DNA from: an uncultured Bacillota bacterium
GTDB taxonomy: Bacteria; Bacillota; DTU025; MWDF01
DNA: 64,000 bases
NCBI GenBank assembly: GCA_963823655.1
Contig: CAWGMK010000013.1
Coordinates: 288,001-352,000, forward strand
Direction of reading: 5' to 3'
In this document: piece by piece, positions 1 to 64,000 of the stretch
Numbering within the stretch: position 1 is the stretch's first letter
Layout: each line of letters starts with the position of its first letter
The notes under the pieces: model-generated
What the model saw: the letters and a program-made list of their open reading frames with translations, nothing else
Told to the model about the DNA's origin: nothing
Databases searched by the model: none
Position numbers and translations under genes: made by a program

Positions 1-1
1 C

Positions 2-148
2 GGCAAGGGGCTGAGCATTGTAGAAGTGCTCTCCACATGTCCTACGAACTGGGGCAGGGCGCCTTTTGAGTCCATGCGCTGGGTAGACGAGAACATGGCC
101 CCCTATTTTCCGCTAGGAGACTACAAGACGGCGGAGGAGGCGAAATAG
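2..148 (+). CDS. 2-oxoacid:ferredoxin oxidoreductase beta subunit, C-terminal fragment (truncated by window edge)
   Basis: Frame from nt 2 reads GKGLSIVEVLSTCPTNWG...YFPLGDYK*, a typical beta-subunit C-terminus. Its stop abuts the ATG of the gamma subunit. Confidence 0.85.
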   Translation, partial: GKGLSIVEVLSTCPTNWGRAPFESMRWVDENMAPYFPLGDYKTAEEAK

Positions 149-685
149 ATGCAAAAGGAGTATATTCTGTCGGGTTTCGGCGGCCAGGGATTGATGCTGG
201 CAGGCATGCTTCTGTCCGAAGCCGGCATGCTAGAGGGCAAGAACGTTTCCTGGATACCCTCATACGGCCCCGAGATGAGAGGCGGCACCGCAAACTGCGC
301 CGTAGTCGTCTCAGAGGAGCCCATAGGTTCCCCCATAGTGGATAATCCCGACGTGGTAGTAGCAATGAACCTGCCGTCCATGGACAAGTTCGAGCCCGCA
401 ATAAAGAAGGGCGGCATCATGGTGTATAACTCAAGCCTTATAAAAAGGCCTCCTGCCAGGAAAGATATCACCTATATAGCAGCGCCCGCCAACGAGATCG
501 CTGAGGCTCTGGGAAACGAGAAAGTCGCCAACATGGCGATGCTAGGAGCTATGTTTGCGGGAGATAAATGGGTGAAGGCCGAGTCTTTGGAGAAAGTCCT
601 GTACAAGAAGATGACAGGTGCCAAGGCAAAGCTTATCCCGCTAAATATCGAGGCGATAAAGAGGGGTGCCGAGGCCTATAAATAG
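149..685 (+). CDS. 2-oxoacid:acceptor oxidoreductase gamma subunit (VorC/PorC family)
   Basis: GFGGQG, PSYGPEMRGGTANC and ANMAMLGA motifs. Confidence 0.93.
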   Translation: MQKEYILSGFGGQGLMLAGMLLSEAGMLEGKNVSWIPSYGPEMRGGTANCAVVVSEEPIGSPIVDNPDVVVAMNLPSMDKFEPAIKKGGIMVYNSSLIKRPPARKDITYIAAPANEIAEALGNEKVANMAMLGAMFAGDKWVKAESLEKVLYKKMTGAKAKLIPLNIEAIKRGAEAYK

Positions 686-704
686 CCTCACGCACTGGCA
701 GACT

Positions 705-742
705 ACCCGGGCGCTTCTTGCAATAAGGTGCGCCCGGGTTTT
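705..742 (+). terminator. Rho-independent terminator
   Basis: ACCCGGGCGC...GCGCCCGGGT stem followed by a T run, just after the gamma-subunit stop. Confidence 0.65.
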
Positions 743-761
743 CAATTCGGAAGGGGGAATC

Positions 762-1319
762 ATGTTGAAGTGCTCGTGCGCGAAAACATCCAAAGAGGTA
801 AGGCTCAGCGGGGGCACAGTCTTCCGGGGCAGAATAATGACGGTAGAAGAAGATAGCGTGCTTCTTCCAACGGGAGGCACTTCCACAAGGGAGGTAGTGC
901 GCACCGCAGATTTGATATCGGCAGGGATAATCGACGCAGATGGCAAGATATGCCTCGTCAGGCAGTACAGATACCCTGCCGAGAGGCTTCTTTGGGAGAT
1001 ACCGGCAGGAAGGATAGAGCCCGGAGAGGAGCCGGAAGATGCCGCAGTGCGCGAAGCAGGCGAGGAGACCGGCCTTCGATGCGAGATAAAAAGCAAGATA
1101 GCGGGATTTTACCTTGCCGCGGGCTTTGCCACCGAGTATATGCATATGTACCTTATGGAGATCACCGGAAAGTCCGACGCGAAGCCGGACGAAGATGAGG
1201 ATATTGAAACCGCATTCTTCGGCGAAGCGGAGCTCATGCAAATGCTCGATGACGGCAGCATAGAAGATTCCAAGACGCTGATCTTCCTGAACTGGTATTT
1301 CAGAACCCGCCCCAGATGA
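762..1319 (+). CDS. nudF: NUDIX hydrolase, ADP-ribose pyrophosphatase
   Basis: Nudix box GRIEPGEEPEDAAVREAGEETG, RQYRYP and C-terminal IEDSKT. RBS GGGGG precedes ATG 762, and the gene has its usual position upstream of xerD. Confidence 0.85.
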   Translation: MLKCSCAKTSKEVRLSGGTVFRGRIMTVEEDSVLLPTGGTSTREVVRTADLISAGIIDADGKICLVRQYRYPAERLLWEIPAGRIEPGEEPEDAAVREAGEETGLRCEIKSKIAGFYLAAGFATEYMHMYLMEITGKSDAKPDEDEDIETAFFGEAELMQMLDDGSIEDSKTLIFLNWYFRTRPR

Positions 1320-1331
1320 CGGCCGGCTAAG

Positions 1332-1360
1332 GCATGGTATAATATAATATTATGTAAACA
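1332..1360 (+). promoter_or_regulatory. Extended -10 promoter of xerD overlapping a dif-like sequence
   Basis: TGGTATAAT at 1335-1343. GCATGGTATAA-TATAATA-TTATGTAAACA resembles XerC arm/spacer/XerD arm with a 7-bp spacer. Confidence 0.5.
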
Positions 1361-1378
1361 TGCAAGAGAGGTGCGCCG

Positions 1379-2284
1379 ATGCTGGAGGAGTTGGAGGACT
1401 ATCTGAATTTCCTTGCAGTGGAAAAGGGCCTTTCGGAGAACACCCTTTACTCCTATGCGAGGGACCTCATGGACTTTGAGCAGTTCCTCGCCGCGAAGTG
1501 CGGCGCTAAGTCCTGCTCTGCGGCCATGGTGCTGACTGCGGACGGTTCCACCGTGTCGGCTTTCGTGTCGCATTTGTCCGTAGCGGGGCTTTCTGCAGCC
1601 AGCGCATCCCGCAAGCTTACTACTATTAGGGGCCTCTATAAATACCTGCTGCGGCAGGGCGCCATGAAATCGGACCCGGCATCCAGCGTAGAGTCGATCA
1701 AGCAGCACAGGACGCTGCCCAAATGCCTTAGCATGGATGAGACCAAGTCGCTCATTGATTCTCTCAAGAAGAACAGCCCGAGAGAGCTGAGGGACCTGGC
1801 GATGCTTGAGGTGCTTTACGGCTGCGGGCTCAGGGTAAGCGAACTCGTCAACCTCAAGGTAGGCGATGTGAATACCGAGCACGGCTATGTAAGGTGCATC
1901 GGCAAGGGCTCAAAGGAAAGGATAGTCCCTTTAGGCTCGTTCGCGGCCAAGGCAGTTGACGATTATATGTCATACGGAAGGTCCGCAATTTGCAATATGA
2001 AGCCGAGCTCCTGGCTGTTCGTCACATCCGACGCCAGCCCGATGAGCAGGCAGGCTTTCTGGAAGAACCTGAAGAAAAGGTGCTTGGAGGCAGGCATCAG
2101 CTCAGAGGTTAGCCCCCACACCCTCAGGCACTCTTTTGCAACTCACCTTTTGGAAAATGGTGCGGATCTAAGATCGGTGCAGGAGATGCTAGGACATGCC
2201 GACATTGGCACGACGCAGATATATACTCATCTAACGAAGGCAAAGCTCAGGCAGGTATATGATAAGCATCACCCCAGATCGTGA
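1379..2284 (+). CDS. xerD: Site-specific tyrosine recombinase XerD
   Basis: LYGCGLRVSEL, GKGSKERIVP, SPHTLRHSFATHLLENGADLRSVQEMLGH and TTQIYTH. nudF-xerD-deoB-pdp synteny. Confidence 0.95.
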   Translation: MLEELEDYLNFLAVEKGLSENTLYSYARDLMDFEQFLAAKCGAKSCSAAMVLTADGSTVSAFVSHLSVAGLSAASASRKLTTIRGLYKYLLRQGAMKSDPASSVESIKQHRTLPKCLSMDETKSLIDSLKKNSPRELRDLAMLEVLYGCGLRVSELVNLKVGDVNTEHGYVRCIGKGSKERIVPLGSFAAKAVDDYMSYGRSAICNMKPSSWLFVTSDASPMSRQAFWKNLKKRCLEAGISSEVSPHTLRHSFATHLLENGADLRSVQEMLGHADIGTTQIYTHLTKAKLRQVYDKHHPRS

Positions 2285-2296
2285 CAGGAGGCAGGT

Positions 2297-3483
2297 ATGC
2301 TAGCGACTCAAGGAAAAGGGCGATTATATTGGTTCTGGACGGAGTAGGGGCCGGGCAGCTGCCGGACGCCGCCTTCTTATAATGACGAGGGCAGCAATAC
2401 GCTTGCCAACACCGCGCTTGCCGCAGGAGGCCTGAGCTTGCCTACACTTGGCTCCCTGGGCCTTGGAAATGCCGTAGGCCTTTCCGGGCGGAGCATGCTC
2501 GGCGTTGAACCGGCGGCAGCTCCTCTTGCCCGGTGGGGCCGCCTTGGCGAGCTGTCGCCTGGGAAAGACTCCACTACGGGGCATTGGGAGATGGCAGGAT
2601 GCGTACTTGAGAAGGCCTTCCCGCTCTATCCGAAGGGATTTCCAAAGGAGATACTCGACGAGTTCGTGAAGCAGACCGGCCGCGGCGTGCTCTGCAACCT
2701 CCCATATTCGGGGACTGATGTAATCCGCGATTACGGCGATGAGCATCTGGATACGGGCAAGCTGATAGTTTACACTTCTGGCGATTTTGTCTTCCAGATT
2801 GCGGCGCATACGGATATCGTCCCTCTGGAGGAGCTATATTCGGCATCTGTGAAAGCGCGACAGATACTAATCGGCGAGCATGAAGTCGGCAGGGTGATAG
2901 CGAGGCCTTTCGCAGGCCCTCGCGGAGCATATGTGCGGATCGGTGCCAAAAGGCGCGACTTTGCCATAGAGCCGCCCGTGCCCAACTCTACTGCAGCTTG
3001 TGAAGGACTCCGGGCTTAATGTCATGGGGTGCGGCAAGATCGATGATCTCTTCGCAAACAAAGGCTTGACCCATTCAAGGCATGTATCAGGCAACAAGGC
3101 GACGATGGAGGCCCTCATGCAGTTCATGGACGAGGGGCAAGCCGGGCTGATCTTCGCCAACTGCGTCGACTTCGACATGCTATACGGCCACAGGAATGAC
3201 TATCAAGGGCATGGCAAGCGCCCTTGAGGAAGTCGATGCCCTTATAGCCGATGTAATGGGCAGGATGGGGGAGTCGGACCTTATAATTATTACGGCCGAC
3301 CACGGAAACGACCCCACAACGCCAAGCACCGATCATAGCAGGGAGTATACTCCTGTTCTCGTTTGGGCGCCCGGCATTGATGCCTTAGGCATCGGAGACA
3401 GGAAGAGCTTCGCCGACGTCGGCGCCACCGTCGCCAAATGGCTGGGGGTTGGTTGGGGACTGCCCGGCGAGAGCATTGCTTAG
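2297..3483 (+). CDS. deoB: Phosphopentomutase (split by several single-base indels)
   Basis: Fragments KRAIILVLDGVGAGQLPDA, GKDSTTGHWE, GRVIARPF, DFDMLYGHRND and ITADHGNDPT...TDHSREY lie in successive frames. Confidence 0.92.
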
Positions 3484-3504
3484 CCGAAAGGAGAGAGCGG
3501 ATCT

Positions 3505-4809
3505 ATGCTCATCCAGGATATAATCGCGAAGAAGAAAGTAGGATCCCGCCTTGAGAAAGACGAGATCGATTTCTTCATAAAAGGAATAGTCAGCGGCGAG
3601 ATCCCGGACTATCAGGCGACCGCCCTTCTTATGGCCATATGGATAAAAGGCATGGATGTGAAGGAGACGGTAGACCTTACCCTTTCCATGGCTGAATCTG
3701 GAGATATGCTGGACCTTTCGGAAATACCCGGCATAAAGCTGGATAAGCACTCAACAGGAGGAGTCGCGGATACGACGACTCTAATATTGGCCCCGCTTGT
3801 AGCGGCGCTCGGCTACCCTGTGGCGAAACTTTCCGGAAGAGGCTTAGGCCACACCGGAGGCACCCTGGACAAGCTGGAGTCTATCCCAGGTATGAGCGTC
3901 GATCTTTCCAAGAGGCAGTTCATAGAGCAGGTTAAAAGGATCGGCCTTGCCGTTTCAGGGCAGACTGCTGATATCGCCCCCGCCGACAAGATACTTTACT
4001 CGTTAAGGGATGTCACATCTACGACGGACAACATCGCGCTAATGGCGTCGAGCATAATGAGCAAGAAGCTTGCCTCGGGCTCAGATGCCATAGTGCTGGA
4101 TGTGAAGACGGGAAGAGGCGCCTTCCTGCCCGATGTGGCAAGCTCAACGGAGCTTGCGCGGCTCATGGTCGACATCGGAAGGGCTTCCGGGCGGAGGATG
4201 GCGGCGGTTGTTACGGACATGAACCAGCCTTTGGGCACTGCAATCGGAAATGCCCTTGAGATTATTGAGGCGGCCGAGATGCTGGCTAGTCCCAAACCCT
4301 CAAGGCTGCTTGACATAGTCATGCATCTTGCGACGCTTATGATAAGATGCGCCGGCGACACCAGAGACGAGAGCCTGATAAACCTGGACCTGCTCAAAGC
4401 GCTTGGGACTGGCAAAGCCCTGCAGAAGCTGTGCGAGATGGTGGAGTGCCAGGGAGGGGACCCTAGCTACATAGAGAATCCTTCCAAATTCGAGCTGGCC
4501 GGCAATGTCTTGGAAGTAAAAGCGCAGAAGGCAGGTTGGATCAGCTCTATAGATGGGCTTGAGCTGGGCAAAGCGTCAGTGGTAATCGGGGCGGGAAGGC
4601 GCCGCAAGGGCGATCCCGTAGATTTCGGTGTGGGCATGGTAATTTCAAAGCAGGTGGGCGACAGGATCGAGGCGGGGGAGCCTTTCGCGAAAGTGTACGC
4701 GAGGAACATCTCCGATCTAAATGCTGCGGCAGCATCCTGCATAAGTGCATTTGCGATATCGGAGACAAGCACGGCGAAGCCACCCCTTGTCTACGAAACC
4801 ATAGAGTGA
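3505..4809 (+). CDS. pdp: Pyrimidine-nucleoside phosphorylase
   Basis: DKHSTGGV, SGRGLGHTGGTLDKLESIPG and SIMSKKLA motifs. Confidence 0.95.
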   Translation: MLIQDIIAKKKVGSRLEKDEIDFFIKGIVSGEIPDYQATALLMAIWIKGMDVKETVDLTLSMAESGDMLDLSEIPGIKLDKHSTGGVADTTTLILAPLVAALGYPVAKLSGRGLGHTGGTLDKLESIPGMSVDLSKRQFIEQVKRIGLAVSGQTADIAPADKILYSLRDVTSTTDNIALMASSIMSKKLASGSDAIVLDVKTGRGAFLPDVASSTELARLMVDIGRASGRRMAAVVTDMNQPLGTAIGNALEIIEAAEMLASPKPSRLLDIVMHLATLMIRCAGDTRDESLINLDLLKALGTGKALQKLCEMVECQGGDPSYIENPSKFELAGNVLEVKAQKAGWISSIDGLELGKASVVIGAGRRRKGDPVDFGVGMVISKQVGDRIEAGEPFAKVYARNISDLNAAAASCISAFAISETSTAKPPLVYETIE

Positions 4810-4866
4810 TATACCATTTAAGGCACTTGGTTTAGAATAATACTACTCTGTTCTGGAGGTTTGTTT

Positions 4867-5847
4867 ATGAAGAAGGGGACAATTCTCAGCGGGATGAGGC
4901 CGACGGGCAAGCTGCATCTTGGAAACTACCTGACGCTTAGAAACTGGGTGAAGCTGCAGCGCGAATATGATTGTTTCTTTACTATCGTGGACTGGCACGC
5001 GCTGACGACCGGCTATGAGAATACAACCGAGCTGCCCCAGAACATCAAGGATATGGCGCTTGACTGGCTTGCGGCCGGCATTGACCCGGAGGCGGCGCCC
5101 GTCTTCGTTCAGTCCCAGGTAAAGCAGCACGCTGAGCTGCATTTGCTGCTATCCATGATAACCCCCCTCGGTTGGCTTGAGCGCTGCCCTACCTACAAGG
5201 AGCAGCTTAGACAGATTTCGGACAGGGAGATCCAGACATACGGCTTTCTCGGCTACCCCGTCTTGCAGGCGGCCGACATTGCGATATACATGGCTGACAC
5301 TGTGCCCGTCGGCCAGGACCAGGTCCCCCATATCGAGCTGGCAAGGGAAATCGTAAGGAGATTCAACTTCCTCTACGGCAATACCCTTGTGGAGCCGGCT
5401 GCGATCCTTAACAATGTGCCCCTTCTGCCTGGAACCGACGGAAGGAAGATGAGTAAAAGCTACGGCAATTACATAGCGCTCTCCGACGCTCCCGAGAAGG
5501 TAGCCCAATCCATCTCGCAGATGGTCACCGACCCTGCCAGGATAAAGAAGAGCGACCCGGGACATCCGGACATATGCACCGTTTTCGCTTACTATGCCGC
5601 ATTCTTCCCGGAGATGCTGGATGAGGTGCGCACGGAATGCGAAGGTGCGCAGATAGGCTGCGTCGCGTGCAAGAAACGCCTTTCGGCAAAGCTTCTGGAA
5701 GTGCTCTCCCCTATACACGAGAGGAGAAGCATGTTCGCCGCAGACCCCGACCTTGTAGACGGCATCCTTTTGAAGGGCGCTGCCTCGGCCGAAAAAACCG
5801 CGGAAGCTACGATGAAGCGCGTTAGGTCGGCGATCGGGCTGGCATGA
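4867..5847 (+). CDS. trpS: Tryptophan--tRNA ligase
   Basis: SGMRPTGKLHLGNY (HIGH), YPVLQAADI, VPVGQDQ and KMSKS. Confidence 0.96.
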   Translation: MKKGTILSGMRPTGKLHLGNYLTLRNWVKLQREYDCFFTIVDWHALTTGYENTTELPQNIKDMALDWLAAGIDPEAAPVFVQSQVKQHAELHLLLSMITPLGWLERCPTYKEQLRQISDREIQTYGFLGYPVLQAADIAIYMADTVPVGQDQVPHIELAREIVRRFNFLYGNTLVEPAAILNNVPLLPGTDGRKMSKSYGNYIALSDAPEKVAQSISQMVTDPARIKKSDPGHPDICTVFAYYAAFFPEMLDEVRTECEGAQIGCVACKKRLSAKLLEVLSPIHERRSMFAADPDLVDGILLKGAASAEKTAEATMKRVRSAIGLA

Positions 5848-6629
5848 TTGCACTCCCGGAGGCATCACATGATGCGGGCAGGTTCCAGGCGCAAGGATAC
5901 AGCGGGCCGCTGAATCTCCTGTTGGACCTCATTGAGCAGAGAAAGGTCGACATCTGCGAAGTATCGCTTGCCCAGATCACCGACGACTACTTGCAGAGGA
6001 TAAGCCTTGTGCAGTGGCCGGACCTTGAGGAATCCTCCCGCTTCCTGGTGATTGCGGCGACTCTTTTGTTCATTAAGGCACGGGTCCTTATGCCAAAGCG
6101 GAAGGACCTGGATGAGCCCGAAGAGATCGAAGAGGGAGAGGACCCTGCCGAGCTTCTGGTTAACAGGCTCAGGGCTTACAAGATATTTAGGGATGCGGCG
6201 AGGAAGCTTAGGCTGCTTGAAGCCGATGCCTCCCTGCATTTCCGAAGGGGAAGGTACGAGAAACTGGGCTCCAGGTGGCCCGGCAACCCTTTGGAGGGCA
6301 TGCTGCCTCAGGATTTCCTCGACATAATAACTCGGATCGCCGCAGAGAAGAAGCAGGGGGACATATCTGTACCTTACGAGGAGACCCCGCTTGAGGATTT
6401 CATGAACTCGCTAATCGGGGCGCTCAAGAGGAAAAGAAATGCGGATTTCCTTAAGGCGCTCGGTACAATAAAGGACAAGCAGGCCCTCATCGGCAGCCTT
6501 CTGGCCCTTCTGGAGCTTGCCAAGCTGGGGATAATATCGATAAGCCAAATGGGGCCGGGACAGCCGATCTGGATGTCCCTGAGGGAGGAGGGAATACATG
6601 GACCTGGTAAAGATGAAATCTTTGATTGA
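5844..6629 (+). CDS. scpA: Segregation and condensation protein A
   Basis: YSGPLNLLLDLI...ITDDYL, AATLLFIKARVL and LALLELAK; followed by scpB. Confidence 0.9.
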   Translation: MIALPEASHDAGRFQAQGYSGPLNLLLDLIEQRKVDICEVSLAQITDDYLQRISLVQWPDLEESSRFLVIAATLLFIKARVLMPKRKDLDEPEEIEEGEDPAELLVNRLRAYKIFRDAARKLRLLEADASLHFRRGRYEKLGSRWPGNPLEGMLPQDFLDIITRIAAEKKQGDISVPYEETPLEDFMNSLIGALKRKRNADFLKALGTIKDKQALIGSLLALLELAKLGIISISQMGPGQPIWMSLREEGIHGPGKDEIFD

Positions 6630-7143
6630 AGCCGTGATATTCGCTTCACCCGAGCCCGTGGATATGCAAGACCTTGCCGCGTCATTGGGCATCGAAACAG
6701 GCACTATGTCAGCTCTGTTAAGAGATATCGAAGAGGAGCTGAACCGACCTGATTCGGGAATAAGGCTTTCTAAAGCGGGAGGCGGGGTCAGCATGGTGAC
6801 GAAGCCGGAGCTCGCTGACGAAATCTCACAGTACCTGGCGGCTATTCGGCATTCGGCGCTGACGGACGCTTCGCTTGAGACGCTTGCGATAATTGCGTAC
6901 AAGCAGCCAATAACCAAGGCAGAAATCGAGCAGATCAGAGGAGTCGGGGCAGAATCCGCGCTGATCACCCTCGCTCAAAGAGGGCTGATAGCCGAAAGGG
7001 GCCGCAAGAGCGCCCCGGGACGCCCCATTTTGTACGGGACAACTAAGGATTTTCTAGTATACTTGGGTTTGCCGGACATAGCATCGCTTCCGGGCATTGA
7101 AATGGAAACCGACGAGGGGCAGAAGCTTCCGGGTTTAGATTAG
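6598..7143 (+). CDS. scpB: Segregation and condensation protein B
   Basis: LETLAIIAYKQPITKAEIEQIRGV and PGRPILYGTT. Confidence 0.95.
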   Translation: MDLVKMKSLIEAVIFASPEPVDMQDLAASLGIETGTMSALLRDIEEELNRPDSGIRLSKAGGGVSMVTKPELADEISQYLAAIRHSALTDASLETLAIIAYKQPITKAEIEQIRGVGAESALITLAQRGLIAERGRKSAPGRPILYGTTKDFLVYLGLPDIASLPGIEMETDEGQKLPGLD

Positions 7144-7175
7144 GGCAGCGCAGTTAGCGCTCAGAGGTGTTTATT

Positions 7176-7817
7176 ATGGTAGTAGCAGTGATTGGTCTCG
7201 GAGTATTCGGCGTTTCAGTTGCCTTAAAGCTCGCATATGAAGGCGCCGAAGTATTCGCCATCGACAAGGAAGAGGAAAAGGTCAAGAAGTACGCAAATTT
7301 CGTTACTCATGCCGTTTCGGCTGACGTTACCGATAGGGACGCCATGGAGAGCATCGGCATCAGGAACGTGGACGTGGCCGTCATAACGACCGCCTCCGAT
7401 ATAACGATGTCGGTCGTGGGAACCATGGTGCTCAAGGAGCTGGGTATCCCCAGGGTAATCGCGAAGGCGAAGGATGAGATGCACGGCAGAATTTTGCAGG
7501 CTGTCGGCGCCAGCCGCGTTGTCTACCCCGAGAAGGAGGCCGGCGAGAGGCTGGCCCACTCCATACTCTCGAACAACTTCATCGATCTCATTGAACTCGA
7601 TCCTAGGTTCTCAATTCTCGAGATCAAGGCGCCGGAGAAGATTGTGGGCAGGACACTCAAGCAGATAGACGTAAGGGCCAAGTACGGCGTTAACATAGTA
7701 GCCGTCAAATCGGCGGACAAATGGATACTGACGCCGGGGGCCAACGATGTAATAAAGCAGAATGACATTCTAGTCACCATAGGCTCGAACGAGGATTTGG
7801 AGAAGTTCAAGGAATGA
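7176..7817 (+). CDS. ktrA: TrkA/KtrA family potassium uptake regulatory subunit
   Basis: VIGLGVFG Rossmann motif, RCK_N and RCK_C domains, and VVYPEKEAG. Confidence 0.88.
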   Translation: MVVAVIGLGVFGVSVALKLAYEGAEVFAIDKEEEKVKKYANFVTHAVSADVTDRDAMESIGIRNVDVAVITTASDITMSVVGTMVLKELGIPRVIAKAKDEMHGRILQAVGASRVVYPEKEAGERLAHSILSNNFIDLIELDPRFSILEIKAPEKIVGRTLKQIDVRAKYGVNIVAVKSADKWILTPGANDVIKQNDILVTIGSNEDLEKFKE

Positions 7818-8576
7818 CAGAACAGAGGATATCCAAATATCTCGCCTATTGCGGCATCGCCTCCAGACGCAAGTCGGAGGCTTTCGTCACATCGGGCAGA
7901 GTCAGCGTAAACGGCGAGACCATCACGGATTTAGCCTACAAAGTGAACCCTGATGACAAGGTTTGCCTTGATGGCCGGCCGATCACTCCTGCGGGCAACT
8001 TCATCTATATCATGTTGAATAAACCCAGGGGCTACCTTACCACAGCATCGGACGATCGCGGCCGCAAGACCGTAATGTCCCTTATAGAGCCCGGAGAGCA
8101 TAGGGTTTTCCCTGTCGGCAGGCTAGATCTGGATTCGGAAGGCCTTCTTTTGCTGACAGACGACGGCGACCTGGCGTTCCGGCTAACACACCCGGGAAAG
8201 AATATAGACAAGAAATATGTGGCGGCACTTAGCAATCCTATAAAAGAGGATTTCTTACAGATTTTGCGAATAGGTATTATGTTAGACGAGACTTTGACCT
8301 CACCGGCAAAGGTTAGGAAGGTGCACCCTTCCGGCCTCATAATTGAGGTTGTGATCCATGAGGGCAGGAAGCGGCAGGTTAGGCGCATGGTAGAGGCAGC
8401 AGGTAGCAGGGTATCTCTCACTGAAGCGCACCGAACTGGGGCCCTTGCAGCTGGGTTCGCTGAAAACCGGTGAATGGAGATATCTGACTGAGGACGAGGT
8501 TCTGAACCTTAGGCAATTAGGAGACAAAGTCCCCGAAAGGAGGGCCGGCGATGATAAAGAGGATCAAGAACAATAG
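7814..8576 (+). CDS. rluB: rRNA pseudouridine synthase (RluB/RsuA family), one indel near 8420
   Basis: S4 domain (SRRKSE), NKPRG, VGRLDLDSEGLLLLT and EGRKRQVRRM. It continues in a shifted frame as LKRTELGPLQLGSLKTGEWRYL to the stop at 8576. Confidence 0.88.
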
Positions 8577-8892
8577 TGGCTTAACGGCAGTCGAGGTAAT
8601 CGTTGCCGCCGTAATCCTCGTTATTGCATCTGTATCCCTGCTTGGGCTCTATAACAGCAATTTCGGCTGGATTATTGGGGCCGGTTTCAGGACAGAGGCC
8701 GTTGATAAGGCAAAGGCATTGATTGATGCGAAAATCGCGGCCGGGGCAGCTACAGGTTCGACCGGCCAGCTGGTAATAAGCTTCACGGGAACTGATGACG
8801 TTATTGTAGAGGGCGAGTTCGTCAGGTTCACAGGAACAGACGGCCCTAACGACTCAACATCGGTGACTCTTAATACATTCATCCCTAAGTAG
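8551..8892 (+). CDS. Type IV minor pilin / pseudopilin (PilV/GspI-like)
   Basis: Class III signal KNNSG|LTAVEVIV with E+5 and a hydrophobic helix; RBS AGGAGG. Confidence 0.8.
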   Translation: MIKRIKNNSGLTAVEVIVAAVILVIASVSLLGLYNSNFGWIIGAGFRTEAVDKAKALIDAKIAAGAATGSTGQLVISFTGTDDVIVEGEFVRFTGTDGPNDSTSVTLNTFIPK

Positions 8893-8912
8893 ACAGAAAG
8901 GAGGAGGCGCTA

Positions 8913-9445
8913 GTGCTCTTACGCAGGCTGAGAAATCAAAAAGGCGTGACTCTGGTCGAGCTTATTCTTGTCATTGCAGTGCTCGGATTTGTGATGGCTG
9001 CCGCGCTCTCCTTCTTCTTGATTGGGCACCAGGACATTTTCTTTGGGAAGCAGCCAGGCTAAGGTACAGCAGGAAGCAAGGCTGGCTACGACTATAGTCA
9101 GCGGCGATTTGAGGACTTCCTTGAACGTACGCGCCTATTTCCCGGGGGACACATGGGTTGCAGATTTAGACGACTATGTAGTGCAGAGGATAGGGACTGA
9201 GGCTCCTTTCTCGCTGATGTATACGAGGCCTAGCGGCAATTTGGAGACAGATTCAGTATTTACGAGCCTGGTTTTCAACGTTGTTACAGATGCAAACGGA
9301 AAGAGGTTCATCGTTTTCGAAGCAACAGGCGTGGATAGGGCAAAGGCAATATACAATTAATTCTTCCATGTTGCTCGAAAACTATAATAAGCATCCATTA
9401 CTCGCAGATGGCGAGGGCTATACAGTTATTGTCTTCGACAAGTAA
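8913..9445 (+). CDS. Type IV minor pilin (PilW/GspJ-like), two apparent indels
   Basis: GTG start after GGAGG and RNQKG|VTLVELILVIAVLG. It continues as GTRTFSLGSSQAKVQQEARLA (ORF 9022-9360) and probably QYTINSSMLLEN...VFDK* to 9445. Confidence 0.75.
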
Positions 9446-9467
9446 GTAGCTTTGAAGGAGGGGCGAC

Positions 9468-10939
9468 ATGAGGCATCTAAAAAGCCAGAAGGGCATCGCT
9501 CTCCCTATGGTGTTGCTCATAATAATCGTTCTGATATTGCTGGGTTTCGCACTTTCGGTGTTCGGTTATTACGAGGCTACATCCGCCATAAGGGAAGAGC
9601 ACCTAGCAAAGGCATACTACTCTGCACGAGGCAGCGTGGCTGCCCTTGCCAAGTATTTGACTACAGTGCCGGCAGACGAGGCTGAGGAACAGGTAATCGC
9701 AAATTATGTGACTACGATCGCCACCGATGGCGTAAGCGCCGCGGGTACAATCGAAGGTGTGCCATATAATCTTGTTGTGACCCAGGCAAACGATTTCGGT
9801 TCTGATCCGCCGTTCGGAGTTCTGACATTGACTTCTACAGGGACTTCAGGACAAGTTCTCCAAGAGCGCGGTAATACAGATCGGTTATAACCTTACAGAG
9901 TATATGAACGACGGCCCATTCGGAATAGTCGACAGCGCTTTGTACTCCTTCAACGAGGCTACTTCCGGCGGGACATTGTCGGATTATAAAGCAAATGCCA
10001 ATGGCTTGGTCAAGACAGCACTTGGATCCAGCAGGCATGCAAGTGGACGTAATGGTTGATCCTTTTGATACCCATACTCCAACCCAGGGACTACCCGATG
10101 CCTAACGAACCCGAATTTCCTACTACATTGGAGAACAGGAACGAGTTCTTAGTTGACGACGATACCGCGCCTGACGGAAGTTTCGTCTCTACATCTGTGA
10201 TTACTATCAACCCCGCAGTAAATTACGATGGCAACAATGACAGGGCCGTAATAGTAGACGGGGCAGGCGTAATTACCACGATTGTTAATAAAGGGACTCC
10301 TACATATATCAAAGTAGCAGGCCTGAACATCACGAAACCTCTGCTTTTCGACGGTAACGCTCCAGTTTATCTATTGGTTGAGAATTTCCTGAACATCGGA
10401 GCCGACGTCGGCTGCTCAAGCAAATGCAAAGAGCATTGCTGGAGTCTATACACATGATGCAGAATGCTGGCTCGGTCGCGTGAACATAATATATACTGGA
10501 TCCGATCCAATAACAGTTTCGGGGAATATTCGTATCAGGGCGAATATCGTCTCTTTGCAGGGATCGATAAAGGCGATTGACATTTCAATCGGCGGCAACG
10601 TCATAATGAGCGGCCATATCATTTGCGGCGGCGACGAAATCAAGCTGCACGGCGTTTTCGAGGCTGATAAGACGATGATCTACGCTCCGCTGGCATTGGT
10701 AGAGGTTAAAGGCTCTGCCGCATCAAATGACGATGAATACCATATAACAGGGGCGATTGTCGCCAACCACTTCAATGCAACCGCCTATTTCAATATTGAG
10801 TACGCGGCAATTACACGCGCGTCATTGCCATTGTGGTTCGACGCCGAAGACAGCGGCGGGAACTTAGGGCGACGAAACGCAAATTGGTACCGGCGAGTAT
10901 TATCCCAGCAACTTCGCGTTCACACGTTGGTTGAAGTAG
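9468..10939 (+). CDS. PilX/GspK-like pilin with large beta-rich C-terminal domain (several indels)
   Basis: SQKG|IALPMVLL lacks E+5, and the AKAYYSARG motif is typical of the PilX N-terminus. ORFs 10056-10457 and 10480-11010 (IYAPLALVEV...ITGAIVA) look like its continuation. The end is inferred at TRWLK* 10939. Confidence 0.65.
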
Positions 10940-10975
10940 CAAGTAATAGGCTATTTTGTGAAAATTCGAAGCAGC

Positions 10976-11004
10976 GGCCGGACAGAAATGTCCGGCCCTA
11001 TTTG
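10976..11004 (+). terminator. Hairpin/terminator closing the pilin cassette
   Basis: GGCCGGACA-GAAA-TGTCCGGCC followed by CTATTTG. Confidence 0.55.
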
Positions 11005-11065
11005 TTATAAAACCCGTTTTGTGTTAACTTATTTTTGTGATAATTCTTTTACGAAGGTTTTGCCA

Positions 11066-11752
11066 ATGCCTCTGATAAGCTCGATAGCAATAGACGGACC
11101 TGCTGGTTCAGGCAAAAGCACAATAGCGAAGATGCTTTCGGCGGCCACTGGCCTTCCCTATCTAAGCACGGGGGAGATGTACAGGGCCATTGCTTTATGC
11201 ACTCTAAGGGCCGGAGTCTCGCCTGATGATGCACTTGCTGTCCTTGATTGCGCAAAGAAGGCAATGATAGGCGCAAGGCCGGACGGCTCAGGCGGTTTCA
11301 GGATCTTCTGCGGCGAAGAGGACGTAACCCCGCTTCTGAGGTCTGCGGAAGTAAGCAGGCTTTCATCCCCCGTGGCGGTCCATGAAGCCGTTCGGAAGCT
11401 CATGGTAGAGCTTCAGAGGAATATCGCAATCGAGAACGATGTAATAATGGACGGCAGGGACATCGGCACCGTAGTGCTGAAGGAATCCCAGAATAAGATC
11501 TATCTTGACGCATCCGTCGAAGTACGGGCCCGAAGGCGCCTTCTTGACTACAAGGATAAGGACATCAGCTATGAAGAAGTCCTAAGGGATCTAAAGGAGC
11601 GCGACAGGCGCGACAGCACAAGGCTCGTCGATCCTTTAAGGCCTGCAGAAGACGCCCTGATTATCGACTCTTCAGATATGAGTCCGTCAGAGGTAATTGA
11701 AAGCATTTTGACATCATATAGGCTTTTCTACTGGGGGGAGACAACTTGCTGA
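11066..11752 (+). CDS. cmk: Cytidylate kinase
   Basis: IAIDGPAGSGKST, MDGRDIGTVV and ERDRRDSTR. Confidence 0.95.
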   Translation: MPLISSIAIDGPAGSGKSTIAKMLSAATGLPYLSTGEMYRAIALCTLRAGVSPDDALAVLDCAKKAMIGARPDGSGGFRIFCGEEDVTPLLRSAEVSRLSSPVAVHEAVRKLMVELQRNIAIENDVIMDGRDIGTVVLKESQNKIYLDASVEVRARRRLLDYKDKDISYEEVLRDLKERDRRDSTRLVDPLRPAEDALIIDSSDMSPSEVIESILTSYRLFYWGETTC

Positions 11753-12378
11753 ATAGACCGCTAGCTTTGTTTATATGGCTATACATCAAGATATTCCACC
11801 GCTTCCGCTGCTACGGCCCGGAAAAGGTGCCGATGAGCGGACCTGTGATAGTAGTCGCCAACCATGCAAGCTTCATCGATCCGGGGCTTATCGCCTTCAA
11901 TGTAAAAAGACCGATGTTCTATATGGCAAAAGCCGAGCTATTCAAGAATCCGGTACTTGCGTTCCTTCTGAAGCTTGTCAACACTTATCCCGTTAAGAGG
12001 ACAGGCGCAGACAGGGCCGCGATGAACCATTCTATAAAGCTTTTAAATGAGGGCAAAGGGCTTTGCCTTTTCCCTGAGGGCACCCGTACACTAGACGGCA
12101 ATCTAGGTGAGTTCAAATCCGGTGCTGCGTACCTTGCCATGGTGACGGGCGCAACGATTGTTCCTGTTGCATTATCGGGCACTTATGAAGCTTACAAGAA
12201 GGGGACGAAGAAGATACATTTCGTTCCGTTTAAATCCGTATTCTCCGACCCGATTAAAGTAGAGAAGGTAGACACCCACGATATCGAGACGCTCAGGACG
12301 GGTTCCTTGGAGCTTACCGAGAGAGTCAAGGCGATAATTCAGGTGCTTCTAGACAAGCAGAAGGGGGGATTAGCATGA
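11746..12378 (+). CDS. plsC: 1-acyl-sn-glycerol-3-phosphate acyltransferase
   Basis: NHASFID (HX4D) and FPEGTR motifs; cmk-plsC synteny. Confidence 0.9.
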   Translation: MLNRPLALFIWLYIKIFHRFRCYGPEKVPMSGPVIVVANHASFIDPGLIAFNVKRPMFYMAKAELFKNPVLAFLLKLVNTYPVKRTGADRAAMNHSIKLLNEGKGLCLFPEGTRTLDGNLGEFKSGAAYLAMVTGATIVPVALSGTYEAYKKGTKKIHFVPFKSVFSDPIKVEKVDTHDIETLRTGSLELTERVKAIIQVLLDKQKGGLA

Positions 12379-13022
12379 AGCTGTTCATCGACACGGCCAA
12401 TTTAGAGGAGATCCTCACTGTCGACAGTATGGGCATCATCTGCGGCGTAACTACTAACCCCACGCTTATAGCGCGCGAAGGCCATGACCCCGACACAATG
12501 GCAATGAAGATAGCCGAGTCGGTCAGTGGCCCCGTCAGCTATGAGGCCGTATCCTTCGATGCCGAGGGCATAGTCAGGGAGGGCCGGGCGATAGCTGCCA
12601 TGGCTCCCAATATGGTCGTCAAGGTCCCGCTCACAATAGAGGGCCTTAAGGCAATAAAGACCTTGTCGCAGTACGGCATCAGGACAAACGCCACCCTCAT
12701 TTTCAATGAGAACCAGGCATTGCTTGCGGCACGCGCAGGGGCCACATATGTAAGCCTTTTCATCGGCAGGCTTGTCGACAAGGGAGTCGACGCCATGGCC
12801 ATCGTACGCAATACCAGGAGCATATTAGATATGAACGACCTGGATGCGGAGATTATTGCCGCATCCATCAGAAATACGGAACAGGTGACGCAGTGCGCGC
12901 TTGCCGGCTCGCACATTGCCACTGTGCCCTACAAGATCCTTATGGAAATGGTCGAGCACCCCATGACTACGGCTGGCATAGAGAAGTTCATGGATGACTG
13001 GAAGAAGGTCTTCGGCAAGTAG
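12375..13022 (+). CDS. Transaldolase / fructose-6-phosphate aldolase family
   Basis: MKLFIDTAN, GVTTNPT, VVKVP, NATLIF and AASIR motifs. Confidence 0.92.
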   Translation: MKLFIDTANLEEILTVDSMGIICGVTTNPTLIAREGHDPDTMAMKIAESVSGPVSYEAVSFDAEGIVREGRAIAAMAPNMVVKVPLTIEGLKAIKTLSQYGIRTNATLIFNENQALLAARAGATYVSLFIGRLVDKGVDAMAIVRNTRSILDMNDLDAEIIAASIRNTEQVTQCALAGSHIATVPYKILMEMVEHPMTTAGIEKFMDDWKKVFGK

Positions 13023-15070
13023 TGGAGATCATTGTCGCAAAAACTGCAGGCTTCTGTGCCGGCGTCAGGCGGGCGGTCGACATCGCCCTCACTGCTTCTT
13101 CAAAAGCGCCTGATGAAGGCTGCAAAGACTGCGTTTCTATAGGGCCTCTGATCCACAATGAGGACATGGTACGCGAGCTTGAAAGCAAAGGCGTCCATGT
13201 GATAGCTGACATCGACGAAGTGTCAGGCAGGCCCTTGATCATCCCGTCGCACGGCACCAGCAAAATGGTATCTGTGCATGCAGAGGAACTTGGTTTGCGC
13301 ATAATCGACGCAACGTGCCCGCATGTCATAAAGCTCAAGCAGTTGGCAATTGAATGGGAACAGGCAGGCGGGGTCGCCGTAATTGCAGGCGATAAAGGGC
13401 ATCCGGAGCTCAAAGGGGTAGCCTCATATCTTAATGATCCGATAATCGGCAACGACACAGGCGAGCTAATGAAAGAGATGGCGGCCCTCCCGGGAAGGCG
13501 ATTCCTTTTGCTTTCGCAGACAACCGGAATTGCCGAAGATATGGATGCCATGTACGCCACCATGAAGGCGGCGGGAATTGATGTAGAATACTGCCGCACG
13601 GTCTGCCCTGCCACGCAGCAAAGACAAGCCGAGGTAAGGGCTCTGGCAAATGACACTGATGCTATGATAGTCCTCGGCGGCAGAAAGAGCGCAAACACCA
13701 ACAGGCTTGAGCAAATTGCGAAAAACTCAGGAAAACCTGTATATAGAGCGGCAAATCTGTCAGAATTGAATTTGGGCGAAATTAAGTCCGCAGGTTTTAG
13801 GAAACTTGGCATAACTGCAGGGGCATCGACCCCAAACAGCATTATCGAGGAGGTCGTCAGAGCAATGATTGAATCCGGCGCAGAGAAAGAGCTCACAATG
13901 GCAGAGCTGGAGAAGCTCTATCCCGAGAAAAAAGAAGAAGTCCAGGCAGCACCGAAGAAGAAGGATCTGCAGGTAGTAACGGGCAAGGTGACGCTTGTTA
14001 CGGAAGATGAGGTGCTGGCGGACGTGGGGCAGGGCTCGGATGTGCACATACCGAAGAACCAGCTCACCTTCTCAAAGGCTGTATCACCGCTGAAGATGTT
14101 CCAGCTGGGCGATCCCATTACCGTTGCAATAGAGGAGTATGATGCCACCAAGGACGTGCAGTACGCCTCCAAGCTGAAGGCAGATGCATTGACCGCATGG
14201 CAGAAGGCTCAGGACGCTTTCGAATCCGGCGAGGCCATAGAAGGCGTAATAGTCGAAGCCGTAAAAGGCGGAGTGGTAGTGGACATGGGTATTAGGGGCT
14301 TCATGCCCGCCTCCCAGATAGGGTCCAGGGTTGAGGACCTCAACACACTAATCGGCACCAAGGTCAAGGCAAAGGTCATAGAGCTGGAGGAATCAAGGAA
14401 GGGCGCAGTGCTATCCACCCGCGCGCTTGCCGAGTCGGAAAATGCCAAGCAAAGGCAGGAGAATATCGACAAGGTACAGGTAGATGCCATATTCGAAGGC
14501 ACCGTAAGGAAGCTTATGCCCTTTGGAGCATTCGTCAACCTGCTGCCCGGAATAGACGGCCTGCTGCACGTATCCGAACTCTCCTGGCAGAGGATCGGCA
14601 ACCCCTCCGAAGTGCTGAGCGAAGGCATGAAAGTTCAAGTGAAAGTAATCTCAGTGGATAGCGCCAGGGGGAAAATTTCGCTGAGCATGAAACAGTTGAG
14701 CGAGAGGCCTCGTTCTAAGACAGTGACGGCCGATTTGTCGGAAGGCGCTGTATATAAGGGAACAGTAGTGAAGCTGATGAACTTCGGCGCATTCGTGAAG
14801 ATGGAAAACGGCGCCGAGGGCCTCGTGCACGTCTCCCAGATCTCGGAGAAGAGGGTGCAGACCCCGGACGAGATCCTATCGGTAGGCCAGGAAGTCAAGG
14901 TGAAAGTCCTGTCAGTAAACGAGGAGAACGGACGTATCAGCTTATCGATAAAAGACGCTGAGCTCAAAGAGCAGAGGGACGAATTCGAAGGCTATATGAA
15001 ATCCGCCGAGGAAGACTTCCAGATTACGATAGCCGACAGGATAAGAATCAAAGGTGAACAGAAGCGTTAA
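13022..15070 (+). CDS. ispH: Bifunctional IspH (LytB) / 30S ribosomal protein S1 fusion
   Basis: AGFCAGV, DATCPHV, TVCPAT and GITAGASTP, followed by four S1 repeats (GLLHVSE, GLVHVSQ). Confidence 0.92.
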   Translation: MEIIVAKTAGFCAGVRRAVDIALTASSKAPDEGCKDCVSIGPLIHNEDMVRELESKGVHVIADIDEVSGRPLIIPSHGTSKMVSVHAEELGLRIIDATCPHVIKLKQLAIEWEQAGGVAVIAGDKGHPELKGVASYLNDPIIGNDTGELMKEMAALPGRRFLLLSQTTGIAEDMDAMYATMKAAGIDVEYCRTVCPATQQRQAEVRALANDTDAMIVLGGRKSANTNRLEQIAKNSGKPVYRAANLSELNLGEIKSAGFRKLGITAGASTPNSIIEEVVRAMIESGAEKELTMAELEKLYPEKKEEVQAAPKKKDLQVVTGKVTLVTEDEVLADVGQGSDVHIPKNQLTFSKAVSPLKMFQLGDPITVAIEEYDATKDVQYASKLKADALTAWQKAQDAFESGEAIEGVIVEAVKGGVVVDMGIRGFMPASQIGSRVEDLNTLIGTKVKAKVIELEESRKGAVLSTRALAESENAKQRQENIDKVQVDAIFEGTVRKLMPFGAFVNLLPGIDGLLHVSELSWQRIGNPSEVLSEGMKVQVKVISVDSARGKISLSMKQLSERPRSKTVTADLSEGAVYKGTVVKLMNFGAFVKMENGAEGLVHVSQISEKRVQTPDEILSVGQEVKVKVLSVNEENGRISLSIKDAELKEQRDEFEGYMKSAEEDFQITIADRIRIKGEQKR

Positions 15071-15144
15071 TATTCTTTTATCAGCGAATATAGTATAATA
15101 TTTGTGTTTATTCGAATCTCTTAAGCATGAAAGGGGCATAACCT

Positions 15145-16048
15145 ATGGAGAAGAGCGTGAAGAAGTCCTATATCATTCTGGCAGCGATTGTTGCCGTCGT
15201 AGTCATCGCAGCTGCGGCATGGATCATTTTCAACAAGTCTACAGCGATAGCGATCGTCAACGGCGAGAGGATAACCAGGAAAGAGTTCCTCGATAAGATG
15301 GAGAGCCAGGCAGGCATGCAGATCCTCCAGGAGATGATCAATGCGAAGCTGGTAGCCCAGGAAGCTGCGAAGGCCGGCATCGAAGTGACCACCGAGAGGG
15401 TAGACGAAGAAATGGTGAAGATCAAGGAGAACCTCGGCGACCAGTACGATTACATGCTCAGCATGTATGGCATGACTGAAGACAGCCTGAGGAAGACCCT
15501 TGAGCAGAACCTGCTTGCTTACGAGATATCGACGAAGGATATCGTAGTCACGGATGAGCAGATTGCCACCGACTACACCGAGAATAAGGATATGTATCTC
15601 GAGCCGGCTCAGGTAAAGGCAAGCCACATACTAGTTCGTACGAAGGAAGAGGCCCAGGCTATCCTAGATGAGCTCAAGGGCGGCGCCGATTTCGTAGAGC
15701 TGGCGAAGTCCAAGTCCATAGACACAGGCACCGCTGAGGCGGGTGGCGACCTTGGTTTCTTCGGCAGCCGGTGAAATGACCGAGGTATTTGAAAATGCAG
15801 CCTTCGCGCTGGCAGTAGGGCAGCTTTCAGGCATTGTTGAGTCCGAGTACGGCTTCCACGTGATCTTGTGCACAGACAAGAAGGCCGAGTTCATGCCGAC
15901 GCTCGAAGAAGCCCGCGAAGCCGTTATCGAGAAGATAAAGGGCGAGCAGGCAAAGAACATCGACACGCTGCTTCTCGAGATCAAGGACAAGTCGACTGTG
16001 ACAGTAACCGACGAGAAATATAACAGCCTCGCGGTTTCTACCCAGTAG
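15145..16048 (+). CDS. prsA: PrsA/SurA-type parvulin peptidyl-prolyl isomerase (indel near 15768)
   Basis: N-terminal TM, AIVNGERIT, VKASHILV, GGDLGFF, then FENAAFAL...ESEYGFHVI in the next frame. Confidence 0.85.
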
Positions 16049-16064
16049 GAAATCTTGCCACTTC

Positions 16065-16105
16065 ACGGGGAAAGGCCTTCTTCGGGGGCTTTTCTCCGTT
16101 TTTTT
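16065..16105 (+). terminator. Rho-independent terminator
   Basis: ACGGGGAAAGGCC...GGCTTTTCTCCGT stem followed by a T run. Confidence 0.75.
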
Positions 16106-16124
16106 CATTAGAAGGGGATATTGA

Positions 16125-17468
16125 GTGAGGAAGATTAAGGCAATAGTAAAGAGCATTTTAGCTGGCAGCCCTGCTGAAAAGGCCGGCCTTAAGGCCGGAG
16201 ACCTGATCGAGGGCGTGGACGGCTACGCCATGCTCGACATATTGGACTGGAGATATCTTACCTCGGATTACACTTTCGTGCTTCAAGTGCTGAGAAACGG
16301 CGAGGAATTGGAACTTGAGGTAGTCCGGCAGGAGATGTCGGAGCTGGGAGTCGAATTCGAAGATATCCTTTTCGATGGCATTAGGGAGTGCGCCAATAAG
16401 TGCATCTTCTGTTTTGTCGACCAGCTGCCGGGAGGAGTAAGGGATACTCTTTGTCTGAAAGACGATGATTACAGGCTCTCCTTTCTGCAAGGCAACTTCG
16501 TCACCTTGACCAACTGTTCGCAGCGGACGCTGGATCGCATCGTAGAATTCAGGATGTCGCCCTTGTATGTATCAGTGCATGCGACCGATCCTGAAGTCAG
16601 AAACAGGTTGCTTGGGAGAAAGACTACAAAGCCCATTATGGATGTACTGTCATACCTCGGAGAAAACGGCATAGAAGTCCACACACAGATTGTAGTCGTA
16701 CCGGGCGTCAACGATTCCGAAGTGCTAAGAAGAAGCCTTAATGACCTGGCAGGCCTGTTCCCTGTCGTCAAGTCCATAGGTGTAGTACCTGTCGGGCTTA
16801 CAAAGCACAGGTCCGATGCCGACGGTATAAGACCTGTTAGCCCAGATGAAGCTAGAATTACTTTAGAGATTATCGATGAGGCCCAGCGGCTTTTCCGGTC
16901 TTTGCACAAGACGAGGCTCGTTTGGGCTGCAGACGAGTATTATATCCGCGCAGGAAGGCCTTTCCCGGCCAGCGCGGAATATGAAGGCTATGTTCAATTG
17001 GAAAATGGTATCGGGCTTGCCCGGTCGCTATATGATGATATCGAAGCGTCGCTTGAAGGGCGGGAAATGGCCCTCGCGGCGGATATTTCAAGGGATCTGA
17101 TTATTACAGGCGCGGACGGAGCGATTGTGGTTCAGCCGATTTTCGACTCCTTCAGGAAGCAATACGGCTTCGGACCCAAGCTGCTGCCCGTTGAAAACGC
17201 CTATTTCGGTAGCTCGGTTACGGTAACAGGGTTGATAGTCGGACGTGATATCATAGATGCCGTCAAGTCGGCCGGCAGGCATGCCGGCAATACTCGCAAA
17301 GTTATCATCCCCGATATAATGCTCAGGCGCGGCGATGCCGTTCTTTTAGACGGCATGACCCCTGAGGAAGTCGGGGCGGCAATAGGAATTGAGACGGAAG
17401 TAGTAGGCACAGGCGCAGAAGGATTGCTCAAAGCAGCAGGACTGACGCCGAAAGGTGGAACAAAATGA
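16125..17468 (+). CDS. PDZ + radical SAM Fe-S oxidoreductase (DUF512 family)
   Basis: N-terminal PDZ (GSPAEKAGL), CANKCIFC (CxxxCxxC), KDDDYRLSFL and QLENGIG; upstream of der. Confidence 0.9.
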   Translation: MRKIKAIVKSILAGSPAEKAGLKAGDLIEGVDGYAMLDILDWRYLTSDYTFVLQVLRNGEELELEVVRQEMSELGVEFEDILFDGIRECANKCIFCFVDQLPGGVRDTLCLKDDDYRLSFLQGNFVTLTNCSQRTLDRIVEFRMSPLYVSVHATDPEVRNRLLGRKTTKPIMDVLSYLGENGIEVHTQIVVVPGVNDSEVLRRSLNDLAGLFPVVKSIGVVPVGLTKHRSDADGIRPVSPDEARITLEIIDEAQRLFRSLHKTRLVWAADEYYIRAGRPFPASAEYEGYVQLENGIGLARSLYDDIEASLEGREMALAADISRDLIITGADGAIVVQPIFDSFRKQYGFGPKLLPVENAYFGSSVTVTGLIVGRDIIDAVKSAGRHAGNTRKVIIPDIMLRRGDAVLLDGMTPEEVGAAIGIETEVVGTGAEGLLKAAGLTPKGGTK

Positions 17469-18793
17469 CAGCTAGACCAATCGTTGCAATCGTAGGAAGG
17501 CCGAATGTGGGCAAATCTGCCCTCTTCAACAGGATAATCAAGAGCAGGACTTCGATAGTGGAAAGCCAGCCAGGTGTGACCAGGGATAGGATTTACGCCG
17601 ATTCCGAGTGGGAGGGCACTGAATTCGTGCTCGTCGACACAGGCGGCATCACCATGAGCGATGTCGACCCTTTTAATGAGTTGGTCAGAGGGCAGGCGGA
17701 GATCGCGGTCGACCAGGCTACAGTCATCATATTCGTCCTGGATGCCAAGGCAGGGCTAATGGCAGAGGACGAGGAAGTAGCCAACATCATAAGAAAAAGC
17801 AGGAAGCCCTGCGTATTATGCATAAACAAGGTCGATGACCCGAGGCATATGGACTACTCTTTCTGGTCGCTCGGTTTAGGCGAGCCATTGCCAGTCACCG
17901 CAGCTCATGGGACCGGCGTGGCGGAGATGCTCGACGCCGTTGTCGAAGAGATAAAGAAACAGCGGCCGGAGGAACCCGCAGTCGAGGAGCCAGGGACCGA
18001 AAAGCCCATCAAAGTGGCGTTTGTAGGCAAACCGAACGTTGGCAAGTCCTCGATAGTGAACAAGTACCTCGGCTACGAGAGGAGCATCGTCAGCGAAATC
18101 CCCGGAACGACTCGCGACGCGATCGATACGGACATGACGATGAACGGCAAAGCCTTCACCTTCATAGATACTGCGGGCATCAGGCGCAAGCCCCGCATCG
18201 ATTCGGATGTGGAGTTCTATTCCGTCGTCAGGAGCATGTCGGCGATTGAAAGAAGCGATGTCGCGGTTATAGTCCTTGACGGTACGGATGATATCTCGGA
18301 GCAAGATGTGCGCATAGCGGGCTTCGCGCATGAGGCCGGCAAGGCGGTCGTCGTTGCCGTCAATAAGTGGGACGCCATGGAAAGGGAGGAAGGCTACTTC
18401 AAGGAGCTTACGGAGACGATCAAGGAGAAGCTCTCTTTCATGGATTACGCGAAGATCATCATGGTCTCGGCCAAGCTGGGCAGGCATTTAAACGAGCTGC
18501 TGGATGCGATCATTAAAGCTTACGATGCCAACAGGAGGCGCATAAGCACCGGCGAGATGAACAGGCTGCTTGAGGAAGCCGTGCTGAGGTTCCCGCCTCC
18601 GGGCGAAAAGGGCAGGCAGCCTAAGCTTTACTATATGTCGCAGGTCAGAGTCGAGCCTCCGACTTTCGTCATATTCACCAATTCTCCCGAGCTGGTCCAT
18701 TTCTCCTACTTAAGGTATCTGGAGAACCTTATCAGGGGAGCCTACGACTTCGCGGGTACGCCTATACTGCTTCACTTGAAGAAGAGGAGTTAA
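17465..18793 (+). CDS. der: Ribosome biogenesis GTPase Der/EngA
   Basis: Two G domains (GRPNVGKS, GKPNVGKSS, DTGG/DTAG, NKVD/NKWD) and a KH-like tail. Confidence 0.97.
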   Translation: MTARPIVAIVGRPNVGKSALFNRIIKSRTSIVESQPGVTRDRIYADSEWEGTEFVLVDTGGITMSDVDPFNELVRGQAEIAVDQATVIIFVLDAKAGLMAEDEEVANIIRKSRKPCVLCINKVDDPRHMDYSFWSLGLGEPLPVTAAHGTGVAEMLDAVVEEIKKQRPEEPAVEEPGTEKPIKVAFVGKPNVGKSSIVNKYLGYERSIVSEIPGTTRDAIDTDMTMNGKAFTFIDTAGIRRKPRIDSDVEFYSVVRSMSAIERSDVAVIVLDGTDDISEQDVRIAGFAHEAGKAVVVAVNKWDAMEREEGYFKELTETIKEKLSFMDYAKIIMVSAKLGRHLNELLDAIIKAYDANRRRISTGEMNRLLEEAVLRFPPPGEKGRQPKLYYMSQVRVEPPTFVIFTNSPELVHFSYLRYLENLIRGAYDFAGTPILLHLKKRS

Positions 18794-18798
18794 CTTCC

Positions 18799-19410
18799 AT
18801 GGGTATCTTATCCGTAATCCTGGGATATGCGATAGGTGCTTTGCCTTTCGGAATAATACTGACAAAGCTGGTCATCGGAGTTGACATCAGGACAGTGGGC
18901 TCGGGGGCCACAGGCACTACGAACGTAACCAGAGCCCTTGGGATAGGTTATGGCGCGATAAACGCCGTCCTTGATATATCTAAAGGCATCGCCCCTGTGC
19001 TCATCGCCAGGGCCTTCGGGCTGCCTCTAATATGGCAGGTCGCATCGGCCCTCGCCGCGGTCATCGGGCACAACTGGCCCGTATATGCCAGCTTCAAGGG
19101 CGGAAAGGGCATAGCGACCAGCTTCGGAGCTCTTGTTGTGCTCGAACCAAGGTTTGCTTTTGTCGTTCCAGTTTTTGTTATAATTGTTCTTGTAACCAAG
19201 ATCAAATCTATTGCATCTATCACCTCAGCTGCGCTTATGGTAGTCCTGGCGCTCATACTCCGCGAACCTTGGGAGATTGTGGCGCTCACAGTTGCCATCA
19301 GCGCCCTTGCTCTGTACAGGCATAAGGACAACATCAAAAGGCTGATGAACGGCAAGGAGAATAAAGTATCTTACGGCCTGAAACCGGACAGATCGCTCAA
19401 GCAAAGATGA
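18799..19410 (+). CDS. plsY: Glycerol-3-phosphate acyltransferase PlsY
   Basis: DIRTVGSGATGTTN, GHNWP, FKGGKGIAT and RHKDNIKRL. Confidence 0.94.
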   Translation: MGILSVILGYAIGALPFGIILTKLVIGVDIRTVGSGATGTTNVTRALGIGYGAINAVLDISKGIAPVLIARAFGLPLIWQVASALAAVIGHNWPVYASFKGGKGIATSFGALVVLEPRFAFVVPVFVIIVLVTKIKSIASITSAALMVVLALILREPWEIVALTVAISALALYRHKDNIKRLMNGKENKVSYGLKPDRSLKQR

Positions 19411-19426
19411 TTTAGGATGTGGAATC

Positions 19427-20108
19427 ATGCTTCTGGTAGAGTGGAAAGCCTTTCTTGTTGATGCAGGATTAATACTGTTGTCCGTGGTCCTGGGCTCCAT
19501 GATCGGTTTCGAGAGGGAGGCACAGGGCAAATCCGCGGGCCTGCGCACTCACGTGCTGGTATGCGTAGGCGCGACGTTGATGTCCATTATATCGATGAGA
19601 GGGCTTCGGCGCCTGGGAGGACGGGCTAAGAGACCCCGGTCGGATGATAGGATATCTAGTCGCGGGCATCGGCTTCCTTGGCGCGGGAACAATACTAAGA
19701 GACGGCTTTAGCATCAAGGGGCTGACAACGGCGGCGAGCCTGTGGGCAACATGCATGGTTGGAATCACCGTAGGATCGGGCCTTGTGCTTTACGCCATCT
19801 TTACGACGGTGATCATCGTCATTATCCTGAGCCAGTTCAGCAAGATAGAGCGTTCAGTCGCAGTGAGGGCGTCTTCGATGCTGAAAATAAGCGCAGTAGA
19901 CCGACCCGGTTTGCTCGGAGATATCGCCGCCCTGTTCGGGCGGCATTCCATAAGCATAAAGAAGAGCGATATCAATACGGACCTCAAGACCGGCTTGGTC
20001 ACCATTGAATTCGAGCTTGAGAAGGTTTCGAAGGAAAGAAGGGTCTGCGATGTCGCATTCGAGCTGAACGATATCGAAGGCATCTGCAAATATGAGGTCA
20101 AGGAATAG
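19427..20108 (+). CDS. MgtC/SapB family protein with C-terminal ACT domain, copy 1 (indel near 19601)
   Basis: IGFERE...AGLRTH, GIGFLGAGTI, GLTTAASLW and DRPGLL. Confidence 0.9.
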
Positions 20109-20187
20109 CTGCAAAACTTGATTTGCAGCAGTTTGGCCGTGCGGCAACTACTCTTTTTGATTGGGTTTGATTAGAAAGCGAGGGCGA

Positions 20188-20869
20188 ATGTTGTTGATCG
20201 ACTGGAGATTTCTCATTAGTCGATATGGGGCTTATCGTCCTTTCGTTGATCCTGGGCTCAGGCATAGGATACGAGAGGGAGGCCCATGGCAAGTCGGCTG
20301 GCCTTCGGACGCATGCCTTGGTCAGCGTGGGAGCAACATTGCTAACGATAGTATCAATGAGGGGATTCGGCGCCTGGGAGGGCGGCCTCAGGGATCCGGT
20401 GAGGATAGTCGGTCAGATTGTAGCCGGCATTGGTTTCCTTTGCGCAGGCACGATACTCCGAGACGGACTTAGCGTTAAGGGCCTTACAACGGCAGCCAGC
20501 CTTTGGACTACATGCATGATAGGCATTGTTGTGGGTACCGGGCTTATACAATACGGGATTCTTGGCGCTGTTATTGTTGTTCTGGTGCTTGGCCAGTTCA
20601 GCAAGATCGAATCAAGGATTTCGGTAAGAAGCATCTCCATGCTCAAGGTCGTAGCGACCGACAGGCCGGGCCTTCTGGGAGATATCGGACTTATACTAGG
20701 CAAATACCAAATTGGAATCAGCAAAAGCGAAATTAACTCGGATGTAAATTCCGGCCTTGTAAGCATAGATATGGAGCTGCGGAAACCTTCCAAGGACGTA
20801 AGCTTGTCGACGGCTGCGCTTGAGCTGAATTCTGTTCGCGGCATCCGCGATTATGAGATACATGAATAG
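20188..20869 (+). CDS. MgtC/SapB family protein with ACT domain, copy 2 (indel near 20217)
   Basis: IGYERE...AGLRTH, DPVRIVGQIVAGIGF, GLTTAASLW and DRPGLL. Confidence 0.9.
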
Positions 20870-20876
20870 GAGCAAT

Positions 20877-21654
20877 ATGAAAGTATTAGTATCCAATGAC
20901 GACGGAATCCACGCTGAAGGGCTGGCGTCATTATGCAATTCGCTGAGCTCACTTAACCTTGAAGTATATGTGTGTGCGCCGGACAGGGAAAGAAGCGCTG
21001 CCAGCCATGCGCTGACGATGTACACTCCCTTGAGGTGCCATAGCTGTTGATTCCCCCGGCTTCCAGGCGAAGAAAGCATGGACTGCCGACGGAACGCCCG
21101 CAGATTGCGTCAAAATCGCCCTGGAACTGCTTATGAAGGATGACCTTCCCGATTTTGTAGTATCAGGTATCAACCGCGGGCCGAACCTCGGAAACGACAT
21201 CCTTTACTCCGGAACGGTAGCTGCGGCAGCTGAAGGCTGCTTCTTCGGCATTCCTTCAATGGCAGTGTCATGCACAGCCAAAAGGAAGCCCGACTATAAC
21301 GCCGCTTCGGCCTTCATAACCGACCACTTTCTAGGGCTTATGGAGAACGGCTTGCCTCAGGGCACAATGCTAAACGTGAACGTACCGCCGGAGGCCAAGA
21401 CCGAGGCGGGGAAGGCAGTCCTAAGGTTCACAAAAGCAGGGACCATGAAATATGCAGACATCTTTGAAGTCAGGAATGATCCGAGAGGTAAGCAATACCT
21501 ATGGATGTCCGGCGAGCCTGTTGAGGTGGATACCGACCCAACCTTCGATACGGTAACGATAAGGAATGGGTATGTATCAGTAACACCAGTAAGGTTTGAA
21601 CTCACTGATGATGAGTATTTAAATAGCCTGAGGGACAACAATCGAGAGAAGTAA
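20877..21654 (+). CDS. surE: 5'/3'-nucleotidase SurE (indel near 21040)
   Basis: MKVLVSNDDGI, DGTPADCV and SGINRGPNLGNDILYSGTV. Confidence 0.93.
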
Positions 21655-21681
21655 GTTTACGTACATATTATTATGTCAACT
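21654..21681 (+). other. Secondary dif-like (XerC/D) site
   Basis: AGTTTACGTAC-ATATTA-TTATGTCAACT has 11-6-11 architecture with a near-canonical XerD arm. Confidence 0.5.
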
Positions 21682-21698
21682 TGGCGGTTATAGAATAA

Positions 21699-21774
21699 TG
21701 GCAGGGGAGACAGGACTTGAACCCGCAACCCTCGGTTTTGGAGACCGATGCTCTGCCAGTTGAGCTACTCCCCT
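21699..21774 (-). tRNA. tRNA-Trp (CCA)
   Basis: AGGGGAGTAGCTCAACTGGCAGAGCATCGGTCTCCAAAACCGA...GGTTCAAGTCC...CCCCTGCCA; 76 nt with encoded CCA. Confidence 0.97.
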
Positions 21775-21801
21775 GCGATGGCATATTTGCTTGCAATATG
21801 T

Positions 21802-21830
21802 ATTCTACCTAGTATAAGTCTTAGTGTCAA
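21802..21830 (-). promoter_or_regulatory. Sigma-A promoter of tRNA-Trp
   Basis: TTGACA-17 nt-TAGAAT on the - strand. Confidence 0.8.
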
Positions 21831-21867
21831 TTCGATAACTCATTATAAGTGCATGGAGGTAGACAAA

Positions 21868-22446
21868 ATGGATGAGTTCAAGGTACCGGTAGGAATATCC
21901 AACAGGCATCTTCACCTGAGCGAGGCGGATCTTCATACTCTTTTCGGAGATGGATCTTGCTTGACCGTAAAGAAGCCGCTTTCACAGAAGGGGCAATACG
22001 CCTGTGAGGAGCTAGTTACTATAGTAGGACCCAAGGGAAGCCTCAGCAATGTTAGGGTTCTCGGACCTACAAGGAAGCAGACCCAGGTGGAAGTCTCCAA
22101 TACAGACGCAAGAGGGCTGGGCCTTGAGCCACCGGTAAGGGACAGCGCAGATCTTGCAGGAAGCGCGTCCGTAAAGCTTGTAGGGCCCAAGGGCGAGCTT
22201 ACGTTGCCAGAGGGTTGCATCATTGCCAAGCGCCACATCCATATAAACGACGAAGATGCAGCAAAGCTTGGCTTGAAGGACAGACAGCTAGTTAAGGCAA
22301 AGGTCGCCGGCAACCGTGGGCTGGTCTTTGATGAAGTTCTAATCAGGGTGCATCCGACATTCGTGCTCGAAATGCACTTGGATACGGATGAGGCTAATGC
22401 ATGCTCTTTGAAGAACGGCGAGACAGTCACCCTTATAACAGGCTAA
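21868..22446 (+). CDS. pduL: PduL-type phosphate acyltransferase (phosphotransacylase)
   Basis: PVGISNRHLHL, VRVLGPTR, AKRHIH and EMHLDTDEANA; RBS GGAGG. Confidence 0.92.
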   Translation: MDEFKVPVGISNRHLHLSEADLHTLFGDGSCLTVKKPLSQKGQYACEELVTIVGPKGSLSNVRVLGPTRKQTQVEVSNTDARGLGLEPPVRDSADLAGSASVKLVGPKGELTLPEGCIIAKRHIHINDEDAAKLGLKDRQLVKAKVAGNRGLVFDEVLIRVHPTFVLEMHLDTDEANACSLKNGETVTLITG

Positions 22447-22466
22447 TCAGGGGTGGCGAGCGTCTT

Positions 22467-22897
22467 GTGTTGCTGGAAGGCCCTAATGTAAAGACCTGGC
22501 TCCATTTCGAAGGCGAAATGGAGTCGGGTTCATCTTCATCGCTAGTCATTGCCATGCTGGGTGGACGCATCGTCCTTGTCTATAATGTGGCAAGAGGCGG
22601 CTGGGAGATACCCGGTGGTAAGCAAGAAGATGGTGAATCGCAGCTGGAATGCGCCCAAAGGGAGCTGCTACGAAGAAACCGGCCTGTTATCAGGTGAAAT
22701 GGTCCTTATATGCAGCTATCTGGTAGAAAAAGACGGCCGCCAGATGAAGGGCAACATCTTCGGATGCGAAATTAGCGGCCTTTGAACCGGTCCCGGACGG
22801 CGCTGAAACATCCGGAGTCGGGCTCTTTAAGGATTGCCCTTCAAAAGTAACCATGGACGATGGTTTCCTCCAATACATTTTCAAGAAGCTCTTATAA
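22467..22897 (+). CDS. NUDIX hydrolase (two indels)
   Basis: RGGWEIPGGKQEDGESQLECAQREL + EETG Nudix box spread across frames. Confidence 0.75.
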
Positions 22898-22915
22898 GAT
22901 ATCAGGGGTGAGATT

Positions 22916-23128
22916 ATGCCAATATTCGAATTTAAGTGTGAGGACTGCTGCAATCAATTCGAGACATTAGCCAAGAAGGACGAACAAGTAAGTTGCCCAA
23001 AATGCCAATCCAAGAACACCAGGAAGCTGCTTTCGAAATTCGGTTTTGCTTCTGGCGCGGGTTTTAGATCATCTGTGGGAAGCGGCGACTGCGGAAGTTG
23101 CAGCAGCACGTCATGCACACCGACTTGA
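22916..23128 (+). CDS. FmdB family zinc-ribbon regulatory protein
   Basis: MPIFEFKCEDC...CPKC...KLLS and a Cys-rich tail. Confidence 0.88.
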   Translation: MPIFEFKCEDCCNQFETLAKKDEQVSCPKCQSKNTRKLLSKFGFASGAGFRSSVGSGDCGSCSSTSCTPT

Positions 23129-23172
23129 GGACATTCACATTAGGGGCCAGTTTGGCTCCTTCTATATATAAT

Positions 23173-23200
23173 GGTTAACATAATGTGTATTATGCGACAT
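23173..23200 (-). other. Chromosomal dif site (XerC/XerD dimer resolution)
   Basis: The - strand reads ATGTCGCATAA-TACACA-TTATGTTAACC (11-6-11). It is intergenic between convergent genes, at the point where coding-strand bias flips. Confidence 0.85.
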
Positions 23201-23273
23201 CATATATAAGAGTAAAGGGCCCTCTCCCGGGGCCCCGATTATTTGCAGAACGTCATGCACATGACTTCGTGGA

Positions 23274-23640
23274 TCAAGACGTTACTATCTTCTTTCGTAA
23301 GCTATTGTCACTGGCCAGTACGGCATCCCTTACCGGTATCGACAATCTCATACCCGGGAATATCATTCCGTCCTGAATCCCGTTCTTTTTAATTGTCTCT
23401 TCTACGATACCTCTAATATCTTCGGTATCCCCGTATATGGATCTTACGCATTCCCAAACGGTATCTCCGGCCTTCACTTCAACGCTGTAGTAATCAAGCA
23501 TCTCCCCATCATTGCGCGCCAGAGGAGCTGAATACCAGACCAAGCATCAATGTCACAAGCGATATAGCTGTTATGAATATTACCAGCTTATCGGGGCTGT
23601 ACCTCTTGATCTTCGCGGTATAGTGGACGACTCCTAACAT
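23274..23640 (-). CDS. yneA: YneA-like LysM cell-division inhibitor (indel near 23530)
   Basis: ATG 23640 after GGAGG, a TM helix, then LysM VEVKAGDTVW...IKKNGI..GMIFPGMRLSIP. Divergent from lexA with SOS boxes. Confidence 0.8.
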
Positions 23641-23657
23641 GTTGCCGCACCTCCTAC

Positions 23658-23671
23658 CGAACATATGTTCT
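23658..23671. promoter_or_regulatory. LexA (Cheo/SOS) box
   Basis: CGAACATATGTTCT matches Firmicutes CGAACnnnnGTTCG. Confidence 0.85.
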
Positions 23672-23715
23672 GTTTTGATTATAGAGCCACTTTCGGTCAG
23701 GCAGTCAAGAGGAAT

Positions 23716-23729
23716 CGAACAAATGTTTG
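23716..23729. promoter_or_regulatory. LexA (Cheo/SOS) box
   Basis: CGAACAAATGTTTG upstream of lexA. Confidence 0.8.
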
Positions 23730-23783
23730 TATCATATGCATTGTTCTGATATATTAGGATTATAAAAACAAAGGGGTGTTAAA

Positions 23784-24399
23784 ATGCAGAGCCTTAACGA
23801 TAGAGAAGCAAGGATACTTAACTTCATATGCAATGAGGCTTCCGAAAAGGGCTTCCCCCCATCCGTAAGGGAGATTTGCGCAGCTGTAGGTCTGAAGTCC
23901 ACCTCGACTGTACATGGCTATCTAAATGCCCTTGAGAAGAAGGGCTTTATAAAGAGGGATTTGACCAAGCCTCGGGCTATAGATGTCCTTCAGAATTCCA
24001 GCGATTCGCAGAATATGAGAAGGATAGCGAAAAGCGTCCCGCTCATCGGCGCCGTTACTGCGGGCCTCCCTATCCTGGCGACGGAGAACATTACCGACTA
24101 TATTCCCCTGCCTAAGGAATGGGTCGGTGAGGACAAGGTCTTCATGTTGAAGTGTTAAAGGCGACAGCATGATCAATGCAGGCATATTCGATTCCGATAT
24201 GCTGGTGGTTAGAAGCCAGTCGGACGCCGAGAACGGCGACATCGTCGTGGCTATGATTGAAGACGAAGCAACGGTCAAACGCATGTACAAATCCAAAGGG
24301 CGCATCGAACTGCATCCGGAAAACCCATCCTATAGCGTGATAATCTCGGATTCAACCCAAGTATTGGGCAAGGTAATAGGCCTTATGAGGAAAATATAA
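23784..24399 (+). CDS. lexA: SOS repressor LexA (indel near 24153)
   Basis: PPSVREICAAVGLKSTSTVH, VTAGLPILA cleavage site, (V)KGDSMINAGI and ATVKR. Confidence 0.95.
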
Positions 24400-24400
24400 G

Positions 24401-24426
24401 GCCCCGCCGTTAAGCGGGGCAATTTT
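24401..24426 (+). terminator. Terminator after lexA
   Basis: GCCCCGC-CGTTAA-GCGGGGC followed by AATTTT. Confidence 0.6.
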
Positions 24427-24458
24427 CAATATTCAATTGGATACGCCCATCTTCGCTC

Positions 24459-24824
24459 CTACATCTTCGTTCCTATCGATGAAGTATCCTTCATATCCTT
24501 CTTCTCAACGCCACACGCCTTAAAGAAAATCTCCAAGGCCTGTTTGGCACCCCGATCCTCGGGGCTGCTCATCTGCGGCTTGTCATACAGTGTCGGCAGT
24601 TGCTGGTACCATTGCTTGGCAAGCAGGATCGCTCCTTCGACTCCTTCTCCACCTACGACGCCGATAAGTCGGTCATAAGTGTTCCTTCTTGCTGTCGCTT
24701 GCTTCGCCCAGAAATCGGGGTTCTCAGTCAACTGCGCAGCGAGGAAATCTTGTTTCGCGATGGCCCTGAAGCTTTCGAGCCCCCGCAGAATATCCTCGCT
24801 CGATATGAGGTTCATGGCACTCAC
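24459..24824 (-). CDS. Hypothetical protein
   Basis: 121-aa ORF with RBS (AAGGAAAGG) and plausible composition; no motif recognised. Confidence 0.6.
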   Translation of the reverse strand: MSAMNLISSEDILRGLESFRAIAKQDFLAAQLTENPDFWAKQATARRNTYDRLIGVVGGEGVEGAILLAKQWYQQLPTLYDKPQMSSPEDRGAKQALEIFFKACGVEKKDMKDTSSIGTKM

Positions 24825-24872
24825 ACCTTTCCTTGTTAATGAACCGTCCCTACTTAATTATACGATATTATC

Positions 24873-25506
24873 TCAAGATTCCTCACTAAGTAAAGACAAT
24901 ACTTTCTTCATGTCCGCCCATACATCCGCCTTCTTGGAAGGATCCCTCAGCAAGGCCGCCGGATGGAAGGTCGGCAGATAAGTCATTTCGTTATGGATCA
25001 GCACCTTCCCCCTCGCTTTGGTGATGCCGTCCTTGGTATCGGGGAATATGGACTTATAAGCAGTGGAACCGAGCAACACAATGACCTTCGGCTTTATTAT
25101 ATCAATCTGCCTGTTCAGATATCCTATACAGCTTTCGACCTCATCCTTCTCGGGCAAACGGTTCGCAGGGGGCCTGCACTTCACGATGTTGCCGATGTAT
25201 ACCTCTTCCCTGCTCATTCCCATAGCGGCGATGATATTGTCCAGCAGGTGGCCCGCAGCACCGATGAATGGCCTTCCCTTTGCGTCCTCGTCCGCCCCCG
25301 GCCCCTCGCCTATGAACATCAGCTTCGCTTCGATGTTGCCCTCTCCAGGCACAGTATTTGTCCTGGTTAAATGCAATCTGCATCTCGTGCACTTGGCCAC
25401 TTCGGCCTCTATAGCCCGCCATAAGAAGCTTCCTGTCGTAGATCTTAGTCACGATTTCGTCGGATTTCTCCTGCTCAGAGCCGAAAAGGCTAAACTGGAC
25501 ATCCAA
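24873..25506 (-). CDS. Family 4 uracil-DNA glycosylase (4Fe-4S), indel near 25415
   Basis: CTRCRL, GEGPG, GRPFIGAAG, NIVKCRPPANR and TFHPAALLR. Confidence 0.92.
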
Positions 25507-25587
25507 TTGGCAGCACGCCCTTCCATGTAGAAAGTAATTGCAGATGAAAAGCTTCTGTTATATTATATTTATTGTCTGATTAGCAGT

Positions 25588-25664
25588 CGAGGTGTAGCGC
25601 AGTTTGGTAGCGCGCTTGGTTCGGGACCAAGAGGCCCCGGGTTCAAGTCCCGGCACCTCGACCA
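25588..25664 (+). tRNA. tRNA-Pro (CGG)
   Basis: CGAGGTG acceptor, CTTGG-TTCGGGA-CCAAG anticodon arm, GGTTCAAGTCC and ACCA end. Confidence 0.96.
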
Positions 25665-25670
25665 ATTTTT

Positions 25671-25754
25671 GCGAGAGTGGCGGAACGGCAGACGCACCAG
25701 ACTTAGGATCTGGCGGGGTGACTCGTGCGGGTTCAAGTCCCGCCTCTCGCACCA
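25671..25754 (+). tRNA. tRNA-Leu (TAG)
   Basis: GCGAGAG acceptor, CCAGA-CTTAGGA-TCTGG arm, long variable arm and ACCA end. Confidence 0.96.
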
Positions 25755-25811
25755 ATTCCCTTAATCATAAGGATTCTTGCGGCCATGGGCCGCTTTTTCT
25801 TTTTTACCCCG

Positions 25812-26699
25812 CTACTCCTGCCGATTTCCATAGATTTGCTGATTTATCTCATCCAGCGACTCCATGGTGGCCTTTAGCCCTTTCTCTATGATCTCCTCCG
25901 CCTTGAAGAACTCGTGAGCCAGATAGCCCTCAATGGCTGGCCTGATTTTAACATCGGCATGATGGACGACCATCTTCACAAGCCTCTCCTGGAATATGTC
26001 AAAGCTGTTTAGCAGCACTGTTATCATATTGGGTGCGCCTTTGATGTTCGTTTTCGACACATCCGGAACAACGTCAACTCCTATAACAATATCGATGCCG
26101 ATCGCAGTCAAGTAGTCGCTTGGCACCGGATTTGACACGGCGCCATCAACGTAGTATTCCTCCTCAATCATATGAGGCACGAACACGCCTGGAATTGAAA
26201 TCGACGCTCTGACGGCGCTCCAGACGGCTCCTGTGTCGAATGCTTTCTCTTCGCCTGTCTTAATATTGGTTGATATTGCGATGAAAGGCATCTTCGTCTC
26301 GGCGAAAGTGCAATTATTCGTCAGCTTCATTATTAGCTTGTTGATCCTGCTGCCCCTCATCAAGCCAGACCTGCCCGTAATGCCAAGATCCAGGTACTTG
26401 ATTATGTCGGCCTGCCCTATAGATACCGCAAGCTCCGCCATCTCTCTCGTAGAAGTGCCACAAGCGTACGCTCCGCCCACAAGAGCGCCTGCGCTGCAGC
26501 CGACTATTGCGTCAATCGGGATATTGTTGTCCTCCAGGACCTTAAGAACGCCGATATGTGCAAGGCCCCTCGCAGCGCCCGAACCCAGCGCCAAACCTAC
26601 TGTCTTTCTGCCCAGGCCCTGCTTCAGAACGGTAATCCTTCCTCTTGGCTCCTTCAGGAATTCTTCGTCAGCCAGCACCCTGGCAATGCTGTCTAGCAT
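25812..26699 (-). CDS. Patatin-like phospholipase (RssA/NTE family)
   Basis: LGSGAARGLAHIGV, GCSAG (GxSxG), ASISIPGVF and DGA motifs. Confidence 0.92.
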   Translation of the reverse strand: MLDSIARVLADEEFLKEPRGRITVLKQGLGRKTVGLALGSGAARGLAHIGVLKVLEDNNIPIDAIVGCSAGALVGGAYACGTSTREMAELAVSIGQADIIKYLDLGITGRSGLMRGSRINKLIMKLTNNCTFAETKMPFIAISTNIKTGEEKAFDTGAVWSAVRASISIPGVFVPHMIEEEYYVDGAVSNPVPSDYLTAIGIDIVIGVDVVPDVSKTNIKGAPNMITVLLNSFDIFQERLVKMVVHHADVKIRPAIEGYLAHEFFKAEEIIEKGLKATMESLDEINQQIYGNRQE

Positions 26700-26829
26700 A
26701 TGCTCACCTCACAAGTTCAAAAGAAAGTATGACAATGATATTTTCCTCTAAGTATGGACTCATTCCTTCTTGTCACTATCCACCGAAGGCAAAAAAATAT
26801 GGGGCCATCCTATGAAGGACAACCCCATT

Positions 26830-26907
26830 TGGTCGGAGCGGGGAGACTTGAACTCCCGACCTCTTGCACCCCAAGCAAGCGCGCTAGCCAAACTGCGCCA
26901 CGCCCCG
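26830..26907 (-). tRNA. tRNA-Pro (GGG)
   Basis: CGGGGCG acceptor, CTTGC-TTGGGGT-GCAAG arm, GTTCAAGT and ACCA end. Confidence 0.95.
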
Positions 26908-26922
26908 TCGCTAACAATCAAT

Positions 26923-26951
26923 ATAATACCAGCATCTCTCCACCCTTTCAA
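26923..26951 (-). promoter_or_regulatory. Sigma-A promoter of tRNA-Pro(GGG)
   Basis: TTGAAA-17 nt-TATTAT with TG extension on the - strand. Confidence 0.65.
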
Positions 26952-27053
26952 TACATTCCTGTTCAAAGAATTGCATCCCGATGCCAATCTTACATATGTC
27001 AACTAAATGGATTATACATTGCTATTCATCACCGTATACCCAGTTATAAAGCA

Positions 27054-27082
27054 AAAAGTAGACATTTATTATGTCTACTTTT
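27054..27082 (-). terminator. Perfect 12-bp inverted repeat, probable terminator
   Basis: AAAAGTAGACAT-TTATT-ATGTCTACTTTT, 15 bp downstream of the 27098 stop. Confidence 0.6.
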
Positions 27083-27097
27083 AGTGCGATACCTTAT

Positions 27098-27760
27098 TTA
27101 CGGCCTCATGAATATGTTCCAGAGCCGGGCCGTTGATACAAGATCCATGATGTTATGGCGAATAATCGGAAGGAGCAAATCGTAATTGCGGCTATTTACA
27201 TATTCCCAATAGACCCTTGGAATTTTGCCGCCGGGGATATCGTCTTCCCTATTCCAGTCGGAGAGGCCCAGGATGTTTCGTTCAAGAGACTGCAAAGAGC
27301 AACTTGCAAGTTTATCCTTGTATCTCTTCCTCGCGGGTTTAAGAAGATCCACAGAGACGATGTCCGGAAGAGTGATGTTGCAGTAGCTCATCCTTTTCTC
27401 GATATAAGGGATGTCGAAGCTGTCGCCGTTGAAAGTCATCACTGCCGAGCGGTCCTTGACATGCGAGAGAAGCTGGTAGAGAACTGCCGGCTCCTCGGAG
27501 GGAGTGCGCGCCAGCAGCTGCGTGCACGATAGGCCGTCTTCCCGGGCGCTAAGAAGCCCTATTAGGAAAAGAGGCTGGTCTATGCCGGAAAGGCCCGTGG
27601 TTTCAATGTCCAGGAAATTGATGCCGAAGTAGTCCTCATATCTGATTTCTTTCACACAGGGAAGGGAGTTCTCGATGATGCTGCAGATGCCGAAGTCATT
27701 TCGCACGTCCTCGCCAACCAGCCTGGCCCCTGATACCAAATGTTCGTAGTCAGTCATCAT
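27098..27760 (-). CDS. YprB-like RNase H-fold 3'-5' exonuclease domain protein
   Basis: FLDIETTGLS, TFNGDSFDIP, REDDIPG and HNIMDL. Confidence 0.85.
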   Translation of the reverse strand: MMTDYEHLVSGARLVGEDVRNDFGICSIIENSLPCVKEIRYEDYFGINFLDIETTGLSGIDQPLFLIGLLSAREDGLSCTQLLARTPSEEPAVLYQLLSHVKDRSAVMTFNGDSFDIPYIEKRMSYCNITLPDIVSVDLLKPARKRYKDKLASCSLQSLERNILGLSDWNREDDIPGGKIPRVYWEYVNSRNYDLLLPIIRHNIMDLVSTARLWNIFMRP

Positions 27761-28982
27761 TTGGAGTAGGTATACCTCACTTTATACATCTGGGTTACCG
27801 TACCCTTCGCAGGCACAATAAGCCTTATAACTGCGGTGTTGCCCTCTTTTCGCTGCCAATCCGCGCCCGTGTTGTTTATGAGCTCCCAGTCGCCCGGGAA
27901 GCTCTCAATCAATTGGACTTCGGTTGCGGTAATCGAGGCAGACCTTACGATTATCCTGAATGATTCCTCATACGAGCTGGTCCCTACTGACTTGCTCTCC
28001 GTCTTTTCGATCTCGGCGGAAATTTCGGCGGCAGAGTCAATCTTTACGAGCATTCTTCCTCCGCTAACGCTAATATTCGCAGAATCAACGGATTTGGCCG
28101 GTACCATCCCGTTTTGTGCATCCTGCAGATATACTGCCATCTTTATTGTGCTCGAAGGCAGGCTCTCAAGCGCCGGAGACGACGAGGTCTCCATGAATAT
28201 GTCCAGTTTTATCTGCTCTTTCACAGCCTGCTTGCCCATGTAACCTTTAAGTCCCGAGCCGATGAGCCGCCTACGAAGACTCTATAAGGGACTGAAGCCA
28301 GCTCGGCGACCAGCAACTGAAGTTGGCTGTTGCCTGCAAGGTCAATGGACTGGCCAACGGGCTTTATCGCCTTCCACAGCTCAACTCCGCTGACAAGCCC
28401 CTGCGCAGATGGCAGGGATCCCCCGGGGCCGAACAGCAGGAACTCGGCATCGGTGAAATCGACAGAAGACAGGTTGCGTATGTTCAGGAAAAGCTGCGCA
28501 TCCAGGCTCATCGCAACCCCAGCGTTTATGTGCCCGGACACAGCCCAGCTGATGCTCCTTGTAAGGTATGTGATCTGGAATACCACAGGCCCGCCGTCCT
28601 TGGAAAAGGCCTTCCAGGAGAGCATTGAAGGAGCGTTCACCGCATTGCCGATAATAATGGACTCTATGCTGCAGCTGCCCTCAACCACCTTAATAAGAAG
28701 GCTGCCGTCTACAAGGCCTGAATCTGACTGCGCGCCGGTTACTAAGGAGATGCCCGGGCTCAACTCCGCACTTGCCACATAAGTGACCATTGCAAGGCCC
28801 TGGCTGCCCCCTAATATCTTCAGGTCCGACACAACGGCAGTTATACCGTCCTGGGCCCCTTGCGTCGGCGGTATGCCCTGCAAGGGTTGTGCCGAGGCGT
28901 TAAATGACGGCAAAGCCATGAATGCCGAAAGCAGCAGCATCGCTGACAACAGGTAAGTCCTATTTGTTCTGCGACGTATCAT
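27757..28982 (-). CDS. Secreted DUF4139-like protein (probably one gene split near 28240)
   Basis: Signal peptide, YLTRSISW...IRNLSSVDFTDAEFLL and C-terminal IESFPGDWEL...VPAKG...YKVRY. Confidence 0.6.
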
Positions 28983-28986
28983 GTGC

Positions 28987-30246
28987 CTAACCCCTTCCTA
29001 TGACCATTTCAGCGAAACCCATAAGTGTCGTCTCCATCTGATGCCTGCTCAGGCCGCCTTGCATGTAAGCCGTAAACGGCGGCCTCATTGGTGCATCAGC
29101 TGAAAGCTCTATCGACGATCCCTGTATGAACGCGCCCGCCGCCATAACGACATCGTCCGAATAACCCGGCATGAACCCGGGTTCAGGTGTTGCCTTGGCA
29201 TCAACCGGCGAGCCTCCCTGAACTGCCTTCATGAAACTCAGTAAGGCCTCTTTATTACCCAATTCTACGCGCACTACCGAATCCCCCCTGCCCTGCCTCG
29301 GCCCAGGATCCGTCTTGAAGCCCAATCTGGCAAGGAAGCAGGAGGCGAAGGCGGATGCGCACATTGCCTCGCATGTGATCATCGGGGCGAAGTACAGCCC
29401 CTGCGCGATGAGACGATTCATGCCTAGCGTTGGTCCGCAGTGCGAGCCCAATCCCGGTGCCGTAAGTCTTGATGCCGCCTTTTCGACAAGATCGGCCCGT
29501 CCTGCGACATATCCTCCCGCCGGCGCGATTCCGCCTCCAGGATTCTTTATGAGAGAGCCTGCTATAAGGTGAGCCCCCGCCGCGGTAGGCTCTTGTGTAT
29601 CGGTGAACTCTCCGTAGCAATTGTCCACTATTACGACAGCCTCGGGATTTGACGAGCCCACTACCTCGCAGATTCGTCCTATCTCGCCGATGCTGAGCGG
29701 TTTTCTTGTGGAATATCCCCTGGACCTCTGGACAAGCACAGCATCGGCCGACTTGGCGGCGGCCGATATGGCATCGTAGTCTGGCTCCCCGTCGCTTGCG
29801 GGCTCAACCTGAATGTAGCCTATGCCCAGCTCTGCAAGAGAGCCATGGCCCTCTTTCCCGCCTATTATCCCGTCCAATGTATCGTATGGCTTGCCGAAAG
29901 CAGCAAGCAATTTGCCCCCCGGCCTTAAAACCCCGAAAAGCGCCAATGAGATCGCATGGGTGCCGGAGACAATCTGATGCCTTACCAAAGAGGCCTCAGA
30001 GCCGGCAATCACCGAGAATGCCGCTTCGATTGCCTGTCTGCCTGCATCATTGTAGCCGTAGCCGGTAGTCCCGCCGAATTGATAGTCCGAAAGACCTGCC
30101 GATTTGAATGCGGCAAGTACGCGGGCCATATTGACCCGTCTTATCCCCTCATAGGCAGCCTGCTGGCCTCGGCATTCCTCAAGCGAGGCCTCTGCCATCT
30201 CCACAACCCGGCTGCTGTATTGTCCCAAATTATCGAAAGCTCCCAT
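28987..30246 (-). CDS. Methionine gamma-lyase family / aluminium-resistance protein (YnbB-like)
   Basis: TTGYGYND, VSGTHAI, QRSRGY, VDNCYGEF, GSLIKNPGGG and FIQGSSIELSADAP. Confidence 0.92.
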   Translation of the reverse strand: MGAFDNLGQYSSRVVEMAEASLEECRGQQAAYEGIRRVNMARVLAAFKSAGLSDYQFGGTTGYGYNDAGRQAIEAAFSVIAGSEASLVRHQIVSGTHAISLALFGVLRPGGKLLAAFGKPYDTLDGIIGGKEGHGSLAELGIGYIQVEPASDGEPDYDAISAAAKSADAVLVQRSRGYSTRKPLSIGEIGRICEVVGSSNPEAVVIVDNCYGEFTDTQEPTAAGAHLIAGSLIKNPGGGIAPAGGYVAGRADLVEKAASRLTAPGLGSHCGPTLGMNRLIAQGLYFAPMITCEAMCASAFASCFLARLGFKTDPGPRQGRGDSVVRVELGNKEALLSFMKAVQGGSPVDAKATPEPGFMPGYSDDVVMAAGAFIQGSSIELSADAPMRPPFTAYMQGGLSRHQMETTLMGFAEMVIGRG

Positions 30247-30253
30247 CCTGCCC

Positions 30254-31193
30254 CTATTCCATTCCCTTCTGCTCATAATCCCTGCTGATAGACTCCGCGA
30301 TCTCGGCCGGATCCATGAGCCCCGAATCAAACCAGGTTATGTCTTTATGCCTTCTAAACCAGGTCATCTGCCTTTTGGAGTACTTCCTGGTCTCGGCCTT
30401 TATGCTGTCAACGGCGGCCTCTTTCGAGATCCCGCCCTCCAGGTACCTGATCAGCTCTTTATACCCAATTGCCTGCAATGCGACTTTATTGGCTGCGAAT
30501 CCTCCGGCCACAAGGCCGATTACCTCTTCAAGCAGGCCCTGTTCCATCATGCGGTCGACTCTTGCCTCTATCCTTGCGACAAGCAATGCCCTATCCATAT
30601 TAACGCCGTAGAAAACCGCAGGGATGCAAGGCCCTGAAACGGATACCTTCTGAAGCTCGCTGATGGGCCTTCCGGCGTTGCTGAAGACCTCAAGGGCCCT
30701 CACTATCCTTCTTGTGTCATTGGAGTGGATCCTGGAGGCAGCCAGCGGATCTACGGCTTCAAGCTGCCTGTGCAGGGCGTTTGAACCTTCGGCATCGGCG
30801 CGGGCGTAAAGCTCCGCCCTCAGCTTCTCGTCCGCCTGCTTGTCCGGGAACAGGAACCCTCTAGTGGCCGCGTCCACATAAAGGCCTGTACCGCCCGCGA
30901 TGATCGACACTTTTCCCCTTGAAGAAATCTCGTCATAGGCGGCTTCGGCAAGCTCGCAATACCTTGCTACCGACATGGGCTCGTCCGGCCCGCAAACATC
31001 GATCAAGTGGTGCCTTACCAGCTGTGCATCCTCTGCCGTAGGCTTGGCGGTACCTATGTTCATTCCTTTGTAGACTTGCATGGAAATCGGCGGAGATGAT
31101 CTCCCCTCCAAGTAACTGCGCAAGCCTCATAGCCACATCCGATTTCCCGGAGGCGGTGGGACCGACTATGGCAATTGCCTTCCTTCTTGGCAT
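30254..31193 (-). CDS. miaA: tRNA dimethylallyltransferase (indel near 31085)
   Basis: GPTASGKS, SAD/SMQVY, GTAKP, GGTGLY, QAIGYKE and KRQMTWFR. Confidence 0.95.
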
Positions 31194-31200
31194 CTGCAAG

Positions 31201-32073
31201 CTATACCGCCTTCTCGAATCCCACGTACTCGACTGCGCCGGACGCGCCGGAGTGGAACACCCTGTAGCCTTTCATCCTGCAAATGAACGAGAGGTCCTCG
31301 CCCTTGCTTACTTTCATCACGAAGCGCCTTTTTGCAGCCCTGAACGCCGCCTTGATGTCTTCTGCTCCGGGCATTCCCCTGACTGACCATGCCCTAATGG
31401 CGTCCATCGGAGTCGCATGCGCGAAAGGTTCGGTGAACATCGGATCCATGTAGACGATATCGAAGCTTCCCTCCGGGCATCCGCCAAGCAATTGCCTGAA
31501 GTCCGCATGCCTTCTCTCGATCCTGGAAATTGCGGCTTCTACCGGTCCGTCGCCCTTATATGCCCTCATACCGAGGTCGACCACTTCGAATATCGCCTTC
31601 GAAGCCTCAAGAGCCAGCACTCTTCCTTTGGCCGAGACCACCGAAGACGCCACTATGGAGTCTGAACCCAGGCCCATGGTGCAATCCAGAAAGCTGTCCC
31701 CGGGCAACAGGCCCAGAGCCTCTACAAAAGCGTCCTTGCCGCCGTCAGCGATGCTTTTAAGCCTCAATAGGGACGAGCTCGGGTGGAAACGCATGCTATT
31801 GGCAGCGCGCCCCCCGCAATATCTCCTAAGGCTAACGCCGGACTCCTCGAATACTAAGACATCGGCAACGTCCAGATCAGAGATCCTGCCTGACAATTGT
31901 GCCCTGCTAACGAACTCCCATCCGATCCTCGCGCTCTCGCCAATAGCCCCATCCAACTTATCGCCGCCGCTCTTGCCGATCGCTATGGATGTAGTGATGA
32001 ACGCGGGTATGCTATCTGCCTCTTCAAAGGCGGCCGCATTTTCACCCTTATCGCTATCGGGAGCATAACTCAT
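31201..32073 (-). CDS. Class I SAM-dependent methyltransferase (RsmJ-like)
   Basis: FLDCTMGLGSDS and DIVYMDPMF; located between mutL and miaA. Confidence 0.82.
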   Translation of the reverse strand: MSYAPDSDKGENAAAFEEADSIPAFITTSIAIGKSGGDKLDGAIGESARIGWEFVSRAQLSGRISDLDVADVLVFEESGVSLRRYCGGRAANSMRFHPSSSLLRLKSIADGGKDAFVEALGLLPGDSFLDCTMGLGSDSIVASSVVSAKGRVLALEASKAIFEVVDLGMRAYKGDGPVEAAISRIERRHADFRQLLGGCPEGSFDIVYMDPMFTEPFAHATPMDAIRAWSVRGMPGAEDIKAAFRAAKRRFVMKVSKGEDLSFICRMKGYRVFHSGASGAVEYVGFEKAV

Positions 32074-33906
32074 CGCCTGCCGACCCCGCGCTCAATGCCG
32101 GCAAGGTCCACTTTCAGCAAGAATGGGCCTTCCGTGCGGGCAACGTAACGGGTTGGAAGTCTGGAAAAGCCTCTCTAAGAGATCCTGCATCTGCTCGCGC
32201 TCGAGCTTCATGCCCGCCTTCACGGCCCCCTTGCAGGCCATTTCGGTCGCAGCCCTCCTGATTTTGCCGCCTACGTCGACTGCCTCGCGCCTCTCCTCGG
32301 CCAGATCCCTAATGGCTGCCAGCAGCAGCGCCTCGGGCGAAGGTTCGCTGCCCCCTACCAGGGGAACTGCCCTGATAATCACGCTCCTCAAGCCGAAAGG
32401 CTCAACGTCGAAACCTAAAGCGGCGAGGCTGTCTGCCTCCTGCTTCAATACTGCGGACTCTCCCGGCATCAGCTCAACCGTTTCGCTCATCAGAAGGCTC
32501 TGGCTTTGGACGGTGCCCTCCTCCAGCAGCCTCAAAAACCTCTCCACCAATATCCTCTCATGCGCTACATGCTGGTCGATCACAAGAAGCGAACCGTCTT
32601 TTTCCGCAAGGATATAGCTGTTCTTGAATTGGCCTATCACAAAAGCCGGGCTCCCCTGCTCGTCTTTTCCTAGCCCCTGCAAAAATTCCTCAGTCGCGCG
32701 AGCATCGGTCCTGATATTTCCGCCCGGGCCCTCCTGAGGCCTTCCATAAGCTTGAGGCTTCTGCTTTAGCTGCCAGCCGCCCGACGGCTTTGCGCCTTCG
32801 GCGAAATAGCCCATGTAGCGCTCCTTCATGGCGGATCCTGCCGCAGTCGCCCCGTCATGGACCGAGCCGGCGGCATAGACCTCGGCATCCTCGGCTAAAA
32901 TCCCTTCGATTCCGGGAGTCGCATCCGGGCTGGTCACCGCCTCTATTACGGCATGATGCACCGCCGAGAAGACCGCACTTTCGTCGGCGAACCTCACTTC
33001 GGCCTTGGCAGGGTGCACATTGACATCAATTCTGGCAGGGTCGATCTCAAGCCAGATTATCACAGGCGGGTATGGCGAATGCATCTGCACTCCCTCAAGC
33101 CCCCGGTCAATAGCCGCATAAAGCTGCCCGGAGGAGACGGGCCTGCCGTTTACGATTATGAATTGGTCCTGCCTCTTCCTCTTCGCCTGTTCGGGCCCTG
33201 CCACGAGCACAAATGCCTCGATGCCGGGCGAGCTGGCCGTTCCTTCAGTCATGTCCTCGGCCGCCCTGCCCAGCACCGCCCTTGCGGCGCTTCTAGGCTC
33301 CCCGTCGCCAGCCGACTCGAATGCCTTCGCGCCGTCCACGGAAAGACTCATCGAAACGCCGGGGTTTGCGAGCGAGAGCCTCTCCATCACCTGCTCTACG
33401 CGCCTTGCCTCCGCAGGCTTGGATTTTAGATACTTCAGCCTTGCCGGCGTATTGAAGAACAGGCTTTCCACCTCGACAGCAGTCCCTTTCCTGCCGGAGG
33501 CGGGCCCCTCTTCCATTATTCTGCCGGCCTCAAGCTCGACCCTCCAGGCGGCGTCCGAGCCTTCCTCCCTGGTGATTAGCCTCATCTTTGAGACGGACGC
33601 AATCGAGGGGAGCGCCTCGCCTCTGAAGCCCAGGGTATTGACATGGAACAGCTCATCGGCGCTTCTAATCTTGCTTGTGGCATGCCTTTCGAAGGCGAGG
33701 GAGGCATCCTCCTTATCCATGCCGCAGCCATCGTCGACCACCCTGATTAGCTCAAGGCCGCCGTCGACTATTTCCACCGCGATGTTGAGGGCGCCTGCGT
33801 CAACAGAGTTTTCCACCAGCTCCTTGACTACCGAGGCCGGCCTTTCGACCACCTCGCCTGCGGCGATCTTGTTTGCGACATCGAGCGGGAGCCTGCCTAT
33901 CTTCAA
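32070..33906 (-). CDS. mutL: DNA mismatch repair protein MutL (indel near 32118)
   Basis: IAAGEVVERPASVVKELVEN, GFRGEAL, DVNVHPAK, DQHVAHE, ACK and CPHGRP. Confidence 0.96.
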
Positions 33907-33969
33907 TGGATATTTCCTCCTGCCATGTTCGCCCCTGAAACAATGCTTTCCTTAGGGCTTGGGATTGCT

Positions 33970-36602
33970 TTACGGCTTCTGGATCTCCTCGGCCTCAAGC
34001 GCCCTTTTCATCTCGAAAACCAGCTCCAGAGCATCTCTTGGGCTCAACTCCTCGGGTTCAGCGTCCCTTAAAAGTGCGAGCGCTGCACTCTCCGGCCTCA
34101 CAACTACCTGGTCCTCCACCTCATCCGGAAGCTCGCTCCAGCCGAAGAGCCTCATCTGGTGCCCGCCCCTGTCGTAGACCTCCTCAAGCTGCTTTAATAT
34201 CTGGTTGGCCCTTCTAACTACGTCTTTGGGCAGCCCTGCCATCTTCGCCACGTTCAGCCCGTAGCTCTTGTCCGTGCCGCCTCTTTGCAGCCGGTACAGG
34301 AACACGACCTCGCCCGGCTTCTCGGCCACGCTCACATGGTAGTTCCTCGCGAAGGGAAGCCTCTCTTCAAGGGCCGCAAGCTCGTGGTAATGCGTGGTGA
34401 ACAGGCAGCGCGCCCTGGTTACATCGTGCAGGTGTTCCGCAACCGCCCAGGCGAGCGCCATTCCATCATATGTTGAAGTCCCCCTGCCCAGCTCATCGAC
34501 CATTACAAGGCTTCTCTCGCCCCCGGTGTTGAGTATCTCCGCCACTTCCAGCAGCTCCACCATGAAAGTGCTCTTGCCGCCGGAGATGTCGTCATATGAG
34601 CCTGCCCTGTAATAGATGCGGTCGGCGATGCCGATTGTAGCCGATGAGCAGGGCACGAAGGAGCCGGCCTGCGCCATAAGCTGAATTATGCCGGTGGTCG
34701 CCAGTATTGTGGATTTGCCGGCCATGTTCGGGCCGGTCAATATCAAAAGCCTTGCGTCGTCGTGCTTGAGCTCAATGTCATTCTCGACGAACCTTCCCGC
34801 GGGCATCGAAGCCTCCATTACGGGATGCCTGGCCGAATAAAGCAGGGTATCCAGGCCGTCCGTTACTTCGGGACGGGTCCATCTGCGACTTGTTGCCGCC
34901 CCAGCGAAGGATTGCAGCACGTCCGCCTCTGCCGCCGCAGCCGCGTCAGCCATGATTGCATCGATAAATCCGGATGCTTTTGCGCAAAGCCCCCTGAAAA
35001 TCTCGGCCTCCAGCTTTACCTGCTTCTCCTCGGCGCCTAGCACCTTGGTTTCAATGCTCTTCAGCTCCTCAGTGAAATACCTCTCGGAGCCGGCAAAGTC
35101 TGCTTCCTTATGAAATCCGAAGGCACGCTGCCGATATTGGATTTGCTGACCTCGAAGTAATATCCGAATACCCCGTTGAAGCCGATTCGCAGGTTTTTTA
35201 TCCCCGAACGCTCCCGCTCCCGAGCCTCTAAAGTAGCCAGCCATCCCCTGCCTCCAGCAGCAGCGTCCCTCAGCTCGTCGACTTCGGCATCGTACCCCTT
35301 CCTGATGTAGCCGCCCGAACTCAAGTCTGCGGGCAGCTCGTCGGCCAGCGCCGCCGAAATCTCCTCGGAAAGCGGCTTCAAAGGATCTATCGCCTTGCCA
35401 AGTGAAGACAGCCTTGCCGATTTGGCATGTGAAGCAAGCGATGCCTTGAGCCTTCCTGCGGCGTCAAGCGACTTGCCCAAAGCTGCGAGATCCCTTGGCA
35501 TTGCATTTCCTATCGCAAGCTTGGAACCCAGCCTCTCCATGTCCTGGATGCCTGAAAGCGAGTCTTTTATGCCGTCGGCCAGCCTCCTTGAGGCCATGAG
35601 CTCCTCTATCGAGTCCTGCCTTTCACCTATGCCCGCAATGTCCAGCAGAGGGGCCTCCAGCCAGGACTTGAGCATCCTTGCGCCCATCTTTGTGAGAGTC
35701 GTGTCCAGCACGTCCAATAGCCCCGCGCCTTTTCCAAGCGCGCGCTCGCTCCCGAAGACCGCCAGGTTCCTCCAGGACCCTCTATCGATGTGCATGAACG
35801 ACGAAAGCCTGTATGCGCCCAGAGAACTGATATGCTCCAGGCCTGATTTCTGTGTCTGCTTGAGATAGGCGAGCAGCGCTCCGGCGGCAGATGCGCCCAA
35901 AGGCATGCCGTCCAGGCCGTACCCCTCAAGCCCCACCGCGCCGAAATGCCCCGAAAGCAGCCGGGCCGCTGCTTTGTGCTCGAACTCGCGCTCGGGCCTT
36001 GGCGTCTGTATGACCAGTGAGCCAGCACTCGCTATCCAGCCGGCAATCCCTGCGCCAAGCGCAGCTCCGGATGGCAGAAGTATCTCGCTGGCAGACAGCC
36101 TCTCCAGCTCCTGCACGGCCTTTACTTCGAAATCCTTGCCTTCGGCTTGCGTCGCTCTGAACTCGCCCGTTGAGACATCGCAGTAGGCAATGCCCACCCC
36201 GTCGTCTGAGGGAAATATGGATGCCATATAGTTGTTCGAACCGCCGTCGCCTTCCAGCACTCCTGGGCTTACCAGCCTGATAATGTCCCTTTTTACCAGC
36301 CCTTTGGCGACCTTCGGGTCTTCAAGCTGCTCCGCTATTGCCACCCTGTAGCCCTTCTTGACCAGCTGCGGCAGGTACTCGTCCAGCGCATGATGGGGGA
36401 CGCCGCACATCGGCATCCTGTTGCCGGTGCCCACTTCCCTGCCGGTAAGGTAAAGCCCAAGCTCGCGTGAGGCGATCTCCGCATCTTCGTTGAAGAACTC
36501 ATAGAAGTCGCCCAGGCGAATCATTAAAAGGGCCTCCGGATAGCGGCCCTTCAGCTCGTTATACTGCTCCATCATGGGCGTCAGGCCCCCGGTCCTGGCC
36601 AT
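33970..36602 (-). CDS. mutS: DNA mismatch repair protein MutS (indel near 35093)
   Basis: TPMMEQY, GDFYEFF, TGPNMAGKST, STFMVE, DELGRGTST and SYGLNVA. Confidence 0.96.
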
Positions 36603-36619
36603 TTCTCGCCCCTTCCTTC

Positions 36620-37966
36620 CTAGACCCTTGCGCCGTGCAGCACGAATGTCCTTGCCGATTCGATTTTCACGCGGACCAGGTCCCCCCGCACACAAGAGCC
36701 GTCATCCGGCCAGTGCACCATCTTGTTGGTCCTGGATCTTCCGGCCATCGCAGACGCATCCCTGTCGGACTTGCCCTCTACAAGGACCTCCTGTATGCTG
36801 CCGACAAGCGCGCGGTTCACCCTTAACGATATGCTGTTTTGCAGCTCTATCAGCCTTTTTATCCTGTCCTTCTTCTCTTCCTCCGTTACCTGGGCCTCCA
36901 TCGCAGCCGCCCTTGTCCCCTCCCTTGGGGAGTAAACGAAGGTGAATGCCGCATCGAAACTTGCCTTTTCAAGCACGTCGAGCGTATCCTGGAAGTCTCT
37001 TTCGGTCTCGCCGGGGAAGCCTACCATCACATCAGAGGTTATGGCACATCCCGGCACCGCCAGCCTGATCCTCGCCAGCAAGTCCAGGTACTGGGCTGAT
37101 GTATAGCCCCTGTTCATCTGCGCAAGTATCCTGTCGGAACCCGCCTGAAGCGGCAGGTGGTACTGCTCGCAGAGTTTGGGAAGCGTGGAGATCGCGTCTA
37201 TCATCCGCTCGTCGGCAAACCTCGGGTGCGATGTCGTAAACCTGATCCTCAAGGGGTCCGGCAGCTGCTTGTCCAAGAGCCTTAACAGCGACGGGAAATC
37301 GGGTGGCTCGCCACCGTTATCTGCGGCAAGCCCTTTTCCGTATGCGTTCACGTTCTGCCCGAGCAGCGTTATCTCCCTGACGCCGGATTTCGCGGCATCC
37401 ATGCACTCCGCAAGGATTTCTGCCGGCAGCCTGCTTCGCTCGCGCCCGCGCACATAGGGCACTATGCAGTATGTGCAGAAATTGTCGCAGCCATAAGTAA
37501 TATTGACGAAAGCCTTAAGATCATCCTTCCTCAGCACGGGAAGCTGCTCTACGACTTCCTGCGCCGCATCCCAGATCTCAATGACCCTCTCGCCGCCATC
37601 CAGCCTTGCGAGCAGCTCCGGCAGCCTGTGGATGTTGTGGGTGCCAAACGCAAGGTCCAGCCATGAAAGCTTACCGCCAAGTTCGGCCTTCACCCACTCC
37701 TCCTGCACCATGCAGCCGCATATGCCGACTAGAAGCCCGGGGCGCGACTTCTTAAGCCGCTTCGCCTCACCGAGGTTTCCTATCGCCCTGTCCTCTGCAT
37801 TGCCCCTTACGCAGCAAGTCATGTAGAGAATGAGGTCCGCCTTGGATTCATCTTCGGTCATGCAGTAGCCGGCCGACGCCAAATAGCCCGCAACGGTCTC
37901 TGAATCCCTCTCGTTCATCTGGCAGCCGTAGACGGTAAGCTTGGCCAGCTTCCCAACAAATCCCAT
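36620..37966 (-). CDS. miaB: tRNA-2-methylthio-N6-dimethylallyladenosine synthase
   Basis: GCQMNERDSE, GCDNFCTYCIVP, RFTTSHP, VGFPGETE and a TRAM domain. Confidence 0.95.
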   Translation of the reverse strand: MGFVGKLAKLTVYGCQMNERDSETVAGYLASAGYCMTEDESKADLILYMTCCVRGNAEDRAIGNLGEAKRLKKSRPGLLVGICGCMVQEEWVKAELGGKLSWLDLAFGTHNIHRLPELLARLDGGERVIEIWDAAQEVVEQLPVLRKDDLKAFVNITYGCDNFCTYCIVPYVRGRERSRLPAEILAECMDAAKSGVREITLLGQNVNAYGKGLAADNGGEPPDFPSLLRLLDKQLPDPLRIRFTTSHPRFADERMIDAISTLPKLCEQYHLPLQAGSDRILAQMNRGYTSAQYLDLLARIRLAVPGCAITSDVMVGFPGETERDFQDTLDVLEKASFDAAFTFVYSPREGTRAAAMEAQVTEEEKKDRIKRLIELQNSISLRVNRALVGSIQEVLVEGKSDRDASAMAGRSRTNKMVHWPDDGSCVRGDLVRVKIESARTFVLHGARV

Positions 37967-37980
37967 ATTCCACTCCTAAA

Positions 37981-38445
37981 TCAGTCGAGCCGCAACATGA
38001 ATTTCGACATTATCCTATCGCCCTCGGCGTACATCTCGTCCTGCTCTGGTACGATGGAAGTTCCCACAAACGCAAAGCCGGCAAGTCTTGCTGACTGCTG
38101 GGAGGCGATGTTGTCCGGCTTGGTCGTTATAATGACATACGGCATGTTGAGCTTTCTTGCGAATGCACACACCAGCCTGGTCGCCCTCGCTGCGAAATGC
38201 TTTCCCCTGAAGCTTTCATCTATGCCGTAGCCGATATGGCCCGCGCAGTCCTCAACGTGCGGGTTATAGCCCGCCCTTAGCACAATGCCGCCTGCGTGAA
38301 GCCCTGTTGTCTGCTCTAGGATTTCAAACTCGTAGAAAGGCACGTGGCTCTTTGCTAGATCCACGTCCTCCTGGTATGATTTCAGGGCCAGCCTGACGAA
38401 GCCGTCCGATAGCAGGCCCGGATCTACGAATCCAGACGTTTGCAT
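37981..38445 (-). CDS. GNAT family N-acetyltransferase
   Basis: GHIGYGIDESFRGKHFA and NIASQ motifs. Confidence 0.85.
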   Translation of the reverse strand: MQTSGFVDPGLLSDGFVRLALKSYQEDVDLAKSHVPFYEFEILEQTTGLHAGGIVLRAGYNPHVEDCAGHIGYGIDESFRGKHFAARATRLVCAFARKLNMPYVIITTKPDNIASQQSARLAGFAFVGTSIVPEQDEMYAEGDRIMSKFMLRLD

Positions 38446-39614
38446 CAGAATGCTATGCCGGCCCCTTTAAGCCTGAGCAAAGCCTGGTCGAGCTTGCCCT
38501 CCTCCACGGTCAGCGAGATGCGGAAATAGCCCTCGCCAGCCTTGCCGTAGCCGTTGCCGGGGGTTATCACAACGCCGCTCTCGTCGAAAACCTTCTCCGC
38601 GAAGCTTGCCGATGTGTAGCCCTTGGGCACTGGCGCCCATATATAGATGCTTCCGTTGGGGGCCGTGAGGTTCCATCCCATGGAGTTGAGGGTGCCGATG
38701 ACCTTGTCGCGGCGCCTCCTGTAGATCTGCCTCATGTTCTCCACCGAATCCCATGAACCCTCGAGAGCGGCGGTCGCTGCGACCTGCACCGCCTGGAAGG
38801 CGCCCAAATCGATATTGGATTTCAAAGCCGCCAGCGTCCCGACCACATCGGGGTTGCCGACCGCCCAGCCGATCCTCCACCCTGTCATGTTGAAGTATTT
38901 CGATAGGGAGCCGAACTCCATGGAAATGTCCATCGCGCCTTCAAAGCCCAGGATGCTCGGCGCAGGCTTGCCGTCGTATGTGATTTCGGCATAGGCCGCG
39001 TCGTGCACCAGGATGATGCCGTGCGACTTGGCGAACTCAATCGCCTCTTTGTAGAAGCTGTCAGGCGCGCACGCGCCTGTGGGGTTGTTGGGATAGTTTA
39101 CGAACATCAGGGCTGAGGACTTCGCAACTTCGGAGGGTATGAGCGAAAAGTCGGGCAGAAAGCCGTTCTTCTCGAGCAGGGGCATGTGATATGGTATGCC
39201 GCCTGCGAAAATCGTGCCCGCCTCGTAGACCGGATAGCCCGGATCGGGTATCAGGTTGTACTTCCCCGGGTCAGTGAAACACAATGATATGTGGCCGATC
39301 CCCTCTTTGGAACCTATCATCGAGCAAACCTGGTTGTCCGGGTTCAGCTCTACGCCGAAGCGCCTCTTGTAATAGGCGGCGACCGCTTTCCTGTATGAGG
39401 CCATGCCCTTTGAAGATGGGTACTGATGGTTTGCGGGATCCTTCATGCCCTCAAGGCCTGCTTTTACTACGTGCTCGGGCGTGGGCATGTCCGGGTCGCC
39501 AATTCCTAGGGAGATTATGTCGCGGCCTTCGCGCCTGGCCTTTTCGATCTTGGCCTCTATCTGCGCGAAAAGGTAGGGTTGCAGGTTTTGTATCCTCATT
39601 GCCCTCTTAATCAT
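38445..39614 (-). CDS. dapL: LL-diaminopimelate aminotransferase
   Basis: [25 protein letters not shown] and [14 protein letters not shown]; adjacent to dapF. Confidence 0.88.
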
Positions 39615-39615
39615 T

Positions 39616-40491
39616 CTATCCCTCCAGCCGTTCAAGATATCTGTCGGTGAGCTCGCCTGCGAAGACGAAAGCCGCAGGCCCTGTCATCATTACATGGTTG
39701 TTCTGCGCCCAATCTATGAAGAGCGAGCCTCCCGGAAGGTCAATGCGGCTCTTCCTTCCCGCCCTGCCGGAAATGGATGCTGCCACTGCCACTGCACAAG
39801 CGCCGCTTCCGCAGGCCAATGTGGGGCCTACACCGCGCTCCCATACGAACACCTTGATGCCGCCGTCGGGCAGGATCTGGCAGAACTCCACATTAGTCTT
39901 TCTCGGAAAGTCCGCGTGCTTCTCAAGAAGCGGCCCCAGCGACATCATAAGCTCGTTGCTTGTCTCATCGACGAAGGCGACTGCGTGCGGGTTTCCCATG
40001 TTGACGCAAGTAATCGGAAGGCTCTTGCCCTTCACCTCATATCTTCTGTCAATTACGGAGACCGCATCCCCGGGAGCTGCGACCGGGATAAGCTTGGGGC
40101 TTAGGGCCGGCTCGCCCATGTCCACTTCTACTTTCCAGTCCCTGCCGCCCCTGTCCACTATGCGGGCAAGCTGTATTCCTTTCAGCGTCTCCACTTTAAT
40201 AGGTTCCGCCGCATCGGGGAATTTCTGAGCCCAGAGGACGGCGGCGCACCTTATCGCGTTGCCGCACATCTCCGCCTCGGAGCCATCCGAGTTGAAGATA
40301 ACCATCCTCACGTCGGCTTTCAGCGACGGGACAAGCACGATCAGGCCGTCCGCCCCTACGCCGAAGTTCCTGTCGCAAATGGCCTTCGATATGCCCTGAA
40401 GCGCTTCAAGCTTATCTACTTCTGCGAAAGTGAACACGAAATCATTGCCCAGCCCATGCATTTTGAAGAATTTCATTCCAACACCGTCCAT
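39616..40491 (-). CDS. dapF: Diaminopimelate epimerase
   Basis: [23 protein letters not shown] and [13 protein letters not shown]. Confidence 0.96.
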
Positions 40492-40492
40492 T

Positions 40493-41170
40493 TCAGATTA
40501 TCATCGCCGCCAGGGCCGCGATTAATAGCGCGGGCAGCATATTGCTCGCCTTGATCCCGGCTTTCAGCGCCAGGTTCATGCTAAGTCCCATCAGTATCAG
40601 GCCTCCTGCGGCCGTTATGTGCGCAATCATGGCCTCCGTCATGAGATGTCCGATAGAGCCCGCGGCAAGTGTGATACCGCCCTGCACTATGAATACTACA
40701 ATCGCTGAGAAGCCCACGCCGATGCCCATGGTAGACGCGAGCGCCATCGAGCTTACCCCGTCCATCACCGATTTCATGGCGAGAATCGAATAGTCTCCCC
40801 TGAGTCCGTCGGCGATAGAGCCCATCACTGTCATCGGGCCTATACAAAACAGCAGCGAGGCGGCCATAAGCCCTTCGGTGAACCTTCCCTCGCCAAGCTT
40901 TCCCAGCTTCGATTTCGCAATGTCCCCGAGGCCGTTGAGCCTTTCATCGAACTTGAGGACCATACCGAATATCGTGCCGAGCACCACGCAAATCAAGGTC
41001 ACAAGCAGGTCCGGGGAGGAGCCTGCGTTCTTCAGGCCTATTACAAGCGTGAAAAGCCCCATCACCCTTATGAGCTCGGAGCCGAATTGATCGGGGATCC
41101 TCCTTCTTAGAAGGATGCCGATAGCGGTGCCTGCGAGCACAGTGCCCGTATTCATGAGAGTCCCTATCAT
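40493..41170 (-). CDS. DUF554 family membrane protein
   Basis: MIGTLMN, SLLFCIGPM, KSVMDG and QGGIT motifs. Confidence 0.88.
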   Translation of the reverse strand: MIGTLMNTGTVLAGTAIGILLRRRIPDQFGSELIRVMGLFTLVIGLKNAGSSPDLLVTLICVVLGTIFGMVLKFDERLNGLGDIAKSKLGKLGEGRFTEGLMAASLLFCIGPMTVMGSIADGLRGDYSILAMKSVMDGVSSMALASTMGIGVGFSAIVVFIVQGGITLAAGSIGHLMTEAMIAHITAAGGLILMGLSMNLALKAGIKASNMLPALLIAALAAMII

Positions 41171-41348
41171 CTGGCACCTCATTCCGGTGGAAATCTTACC
41201 TAATAATTATATCATCTAGCTTCCTGCTCTTTAAGGGCGAACAAAAACGATAAAGTAAGCGTCAACAGTTGTAGTTTGAGCGATTTGCCCGCATTACGAT
41301 AATTTGTTAAAATACTTGTGATTTATTATACGAAAGGAGGAACCAACA

Positions 41349-41769
41349 TTGAAGAAGATTCTAGTAGTAGCTTTCGTACTAGCACTCGTCGCGGTGGTTT
41401 CCCTTGCAGTCTACGCAGCGGTACCCACACTAACCGTACCAGGCGTGAATGCCAAGGACGATCTGCCCAAAGGTTGCGTGGATTGCCACGTCAAGTCCGG
41501 TAGCACCGATATCGACGATCCTGGCCGGCATGAAGAAGCTCATCGCCGCAGGCACGCATCCCAAGGCCCCGGATACCATGGTAGACGAGCTCAAGGACTG
41601 CTACGGCTGCCACAAGGCGGGAGCCGCGGCCGGAACCGTAGGTACTGTAGTCCATGTATCGCACTTCACCGGCGCCAACAACGCATTCGTGAAGGCTTAC
41701 AGCGGCAACTGCACCTGGTGCCACAGCGTCGACCTCACAAAGGGTGTCGTCGGAGTCAAGGGCAAGTAA
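41349..41769 (+). CDS. Secreted triheme c-type cytochrome (indel near 41512)
   Basis: TTG start after AGGAGG and a Sec signal peptide. CVDCH lies in the first frame; CYGCH and CTWCH plus three extra His lie in the next. Confidence 0.8.
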
Positions 41770-41787
41770 CTAGCGTCGCATAAAGAT

Positions 41788-41819
41788 TGGAGGGCGGTTT
41801 TCCGCCCTCCATTTTCTTT
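41788..41819. terminator. Terminator between convergent cytochrome and SLH genes
   Basis: TGGAGGGCGG-TTTT-CCGCCCTCCA followed by TTTTCTTT. Confidence 0.8.
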
Positions 41820-41846
41820 GTACTTAAGTAGTTGTGCGGCCTCCCT

Positions 41847-44079
41847 CTACGGTGTGACGGGAAGGAATATCGCAACGACGCCCACTATGATTCCCAGCAC
41901 GCCCAGTATCAGGCCGGTTATCCCAAGGCCCTTGATCTTCTTCATCTCCGCTTGCATGCTCTGATTCTGCTCCGCAAGCTGGCCCTCAAGGGACTTTATC
42001 TGGCTGTTGAGCTTGGCTTCCCTCTCCTGGGCCTGTATGTCTATGTCGTCCTTCTGGTCGATTGACGCCTTCTCCAGGTCCTTGAGCTTGGCATCGGTCT
42101 TCACTTGCATATCGGCAAGCTTCGCCTCAAGAGTCTCCTGCTTTATCTTCAGCCTGTTAAGATCGTCGCTCACTAACACCAGGAGCTTCGTCGTCGACTC
42201 GAGGTTGGATTTGAGAACATCAACCGAAGTCTCCAGCCTGGTAAGCCTGGACTCGATTGCCGCCACCTTCTCTTTAAGCGACGTTATGCTCGCGTTGGCG
42301 GTATCCATCGCCACCCTTAAGCCTGCTATCGAGAGGCCCAGCTCCGAATCTGCGTCCTGCAGCTCGATGGCGTTTCTTACTATCATAGCCTTGGAATCGG
42401 AGTCCACCTGGCTTATGGTGGCCTTCAGCTTCGCGATTTCGGACGTGAGCTTAGCATCCGAGTCAGCCCTTGTAGCCTTTTCCGCGTCGAGCAGCTGGAG
42501 CGCATTCTGGTATGATGTGCCCCCTTCCGCCGACAGGGCCGCCTTGAGTGCCGCCGCTTCCGTCTTTCTCTCCTGCTTCTCGTTCTCAAGTGCTAGCTGC
42601 AGGCCTGCCGCCGCCTTCTCTATATCGGCGCCAAGCACTTTGTTCAGCATTTCAAGCCTAGTCGCGGTAAGGACATCGGCATCGGCCCTGAACCTCGCCT
42701 CATCGCTTATCAGACCCTTTAGCGCCTCCACCGCCGATGCCAAATTCCTATCATTTTCTGCATCAGTTGAAGCCAGGTTCTTATCGTTTTCTGCGTCGGT
42801 TGATGCAAGCATCGCTGACAGGGAATCAAGCTTAGCCGACAGAGAATCAAGCTTTACTTCCAAAGCCTTCCTGCTGCTGCTCTCGGTCTCGATATAGGCA
42901 GAGAGGTTGGTGACGGCCTTGTCGATATCCTGCCCTAACGCGGCCTTTATCGCTTCAATCTCCCTGTCCATCGCGGCCAATTTGCTGTCAGTTTCGGCCA
43001 GCGCGGACTTCAGCCCGACTATTGAGGCATCGAGCTTCGCCGCCTTGCCATCGCCTTCTAGTTTGATTGCGTCCATCAGCTTCTGTGCGGCCGTCGCCTC
43101 ATCTGCCATAGCCTTGTTGAGCTCGGCAACCTGCACCTGCAGCGATTTGCCCCAGCTTTCCTCTACAGACTTTGAGGTCGGCATCGAAGCCGGCGGCCAT
43201 CGCGGCATGCTCCGCGCTCGCCCATTCCCTTAGGGACGCGACTGCTGATGCGAGATCCTCGGCCGTCTCGTCCTCCAGGGTTCCGACCCTGGTCTCGAGC
43301 GCCTTCCTGCTTGCAATCTCAGCTTCCAGGTAGTTAGACAGCTCGGTCACTGATTTGTCTATATCGTCGGACATAACCGCTTTAAGGGTTTCAAGCTCGA
43401 CCGACAGGCCGCTTATTACGGCATCAGTCTTGGCCTGCGCGCTCTCCAGCCCCTTAAGGGCTAAGCCTGTCTCTGCCTTGCTCTCATCGCCCTGCTTCTT
43501 CAATGAGTCGATGAGCTTCCTCTCGGCTGCCGCCTCTTCCTGCATGGCGACCATGAGAGCGGCTAACCCTTTCTCGGTGGTCTCAAGCGACTTGTCCATT
43601 GCGACTATACGTTCCGCTTGATCCTCCAGGTCATCCAGGATGCCTGCCGCTTCGGCCTTCCGCTCCTGCCTTTCGGCTGTGAGGGATTTGCCGGCCTCAA
43701 GCTCGGCCTTCTCGAGTTCTTTCACCCTTGTGTCGAGGGCGGCGAGCAGGGGCACCATCTCGCCTCTTAGCTCATTTGCCACCTCGCGCAGCACTCCCAT
43801 ATCCTCTTCGGTTGCCGTAACGGTCCCCTTTTCAAGGTCAGTAAGCATCTTTGATACTACGAATGCCAGCAGGTACCTGCTCACGGGCTCATCGCCCTTG
43901 AACGAGCCGTCATTGTAGACGCCAAGGTACCCCTTCTCTACCAGGCTCATAACCGCTTCATATGCCCAGTGGTCTTTGGTTATGTCGGTGACTACTGGCG
44001 CGGCAGCCGCCCCCAGCGACATGATAATAGCCATCATGATGCTTATGACCGCCACAATGCGGCCCTTTGATGAAAACAT
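41847..44079 (-). CDS. SLH-domain / long coiled-coil / C-terminal TM protein (indel near 43150-43200)
   Basis: Signal peptide, SLH (TDITKDHWAYEAVMSLVEKGYLGVYNDGSFKGDEPVSRY), about 600 aa of heptad-rich helix, and terminal KKIKGLGITGLILGVLGIIVGVVAIF. Confidence 0.82.
42744..42809 (-). repeat. Intragenic 33-bp tandem duplication
   Basis: Encodes LASTDAENDKN-LASTDAENDRN. Confidence 0.85.
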
Positions 44080-44097
44080 TTCAGGCACCTCCGGTCT

Positions 44098-46076
44098 CTA
44101 CTTTATTATCGCCATAAGGCCGTCGTTTTGAACCGGCAGCTGCTTTCCTGCCGCGTCGAAGGCCTTTACGTTCTCCATTCTTATTGTCATCCTGCCCGGT
44201 CCCGCAATTTTGAAATCTATGCTGGCTAACACCCCTGTCGGCTCCCCGCCGGGAAGGAATGAGCAGCTTATACCCCTGATGGCTTTGCCTTCGACCTTGC
44301 CTTGCACAAGTCCCGGGGAAGTGCCGTCGGGCAGTAGCATAAGAGCGCCTGCTGCAACCGGTTTGCGTCCAAGAAGGGCCAATGCCTCGCCCTCCCAGAC
44401 TATGTCGAACTCGATCTTGGCGACTCCTGAGAGCCTTAGGGCCGATACCTTCGCCTCTATGAAGCCGTCGCTGAAGGCGCCCAGCTCCAAGGATATGGAA
44501 CGCGTGGGGGAAGGCACCGATGCCGCCGACTGCGCCGCGACCTGCTTCACATTCGAGGCGGCCGCCTTCGCCTTGAACTGCACCGCCTGGGATCCGGGAA
44601 GTGGGGAAATGAACCAGGCGGATTCGTAGCTCATGCCCGGCAGGAAGTGCCCCAGCTGCCTTCCTTGTGAGTCTCCGGGAAGAAGCCTTGCTCCCGTCAG
44701 CTCCAAGGGAGGCCTCTGTCCAGTAGGCCGCCGAGTCGCCCAGGTTGCTTATCTGGGCTGTGACGGGATAGGATTCTTTCAGCGCTCCAGCTGCGTCAAG
44801 TTTTATCTCCGGGATTATCAACCTTAACGAAAGCCTTGGGGGTGAAAGTACCTCTACGGATCTGGTAATGGAATTGCCCTCAGCATTTGAGGATTCCGCT
44901 TTTAACTTCAGCTGAAGCGCGCCGAACGTCTTGCCGTCGGTCTTCAGCCTCCATGAAAGCTGGGTAATTGCACCCTGCTTCATATCCCCGACTGAGCGTA
45001 CAAGCTCCGATCCTGCCATGGGTTCAAGGCCTTTTGGCAGCTCAAGTGACACTTTAACATCGAGCGCCGGCCCTTTGCCCGTGTTTTGAATATATGCCAC
45101 AACGGTAAATGAGCTCTCCTGCCCCTCCTGAGGCGCCGCCACTTCCGCAGGCGCCGCAAGGCCCAGCGACAGGTTTCCGGGCGCCACTACTATGCCGCCC
45201 AGGCCGTAATAAGTCACAAGCGTTACTTGTGAGCCGGGCTGCAACACATAGCCGTCCCAGTACATCGCGGCCGCCGAGTCCAGGTCGAATTCGCCCTCTC
45301 TTGTGAAATCGCGTCCCGGCACCAAGCCTAACGTCCCACAGGCTGTCGGCGAAAGCTCCCCAGTTGCTGAAGATTACGGAACCCGGAGGAGTAAGCTCTT
45401 TGCCGATAAGCGTTGCCTGAGAAGTGACCGAAGGCTCTGCAAGGGAGTCGAAGGCCTGCCAGAAGTCTGGAAGCGTGCCGCCCGTAAAGTTCCTGTCCGA
45501 GACTATGGTGCTCTCGCCGGCCCTAAGTGGTGCGCCGTCATTCTTGCCCAGCATCGTATCGAGCATTAGCCTCAGCCCGACTGCTGCGGGCACAATTCCC
45601 TCGTTTTTCAGGGTGTAGGCGATCCTGACAGTGTCATTGTAGCCGGTCATGTGGTTCCTGGCGAATGATAGGTCCTGCGTGGCCCTTATATTCCCTAGCA
45701 TGTAGGAAGTCGTAATAGAGCTGCCCTTGGCGGCGGGCGCCACGGCTACTGAGCCGTACTTGCCCCCCGCTCCGGCCCTCTTCGAAGCTTTGCCGCCGAA
45801 TACCCAGTCCTGGCCGTCGATCCTGACAGTCGTATAGCTTGTCCAGGGCACCGGCCGCCCATATATCAGCGGCAGGTTGTCGTCATTCGGGTTTGCGGGG
45901 TCCCCCCCGGTAGTCTCGACGCCGAACCTGCCGTTCTCGCTCGTTTCAGCATTGACTATTATCTTTATGAACTCATTCGAAATCACAACAGACGAAGCGG
46001 CGCTCGCGGATATCGCGACTGCTCCCAGAAGGAGCGCCACCGCCGCTGTAAGTGCCAGGGTCCTTGCTCTGCTCAT
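44098..46076 (-). CDS. Secreted multi-domain beta-rich protein with Ig-like (CARDB/NEW3-type) modules and a cohesin-like C-terminus (two indels)
   Basis: Signal peptide, VGLRLMLDTMLGKNDGAP, VAYIQNTGKGPALDVKVSLELPKGL, and C-terminal GVLASIDFKIAGPGRMTIRMENVKAFDAAG. Confidence 0.65.
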
Positions 46077-46090
46077 CGGGCATGCCCCTC

Positions 46091-46888
46091 CTAATCCAAG
46101 AATGAAGCACTGATAAAGCGCTGTTCGGTCCTGGCTACCGGCTGCATCCTGAACGACACTTCGATTACAACCTTGTAAGCCCTCTCGGCGCTTTTAAATG
46201 TCCAGTATCTTAATATCGTAAGTTCGGCGTTCTTCTTGAGCCACTCGTCATCCGGGCCGGATAGTATGCCTGTGGAGAGTATCTTGCCGTCAGTGCCTAC
46301 CTTAACTTCCACGACAACATCGCCCTCGCTCGCAGAGCTCTGCGACTCTTTGGGGTAGGCTACCTCCCGTTTGGAGGCCACCATCGCCTCTCCGGTGGGA
46401 TCGTCCCCGGGGAATGCCGGCCTTACCGGCTCGGGCTCCTGCTGAGGTTCCGGTTGGGAGGTTGCGGGGACTTCCGCGGCATTAGTGGCTTCAACCGGTT
46501 CGGTCTGCACCGCGACGCTGCCCGTTGGCGAAGTCAGCAGCTCATCGGCCTCTTGAGTTATTGGCTCCTTCACTACGGGCTTTATGCTGATGATCGGCTT
46601 TGTGCTCGGTTGAACGGCAGTCTGCGGGGGCTTTACCGTCTCCGGTTTCTTGACTTCGGCCTCCGTCACCGGCGGTTTGGGCTCCTCCTGCGGCAGCGCA
46701 TCCTGCTGCGTCGCATCATCCGGCTCGCCCTTCACCTGCTGCAGCTCGGCCAGCTCGACGACACCCGAGCCTTCAAGCGGCATAAGTTCCACGACGGGTG
46801 CCGGCTGCCATGGTATCAGCAGCAGCAGCGCATGGATCCCCAGTGAGACCAATATTGCCAGTATGTTGTTCGCGGCGCTCTTTTGCAT
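46091..46888 (-). CDS. tonB: Energy transducer TonB
   Basis: TM with S-x3-H (SLGIH), Pro/Glu-rich linker, and TonB_C (YPKES...EGDVVVEVKVGTDG...WTF). Confidence 0.88.
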   Translation of the reverse strand: MQKSAANNILAILVSLGIHALLLLIPWQPAPVVELMPLEGSGVVELAELQQVKGEPDDATQQDALPQEEPKPPVTEAEVKKPETVKPPQTAVQPSTKPIISIKPVVKEPITQEADELLTSPTGSVAVQTEPVEATNAAEVPATSQPEPQQEPEPVRPAFPGDDPTGEAMVASKREVAYPKESQSSASEGDVVVEVKVGTDGKILSTGILSGPDDEWLKKNAELTILRYWTFKSAERAYKVVIEVSFRMQPVARTEQRFISASFLD

Positions 46889-47313
46889 CAGTTGACGCCT
46901 CCAGGCTCCCCTGCCGGTGTCCTTTCGACTGCAAGCGCAAGGTGGACCCCTCCGCCCAGCCTCACAGCATCTACTATGGCTATTAGCTGCTCATACGTTA
47001 CGGATTTATCCGCTTTGATGGCGAAAAGCTCCTCTGCGTCCCTCTCTAACGCCCCTTTGACCTTATCCGCAATTCCTGTGATGTCGGTTGCCTCTTCGCC
47101 GAAGAAGATGCCCCCTTCGGAATCGATCGAGACCATGACGATATCGGAGGCGAGCTCTTTTGGCGTCGCAGCCCTGGGAAGCTCGAGCGGCATTCCTGTG
47201 GTGTTCGTCCTAAACGAGGTGAAGATCATGAAGAAGAAGATCAGGTAGCACATCATATCCACAAGGGGTATGAGGTCCACCCTGGGCTTCCTCTTTCTCC
47301 TTGCGATATTCAT
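46888..47313 (-). CDS. exbD: Biopolymer transport protein ExbD/TolR
   Basis: DLIPLVDMM..LIFFFMI TM with the conserved Asp, and IKADKSVTY. Confidence 0.92.
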   Translation of the reverse strand: MNIARRKRKPRVDLIPLVDMMCYLIFFFMIFTSFRTNTTGMPLELPRAATPKELASDIVMVSIDSEGGIFFGEEATDITGIADKVKGALERDAEELFAIKADKSVTYEQLIAIVDAVRLGGGVHLALAVERTPAGEPGGVN

Positions 47314-47930
47314 CAGGATTCCCTCCCGCCGTCTTGTATGATGTCCACGATCTCGTGTTCTGAGTTGATCATCATTGCGACATGCCTGTCAATCTGGGCC
47401 GTCAGGAAGCTGTGCCCCAAAACGGTGGGGGCTGCCACTATAAGGCCGGCAGCGGTGGTGATGAGCGCTTCCGCTATTCCGCCTGCCAGCTGTGATGGCG
47501 CCGTTATGCCTCCTAGGGCATTCAGCACGTTGAAGCTTCTGATCATGCCGGTTACAGTGCCCAGCAGCCCCAGTAGAGGGGCGATGGTCGCCGTGGTCTC
47601 AAGCACGAGCATGTTCTTCTCCATGTTGTAGACTTCGTTCTGCGCGGTCCTTTCGAGGATCTCCTTCAGCGCGTCCTTATCGACGTCGTGCGCCTGCAGC
47701 GCCACCCTTGCCATGGCGGCGACCGGGCCTCTGAAGCTTCGAAGCATAGTCAGAGCCTCGAGGCTTCCTCCTTTGAGGTATGAGTTGCGCAAAGTCTTCA
47801 GGACTTTCTCCGGATCGCTGGGCAATATGCCAAGCTGTATTACTTTGATGATAATCACTGCCAGTGAGAATACGGAGCTGAGTAGTATCGGGTACATAAC
47901 CCAGCCGCCCATGCGAAATAGCTCAACCAT
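47313..47930 (-). CDS. exbB: MotA/TolQ/ExbB proton channel protein
   Basis: GGWVMYPI, APLLGLLGTVTGMI and GIAEALITTAAGL. Confidence 0.93.
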   Translation of the reverse strand: MVELFRMGGWVMYPILLSSVFSLAVIIIKVIQLGILPSDPEKVLKTLRNSYLKGGSLEALTMLRSFRGPVAAMARVALQAHDVDKDALKEILERTAQNEVYNMEKNMLVLETTATIAPLLGLLGTVTGMIRSFNVLNALGGITAPSQLAGGIAEALITTAAGLIVAAPTVLGHSFLTAQIDRHVAMMINSEHEIVDIIQDGGRES

Positions 47931-47956
47931 CTCAATACCTCCACAGATAAGATGTG

Positions 47957-49756
47957 CTAGTCGACCCTCTCAAATAAACTAAACGTCGCTTCTTCCCCTT
48001 TAGTCACGTTTCGGGGGCCGTTAACACCAGAAATACTGTTCTTTTCCCAAGCCTTTAACATCGTATTGGCATGTTGCAGCGCTTCTTTACTAACAGAGCC
48101 TGAGAGCATCCTTGCTATCTCCTGCGACCTTGCATCCTCCTCAAGGCTAACTGCTGAGACGAAGGAGCGCTCCCCGTCATCGGATTTTACTATCAGCATG
48201 TGCCTGTTTGCGGCGGCTGCGATCTGGGCGATGTGAGTAACTGCAAGCGCCTGGGCCCCCGCCGAAACCTCTTTCAGCTTGGCTGCGACGTGGTTTGCGG
48301 CGGCACCGCCCACGCCCTGGTCCACCTCATCGAACACCATCACGGTGTCGTTTTCCTGATGCTTCATTCCGGCGACCTTGAATGCCAGCATGAAGCGTGA
48401 AAGCTCGCCTCCGGAGGCCACTTTGGCAAGTGGCTTGGGATCCTCCCCCACATTGGCCGAGAAAAGGAATTCTACCTTCTCCAGGCCCGATAAGGAGGCC
48501 CATTTGCCCTCGCCCGCATCGAAACCTTCCGATCCGGTTCTAGCTGATAACGAGGCTACGAATCTCGCCTTGGGCATCATAAGCTCTGTAAGCTGCCTTT
48601 CGACCAGTCCCGACAGGTCTTGCGAGGCTTTCTGCCTTGCCCCGCTCAACTGGTCCATCAGGCTTAGCATTATTGACCTTTTCAATTCCAGGTCCATCCT
48701 TGCAGAATCGGTGCGGATTTCGAGCTCTCTTAGCTCCGCCGCCTCCGCCTTGCATCTCTGGCAGAAAGCGCCCAGCTCATCGGCCTCAAGCCCGAACTTC
48801 CTCTTCATTTTGCCTATGTCGGCGAGCCTTCCTTCCACCTCGGCGGCCCTGGCGGGGTCCAGGTCCAGTGAATCGCGAATCCTGCGAGCAGCCTCCGCCG
48901 CATCGGTTAGGGCATCCACTGCAGCCGCAAGAGGATCAAGGGCGTCTTTCACATCTAAGCCCAACCTGCCTGCCGAAATGATGCCATCAAGCGCTGACCT
49001 GGCCAAATCAAGGGCAGAATGCTCGTCGGATCCCGTTTCGTAAAGCGCGGAGTATGCCAAAGAGAGCGCCTCGAACAGCTTGCCGGAGTTAGCGAGCACC
49101 TTGGCCTCGGCCAGGAGCTCAACCTCCTCGCCGGGTTTGACGGATGCGTCATCCAGTTCTTTTATCTGATACTCCAGAAAGTCCAGCCTCGACTGCCGGT
49201 CCTTGGCCTTAGCCATAAGTGAGTCCAGCCCGTCTGCCGCCTGCCTCCATGACTTGAATGCCTCAGAAGAGCCTTTCAAGAAACCTTTGCCCTCTTCGGT
49301 GAGGAAAGTGTCAACTGCGGTAAGCTGAGCCGCGGGCCTTGTCATGCCCAGCCCGTCGTGCTGCCCGAAGATGTCGATTAGGCTTTCGGCGACTTGGGCG
49401 AGCTCGCCTGCGCTCACCAGCGTCCCGTCAATCCTGGCCCTCGATTTGCCGTTTTTCTGGACCTCGCGGGAAAGAATCACTATGCCCTGGGCATCTACAT
49501 CCAGCTCCAGGGCCGCAAGGGCGGCTTTGGCCCTTTCGTTATATGTTATGTCGAAAGCCGCCTCTACTGCGGCGGCTTCGGTGCCCCTTTTGACATTTTG
49601 CGCATCGGCCCTGCCCCCGGCGATGAGCGCCAGGCAGTCGACTATGAGCGACTTGCCGGCCCCCGTCTCGCCCGTCAGCACATTCAGGCCTTTTGCGAAT
49701 TCAAGCTCTATGTCGTCAATCAGGGCGAAATCCTTGACTTTCAGCGACTTGAGCAT
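47957..49756 (-). CDS. recN: DNA repair protein RecN
   Basis: TGETGAGKS, DIFGQHD, SGGELSR, FDEVDQGVGG and EIARML. Confidence 0.96.
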   Translation of the reverse strand: MLKSLKVKDFALIDDIELEFAKGLNVLTGETGAGKSLIVDCLALIAGGRADAQNVKRGTEAAAVEAAFDITYNERAKAALAALELDVDAQGIVILSREVQKNGKSRARIDGTLVSAGELAQVAESLIDIFGQHDGLGMTRPAAQLTAVDTFLTEEGKGFLKGSSEAFKSWRQAADGLDSLMAKAKDRQSRLDFLEYQIKELDDASVKPGEEVELLAEAKVLANSGKLFEALSLAYSALYETGSDEHSALDLARSALDGIISAGRLGLDVKDALDPLAAAVDALTDAAEAARRIRDSLDLDPARAAEVEGRLADIGKMKRKFGLEADELGAFCQRCKAEAAELRELEIRTDSARMDLELKRSIMLSLMDQLSGARQKASQDLSGLVERQLTELMMPKARFVASLSARTGSEGFDAGEGKWASLSGLEKVEFLFSANVGEDPKPLAKVASGGELSRFMLAFKVAGMKHQENDTVMVFDEVDQGVGGAAANHVAAKLKEVSAGAQALAVTHIAQIAAAANRHMLIVKSDDGERSFVSAVSLEEDARSQEIARMLSGSVSKEALQHANTMLKAWEKNSISGVNGPRNVTKGEEATFSLFERVD

Positions 49757-49783
49757 GCGCACCTCCTGGTGCGAAGATTATTT

Positions 49784-50236
49784 CTATCTTCTAAGGGAAT
49801 CCAGCTTCCTAACAACCTCGGCGACTGCCTCTTTGGGCTTAACGACCATGAATATGTTGTCGTCGCCGGCAAGCGTCCCCATGATTTCCTTCCAGCTGAG
49901 CTCGTCGAGCACGGCGGCAACCGCATGGGCGGCCCCGATTACGGTCTTAATCACGACCAGGTTCTCGCTGTCTTGAATGCTGACTACGTCGTCCTTCATG
50001 ACTCGCTCGATCCTTTTATTCAGGTTCTCAAGGTTGCGCTCCTCAGGGGCAGTATATTTATACCTGCCGTTGCTTGCGGGCCCCTTGACCAGCTCAAGCT
50101 CCTTAAGGTCCCTGGAGACGGTGGCTTGCGTGACTTCTATGCCGTCTGCTTCAAGCAGCATGGCTAGCTGCTCCTGCGTCTCAACGATATGGGTCCTAAT
50201 CAGCTCAAGTATTTTCTGGTGACGTCTGTGCTTCAT
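49784..50236 (-). CDS. argR: Arginine repressor
   Basis: TQATVSRDLKEL and GTLAGDD. Confidence 0.95.
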   Translation of the reverse strand: MKHRRHQKILELIRTHIVETQEQLAMLLEADGIEVTQATVSRDLKELELVKGPASNGRYKYTAPEERNLENLNKRIERVMKDDVVSIQDSENLVVIKTVIGAAHAVAAVLDELSWKEIMGTLAGDDNIFMVVKPKEAVAEVVRKLDSLRR

Positions 50237-50261
50237 CAGAACACCCCTCAATCAGCGTTTG

Positions 50262-51116
50262 CTATAGACGGCCTTCCTTCAGCCTATCTTTAAGGATACC
50301 GTAAAAATTCCTTTCTCTCAACCGTATAAACAGTGTTGTATATACAGATTTTTTCGCCCTCAGCTCATCGCCTGGCATCAAAGGCAGGTATATCTGCCCG
50401 TCGACCGTCATGACTGCCTCTTCGTTGCACCCCTCCACGACTATCTTTAACCTGCCGTCGCCCTTTACGACTATGGACCGCGAGAAGAGCACATGAGGGC
50501 AGATGAACGTGGCTACCAGCACATCAAGGTCCGGTGAGAGCAGCGGCCCTCCCGCAGAAAGGGAGTACGCCGTGGAGCCGGTGGGAGTAGCTATAATTAT
50601 CCCGTCCCCCGGATACCGCCCGAGATATTCATCGCCGATATACAAACCAAGGGTTATTAGCCTGGACATGCCGCCCTTGCCGATAACTACGTCGTTGAGG
50701 CCCGATATCTCCTCCACTACTTTGCCGCCCCTGATTAGCTGGGCGTCCACCATGGCCCTCTCGTCGATCTGGTACTGGCCCCTGGCGATCATCCTTACCG
50801 CCTCTTTTGGGTCGCCCTCGTGCACTTCGGCAAGGAAGCCCAGATGCCCGAGGTTTATTCCCATCAGCGGGATCTTGTAGTACATCGCCTTCCTCGCGGC
50901 CCCCAGCAGGGTGCCATCGCCGCCGAGCACTATGCAAAAGTCCATGTCTTTGGCGATTTCGGGCTCCCAGTCGAAGGGGATTAGCCCCGCCTCCCCGGCC
51001 ATATGGGAATCACCGAAGACGGCAACGCCCTCCTCTTTGAGGACACTTGCGATGGACCTTGCCAGCTCTATGGAATTCTCCTTGGAAGGATGTGCTATAA
51101 TCGCTGCTTTCGCCAT
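50262..51116 (-). CDS. nadK: NAD kinase
   Basis: GGDGTLL, GHLGFL, NDVV and TPTGSTAYSLSAGGP. Confidence 0.95.
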   Translation of the reverse strand: MAKAAIIAHPSKENSIELARSIASVLKEEGVAVFGDSHMAGEAGLIPFDWEPEIAKDMDFCIVLGGDGTLLGAARKAMYYKIPLMGINLGHLGFLAEVHEGDPKEAVRMIARGQYQIDERAMVDAQLIRGGKVVEEISGLNDVVIGKGGMSRLITLGLYIGDEYLGRYPGDGIIIATPTGSTAYSLSAGGPLLSPDLDVLVATFICPHVLFSRSIVVKGDGRLKIVVEGCNEEAVMTVDGQIYLPLMPGDELRAKKSVYTTLFIRLRERNFYGILKDRLKEGRL

Positions 51117-51134
51117 GCTGCACCTCCTTGGTGT

Positions 51135-51950
51135 TCAGATGAGCTCGTGTGATTGGGCGACTACTCTTGAGACTTCCTTTTCTATATCCTCAAGCCCCGA
51201 AAGGCCTGATCCCTTGCCTCCCAGCAGCATCAGGTACTCGATATTTCCCTCCGGCCCTTTCACCGGCGAGTAGGTAAGCCCGCCCACGGTCATGCCCAGC
51301 GCCGAAGCGCCTGCCGCGGCATCCCTTAACACTTGCGAATGCACCAGAGGGTCCCTGACGACCCCGTTCTTGCCTACATTCTCCCTGCCCGCCTCAAACT
51401 GCGGCTTCACAAGTATTACGCAGGTGAGCTCATCCGAGCCGACCTTCATCACTGCAGGCAGGACCTTCTGGAATGAGATGAACGATACGTCCATCGAAGC
51501 GAAGCTTATCCCCGGCTCGAAATTCGCAGGGTCCAGGTACCTGGCATTGGTGCGCTCCATGACTACGACCCTCGGGTCCTCCCTGAGCTTCCACGCAAGC
51601 TGCCCGTAACCCACATCCACCGCATATACCTTGCTTGCGCCGTTTTGGAGCATGCAGTCAGTAAACCCGCCTGTGGAGGCCCCTATGTCCATGGCGATTC
51701 TCCCATTCAGGTCGAGCCCGAACTCCGCAATCGCCTTTTCCAGCTTCAACCCCCCGCGCGATACATACCTTAGCGCAGAACCCGTCGATTCTATGACTGA
51801 GTCCTCATGTACTGATTCGCCCGGCTTGTCTCTCATCTGGCCGTCTACTTTGATAAGGCCAGCTTGTATGAGGCGCCTTGCGTCCTCCCTGCTTTGGGCA
51901 AGCGATCTTTCGAAAACCAGCAAGTCGAGCCTCTTCTTATTCTGAGCCAT
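51135..51950 (-). CDS. tlyA: TlyA family rRNA 2'-O-methyltransferase
   Basis: S4 domain, YVSRGGLKL, DIGASTGGFTD, DVSFIS and KPQFEAG. Confidence 0.95.
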   Translation of the reverse strand: MAQNKKRLDLLVFERSLAQSREDARRLIQAGLIKVDGQMRDKPGESVHEDSVIESTGSALRYVSRGGLKLEKAIAEFGLDLNGRIAMDIGASTGGFTDCMLQNGASKVYAVDVGYGQLAWKLREDPRVVVMERTNARYLDPANFEPGISFASMDVSFISFQKVLPAVMKVGSDELTCVILVKPQFEAGRENVGKNGVVRDPLVHSQVLRDAAAGASALGMTVGGLTYSPVKGPEGNIEYLMLLGGKGSGLSGLEDIEKEVSRVVAQSHELI

Positions 51951-53836
51951 TCGAAATAGGCCCTCCTTGCAGGAGCTTTCGTGCCATTGCCGCTATGCCT
52001 TCGGCATCTAGCCCTAATTTTTGAAGGACATCCTGCCTTTTGCCGTGTCCGATTGGCTCCTCCGGCATGCCCATCGGGATGATGGTTGCAGAATTGGCGC
52101 CATCTTTCTCGAGCGTCACTGCCGAGAACAGGCCGCCCCTGGAAACGCCCTCCTCAACGGTCAAAACGATTCTGTGAGTCCTAAGCACCTTCGTGACAAC
52201 GCCGCTATCCAGCGGTTTTACGGACCGCACATTGATTACCGTCGGTTCTACGCCATCGCCCTTTAGAAGCAGAGCCGCTTTCATTGCCTCCTTGGCCATG
52301 CTGCCGGCAGCGATTATCGCGATGCCCTTTCCCTGTTGCATAATCTCGGCTTTTCCGGGCCTGAAACGGTTCGGCGGCAGAAGCTGCGACCGAGGCAATT
52401 GCTTCGGCAGCGGCCTTGGGATATCTGATCAGGACAGGCCCCTTCGCCTCTTCTATTGCCCAATGCATCATATCGGCAAGCTCTGTGCCGTCCTTGGGAG
52501 CTAGCACTGTAAAGCCCGGCAGCGCGCAGGCAAGCGACATGTCATATGCGCCCTGGTGCGTCGCCCCGTCCTCGCCGACTACGCCCGCCCTGTCGATGCA
52601 GAAAACCACATGAAGCCCCTGCAAAGCGACGTCGTGTACCATCTGGTCATATGCCCTTTGCAGGAATGTCGAGTAAAGGGCCACTACCGGCACCGCACCC
52701 ATTACCGCAAGGCCGGACGCGAATGTGACGGCATGCTGCTCGGCTATGCCCACATCGAAGTATCTGCCCGGGAACCTGGCCGCAAAGCCCTTCAGCCCTG
52801 TTCCCGACTGCATAGCGGCGGTTATGGCCACTATCCTCATATCCTTTGAGGCAAGCTCCTCGATCTTCTTTGCGAAGACGTCTGTGAAGCTCGTCGCCCC
52901 GTTGCCCAGCTTGATTCCCGTGGCAGGGTCGAACGGGCCCGTGCCGTGGTAGCTATCTGGATCCGCTTCCGCAAATGCGTAGCCCTTGCCCTTCTTCGTA
53001 ACGGCGTGTATGAGCACCGGGCCTCCCAGCTTTTTCGCGTCGCTTATGGCATTTCTCATAAGCTTGATGTTGTGCCCGTCAAGAGGCCCTATGTAGGTGA
53101 AACCCATGTCCTCGAACAGCATCTTGGGAAGAAGCAGGCCCTTCAAAGACCTCTTGATTAGATGCCCGGCCTGCCTGAGGGCGTCGCCTGCGACTGGAAC
53201 GCTGGACAGCATCTGCTTAAGCCCGCTTTCGAACTTGCGCCTTCCCGGGGAGAAGCGCACCCTGCTCAGAAACTCCGAGATGCTTCCCGTGTTATTGGAT
53301 ATCGCCATCTCATTGTCGTTCAGGATGACGATCAAGTCCTCCTTCAGGGTGCCGGCATTGTTCATCGCTTCATAGGCCATGCCCCCGGTAAGAGCGCCAT
53401 CACCGATTACGGCTGCCACGCTGTACTTGGCACCGGAGATCCTCCTTGCGACGGCAAGCCCCAGCGCTGCGGACAGCGAAGTCGACGCATGCCCGGTCCC
53501 GAAGCAGTCGGCGTTGCACTCTTTAAGCGTGGGAAAGCCCGAAGGCCCACCTTCGCATCTAATATTCTTAAGCTGCTCTTTGCGCCCGGTGAACATCTTA
53601 AAAGCATAGGACTGATGCCCGACATCCCAGACTATCCTGTCCGAATCCGGGTCCAGCTCGGAAAGAAGCGCCAGAGTGATCTCGACGGTGCCCAGGTTGG
53701 AGGCAAGGTGCCCGCCGCTTCCGGCAACGCATGAGATTATATAGGCTCTTACCTCCTCGGCAAGGGCTTTCTGCTCATTATTATCAAGTGCGGCGATTTC
53801 CTTGTGCCCGCTTACGCGATCCAGAAGGCCGCCCAT
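51937..53836 (-). CDS. dxs: 1-deoxy-D-xylulose-5-phosphate synthase (indel near 52390)
   Basis: GGHLASNLG, DVGHQ, GDGALTGG, DVGIAEQHA and DRAGVVGEDGATHQG; C-terminal domain in the next frame. Confidence 0.95.
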
Positions 53837-53837
53837 T

Positions 53838-54392
53838 TCAACGCCTCCCGCTTTCACCCTTTTTCCTGAGGAAGGACGGTACTAAGCCCTTTGCGTAGGC
53901 GATTAGCTTGCCTGCGAGCAATATCACCGGCTCCGCCTCGCTCATGGCGAAGCTCTTGGAGATGTACTTTAAAGTCACCGTAGTCGTTGTGACGACTGCC
54001 ACAGTGATTGCAAACATCAAAGTCACGTTCAAATCGAAGAAATCGGCAAGCGCAGATGCTGAAGCTCCAGCTAGCGCGCCGCTTAGAGTGCCGCACACAT
54101 CCCCGACTATATCATTGCAGAAGTTGGCAACCTGGGGGGCGTTTCTAACTAGCCTGAGAGCCTCGGCGCCGCCTTTGATCTTCCTCGACGCGACTGCATT
54201 GATCGGAGGCTCGGTCGCCGCGGCGACGGCTGTGCCCACTATGTCGAAAGCAACCCCGGTCAGCACGACCAGAAGGAGGAATATCAAGGAAAGAGGCAGC
54301 GAGATGTCCTTTGCGGATCCCGCACCCATGTTAAGCAGAAAAGCGATTATTAGCACGCCCAGGGCGATTCTAACAGCAGTCCTCGTCTTCAA
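53838..54392 (-). CDS. oapA: OLE-associated protein A (membrane protein)
   Basis: Multi-TM protein directly downstream of the OLE-like RNA and upstream of dxs. Motifs FDIVGTAV and ANFCNDIVGDVCG (DxxxD). Confidence 0.88.
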   Translation of the reverse strand: MKTRTAVRIALGVLIIAFLLNMGAGSAKDISLPLSLIFLLLVVLTGVAFDIVGTAVAAATEPPINAVASRKIKGGAEALRLVRNAPQVANFCNDIVGDVCGTLSGALAGASASALADFFDLNVTLMFAITVAVVTTTTVTLKYISKSFAMSEAEPVILLAGKLIAYAKGLVPSFLRKKGESGRR

Positions 54393-54438
54393 AGCGCACC
54401 TTCCCTTTAGAATGGGGCCCGGCCGAAGCCGGGCCAAA

Positions 54439-55030
54439 TCGCAAGTGGCAGCATCGCAGGTAAATACTGTGACTTAGGTCCAGTAGGTTTTCCCACCTGT
54501 ACACCTCCTCGTCGCCGAAAGGCGGTTTCCCTTTACGACAGGCTCCCTGCGTCACCGGCAGGGCGACTGGATTGCCACTTAGTTCACACTGCAATCCCTG
54601 CGAAACCAAGCATCCTAGGAGTTTTCCTCAACAGCCCTTAGGGCGGTCCTTAGCCTCTTTTGCAGTTACGGTTTCGGCCCGAACCCTTAGCCGTGGCCGC
54701 GGCGTCGGGCAGGGCTATCCCCCGCATCCGCTTCAAGGCAGGCTACGCTGCATCCAGCGCTTCCTCATACAGACGGGTCGCGCACCGGATTGCAGGTTAA
54801 CCCCAAGCCGTGGGTCTGTTTTCTGTATGGCCCACGTGTTTGGGCCTCCACGTCGCCAGGGTCAACGCCCACATGCCATTGCGGATCGCCCTGGAGACTA
54901 TCCTCCTGCACAAACCCCGGACTGGGCGTCTCGGAGCCCGCACAAGAGGCTTCATCGATGTGCCCTCAACGGAATTTTAACCCCGTTTTCAGGACAGCCG
55001 TGACTGACTAGGATAATGCGCCACCTGCAA
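54439..55030 (-). ncRNA. ole: OLE RNA (ornate, large, extremophilic), about 590 nt
   Basis: Non-coding gap between ispA/DUF212 and oapA-dxs-tlyA-nadK-argR-recN. It carries OLE-type blocks (CTAGTCAG, AGGGCACATCGATGAAG, GGGCGATCCGCAATGGCATGTGGGCGTTGACCC, GTAGCCTGCCTTGA, GAGGAAAACTCCTAG, GGGAAAACCTACTGGACCTAAG), and its ends are complementary. Confidence 0.92.
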
Positions 55031-55040
55031 TATATATATA

Positions 55041-55478
55041 TCACAATTTGAGCAGTAATGCAGACACGATGACGCCAAGGGCGAGCCCCGCCACTATTTC
55101 CACCATCTCATGTCCCTGGTAATCGCCTATATCCGGATATTTGGCCTTGAACTGCTCCTCGCCGAACAGCTTGATGGCGATCTCCCTTAGCAGCCTGCTC
55201 TGCCTGTGGAATTCCGCCCTCATGCCCATCGCGTCGTAGCTCACGATGACCGCCAACGCAAGTGCCGTGATAAATTCGATGCTCGATGTGCCGTGGATTA
55301 TGCCGGCGCAGAAAGTAAGCGACGATACAAGTGCGGCGTGGGCCGACGGCATGCCGCCGGTCTTCATGGCCCTTCCAGCGAAGAAGTCGCCGTTTTTGAT
55401 TTTCGATATCAGGAACTTCAGAAACTGCGCGGCAAGCCATGATAGAAGTACTGCGAAGAAAGCCCTGTTGCCTGCCAT
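55041..55478 (-). CDS. Divergent PAP2 family (DUF212/YuiD-like) membrane protein
   Basis: AQFLK, TGGMPSAHAA, YDAMGMR and GH motifs; own RBS (GGGGG) before ATG 55478. Confidence 0.88.
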   Translation of the reverse strand: MAGNRAFFAVLLSWLAAQFLKFLISKIKNGDFFAGRAMKTGGMPSAHAALVSSLTFCAGIIHGTSSIEFITALALAVIVSYDAMGMRAEFHRQSRLLREIAIKLFGEEQFKAKYPDIGDYQGHEMVEIVAGLALGVIVSALLLKL

Positions 55479-55489
55479 GCCGATACCCC

Positions 55490-56369
55490 CTAATCCTGTA
55501 GTAAGCCTACGGCGGCCATAATAGCGTCTTTCCTGCCGGGCATCCGTGAAATTATCGATTCTGGAGCTGTCCAGCAGCGCGGATAGCCTCTGCTTCGCCC
55601 CTTCGAGGCCGTAAGCGGCAACGTAAGTGAATTTTCCCTGTAAGAGGTCCTTGCCTGCCGTCTTGCCCATCTCCTCTGAGGTAGACGTCGCATCAAGGAT
55701 GTCGTCCCTGACCTGGAAAGCCATGCCTATTGAGCTTCCCAAAGCTGTAGCATCCGACACATCGGCGCCAGAAATCAAGGCGCCTGCATGGCAGCAATAC
55801 CTTATTAGGGCCCCCGTCTTCATATTGTGCATTGTCATAAGCTCATCTTCGGTTTCGGCTGCGCACTCCAGGTCCAATGCCTGACCGCCGGCCATGCCCG
55901 AAAGGCCGATGGCCTCAGCCAACCCCGCCGCAAGCTCCAAAGCCAGCGCCGCCCCCGCCGTTTGGGCGTATGATTTTGAACAAAGCACCTCGAAAGCCCT
56001 GCTTTGAAGGGCATCTCCCGCAAGGATCGCGAGCCCCTCCCCGAAGGCCTTGTGATTGGACGGCCTGCCCCTTCTCATGTCGTCGTCATCCATCGCGGGC
56101 AAGTCGTCATGAATCAGCGAATATGTGTGCACCAGCTCGACAGCGCAAGAAGGCACTGCTGCTAAGGCAAGGTCCCCGCCGTAGACGTCGGTCATGGCAT
56201 GGATGAGATAGGGCCTGTACCGCTTTCCTCCCACGCTAACGCTGTAAGACATCGCCTCTGCAAGCCTTAAAGCCGTAGAGCCGCCATTTGATAGCGCATC
56301 ATTCAGGGCCTTTTGGAAAGGGCTTCCCTCACCCAGCCAGGCATCGTACATGGGAAGGGGAAGGCTCAT
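55490..56369 (-). CDS. ispA: Geranyltranstransferase / FPP synthase (indel near 55560)
   Basis: GGKRYRP, SLIHDDLPAMDDDDMRRG, GGQALD, KTGAL and FQVRDDILD. Confidence 0.94.
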
Positions 56370-56605
56370 CTTGCCGCCTCTTTCTCGTCAAGGGGGGCAA
56401 GCCTGCCGTCAGGGCCGATCAGCTTAACCTTCTCCTCTGCCCTGTCGAGTATGGCCCGGACCGCCGCAATGAGCGTATACCCCTCCTCATAAAGGGACAT
56501 CGCCTCCTCGATCGGCACATCCTTGCTCTCCATCTTCTCCACAATATCGGAGAGCCTCTCCATCATCTCTTCGAAGGACCTCTCCGTCTGCTTTCTCTTG
56601 GGCAA
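56366..56605 (-). CDS. xseB: Exodeoxyribonuclease VII small subunit
   Basis: SFEEMMERLSDIV...YEEG...LDRAEEKV. Confidence 0.9.
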   Translation of the reverse strand: MPKRKQTERSFEEMMERLSDIVEKMESKDVPIEEAMSLYEEGYTLIAAVRAILDRAEEKVKLIGPDGRLAPLDEKEAAR

Positions 56606-56628
56606 ACCGTCCACCTCCGTAAATCTTG

Positions 56629-57888
56629 CTATGAAGGGTCGCTCTCTCTTACCGTACATCCGAGGAAGCCTTTGTGAAGCCTCACTCCGACGCTTGCGCC
56701 TGACTTCGCCTGCCTGGAATCCCTCACGACGCTTCCGTCCGGCAGCGTACAGACAGAATAGCCGCGCCTAAGGATGGCGTCCGGGTTCAATGCCTCTACC
56801 GAAACGCGCCTTGAATTGAGCATGGCTTTGGCTTTTTCGACCATTCTCGTCATCGAAGAGCGCAAGCTGTAGGAGAAATCATCCATGGCCTGCCTTCTGA
56901 TCTCTATCATATCCATGGGCCTTGCCATCGGGCCTTTCTGTGATAGGGCCGCGAGAGTCGACCTGCGGCTTGCGATTTCGTCATCCATCCTCGATCTGAG
57001 CCTTCTTGAGACGCCGGCAAGCGCTGAGGCTATTGCCGCGGCGTCCGGTATCGTAAGCTCCGCCGCATTGCTGGGGGTCGATGCCCTCAAATCGGCGACG
57101 TAATCCGCAATGGTGATGTCGATTTCGTGTCCGATGCCCGTCACTACGGGCTTTTTCATAGAAGATATCGCCCTTGCCAGGCCCTCATCGTTGAAGCACC
57201 ACAGATCCTCCGATGAGCCGCCTCCCCTAACAATTGCTACAAGGTCGGCGCTTTGCAAGCCGTCAGCCTGCCTGAGCGCACTTATAATGCTTGCCGGCGC
57301 GCTATTGCCCTGCATGGTAGCCGGCACGATTGTGATTTTCAGGCCCTTCCACCTGGCCCTGGCGACTTTTACGAAGTCCTTTGCCGCGGCGGAGGATGCA
57401 GATGTGACCAAAGCCACCTCGCTTACGAAAGACGGCATGGGCAACTTTTTGGACTGGTCCATGAGCCCCTCATCGGCGAGCTTCTTTTTAAGCTTCAGGA
57501 AGGCGGCGTATTTCGCGCCTTCGCCCGCGGGCCTCATAGCCTGGACTACTATCTGGTAAACGCCATTGGCCTCATATACCCTTATATCACCGAAGGCTAC
57601 CACAAGCATACCGCTCTCAGGGATGAAACCGCTCGCCGCCTGCTTTGCCGCGCTGGAGCGCCACATGACGGCCTTAAGCTGGCTTTTATCGTCCTTGAGG
57701 CTGAAGTACCAATGTCCAGAGTCATAGCGCCTTAGATCCGAGACTTCGCCTAGCACGGAAATGCCTGCCAGGTCCGGTTCGGATTTTATCAGAGCCGATA
57801 TGCGCCCGTTTACCTCGCTTACGGTAACTGGCGGCATCTCCTGCTGTTCCAATAGCTCGCCATCCTCGATGTAGGTTCTCATCTCCAC
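56629..57888 (-). CDS. xseA: Exodeoxyribonuclease VII large subunit
   Basis: SGHWYFSLKD, RGGGSSEDLWCFN, GIGHEID, TPSNAAE and LRRGYS. Confidence 0.95.
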   Translation of the reverse strand: MEMRTYIEDGELLEQQEMPPVTVSEVNGRISALIKSEPDLAGISVLGEVSDLRRYDSGHWYFSLKDDKSQLKAVMWRSSAAKQAASGFIPESGMLVVAFGDIRVYEANGVYQIVVQAMRPAGEGAKYAAFLKLKKKLADEGLMDQSKKLPMPSFVSEVALVTSASSAAAKDFVKVARARWKGLKITIVPATMQGNSAPASIISALRQADGLQSADLVAIVRGGGSSEDLWCFNDEGLARAISSMKKPVVTGIGHEIDITIADYVADLRASTPSNAAELTIPDAAAIASALAGVSRRLRSRMDDEIASRRSTLAALSQKGPMARPMDMIEIRRQAMDDFSYSLRSSMTRMVEKAKAMLNSRRVSVEALNPDAILRRGYSVCTLPDGSVVRDSRQAKSGASVGVRLHKGFLGCTVRESDPS

Positions 57889-58820
57889 AGCTCCCCCAGG
57901 TAGGCGACTCCTACTGCATTATCCGTCGAAAGTCCCCCGTCTCCAAAGAGCGTCTCTATGCCTCGCGAGCCCAGTTCCTCCGAAAGGCCGTTCCTAACCC
58001 TGCTGTTGGAAGCCACACCTCCCACGACCAGCACAGTCGAAAGCCCGCTTGCCTCAGAGGCTGGAATGACAGCTTTGGATATGCTGCGCACAACACAGTC
58101 GAGCACTGCCCTTGCCACCTCACTCGGCTCCACACCGTTTTTCAGGCCTCTTGAAGCCGCTTCGCACGGCCCCGAGAAGCTGATTTTGCCGTTTCTTACC
58201 GAGGAGGGCAGCCTGAAATCCGAGGGGCCCTGCTGCATTGCCAGAAGCTCAAGCCCGGGTCCTGCCGGAAACGGGATCCCAATCGAGGTTCCCACCCTGT
58301 CTATCATCTGCCCGGCTGAGATGTCGGTAGTGCTTGCCAGCGGTTCTATATGCATGGAATCTTCATACCAGGCCACTTCCAGCACTTCGGTGGTGCCACC
58401 GGATATGTGCACTGCCAGGAATGAATCTCCGGGAGAGAGCCCGGAATCAGGTGCGCACGCTGCAATGTGCCCCTCCTGGTGGCTTACTTCTATGAGCGGT
58501 GCTCCCAGGCTTGACGCCATAGCAGCAGCGAAACCCCTTCCCGCGTTGAACACGGGCATATAGGAGCCCTCGGCCCTTCTGGGCCAGGCGCTTGCCGCGA
58601 TCGAGTCAACTTCGATGCCAAAATGCCTTGCTTGGGAGAAAGCCTTCTCGATAAGCCCGGGAAGGTTTCTTATATGCTTGAAAAGGGCTTCGGACTGCCT
58701 GAGCCCAAGCCCGCCATGTGCTACTTCAAGTTTTTCCCTGAGGTCTACCACCAGCTCGCCGCCCTGGGTTAGGGCGACGGATGTGGTATAGCAGCTTGTA
58801 TCTATGCCTAATGTGGCCAT
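57879..58820 (-). CDS. TsaD/Kae1-like ASKHA protein (O-sialoglycoprotein endopeptidase-like paralog)
   Basis: LGIDTSCYTTS, SHQEGH, HISGGTTE, DISAGQMIDRVG and TDNAVGVA. Confidence 0.85.
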   Translation of the reverse strand: MATLGIDTSCYTTSVALTQGGELVVDLREKLEVAHGGLGLRQSEALFKHIRNLPGLIEKAFSQARHFGIEVDSIAASAWPRRAEGSYMPVFNAGRGFAAAMASSLGAPLIEVSHQEGHIAACAPDSGLSPGDSFLAVHISGGTTEVLEVAWYEDSMHIEPLASTTDISAGQMIDRVGTSIGIPFPAGPGLELLAMQQGPSDFRLPSSVRNGKISFSGPCEAASRGLKNGVEPSEVARAVLDCVVRSISKAVIPASEASGLSTVLVVGGVASNSRVRNGLSEELGSRGIETLFGDGGLSTDNAVGVAYLGELWR

Positions 58821-58832
58821 GGTGATGGCCCC

Positions 58833-59309
58833 TTACTTGGACTTTAGCTCTTCGGCCAGCTTGCCGACTATTCCGTTTATGAAGCGCGGGCTGTCCTCGC
58901 TTCCGAATGTCTTGCCCATCTCTATGGCCTCATTGATCGCAACAGCCAGGGACATGCCCTCTATATGGGTCATCTCATACACTGCGATTCTCATGATGTT
59001 GCGGTCCGTGAATGCCATCCTGTCCAGGGACCAGTCCTTGGAGATACGGGAGATCACCAGGTCTATCTCGTCGATTTCCTTTTTTACGCCCTGAATTAGC
59101 CTCTTTGCGTAATCCGTGGAAAGCTCGGATACCTCGCCCGCCACCTCCGGGGAAACCGCGTATTTATAGGCCAGCTCCTCATCGCCCCCGGACAAATCGA
59201 GCTGGAACAGCGCCCTTAGCGCGCACTCCCTGGCCTGCCTCGCCTCTTTGGGATTCATCGCCGCCTTCGAGCGGAGTTCACCGACTTCCAGCAATATAGT
59301 TTCACTCAT
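58833..59309 (-). CDS. nusB: Transcription antitermination factor NusB
   Basis: RQARECALRALFQ, WSLDRM, AINEAIE and FINGI. Confidence 0.93.
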   Translation of the reverse strand: MSETILLEVGELRSKAAMNPKEARQARECALRALFQLDLSGGDEELAYKYAVSPEVAGEVSELSTDYAKRLIQGVKKEIDEIDLVISRISKDWSLDRMAFTDRNIMRIAVYEMTHIEGMSLAVAINEAIEMGKTFGSEDSPRFINGIVGKLAEELKSK

Positions 59310-59550
59310 CCTCTCCATCGTCCTCGCCGAACATTCCGAACAGTTTGCCCAATGCCCCTTTAATCTCGGAATTGCTGTCTATTAGCACGCCGAGGACGAA
59401 GCCTATGAAGGAGAAGGCAGCTATCACCATGGCCTTCCAGAAGCCGAATATGGCCATGAAAAGGCCGAAAAGCAGGCCCAAAGCCAAGCCTGTCGCCTTG
59501 GCCGAATTCCTCTTGCTCCACCATCTTCCGAAACCGCCGTTTGAGAACAT
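59302..59550 (-). CDS. DUF2273 family small membrane protein
   Basis: Two TM helices with GFWK; conserved position between amaP and nusB. Confidence 0.8.
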   Translation of the reverse strand: MFSNGGFGRWWSKRNSAKATGLALGLLFGLFMAIFGFWKAMVIAAFSFIGFVLGVLIDSNSEIKGALGKLFGMFGEDDGEDE

Positions 59551-59575
59551 GACTTCTTTGCCTCCTTAGATGCGC

Positions 59576-60091
59576 CTAGACAGCGCTTTTGATAAATGTC
59601 CTGACGGACTTTACCGGGAAGCCGCTCTGGGCGGGAAGGGCCTCTTTGATGCGCGCCTCCAGTTTTGATGTCAGCTCGGGCAGTATTGCCCCCTTTGCCG
59701 CGGTGACCTTCAGCGTAATATCCAAGCCTTCCTTGCCCGGCTTCGCGTTCAGGGAGACGTCTTCGACGCCCTCTACCTCTTTGGCGAGGTTCTTGGCAAA
59801 GGCCTCTATCGTTCCTACTGAGACGAATATATCCCCGGTCTCAGTCGTGCGCTTCAACAGCCTGCCCATGCCCTTACTGGTCCTGAAGGCCAGCTCTAAG
59901 AGGTAGACCATCATCAGCATGACGACAACCTGGAATATGAAAGCCGCATACCAAGTTGACATAAGTATCTCGTACAACCAGTCTCCCGCGGCGTAGATCA
60001 GGCCGCCTATATGGCTGGAGAAAGCCATAAGCGACAGAACGGCCAACAGGATTGCAGCGATAAATACCATCAATCTGTCGATAAATTTCAT
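59576..60091 (-). CDS. amaP: Alkaline shock response membrane anchor AmaP
   Basis: Two N-terminal TMs plus a soluble domain (GDIFVS); asp23-amaP-DUF2273-nusB synteny. Confidence 0.78.
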   Translation of the reverse strand: MKFIDRLMVFIAAILLAVLSLMAFSSHIGGLIYAAGDWLYEILMSTWYAAFIFQVVVMLMMVYLLELAFRTSKGMGRLLKRTTETGDIFVSVGTIEAFAKNLAKEVEGVEDVSLNAKPGKEGLDITLKVTAAKGAILPELTSKLEARIKEALPAQSGFPVKSVRTFIKSAV

Positions 60092-60107
60092 TCTGTCACC
60101 TCCGAAG

Positions 60108-60500
60108 CTATTTCGTTGCCATCGCTGTCTTCATGCCGGCGGGGGCGCATCCGAAATCAACGCCTATTACGTGAACGTTGACCGTGCCCACGGTAAGGCC
60201 GAGCATGCTCTCTATGGAGCGTTTTACGTTCTGCTGAACCTTCGTGGCGACCTCCTTGATATTCTCCCCGAAGTTCACGGAAAGGCTTACGTCGCAGATC
60301 GCGTTATTGTCCTGTATCTTAACCTTGACGCCCTTTGAGATGTTCTTCTTGTTCTTGGGCCCGCTGCCAACATTGTATACGCCCTCTACCTCTATGGCGG
60401 CAAGGGCGGCAACGACGCAGATAACATCGTTGTTAATCTTTACGCCGTCGCTGGTGTAGTCGACCTCCTTGGCAGGCTTTACGGCCTTCTTCTCAGCCAC
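60108..60500 (-). CDS. Asp23/Gls24 family envelope stress protein
   Basis: VKINNDVICVVA...EVEGV, KGVKV and VQQNVK...MLGLTV..VNVHV. Confidence 0.9.
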   Translation of the reverse strand: MAEKKAVKPAKEVDYTSDGVKINNDVICVVAALAAIEVEGVYNVGSGPKNKKNISKGVKVKIQDNNAICDVSLSVNFGENIKEVATKVQQNVKRSIESMLGLTVGTVNVHVIGVDFGCAPAGMKTAMATK

Positions 60501-60529
60501 TTGTCATTCCTCCAAATCGCGAGAGTCTG

Positions 60530-61087
60530 CTAGACCCTCTCCAGGTACTTGTTTGTCCTGGTATCGACCCTTACCTTCTCGCCCTGCTGGACGAAAAGGG
60601 GCACTTGTATGACGGCACCTGTCTCAAGCTTCGCAGGCTTAGTCCCGCCAGATGCGGTATCGCCCTTGAGGCCCGGATCAGATTCAACGATAACTAGCTC
60701 TACGAAGTTGGGAAGGTCTATGCCAACGACCTTGCCCTGGTAGAGCTGCACGGCCAATTCCATGTTCTCTTTTAGGTATTTAAGCGCATCGCCCAGTCTT
60801 TCCTCGGTAAGGCCGATCTGCTCGTAGTTCTCCTGGTCCATGAATATATACTGCCCGTCGCTTTCGTACAGGTACTGCATCCTCCTGAAATCGATCTGGG
60901 CTTTGGCAAGCTTCTCGCCTGCGTTGAATGCGTTTTCTATAGTGGAGCCTGATATGATGTTACGAAGCTTCACCCTGACGAATGCCGCGCCCTTGCCGGG
61001 CTTGACATGCTGGAAATCAATAACGGTCCAAATCCCGCCGTCCCATTCTACGGTAAGTCCTGTCCTGAGGTCATTAGTGGAAACCAT
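60530..61087 (-). CDS. efp: Elongation factor P
   Basis: HVKPGKGAAFVR, PGLKGDTA, KPAKLETG and VDTR. Confidence 0.97.
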   Translation of the reverse strand: MVSTNDLRTGLTVEWDGGIWTVIDFQHVKPGKGAAFVRVKLRNIISGSTIENAFNAGEKLAKAQIDFRRMQYLYESDGQYIFMDQENYEQIGLTEERLGDALKYLKENMELAVQLYQGKVVGIDLPNFVELVIVESDPGLKGDTASGGTKPAKLETGAVIQVPLFVQQGEKVRVDTRTNKYLERV

Positions 61088-61105
61088 GTGCAAAACCCTC
61101 CCGAA

Positions 61106-62167
61106 TTAAAGCTCAATCAAATGTTTGGGGGCCTTGTATAGCACTTCGGCCTCCCCAGCTGTGATGATGACCATATCCTCGATCCTCACGCCGCCCCAGC
61201 CCGGCAGATATATCCCAGGTTCCACTGACAGGACCATGCCCGGTACTATGTCTGTATCGTCGGTTACCGAGAAGCGCGGTTCCTCATGAATCTCCAGGCC
61301 GACCCCGTGTCCGGTTCCATGCCCGAAGTACTGCCCATATCCTTTAGATTCTATCACTTTCCTAGACTTACTGTCCACTTCCTTGCCCTTAATCCCGGCC
61401 CTTGCAGCCTTGATGCCCTCCAATTGCGCTTCAAGCACAATGGAGTATATTTCCTTCTGCTTTGCGTCTGCCTTACCTAGACAAACAGTCCTTGTCATAT
61501 CGGAGGTGTAGTAGTCGAAGAAGCCGCCGAAGTCCATGGTTACCAGCTCGCCCTTGTTCATCACCTTGTCCGATGCCCTGCCGTGCGGCAGCGCCCCTCT
61601 TTCGCCAGAGGCGACTATTGTACCGAAGGATGACCTCATGCCGTTTCTTATCATCCATATGTCTATCTCGGATGCCAGCTGGATTTCGGTCATCCCGGGC
61701 TTCAGGGTATCCAGTATGTGGTCGAAGAGCTTGTCGGTCAGCTTGCAGGATTTCCTTAGAGTGTCGAGCTCGGCCGCTTCCTTGACTACTCTGAGGCCCT
61801 CAACTGCACCTTTTACGGCTACCAGCTCGATGCCATCGGCACATGATTCGAACATGGAGAACTCCTCTACGCTCAAATCGGATGCCTCGAAGCCGAGCTT
61901 CTTAACCCCAAGCGCCTTTGCCTGGCCCATTATCTCCTTGTAATATGCGCCGGCCCCGTGCGTGATGACGTCAAAGCCTTTCGCCTGAGCGCCCGCCTGC
62001 TCCGTATACCTGAAGTCAGTAATAAGCTTCAAGCCGTCGGCAGATACCACAAGGGCGCCCGCCGAACCTGTAAAGCCGCTAAGATACATCCTGTTTACTC
62101 CCTTGGTTACCAGCATGCCGTCGATTTTCAGGCCCTTAAGCCTTTTCTGCAGCTTTTTCGATCTCAT
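61106..62167 (-). CDS. Xaa-Pro aminopeptidase (M24B)
   Basis: YLSGFTGS, PHG, SDMTRT, HGTGHGVGLEIHE, EPGIY and GVRIED. Confidence 0.93.
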   Translation of the reverse strand: MRSKKLQKRLKGLKIDGMLVTKGVNRMYLSGFTGSAGALVVSADGLKLITDFRYTEQAGAQAKGFDVITHGAGAYYKEIMGQAKALGVKKLGFEASDLSVEEFSMFESCADGIELVAVKGAVEGLRVVKEAAELDTLRKSCKLTDKLFDHILDTLKPGMTEIQLASEIDIWMIRNGMRSSFGTIVASGERGALPHGRASDKVMNKGELVTMDFGGFFDYYTSDMTRTVCLGKADAKQKEIYSIVLEAQLEGIKAARAGIKGKEVDSKSRKVIESKGYGQYFGHGTGHGVGLEIHEEPRFSVTDDTDIVPGMVLSVEPGIYLPGWGGVRIEDMVIITAGEAEVLYKAPKHLIEL

Positions 62168-62181
62168 AAGTGCCAACCTCC

Positions 62182-62217
62182 AAAAAATAAGTGGCCCTCA
62201 CCTTGATGAGGGCCACT
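62182..62217 (-). terminator. Terminator-like hairpin after the secretin gene
   Basis: AGTGGCCCTCA/TGAGGGCCACT stem followed on the - strand by TATTTTTT. Confidence 0.7.
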
Positions 62218-62230
62218 CCGGGTAATCGCT

Positions 62231-64000
62231 CTAGAGCACGGGGCCCTTGATTTCGACTATACCATCCTTGAGTCCTGTTGTCTGCCCCGGCTTGATTATC
62301 CACGCTGTAATCACGATGATGATCTCCTGGTCCTTGGTATCCGTGCCGCGCTTTGTGAACAGCTCCTTGATAAGAGGGATGTCGCCGAGTATCGGCACCT
62401 TGGTTATGGTCTCGATCTCCTCCTGGCTGAACAGGCCGCCGATTATCGCCGATTTGCCGTTCTTGACCGTGACTATAGTCTCAAGCTCCCTGGTCCTTAT
62501 CTGAGGGTAGTTCTGCGGCGTCCAGCCGATGATAGAGCTTATTATCGGCTTCACTTCTGCCGTTATGCTGCCGTCGTAGCTGACCTTAGGCAGTATGGTA
62601 AGCTCGATGCCGGCGTTGATGTACTCAACTGTGTTGACTACCTGTCCTTGATCGACGTTCTGCACAATGACTGGTATCCTGTCGCCGATCAGCATCCTGC
62701 CTGCCTTGCCGTCCACAGTATAGGTGTGCTGCTTGGATATCAGCTTGGCCTTGCCCTCATTGGCGAGAGCGGCAATCTTATTGTCGAAGTCCAGGCTCAC
62801 TGTTGCCAGCTGGGACAGCGTATTGTAGCCGAATACCAGCTTGTTGATCGTCCAATCGATGCCCAACCTCTTGGTAGCGTCACCCGACAGCTCGTAGAGG
62901 CTTGCTTCGAAGAACACCTGGGCGAGTTCCTGGTCCAGCTGATCGATGATTTCGACCAATTGAGCCTGCTCGCTGGCCTTGGCCGTGACGATTAGCGAGG
63001 AGGTCCTGGTATCGATCGAGACCTTGCCTGTGGTCACTTCGCCCAGTGCCGCCTTGAGGTCCGCGGGCTCGGCGTGGTTGAGCTTGTATACTCTTGTGAC
63101 CGATGCGTCTGCGTCCACCGATACCTGCGTTACGCTCTTTACATCAAGGGTGGCAATCACTTCTGCCGCCAGCTTCTGAATCTCGGGAACGGCCTTGATG
63201 ATAAGAGTTCCGCTCCTGTCGTCAGGCAACATCGAGCTTGCGGGAAGCAGTATGGTAAGCGCTGAGCTTATCTCAGTCGGAGAGGCATTGTTAAGCTTGT
63301 AGGTCTTGTATTCGGCAGAGCTCCGCCGAGACGTCCTCGGGCGACTTGATGTCGATGTCCAGCTTGGATATTACCTCTTCGATGAGTGCCAGCTCGCTTT
63401 CGGTGCCGTACACTATCATGCTGTTCGTTCTCTCAGCCACCTGAATTTTGGCAGAGGACGCTACCAGCTTCACCGGCGCTTCCATATCTTTTGCGCTGGC
63501 GTACTTGAGCTGGAAGAAGCCCAACCTGACAGGATCGCTAAGTAGAACTGCCGCTTGAGCGACCGGAACGTCCAAGGCCGAGATTATGGTCATAGCCTGG
63601 GATTTTAGCTCCGGTGTGACTATCAGCATAACCTTATTGGTGCGCTCGTTGATGGAGATCTTCGAAGCGGGAAGCAGTACTGACAGCGAGGCCCTTACAT
63701 CGGCAGCACTGGCGTTTGTAAGCTGTACGACTTCAAGGGTCTCTCTCACAGCCGCTGCCACGGCCCCTCTTTCAATAGGAGCTACATCAAGCTTGGCTAT
63801 GAGGCTTTCAATCATCTTGAGCTCCATGGAAGTCCCATATGCCGTTATGCTTGAAGTCGGGTCGGCCGCCTGGATCTTGGCTTCACCAGCTACCACTTTG
63901 ACGGAAGCTTCGATGTCAGAAGGCTTTACATTATATAGCTTGTAGAAGCCCATCGACACCGTCTCGGTAGTCTGGGCGACTTCTCCGTCGAGCCTTATGT
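62231..64000 (-). CDS. Secretin (GspD/PilQ family) with multiple Secretin_N repeats; 5' end outside the window, indel near 63320
   Basis: C-terminal secretin domain (LGIDW, IGDRIPV, GIELTILPKV, IIGGL, KVPILGDIPLIKELF) preceded by at least five ~60-aa N-domain repeats. Confidence 0.9.

Follow-up and report, generated by a model that had tools for sequence, protein, structure and literature searches.

The window, a stretch of 64,000 nucleotides of DNA from an uncultured Bacillota bacterium, carries a conserved module of five genes downstream of recN, in which an ExbB/ExbD motor and a TonB/TolA-like transducer are encoded together with two further proteins, designated g4 and g5 here. We tentatively read this module as a conserved trans-envelope machine of outer-membrane-bearing Terrabacteria with an energised envelope role resembling that of Tol-Pal, and our confidence in this reading falls just short of even. 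The features of the locus are as follows.

47957-49762, minus strand: recN, a 601-aa open reading frame collinear with the recN of relatives (59-60% identity); upstream context
47931-47956, minus strand: recN-exbB spacer, 26 nt from the recN stop codon to the exbB ATG, with a GGAGG ribosome-binding site inside
47313-47930, minus strand: exbB, exbB/tolQ-like proton-channel subunit, 205 aa (PF01618)
46888-47313, minus strand: exbD, exbD/tolR-like subunit, 141 aa (PF02472), 1-nt overlap with exbB
46091-46888, minus strand: TonB/TolA-like transducer gene (tonB), 265 aa, TonB_C domain, 1-nt overlap with exbD
44098-46076, minus strand: g4, secreted protein, about 658 aa when read through, open reading frame split over three frames
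41847-44088, minus strand: g5, SLH/coiled-coil protein, about 743-746 aa when read through, open reading frame split over two frames
41788-41811, both strands: hairpin with a 10-bp stem (8 G-C pairs), common to g5 and the convergent downstream gene

The tight run of five genes after recN that the original prediction described was confirmed. All five lie on the minus strand, no gap exceeds the 26 nt of the recN-exbB spacer (14 nt between tonB and g4 and about 10-20 nt between g4 and g5), and the run is closed by one hairpin. A hairpin scan of the recN-exbB spacer detected none of the terminator type. The hairpin at 41788-41811, the T-rich tail of which is clearer on the plus strand, is likely the end of the five-gene unit. 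In one metatranscriptome, short contigs were found on exbB/exbD (47090-47957), tonB and g4, for which DNA carry-over is possible; none of its contigs spanned the recN-exbB junction, and parts of g4 and g5 were uncovered.

The OLE RNA upstream is genuine (54429-55040, minus strand, 426 bits), and in the window's genus the OLE-linked block ends with recN. The proposed attachment of the module to the recN/OLE operon was found in the four same-genus loci with enough flanking sequence but did not hold outside the genus. Three redox genes separate recN from the module in a sister family, and in two other families recN is not near the module at all. The module is therefore independent of the OLE operon, its link to recN and OLE is lineage-specific, and the possibility that it is a component of this operon, given its location elsewhere in other families, was ruled out.

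Single extra bases near 45324 and 44707 in g4 and near 43169 in g5 account for all three frame breaks of the two genes. When these indels are read through, both proteins have the lengths that had been estimated for them. Contigs of close strains from three other sequencing runs omit one base at exactly these three positions; the bases at 45324 and 44707 are both missing in contigs of other runs, and that at 43169 is missing in the contig of run X1. The frame breaks are thus, as judged from this comparison, most likely assembly errors and not gene decay, and the pseudogene reading was rejected on the same ground. Three breaks within 4.2 kb, next to intact recN, exbB, exbD and tonB, would fit a module decaying to a relic in its own genome, with g4 and g5 as pseudogenes. 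We nevertheless regard such decay as very improbable, since each break consists of one extra base that is missing in every contig of another run covering it, and since the adjacent cytochrome gene and the spacer between argR and recN contain similar extra bases. Moreover, identity to an intact same-genus orthologue is 62-71% on both sides of each g4 break, and the orthologues are intact in all eight loci listed.

The order exbB-exbD-tonB-g4-g5 was retained in all of the ten loci inspected in relatives, so that the predicted conservation of gene order extends well beyond the genus. A wider set of 80 public loci, found via g4, comes from Bacillota including Halanaerobiales and from Armatimonadota. 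A TonB match lies directly upstream of g4 in 77 of them, and the other three have exbB and exbD matches. An SLH-type g5 follows downstream in 55 loci; the remaining 25 either reach the end of the DNA (11 loci) or are of the Armatimonadota type (14 loci). Of seven small downstream ORFs inspected in loci of the latter type, five encode a signal peptide, a coiled coil and a C-terminal helix without SLH. The anticipated co-occurrence with outer-membrane markers was also observed. In a sample of 301 genomes of the phylum, full-length g4 was present in 63 genomes, all of them with Omp85, and in none of the 228 Omp85-negative genomes, although these counts overstate the support because related genomes are not independent. 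The TBDT barrel is absent from 46 of the 63 g4-positive genomes. It is present, mostly as one copy, in the other 17, where TonB may therefore also serve receptors.

The genome from which the window comes is 97.1% complete and encodes an outer-membrane cluster consisting of BamA with POTRA domains, OmpH, LptF/G, LptC, LptA and LptB plus an SLH protein, which is separate from g5 and may be the true OmpM. A CsaB-type pyruvyl transferase is encoded as well, and we conclude from these genes that the organism has an outer membrane. Receptor, TolB and Pal had been noted as missing from the unit, and domain searches extended this absence to the genome as a whole. No match was obtained there for the TonB_dep_Rec barrel (PF00593), Plug (PF07715), OmpA/Pal (PF00691) or TolB_N (PF04052).

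The motor genes were assigned with Pfam at E 1e-31 for exbB and E 1.5e-24 for exbD, and exbB is the sole MotA_ExbB match in the genome. The best-scoring NCBIfam models were TolQ for exbB (85.5 bits, cut-off 221; ExbB 59.9 bits) and TolR for exbD (54.2 bits, cut-off 127.3; ExbD 43.3 bits), though by a slight margin and with all scores below the curated cut-offs. The N-terminal hydrophobic helix of ExbD carries, as seen from its sequence, an Asp residue which we take to be the counterpart of ExbD D25. In the TonB-like protein, an N-terminal membrane helix bearing an S-x3-H motif is joined by a linker rich in Pro, Glu and Lys to a TonB_C domain (E 1.9e-9, 38.3 bits against a cut-off of 24.6), which is the only such match genome-wide. 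Among 50 TonB orthologues, the His of the S-x3-H motif is invariant, the Ser is present in at least 90% and a YPK...G.EG motif is conserved.

The g4 protein is collinear in a single frame with intact orthologues of 658-686 aa and is composed of a signal peptide, a supersandwich N-domain, two Ig domains of the CARDB/NEW3 type (CARDB match in Pfam, E 6e-8) and a cohesin-like C-domain. Its structure was predicted with a pLDDT of 89. According to this model, the N-domain is folded as a galactose-mutarotase-like supersandwich: the Z scores against such structures were 16.9, 16.8 and 16.0, with rmsd values of 3.0-3.2 Å over 206-222 of 281 residues (3.0 Å over 220 of 281 residues for the top match), and Foldseek agreed (E 4e-8). 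The whole g4 model retrieved in Foldseek only multi-Ig look-alikes (integrin alpha, ciliary proteins) with TM-scores below 0.25. A sequence profile of the N-domain had zero matches among PDB chains, and no Pfam match was obtained for this domain in the window or in the orthologues searched. An alignment of 57 N-domains has 41 invariant columns, in which Asp, Arg, Trp, Gln and Asn are frequent. The catalytic His/Glu set of aldose 1-epimerases was not found in g4, as none of the 41 invariant columns is a His. The N-domain belongs to a family with no Pfam model that comprises at least 3,345 cluster representatives, and in genomes lacking Omp85 it is likewise found at the head of an RHS-repeat protein and of a giant SLH-anchored protein; it is therefore a general extracytoplasmic head and not specific to the periplasm. 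As for the C-domain, the Cohesin model PF00963 (cut-off 24.1 bits) scored 40.5 bits with the g4 orthologue at locus L020 and 21.3 bits, which is below the cut-off, with that at L018, and the window piece 44098-44706 gave no Pfam match. Public annotations label g4 as a cellulosome-anchoring cohesin protein.

The g5 protein starts with a signal peptide, followed by an SLH domain (E 1.3e-7; 31.9 bits, cut-off 20.8), a coiled coil of about 600 aa with matches to coiled-coil families, and a C-terminal hydrophobic helix. Translation may in fact begin at the ATG at 44079. Intact orthologues of 635-946 aa are collinear with g5, the length of which ranges overall from 194 to 1,447 aa, with coils of about 70 to over 1,300 residues. 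The best-conserved part is the membrane-proximal segment of the coil, which is also found in the SLH-less forms of Armatimonadota. The SLH domain of the proposed wall tether is present in the window's g5 but not in that of Armatimonadota, so that wall binding by g5 is not universal. The C-terminal helix was found in the window and in 24 orthologues, with a tail of 0-4 residues beyond it. A signal peptide combined with a C-terminal helix would make an inner-membrane anchor by default. The basic cluster of g5 is situated on that side of the helix which faces the coil and fits neither topology cleanly. With its N-terminus, g5 matches the cyanobacterial porin model NF033921 in the stalk region; the protein ends in the single helix, and no barrel domain match was obtained for it.

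In the Tol-Pal-like reading that we favour, the ExbB/ExbD proton motor and the TonB/TolA-type transducer would act on the two partners encoded downstream without a beta-barrel receptor. One partner, g4, would contribute a head of glycan-binding type, Ig spacers and a cohesin-like tail, and the other, g5, would be a coiled-coil rod of the Omp-alpha type, bound by its SLH domain to a wall polymer and by its C-terminal helix to a membrane. Our results establish the gene content, its conservation, the tie to outer-membrane genomes, the independence from receptors and the folds. We infer that TonB_C engages g4 and that g4 in turn engages g5 or a wall glycan. The most likely physiological role would be to maintain or remodel, with energy from the motor, the connection of the outer membrane to the wall, as performed by Tol-Pal in Gracilicutes. 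By analogy, TonB would take the part of TolA and g4 that of TolB, and g5 would stand for Pal, CpoB or both.

Import is the classic use of TonB systems, and the module could in principle be a Ton system for nutrient uptake with an unconventional outer-membrane partner. TonB would then power the import of a glycan captured by g4, entry would take place through a divergent channel or one outside the barrel family, such as an OmpM-type porin, and g5 would serve only as an anchor. The g4 head indeed shares its predicted fold with aldose epimerases and with the N-domains by which GH94 and GH116 enzymes bind carbohydrate, and its invariant columns suggest a precise ligand site. The 17 carriers with a TBDT barrel point in the same direction, and a passage of the paper on Halothermothrix orenii allowed for receptors too divergent for detection (PMC2626281). 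We still consider uptake unlikely, as most carriers lack a barrel and the window's own genome lacks both barrel and Plug, the inspected loci contain no accompanying sugar transporter or glycoside hydrolase genes, and the strictly conserved fifth gene encodes a structural coiled coil.

Rather less credence is given to an inner-membrane scaffold, in which g5 would be a type I inner-membrane protein, similar to CpoB or a stator anchor, with its coil extending up to the wall, and in which g5 and g4 would act from the side of the inner membrane to position or regulate the motor or the synthesis of the wall. The cleavable signal peptide and the C-terminal helix with its very short tail would represent a default stop-transfer anchor, which favours this arrangement, as do the conservation of the membrane-proximal coil down to the SLH-less Armatimonadota forms and the tendency of longer g5 proteins to occur with longer TonB proteins (Spearman 0.53 for 50 pairs, without correction for kinship and therefore only a hint). 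The basic residues of g5, however, are located on the periplasmic side of the helix and not in the tail, and the longest coils go far beyond what the distance between inner membrane and wall needs. In addition, a Thermotoga protein of equal architecture is described as enriched in the toga (outer membrane) fraction (PMC10160955). It is improbable that the module is a surface-display, secretion or motility device whose motor exports, exposes or moves g4 at the cell surface. Agl/Glt or other Ton-like motors do move surface proteins, cohesin-like and CARDB/NEW3 domains are typical for surface proteins, and both the RHS-type and giant SLH-anchored surface proteins headed by the N-domain elsewhere and the public cohesin label of g4 would suit such a device. 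The module nevertheless lacks a secretin, an usher or any other channel for export, a dockerin partner was not seen, the motor would be the only MotA-family motor of the genome, and the signal peptide of g4 is an ordinary one and nothing more.

Tol-Pal is reported from Gracilicutes only (PMC12204202). The module shares with it the motor family and the gene order tolQ-tolR-tolA-tolB-pal(-cpoB), that is, channel, stator, transducer, periplasmic all-beta protein and wall-binding anchor. Further common traits are a transducer that combines an S-x3-H helix with a head of the TonB_C type, the absence of a barrel receptor and the confinement to outer-membrane genomes. In contrast to Tol-Pal, the module has neither TolB_N nor a beta-propeller, the place of which is taken by the supersandwich, Ig and cohesin-like domains of g4, and it has no Pal lipoprotein of the OmpA type, g5 consisting of SLH, long coiled coil and helical anchor. 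Its exbB and exbD score below the TolQ and TolR cut-offs, and the linker of its transducer is Pro-rich as in TonB. The ExbB, ExbD and TonB_C domains, the Pro/Glu/Lys linker and the S-x3-H motif are common to the module and to Ton systems, from which it differs in the lack of TBDT barrel and Plug in its own genome and of the barrel in the majority of carriers. Whereas tonB is usually found apart from its motor genes, as a passage of the same source states (PMC12204202), the tonB of the module always precedes g4 and g5.

Omp-alpha and g5 both end in a C-terminal hydrophobic segment. Omp-alpha of Thermotoga maritima, with SLH and a coiled coil of about 50 nm, is documented as a tether between toga (outer membrane) and wall, and g5 resembles it in the order of signal peptide, one SLH and long coiled coil (PMC10160955). 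The differences are that g5 belongs to a motor operon and is not found beside a beta-barrel gene, that its length is highly variable and that its Armatimonadota forms lack SLH. The N-terminal SLH and coiled-coil stalk of g5 also resemble those of the OmpM/SlpA tethers of diderm Terrabacteria, which unlike g5 have a C-terminal porin beta-barrel.

The proposal that the system is undescribed holds in so far as our literature searches found no description of the five-gene module. The lack of a receptor, on the other hand, had already been noted for H. orenii in 2009: a passage of that paper reports ExbB/ExbD/TonB genes located together, for which no receptor was detected and which 'may have a different function' (PLoS One 2009; PMC2626281). 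In that passage, the motor was not linked to g4 or g5 and no role was proposed for it (PMC2626281), and our searches found no later answer to the question of this receptor-less TonB motor.

It is conceivable, although we regard it as more doubtful than the Tol-Pal-like role itself, that the module represents a third branch of the Ton/Tol systems native to diderm Terrabacteria, which combines a TonB arm driven by the proton motive force, a glycan-binding, cohesin-like adaptor and repositioned tethers similar to Omp-alpha. A pull on the adaptor would load, release or reposition the coiled-coil tethers between wall and outer membrane. The carriers of such a branch would be several Bacillota lineages, including Halanaerobiales and Limnochordia-like groups, and Armatimonadota. 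If this proves true, the module would do in these phyla the work for which a counterpart of Tol-Pal has been missing, and its loss could be one step on the way from two membranes to one. [quoted passage not shown] The module is a concrete five-gene candidate with clear orthologues in a metagenome-assembled genome of Halothermothrix (locus L102), which carries the full module and belongs to a genus with a cultivated species. In a midpoint-rooted tree of the g4 N-domain, the Armatimonadota sequences form one clade beside the window's order.

The genes that follow recN form a compact unit in the window, composed of exbB, exbD, a TonB-like gene (tonB), g4, which codes for a secreted protein, and g5, which codes for a protein with an SLH domain, a coiled coil and a C-terminal helix.

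Features of the module and its surroundings
49784-50251, minus strand, argR (ORF)
47957-49762, minus strand, recN (ORF)
47313-47930, minus strand, exbB (Pfam MotA_ExbB, E 1e-31)
46888-47313, minus strand, exbD (Pfam ExbD, E 1.5e-24)
46091-46888, minus strand, TonB-like gene, 265 aa (Pfam TonB_C, E 1.9e-9)
44098-46076, minus strand, g4, read in three frames
41847-44088, minus strand, g5, read in two frames
41788-41811, strong hairpin closing the unit, common to the unit and a small convergent gene
54429-55040, OLE RNA (426 bits)

The spacer between recN and exbB is 26 nt long and contains GGAGG, exbB/exbD and exbD/tonB overlap by 1 base each, and the gaps are 14 nt (tonB-g4) and 10-20 nt (g4-g5). 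The gene calls, Pfam matches, tight spacing, hairpin and OLE RNA thus confirm the original observation of a five-gene unit which starts 26 bp past the recN stop codon, ends at a single terminator at 41788 and lies at the end of the OLE operon. RNA support was limited to short metatranscriptome contigs that mapped to exbB, exbD, tonB and g4, and none of them bridged the recN-exbB junction.

Frame switches within g4 and g5 were located near 45324, 44707 and 43169 by tblastn with intact orthologues, and one surplus base is visible at each site. When contigs from four other public sequencing runs were aligned over 41300-50300, every covering contig left out exactly one base (at 45324 in runs X3 and X5, at 44707 in X5 and at 43169 in X1). 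The g4 orthologues are single ORFs of 658-686 aa in all eight listed loci, and the g5 orthologues are single ORFs in eight listed loci as well (452-946 aa in seven and 216 aa in genome G038). Since the surplus bases are absent from the contigs of the other runs and the orthologues are uninterrupted, we read the breaks as probable insertion errors of the assembly. Read through, g4 codes for approximately 658 aa and g5 for approximately 743-746 aa, in agreement with the sizes expected after indel correction (~660 and ~740 aa). The neighbouring small convergent cytochrome gene (41349-41783, plus strand) also contains one surplus base (41511/41513) that is absent from the contigs of other runs. 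In the argR-recN spacer, one base at 49781 was left out in two of the three covering DNA runs and kept in the third.

The genome carrying the module (GCA_963823655.1; 2.3 Mb, 13 contigs, 97.1% complete) encodes a CsaB-type pyruvyl transferase and an outer-membrane cluster (BamA with POTRA domains, OmpH, LptF/G, LptC, LptA and LptB) which an SLH protein adjoins. The absence of a TonB-dependent receptor, TolB and Pal, originally noted for the unit, extends to the whole of this 97.1% complete genome, in which the receptor barrel, the Plug domain, TolB_N, the OmpA/Pal domain, LpxC and LpxB all gave no match. As exbB is the only gene of the MotA/ExbB/TolQ family, TonB_C occurs in the TonB-like gene alone and no receptor, Plug, Pal or TolB_N match was found there, the genome has a single motor of this family without any known kind of output. 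The LPS-transport set, present without the core lipid A pathway, occupies 2831-11838 of locus L107 (C10:438000-457000). Beside the Lpt genes, an SLH ORF of 364 aa (12101-13195) overlaps a 726-aa ORF on the same strand (13128-15308, no Pfam match); the two may be another frame-broken gene, possibly for an OmpM-type tether.

In 50 orthologues of the TonB-like protein, the N-terminal helix contains an invariant His and, four residues earlier, a nearly invariant Ser, the linker is rich in Pro, Glu and Lys and variable in length, and the C-terminal domain begins with YPK..A...G.EG. The best NCBIfam match of ExbB was TolQ (85.5 bits, against 59.9 for the ExbB model) and that of ExbD was TolR (54.2 bits, against 43.3 for the ExbD model), all four scores being far below the equivalog cut-offs. 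Where a locus has both genes, longer g5 proteins were accompanied by longer TonB proteins (50 loci; Spearman 0.53 without kinship correction).

The structure of g4, modelled from 57 sequences (pLDDT 89.0, pTM 0.74), is predicted to be all-beta. Its head spans 280 residues and is followed by two Ig domains of the CARDB/NEW3 type and by an end that resembles cohesin; in one orthologue the Cohesin Pfam model exceeded its cut-off. The head modelled alone (pLDDT 86.7, pTM 0.88) folds as a galactose-mutarotase-like supersandwich. It matched the GH94-like part of cyclic glucan synthase (Z 16.9), the N-domain of cellobiose phosphorylase (Z 16.8) and aldose epimerases (Z 16.0) with rmsd of ~3 A over 206-222 of 281 residues, in agreement with Foldseek. 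None of its 41 invariant columns (57 sequences) is His, and it had no match in Pfam or among PDB sequences. Its profile matched 3,345 cluster representatives, with E values of 1e-30 or lower for 965; g4 proteins are named 'hypothetical protein', 'cohesin domain-containing protein' or 'cellulosome anchoring protein cohesin subunit' in public records. The g4 N-domain and NEW3 also head a 2,072-aa RHS/YD-shell protein (L104, 6954-13172, genome G217) and a 2,245-aa protein ending in three SLH domains (L105, 6571-13308, genome G035), both in genomes without Omp85. The g4 head is therefore of a general extracytoplasmic kind.

The g5 protein (194-1,447 aa across lineages) consists of a signal peptide, one SLH domain, which Armatimonadota g5 lacks, a coiled coil, a basic cluster, a C-terminal hydrophobic helix and a tail of 0-4 residues. 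Its architecture is that of Omp-alpha, with the sequence features of such a tether; unlike OmpM, it has no barrel. Omp-alpha of Thermotoga is described as forming ~50-nm fibres that link the wall and the toga (PMC10160955).

The TonB-like protein was found in all six other genomes of the genus and in 18 of 41 genomes (own genome counted), with weaker matches in other families. All ten loci fetched around these matches keep the order exbB-exbD-tonB-g4-g5, and the expectation of conserved gene order was thus borne out. The proposed attachment to the OLE/recN block held in four loci of the genus, with recN directly upstream, and failed elsewhere: genes for Fer2_4 (2Fe-2S), Pyr_redox_2 and DAO proteins lie between recN and exbB in four loci of a sister family (L018, L019, L021 and L022, ~5400-8400), and recN is not nearby in two further families, one of which has a glutamate dehydrogenase gene upstream. 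Since recN adjacency varies between families, the module is independent of this block and sits beside the OLE operon only incidentally.

A search with the g4 alignment against one genome per species confirmed 121 loci; 80 were retained, and their neighbour genes were called with HMMs built from relatives. These loci came from Bacillota MAGs (including Limnochordaceae/Limnochordales, Halanaerobiales and one Halothermothrix MAG) and from Armatimonadota, including Candidatus Hebobacteria. A TonB match directly precedes g4 in 77 of them; exbB and exbD matches are present in the other three, two of which have an unassigned ORF in the TonB position. The 12 loci without exbB (present in 68) begin too near a contig end. 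An SLH-type g5 directly follows g4 in 55 loci; in 11 of the remaining 25 the DNA ends, and 14 are of the Armatimonadota type. Of seven small downstream ORFs inspected in the latter, five combine a signal peptide, a coiled coil and a C-terminal helix but lack SLH; another is masked and the last is unconvincing. Because SLH is missing from the Armatimonadota-type g5 while the other parts recur, the constant core consists of ExbB, ExbD, TonB and g4 together with a coiled-coil protein anchored by its tail. The contig of L059, labelled as a Bacteroidota MAG, is probably mis-binned; the N-domain of its g4 nests in a Bacillota clade and is almost the same as in the Bacillota MAG L062.

In 301 evenly drawn genomes of the phylum searched for g4, Omp85 and the receptor barrel, the tallies are descriptive and not statistics, because related genomes are not independent. 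Omp85 was found in 73 genomes, including all 63 with full-length g4, and none of the 228 Omp85-negative genomes had full-length g4, as foreseen from the proposed link to outer-membrane genes. Partial g4 matches occurred in 14 of these 228, those fetched being the head of very large proteins. No barrel above the cut-off was present in 46 of the 63 carriers, and the other 17 had one, mostly in single copy; seven of the ten Omp85-positive genomes without g4 had barrels.

These results show that the module is a complete Ton/Tol-type motor and transducer with two dedicated, co-inherited partners, restricted to outer-membrane genomes and not in need of a receptor. Its motor is of the same kind as in Ton and Tol-Pal. 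We rejected full membership in the Ton system because the receptor is missing, and membership in Tol-Pal because TolB and Pal are missing and the TolQ/R cut-offs were not reached. It is close to tolQ-tolR-tolA-tolB-pal in order and logic; TolA pulls TolB off Pal, which is then free to bind the wall (PMC8928145). By analogy, proton flow through ExbB/ExbD would drive the TonB arm across the periplasm onto g4, the head of which would contact wall glycan and the cohesin-like end of which perhaps contacts g5, and g5 would connect a membrane with the wall polymer. That the conserved five-gene module has an envelope function independent of receptors is highly probable, and a specific Tol-Pal-like role has slightly less than an even chance. 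The Tol-Pal analogy originally drawn stands as the best available reading, given the parallel gene order and logic, the tie to Omp85 genomes and the dispensable receptor; its mechanism is putative.

The module is a genuine and conserved variant of the Ton/Tol machines and apparently an undescribed one: as predicted, full-text searches of the main texts of openly accessible papers found no description of it. A 2025 survey of TonB/TolA confines Tol-Pal to Gracilicutes and detected Ton systems among Firmicutes only in Negativicutes (PMC12204202), and the 2009 H. orenii genome paper reports ExbB, ExbD and TonB together without a receptor and suggests 'a different function' (PMC2626281). At the Halanaerobiales loci L054 (8737-9794) and L102 (8816-10076), g5 is followed by genes for nucleoside diphosphate kinase and a Hydrolase_2 cell-wall hydrolase.
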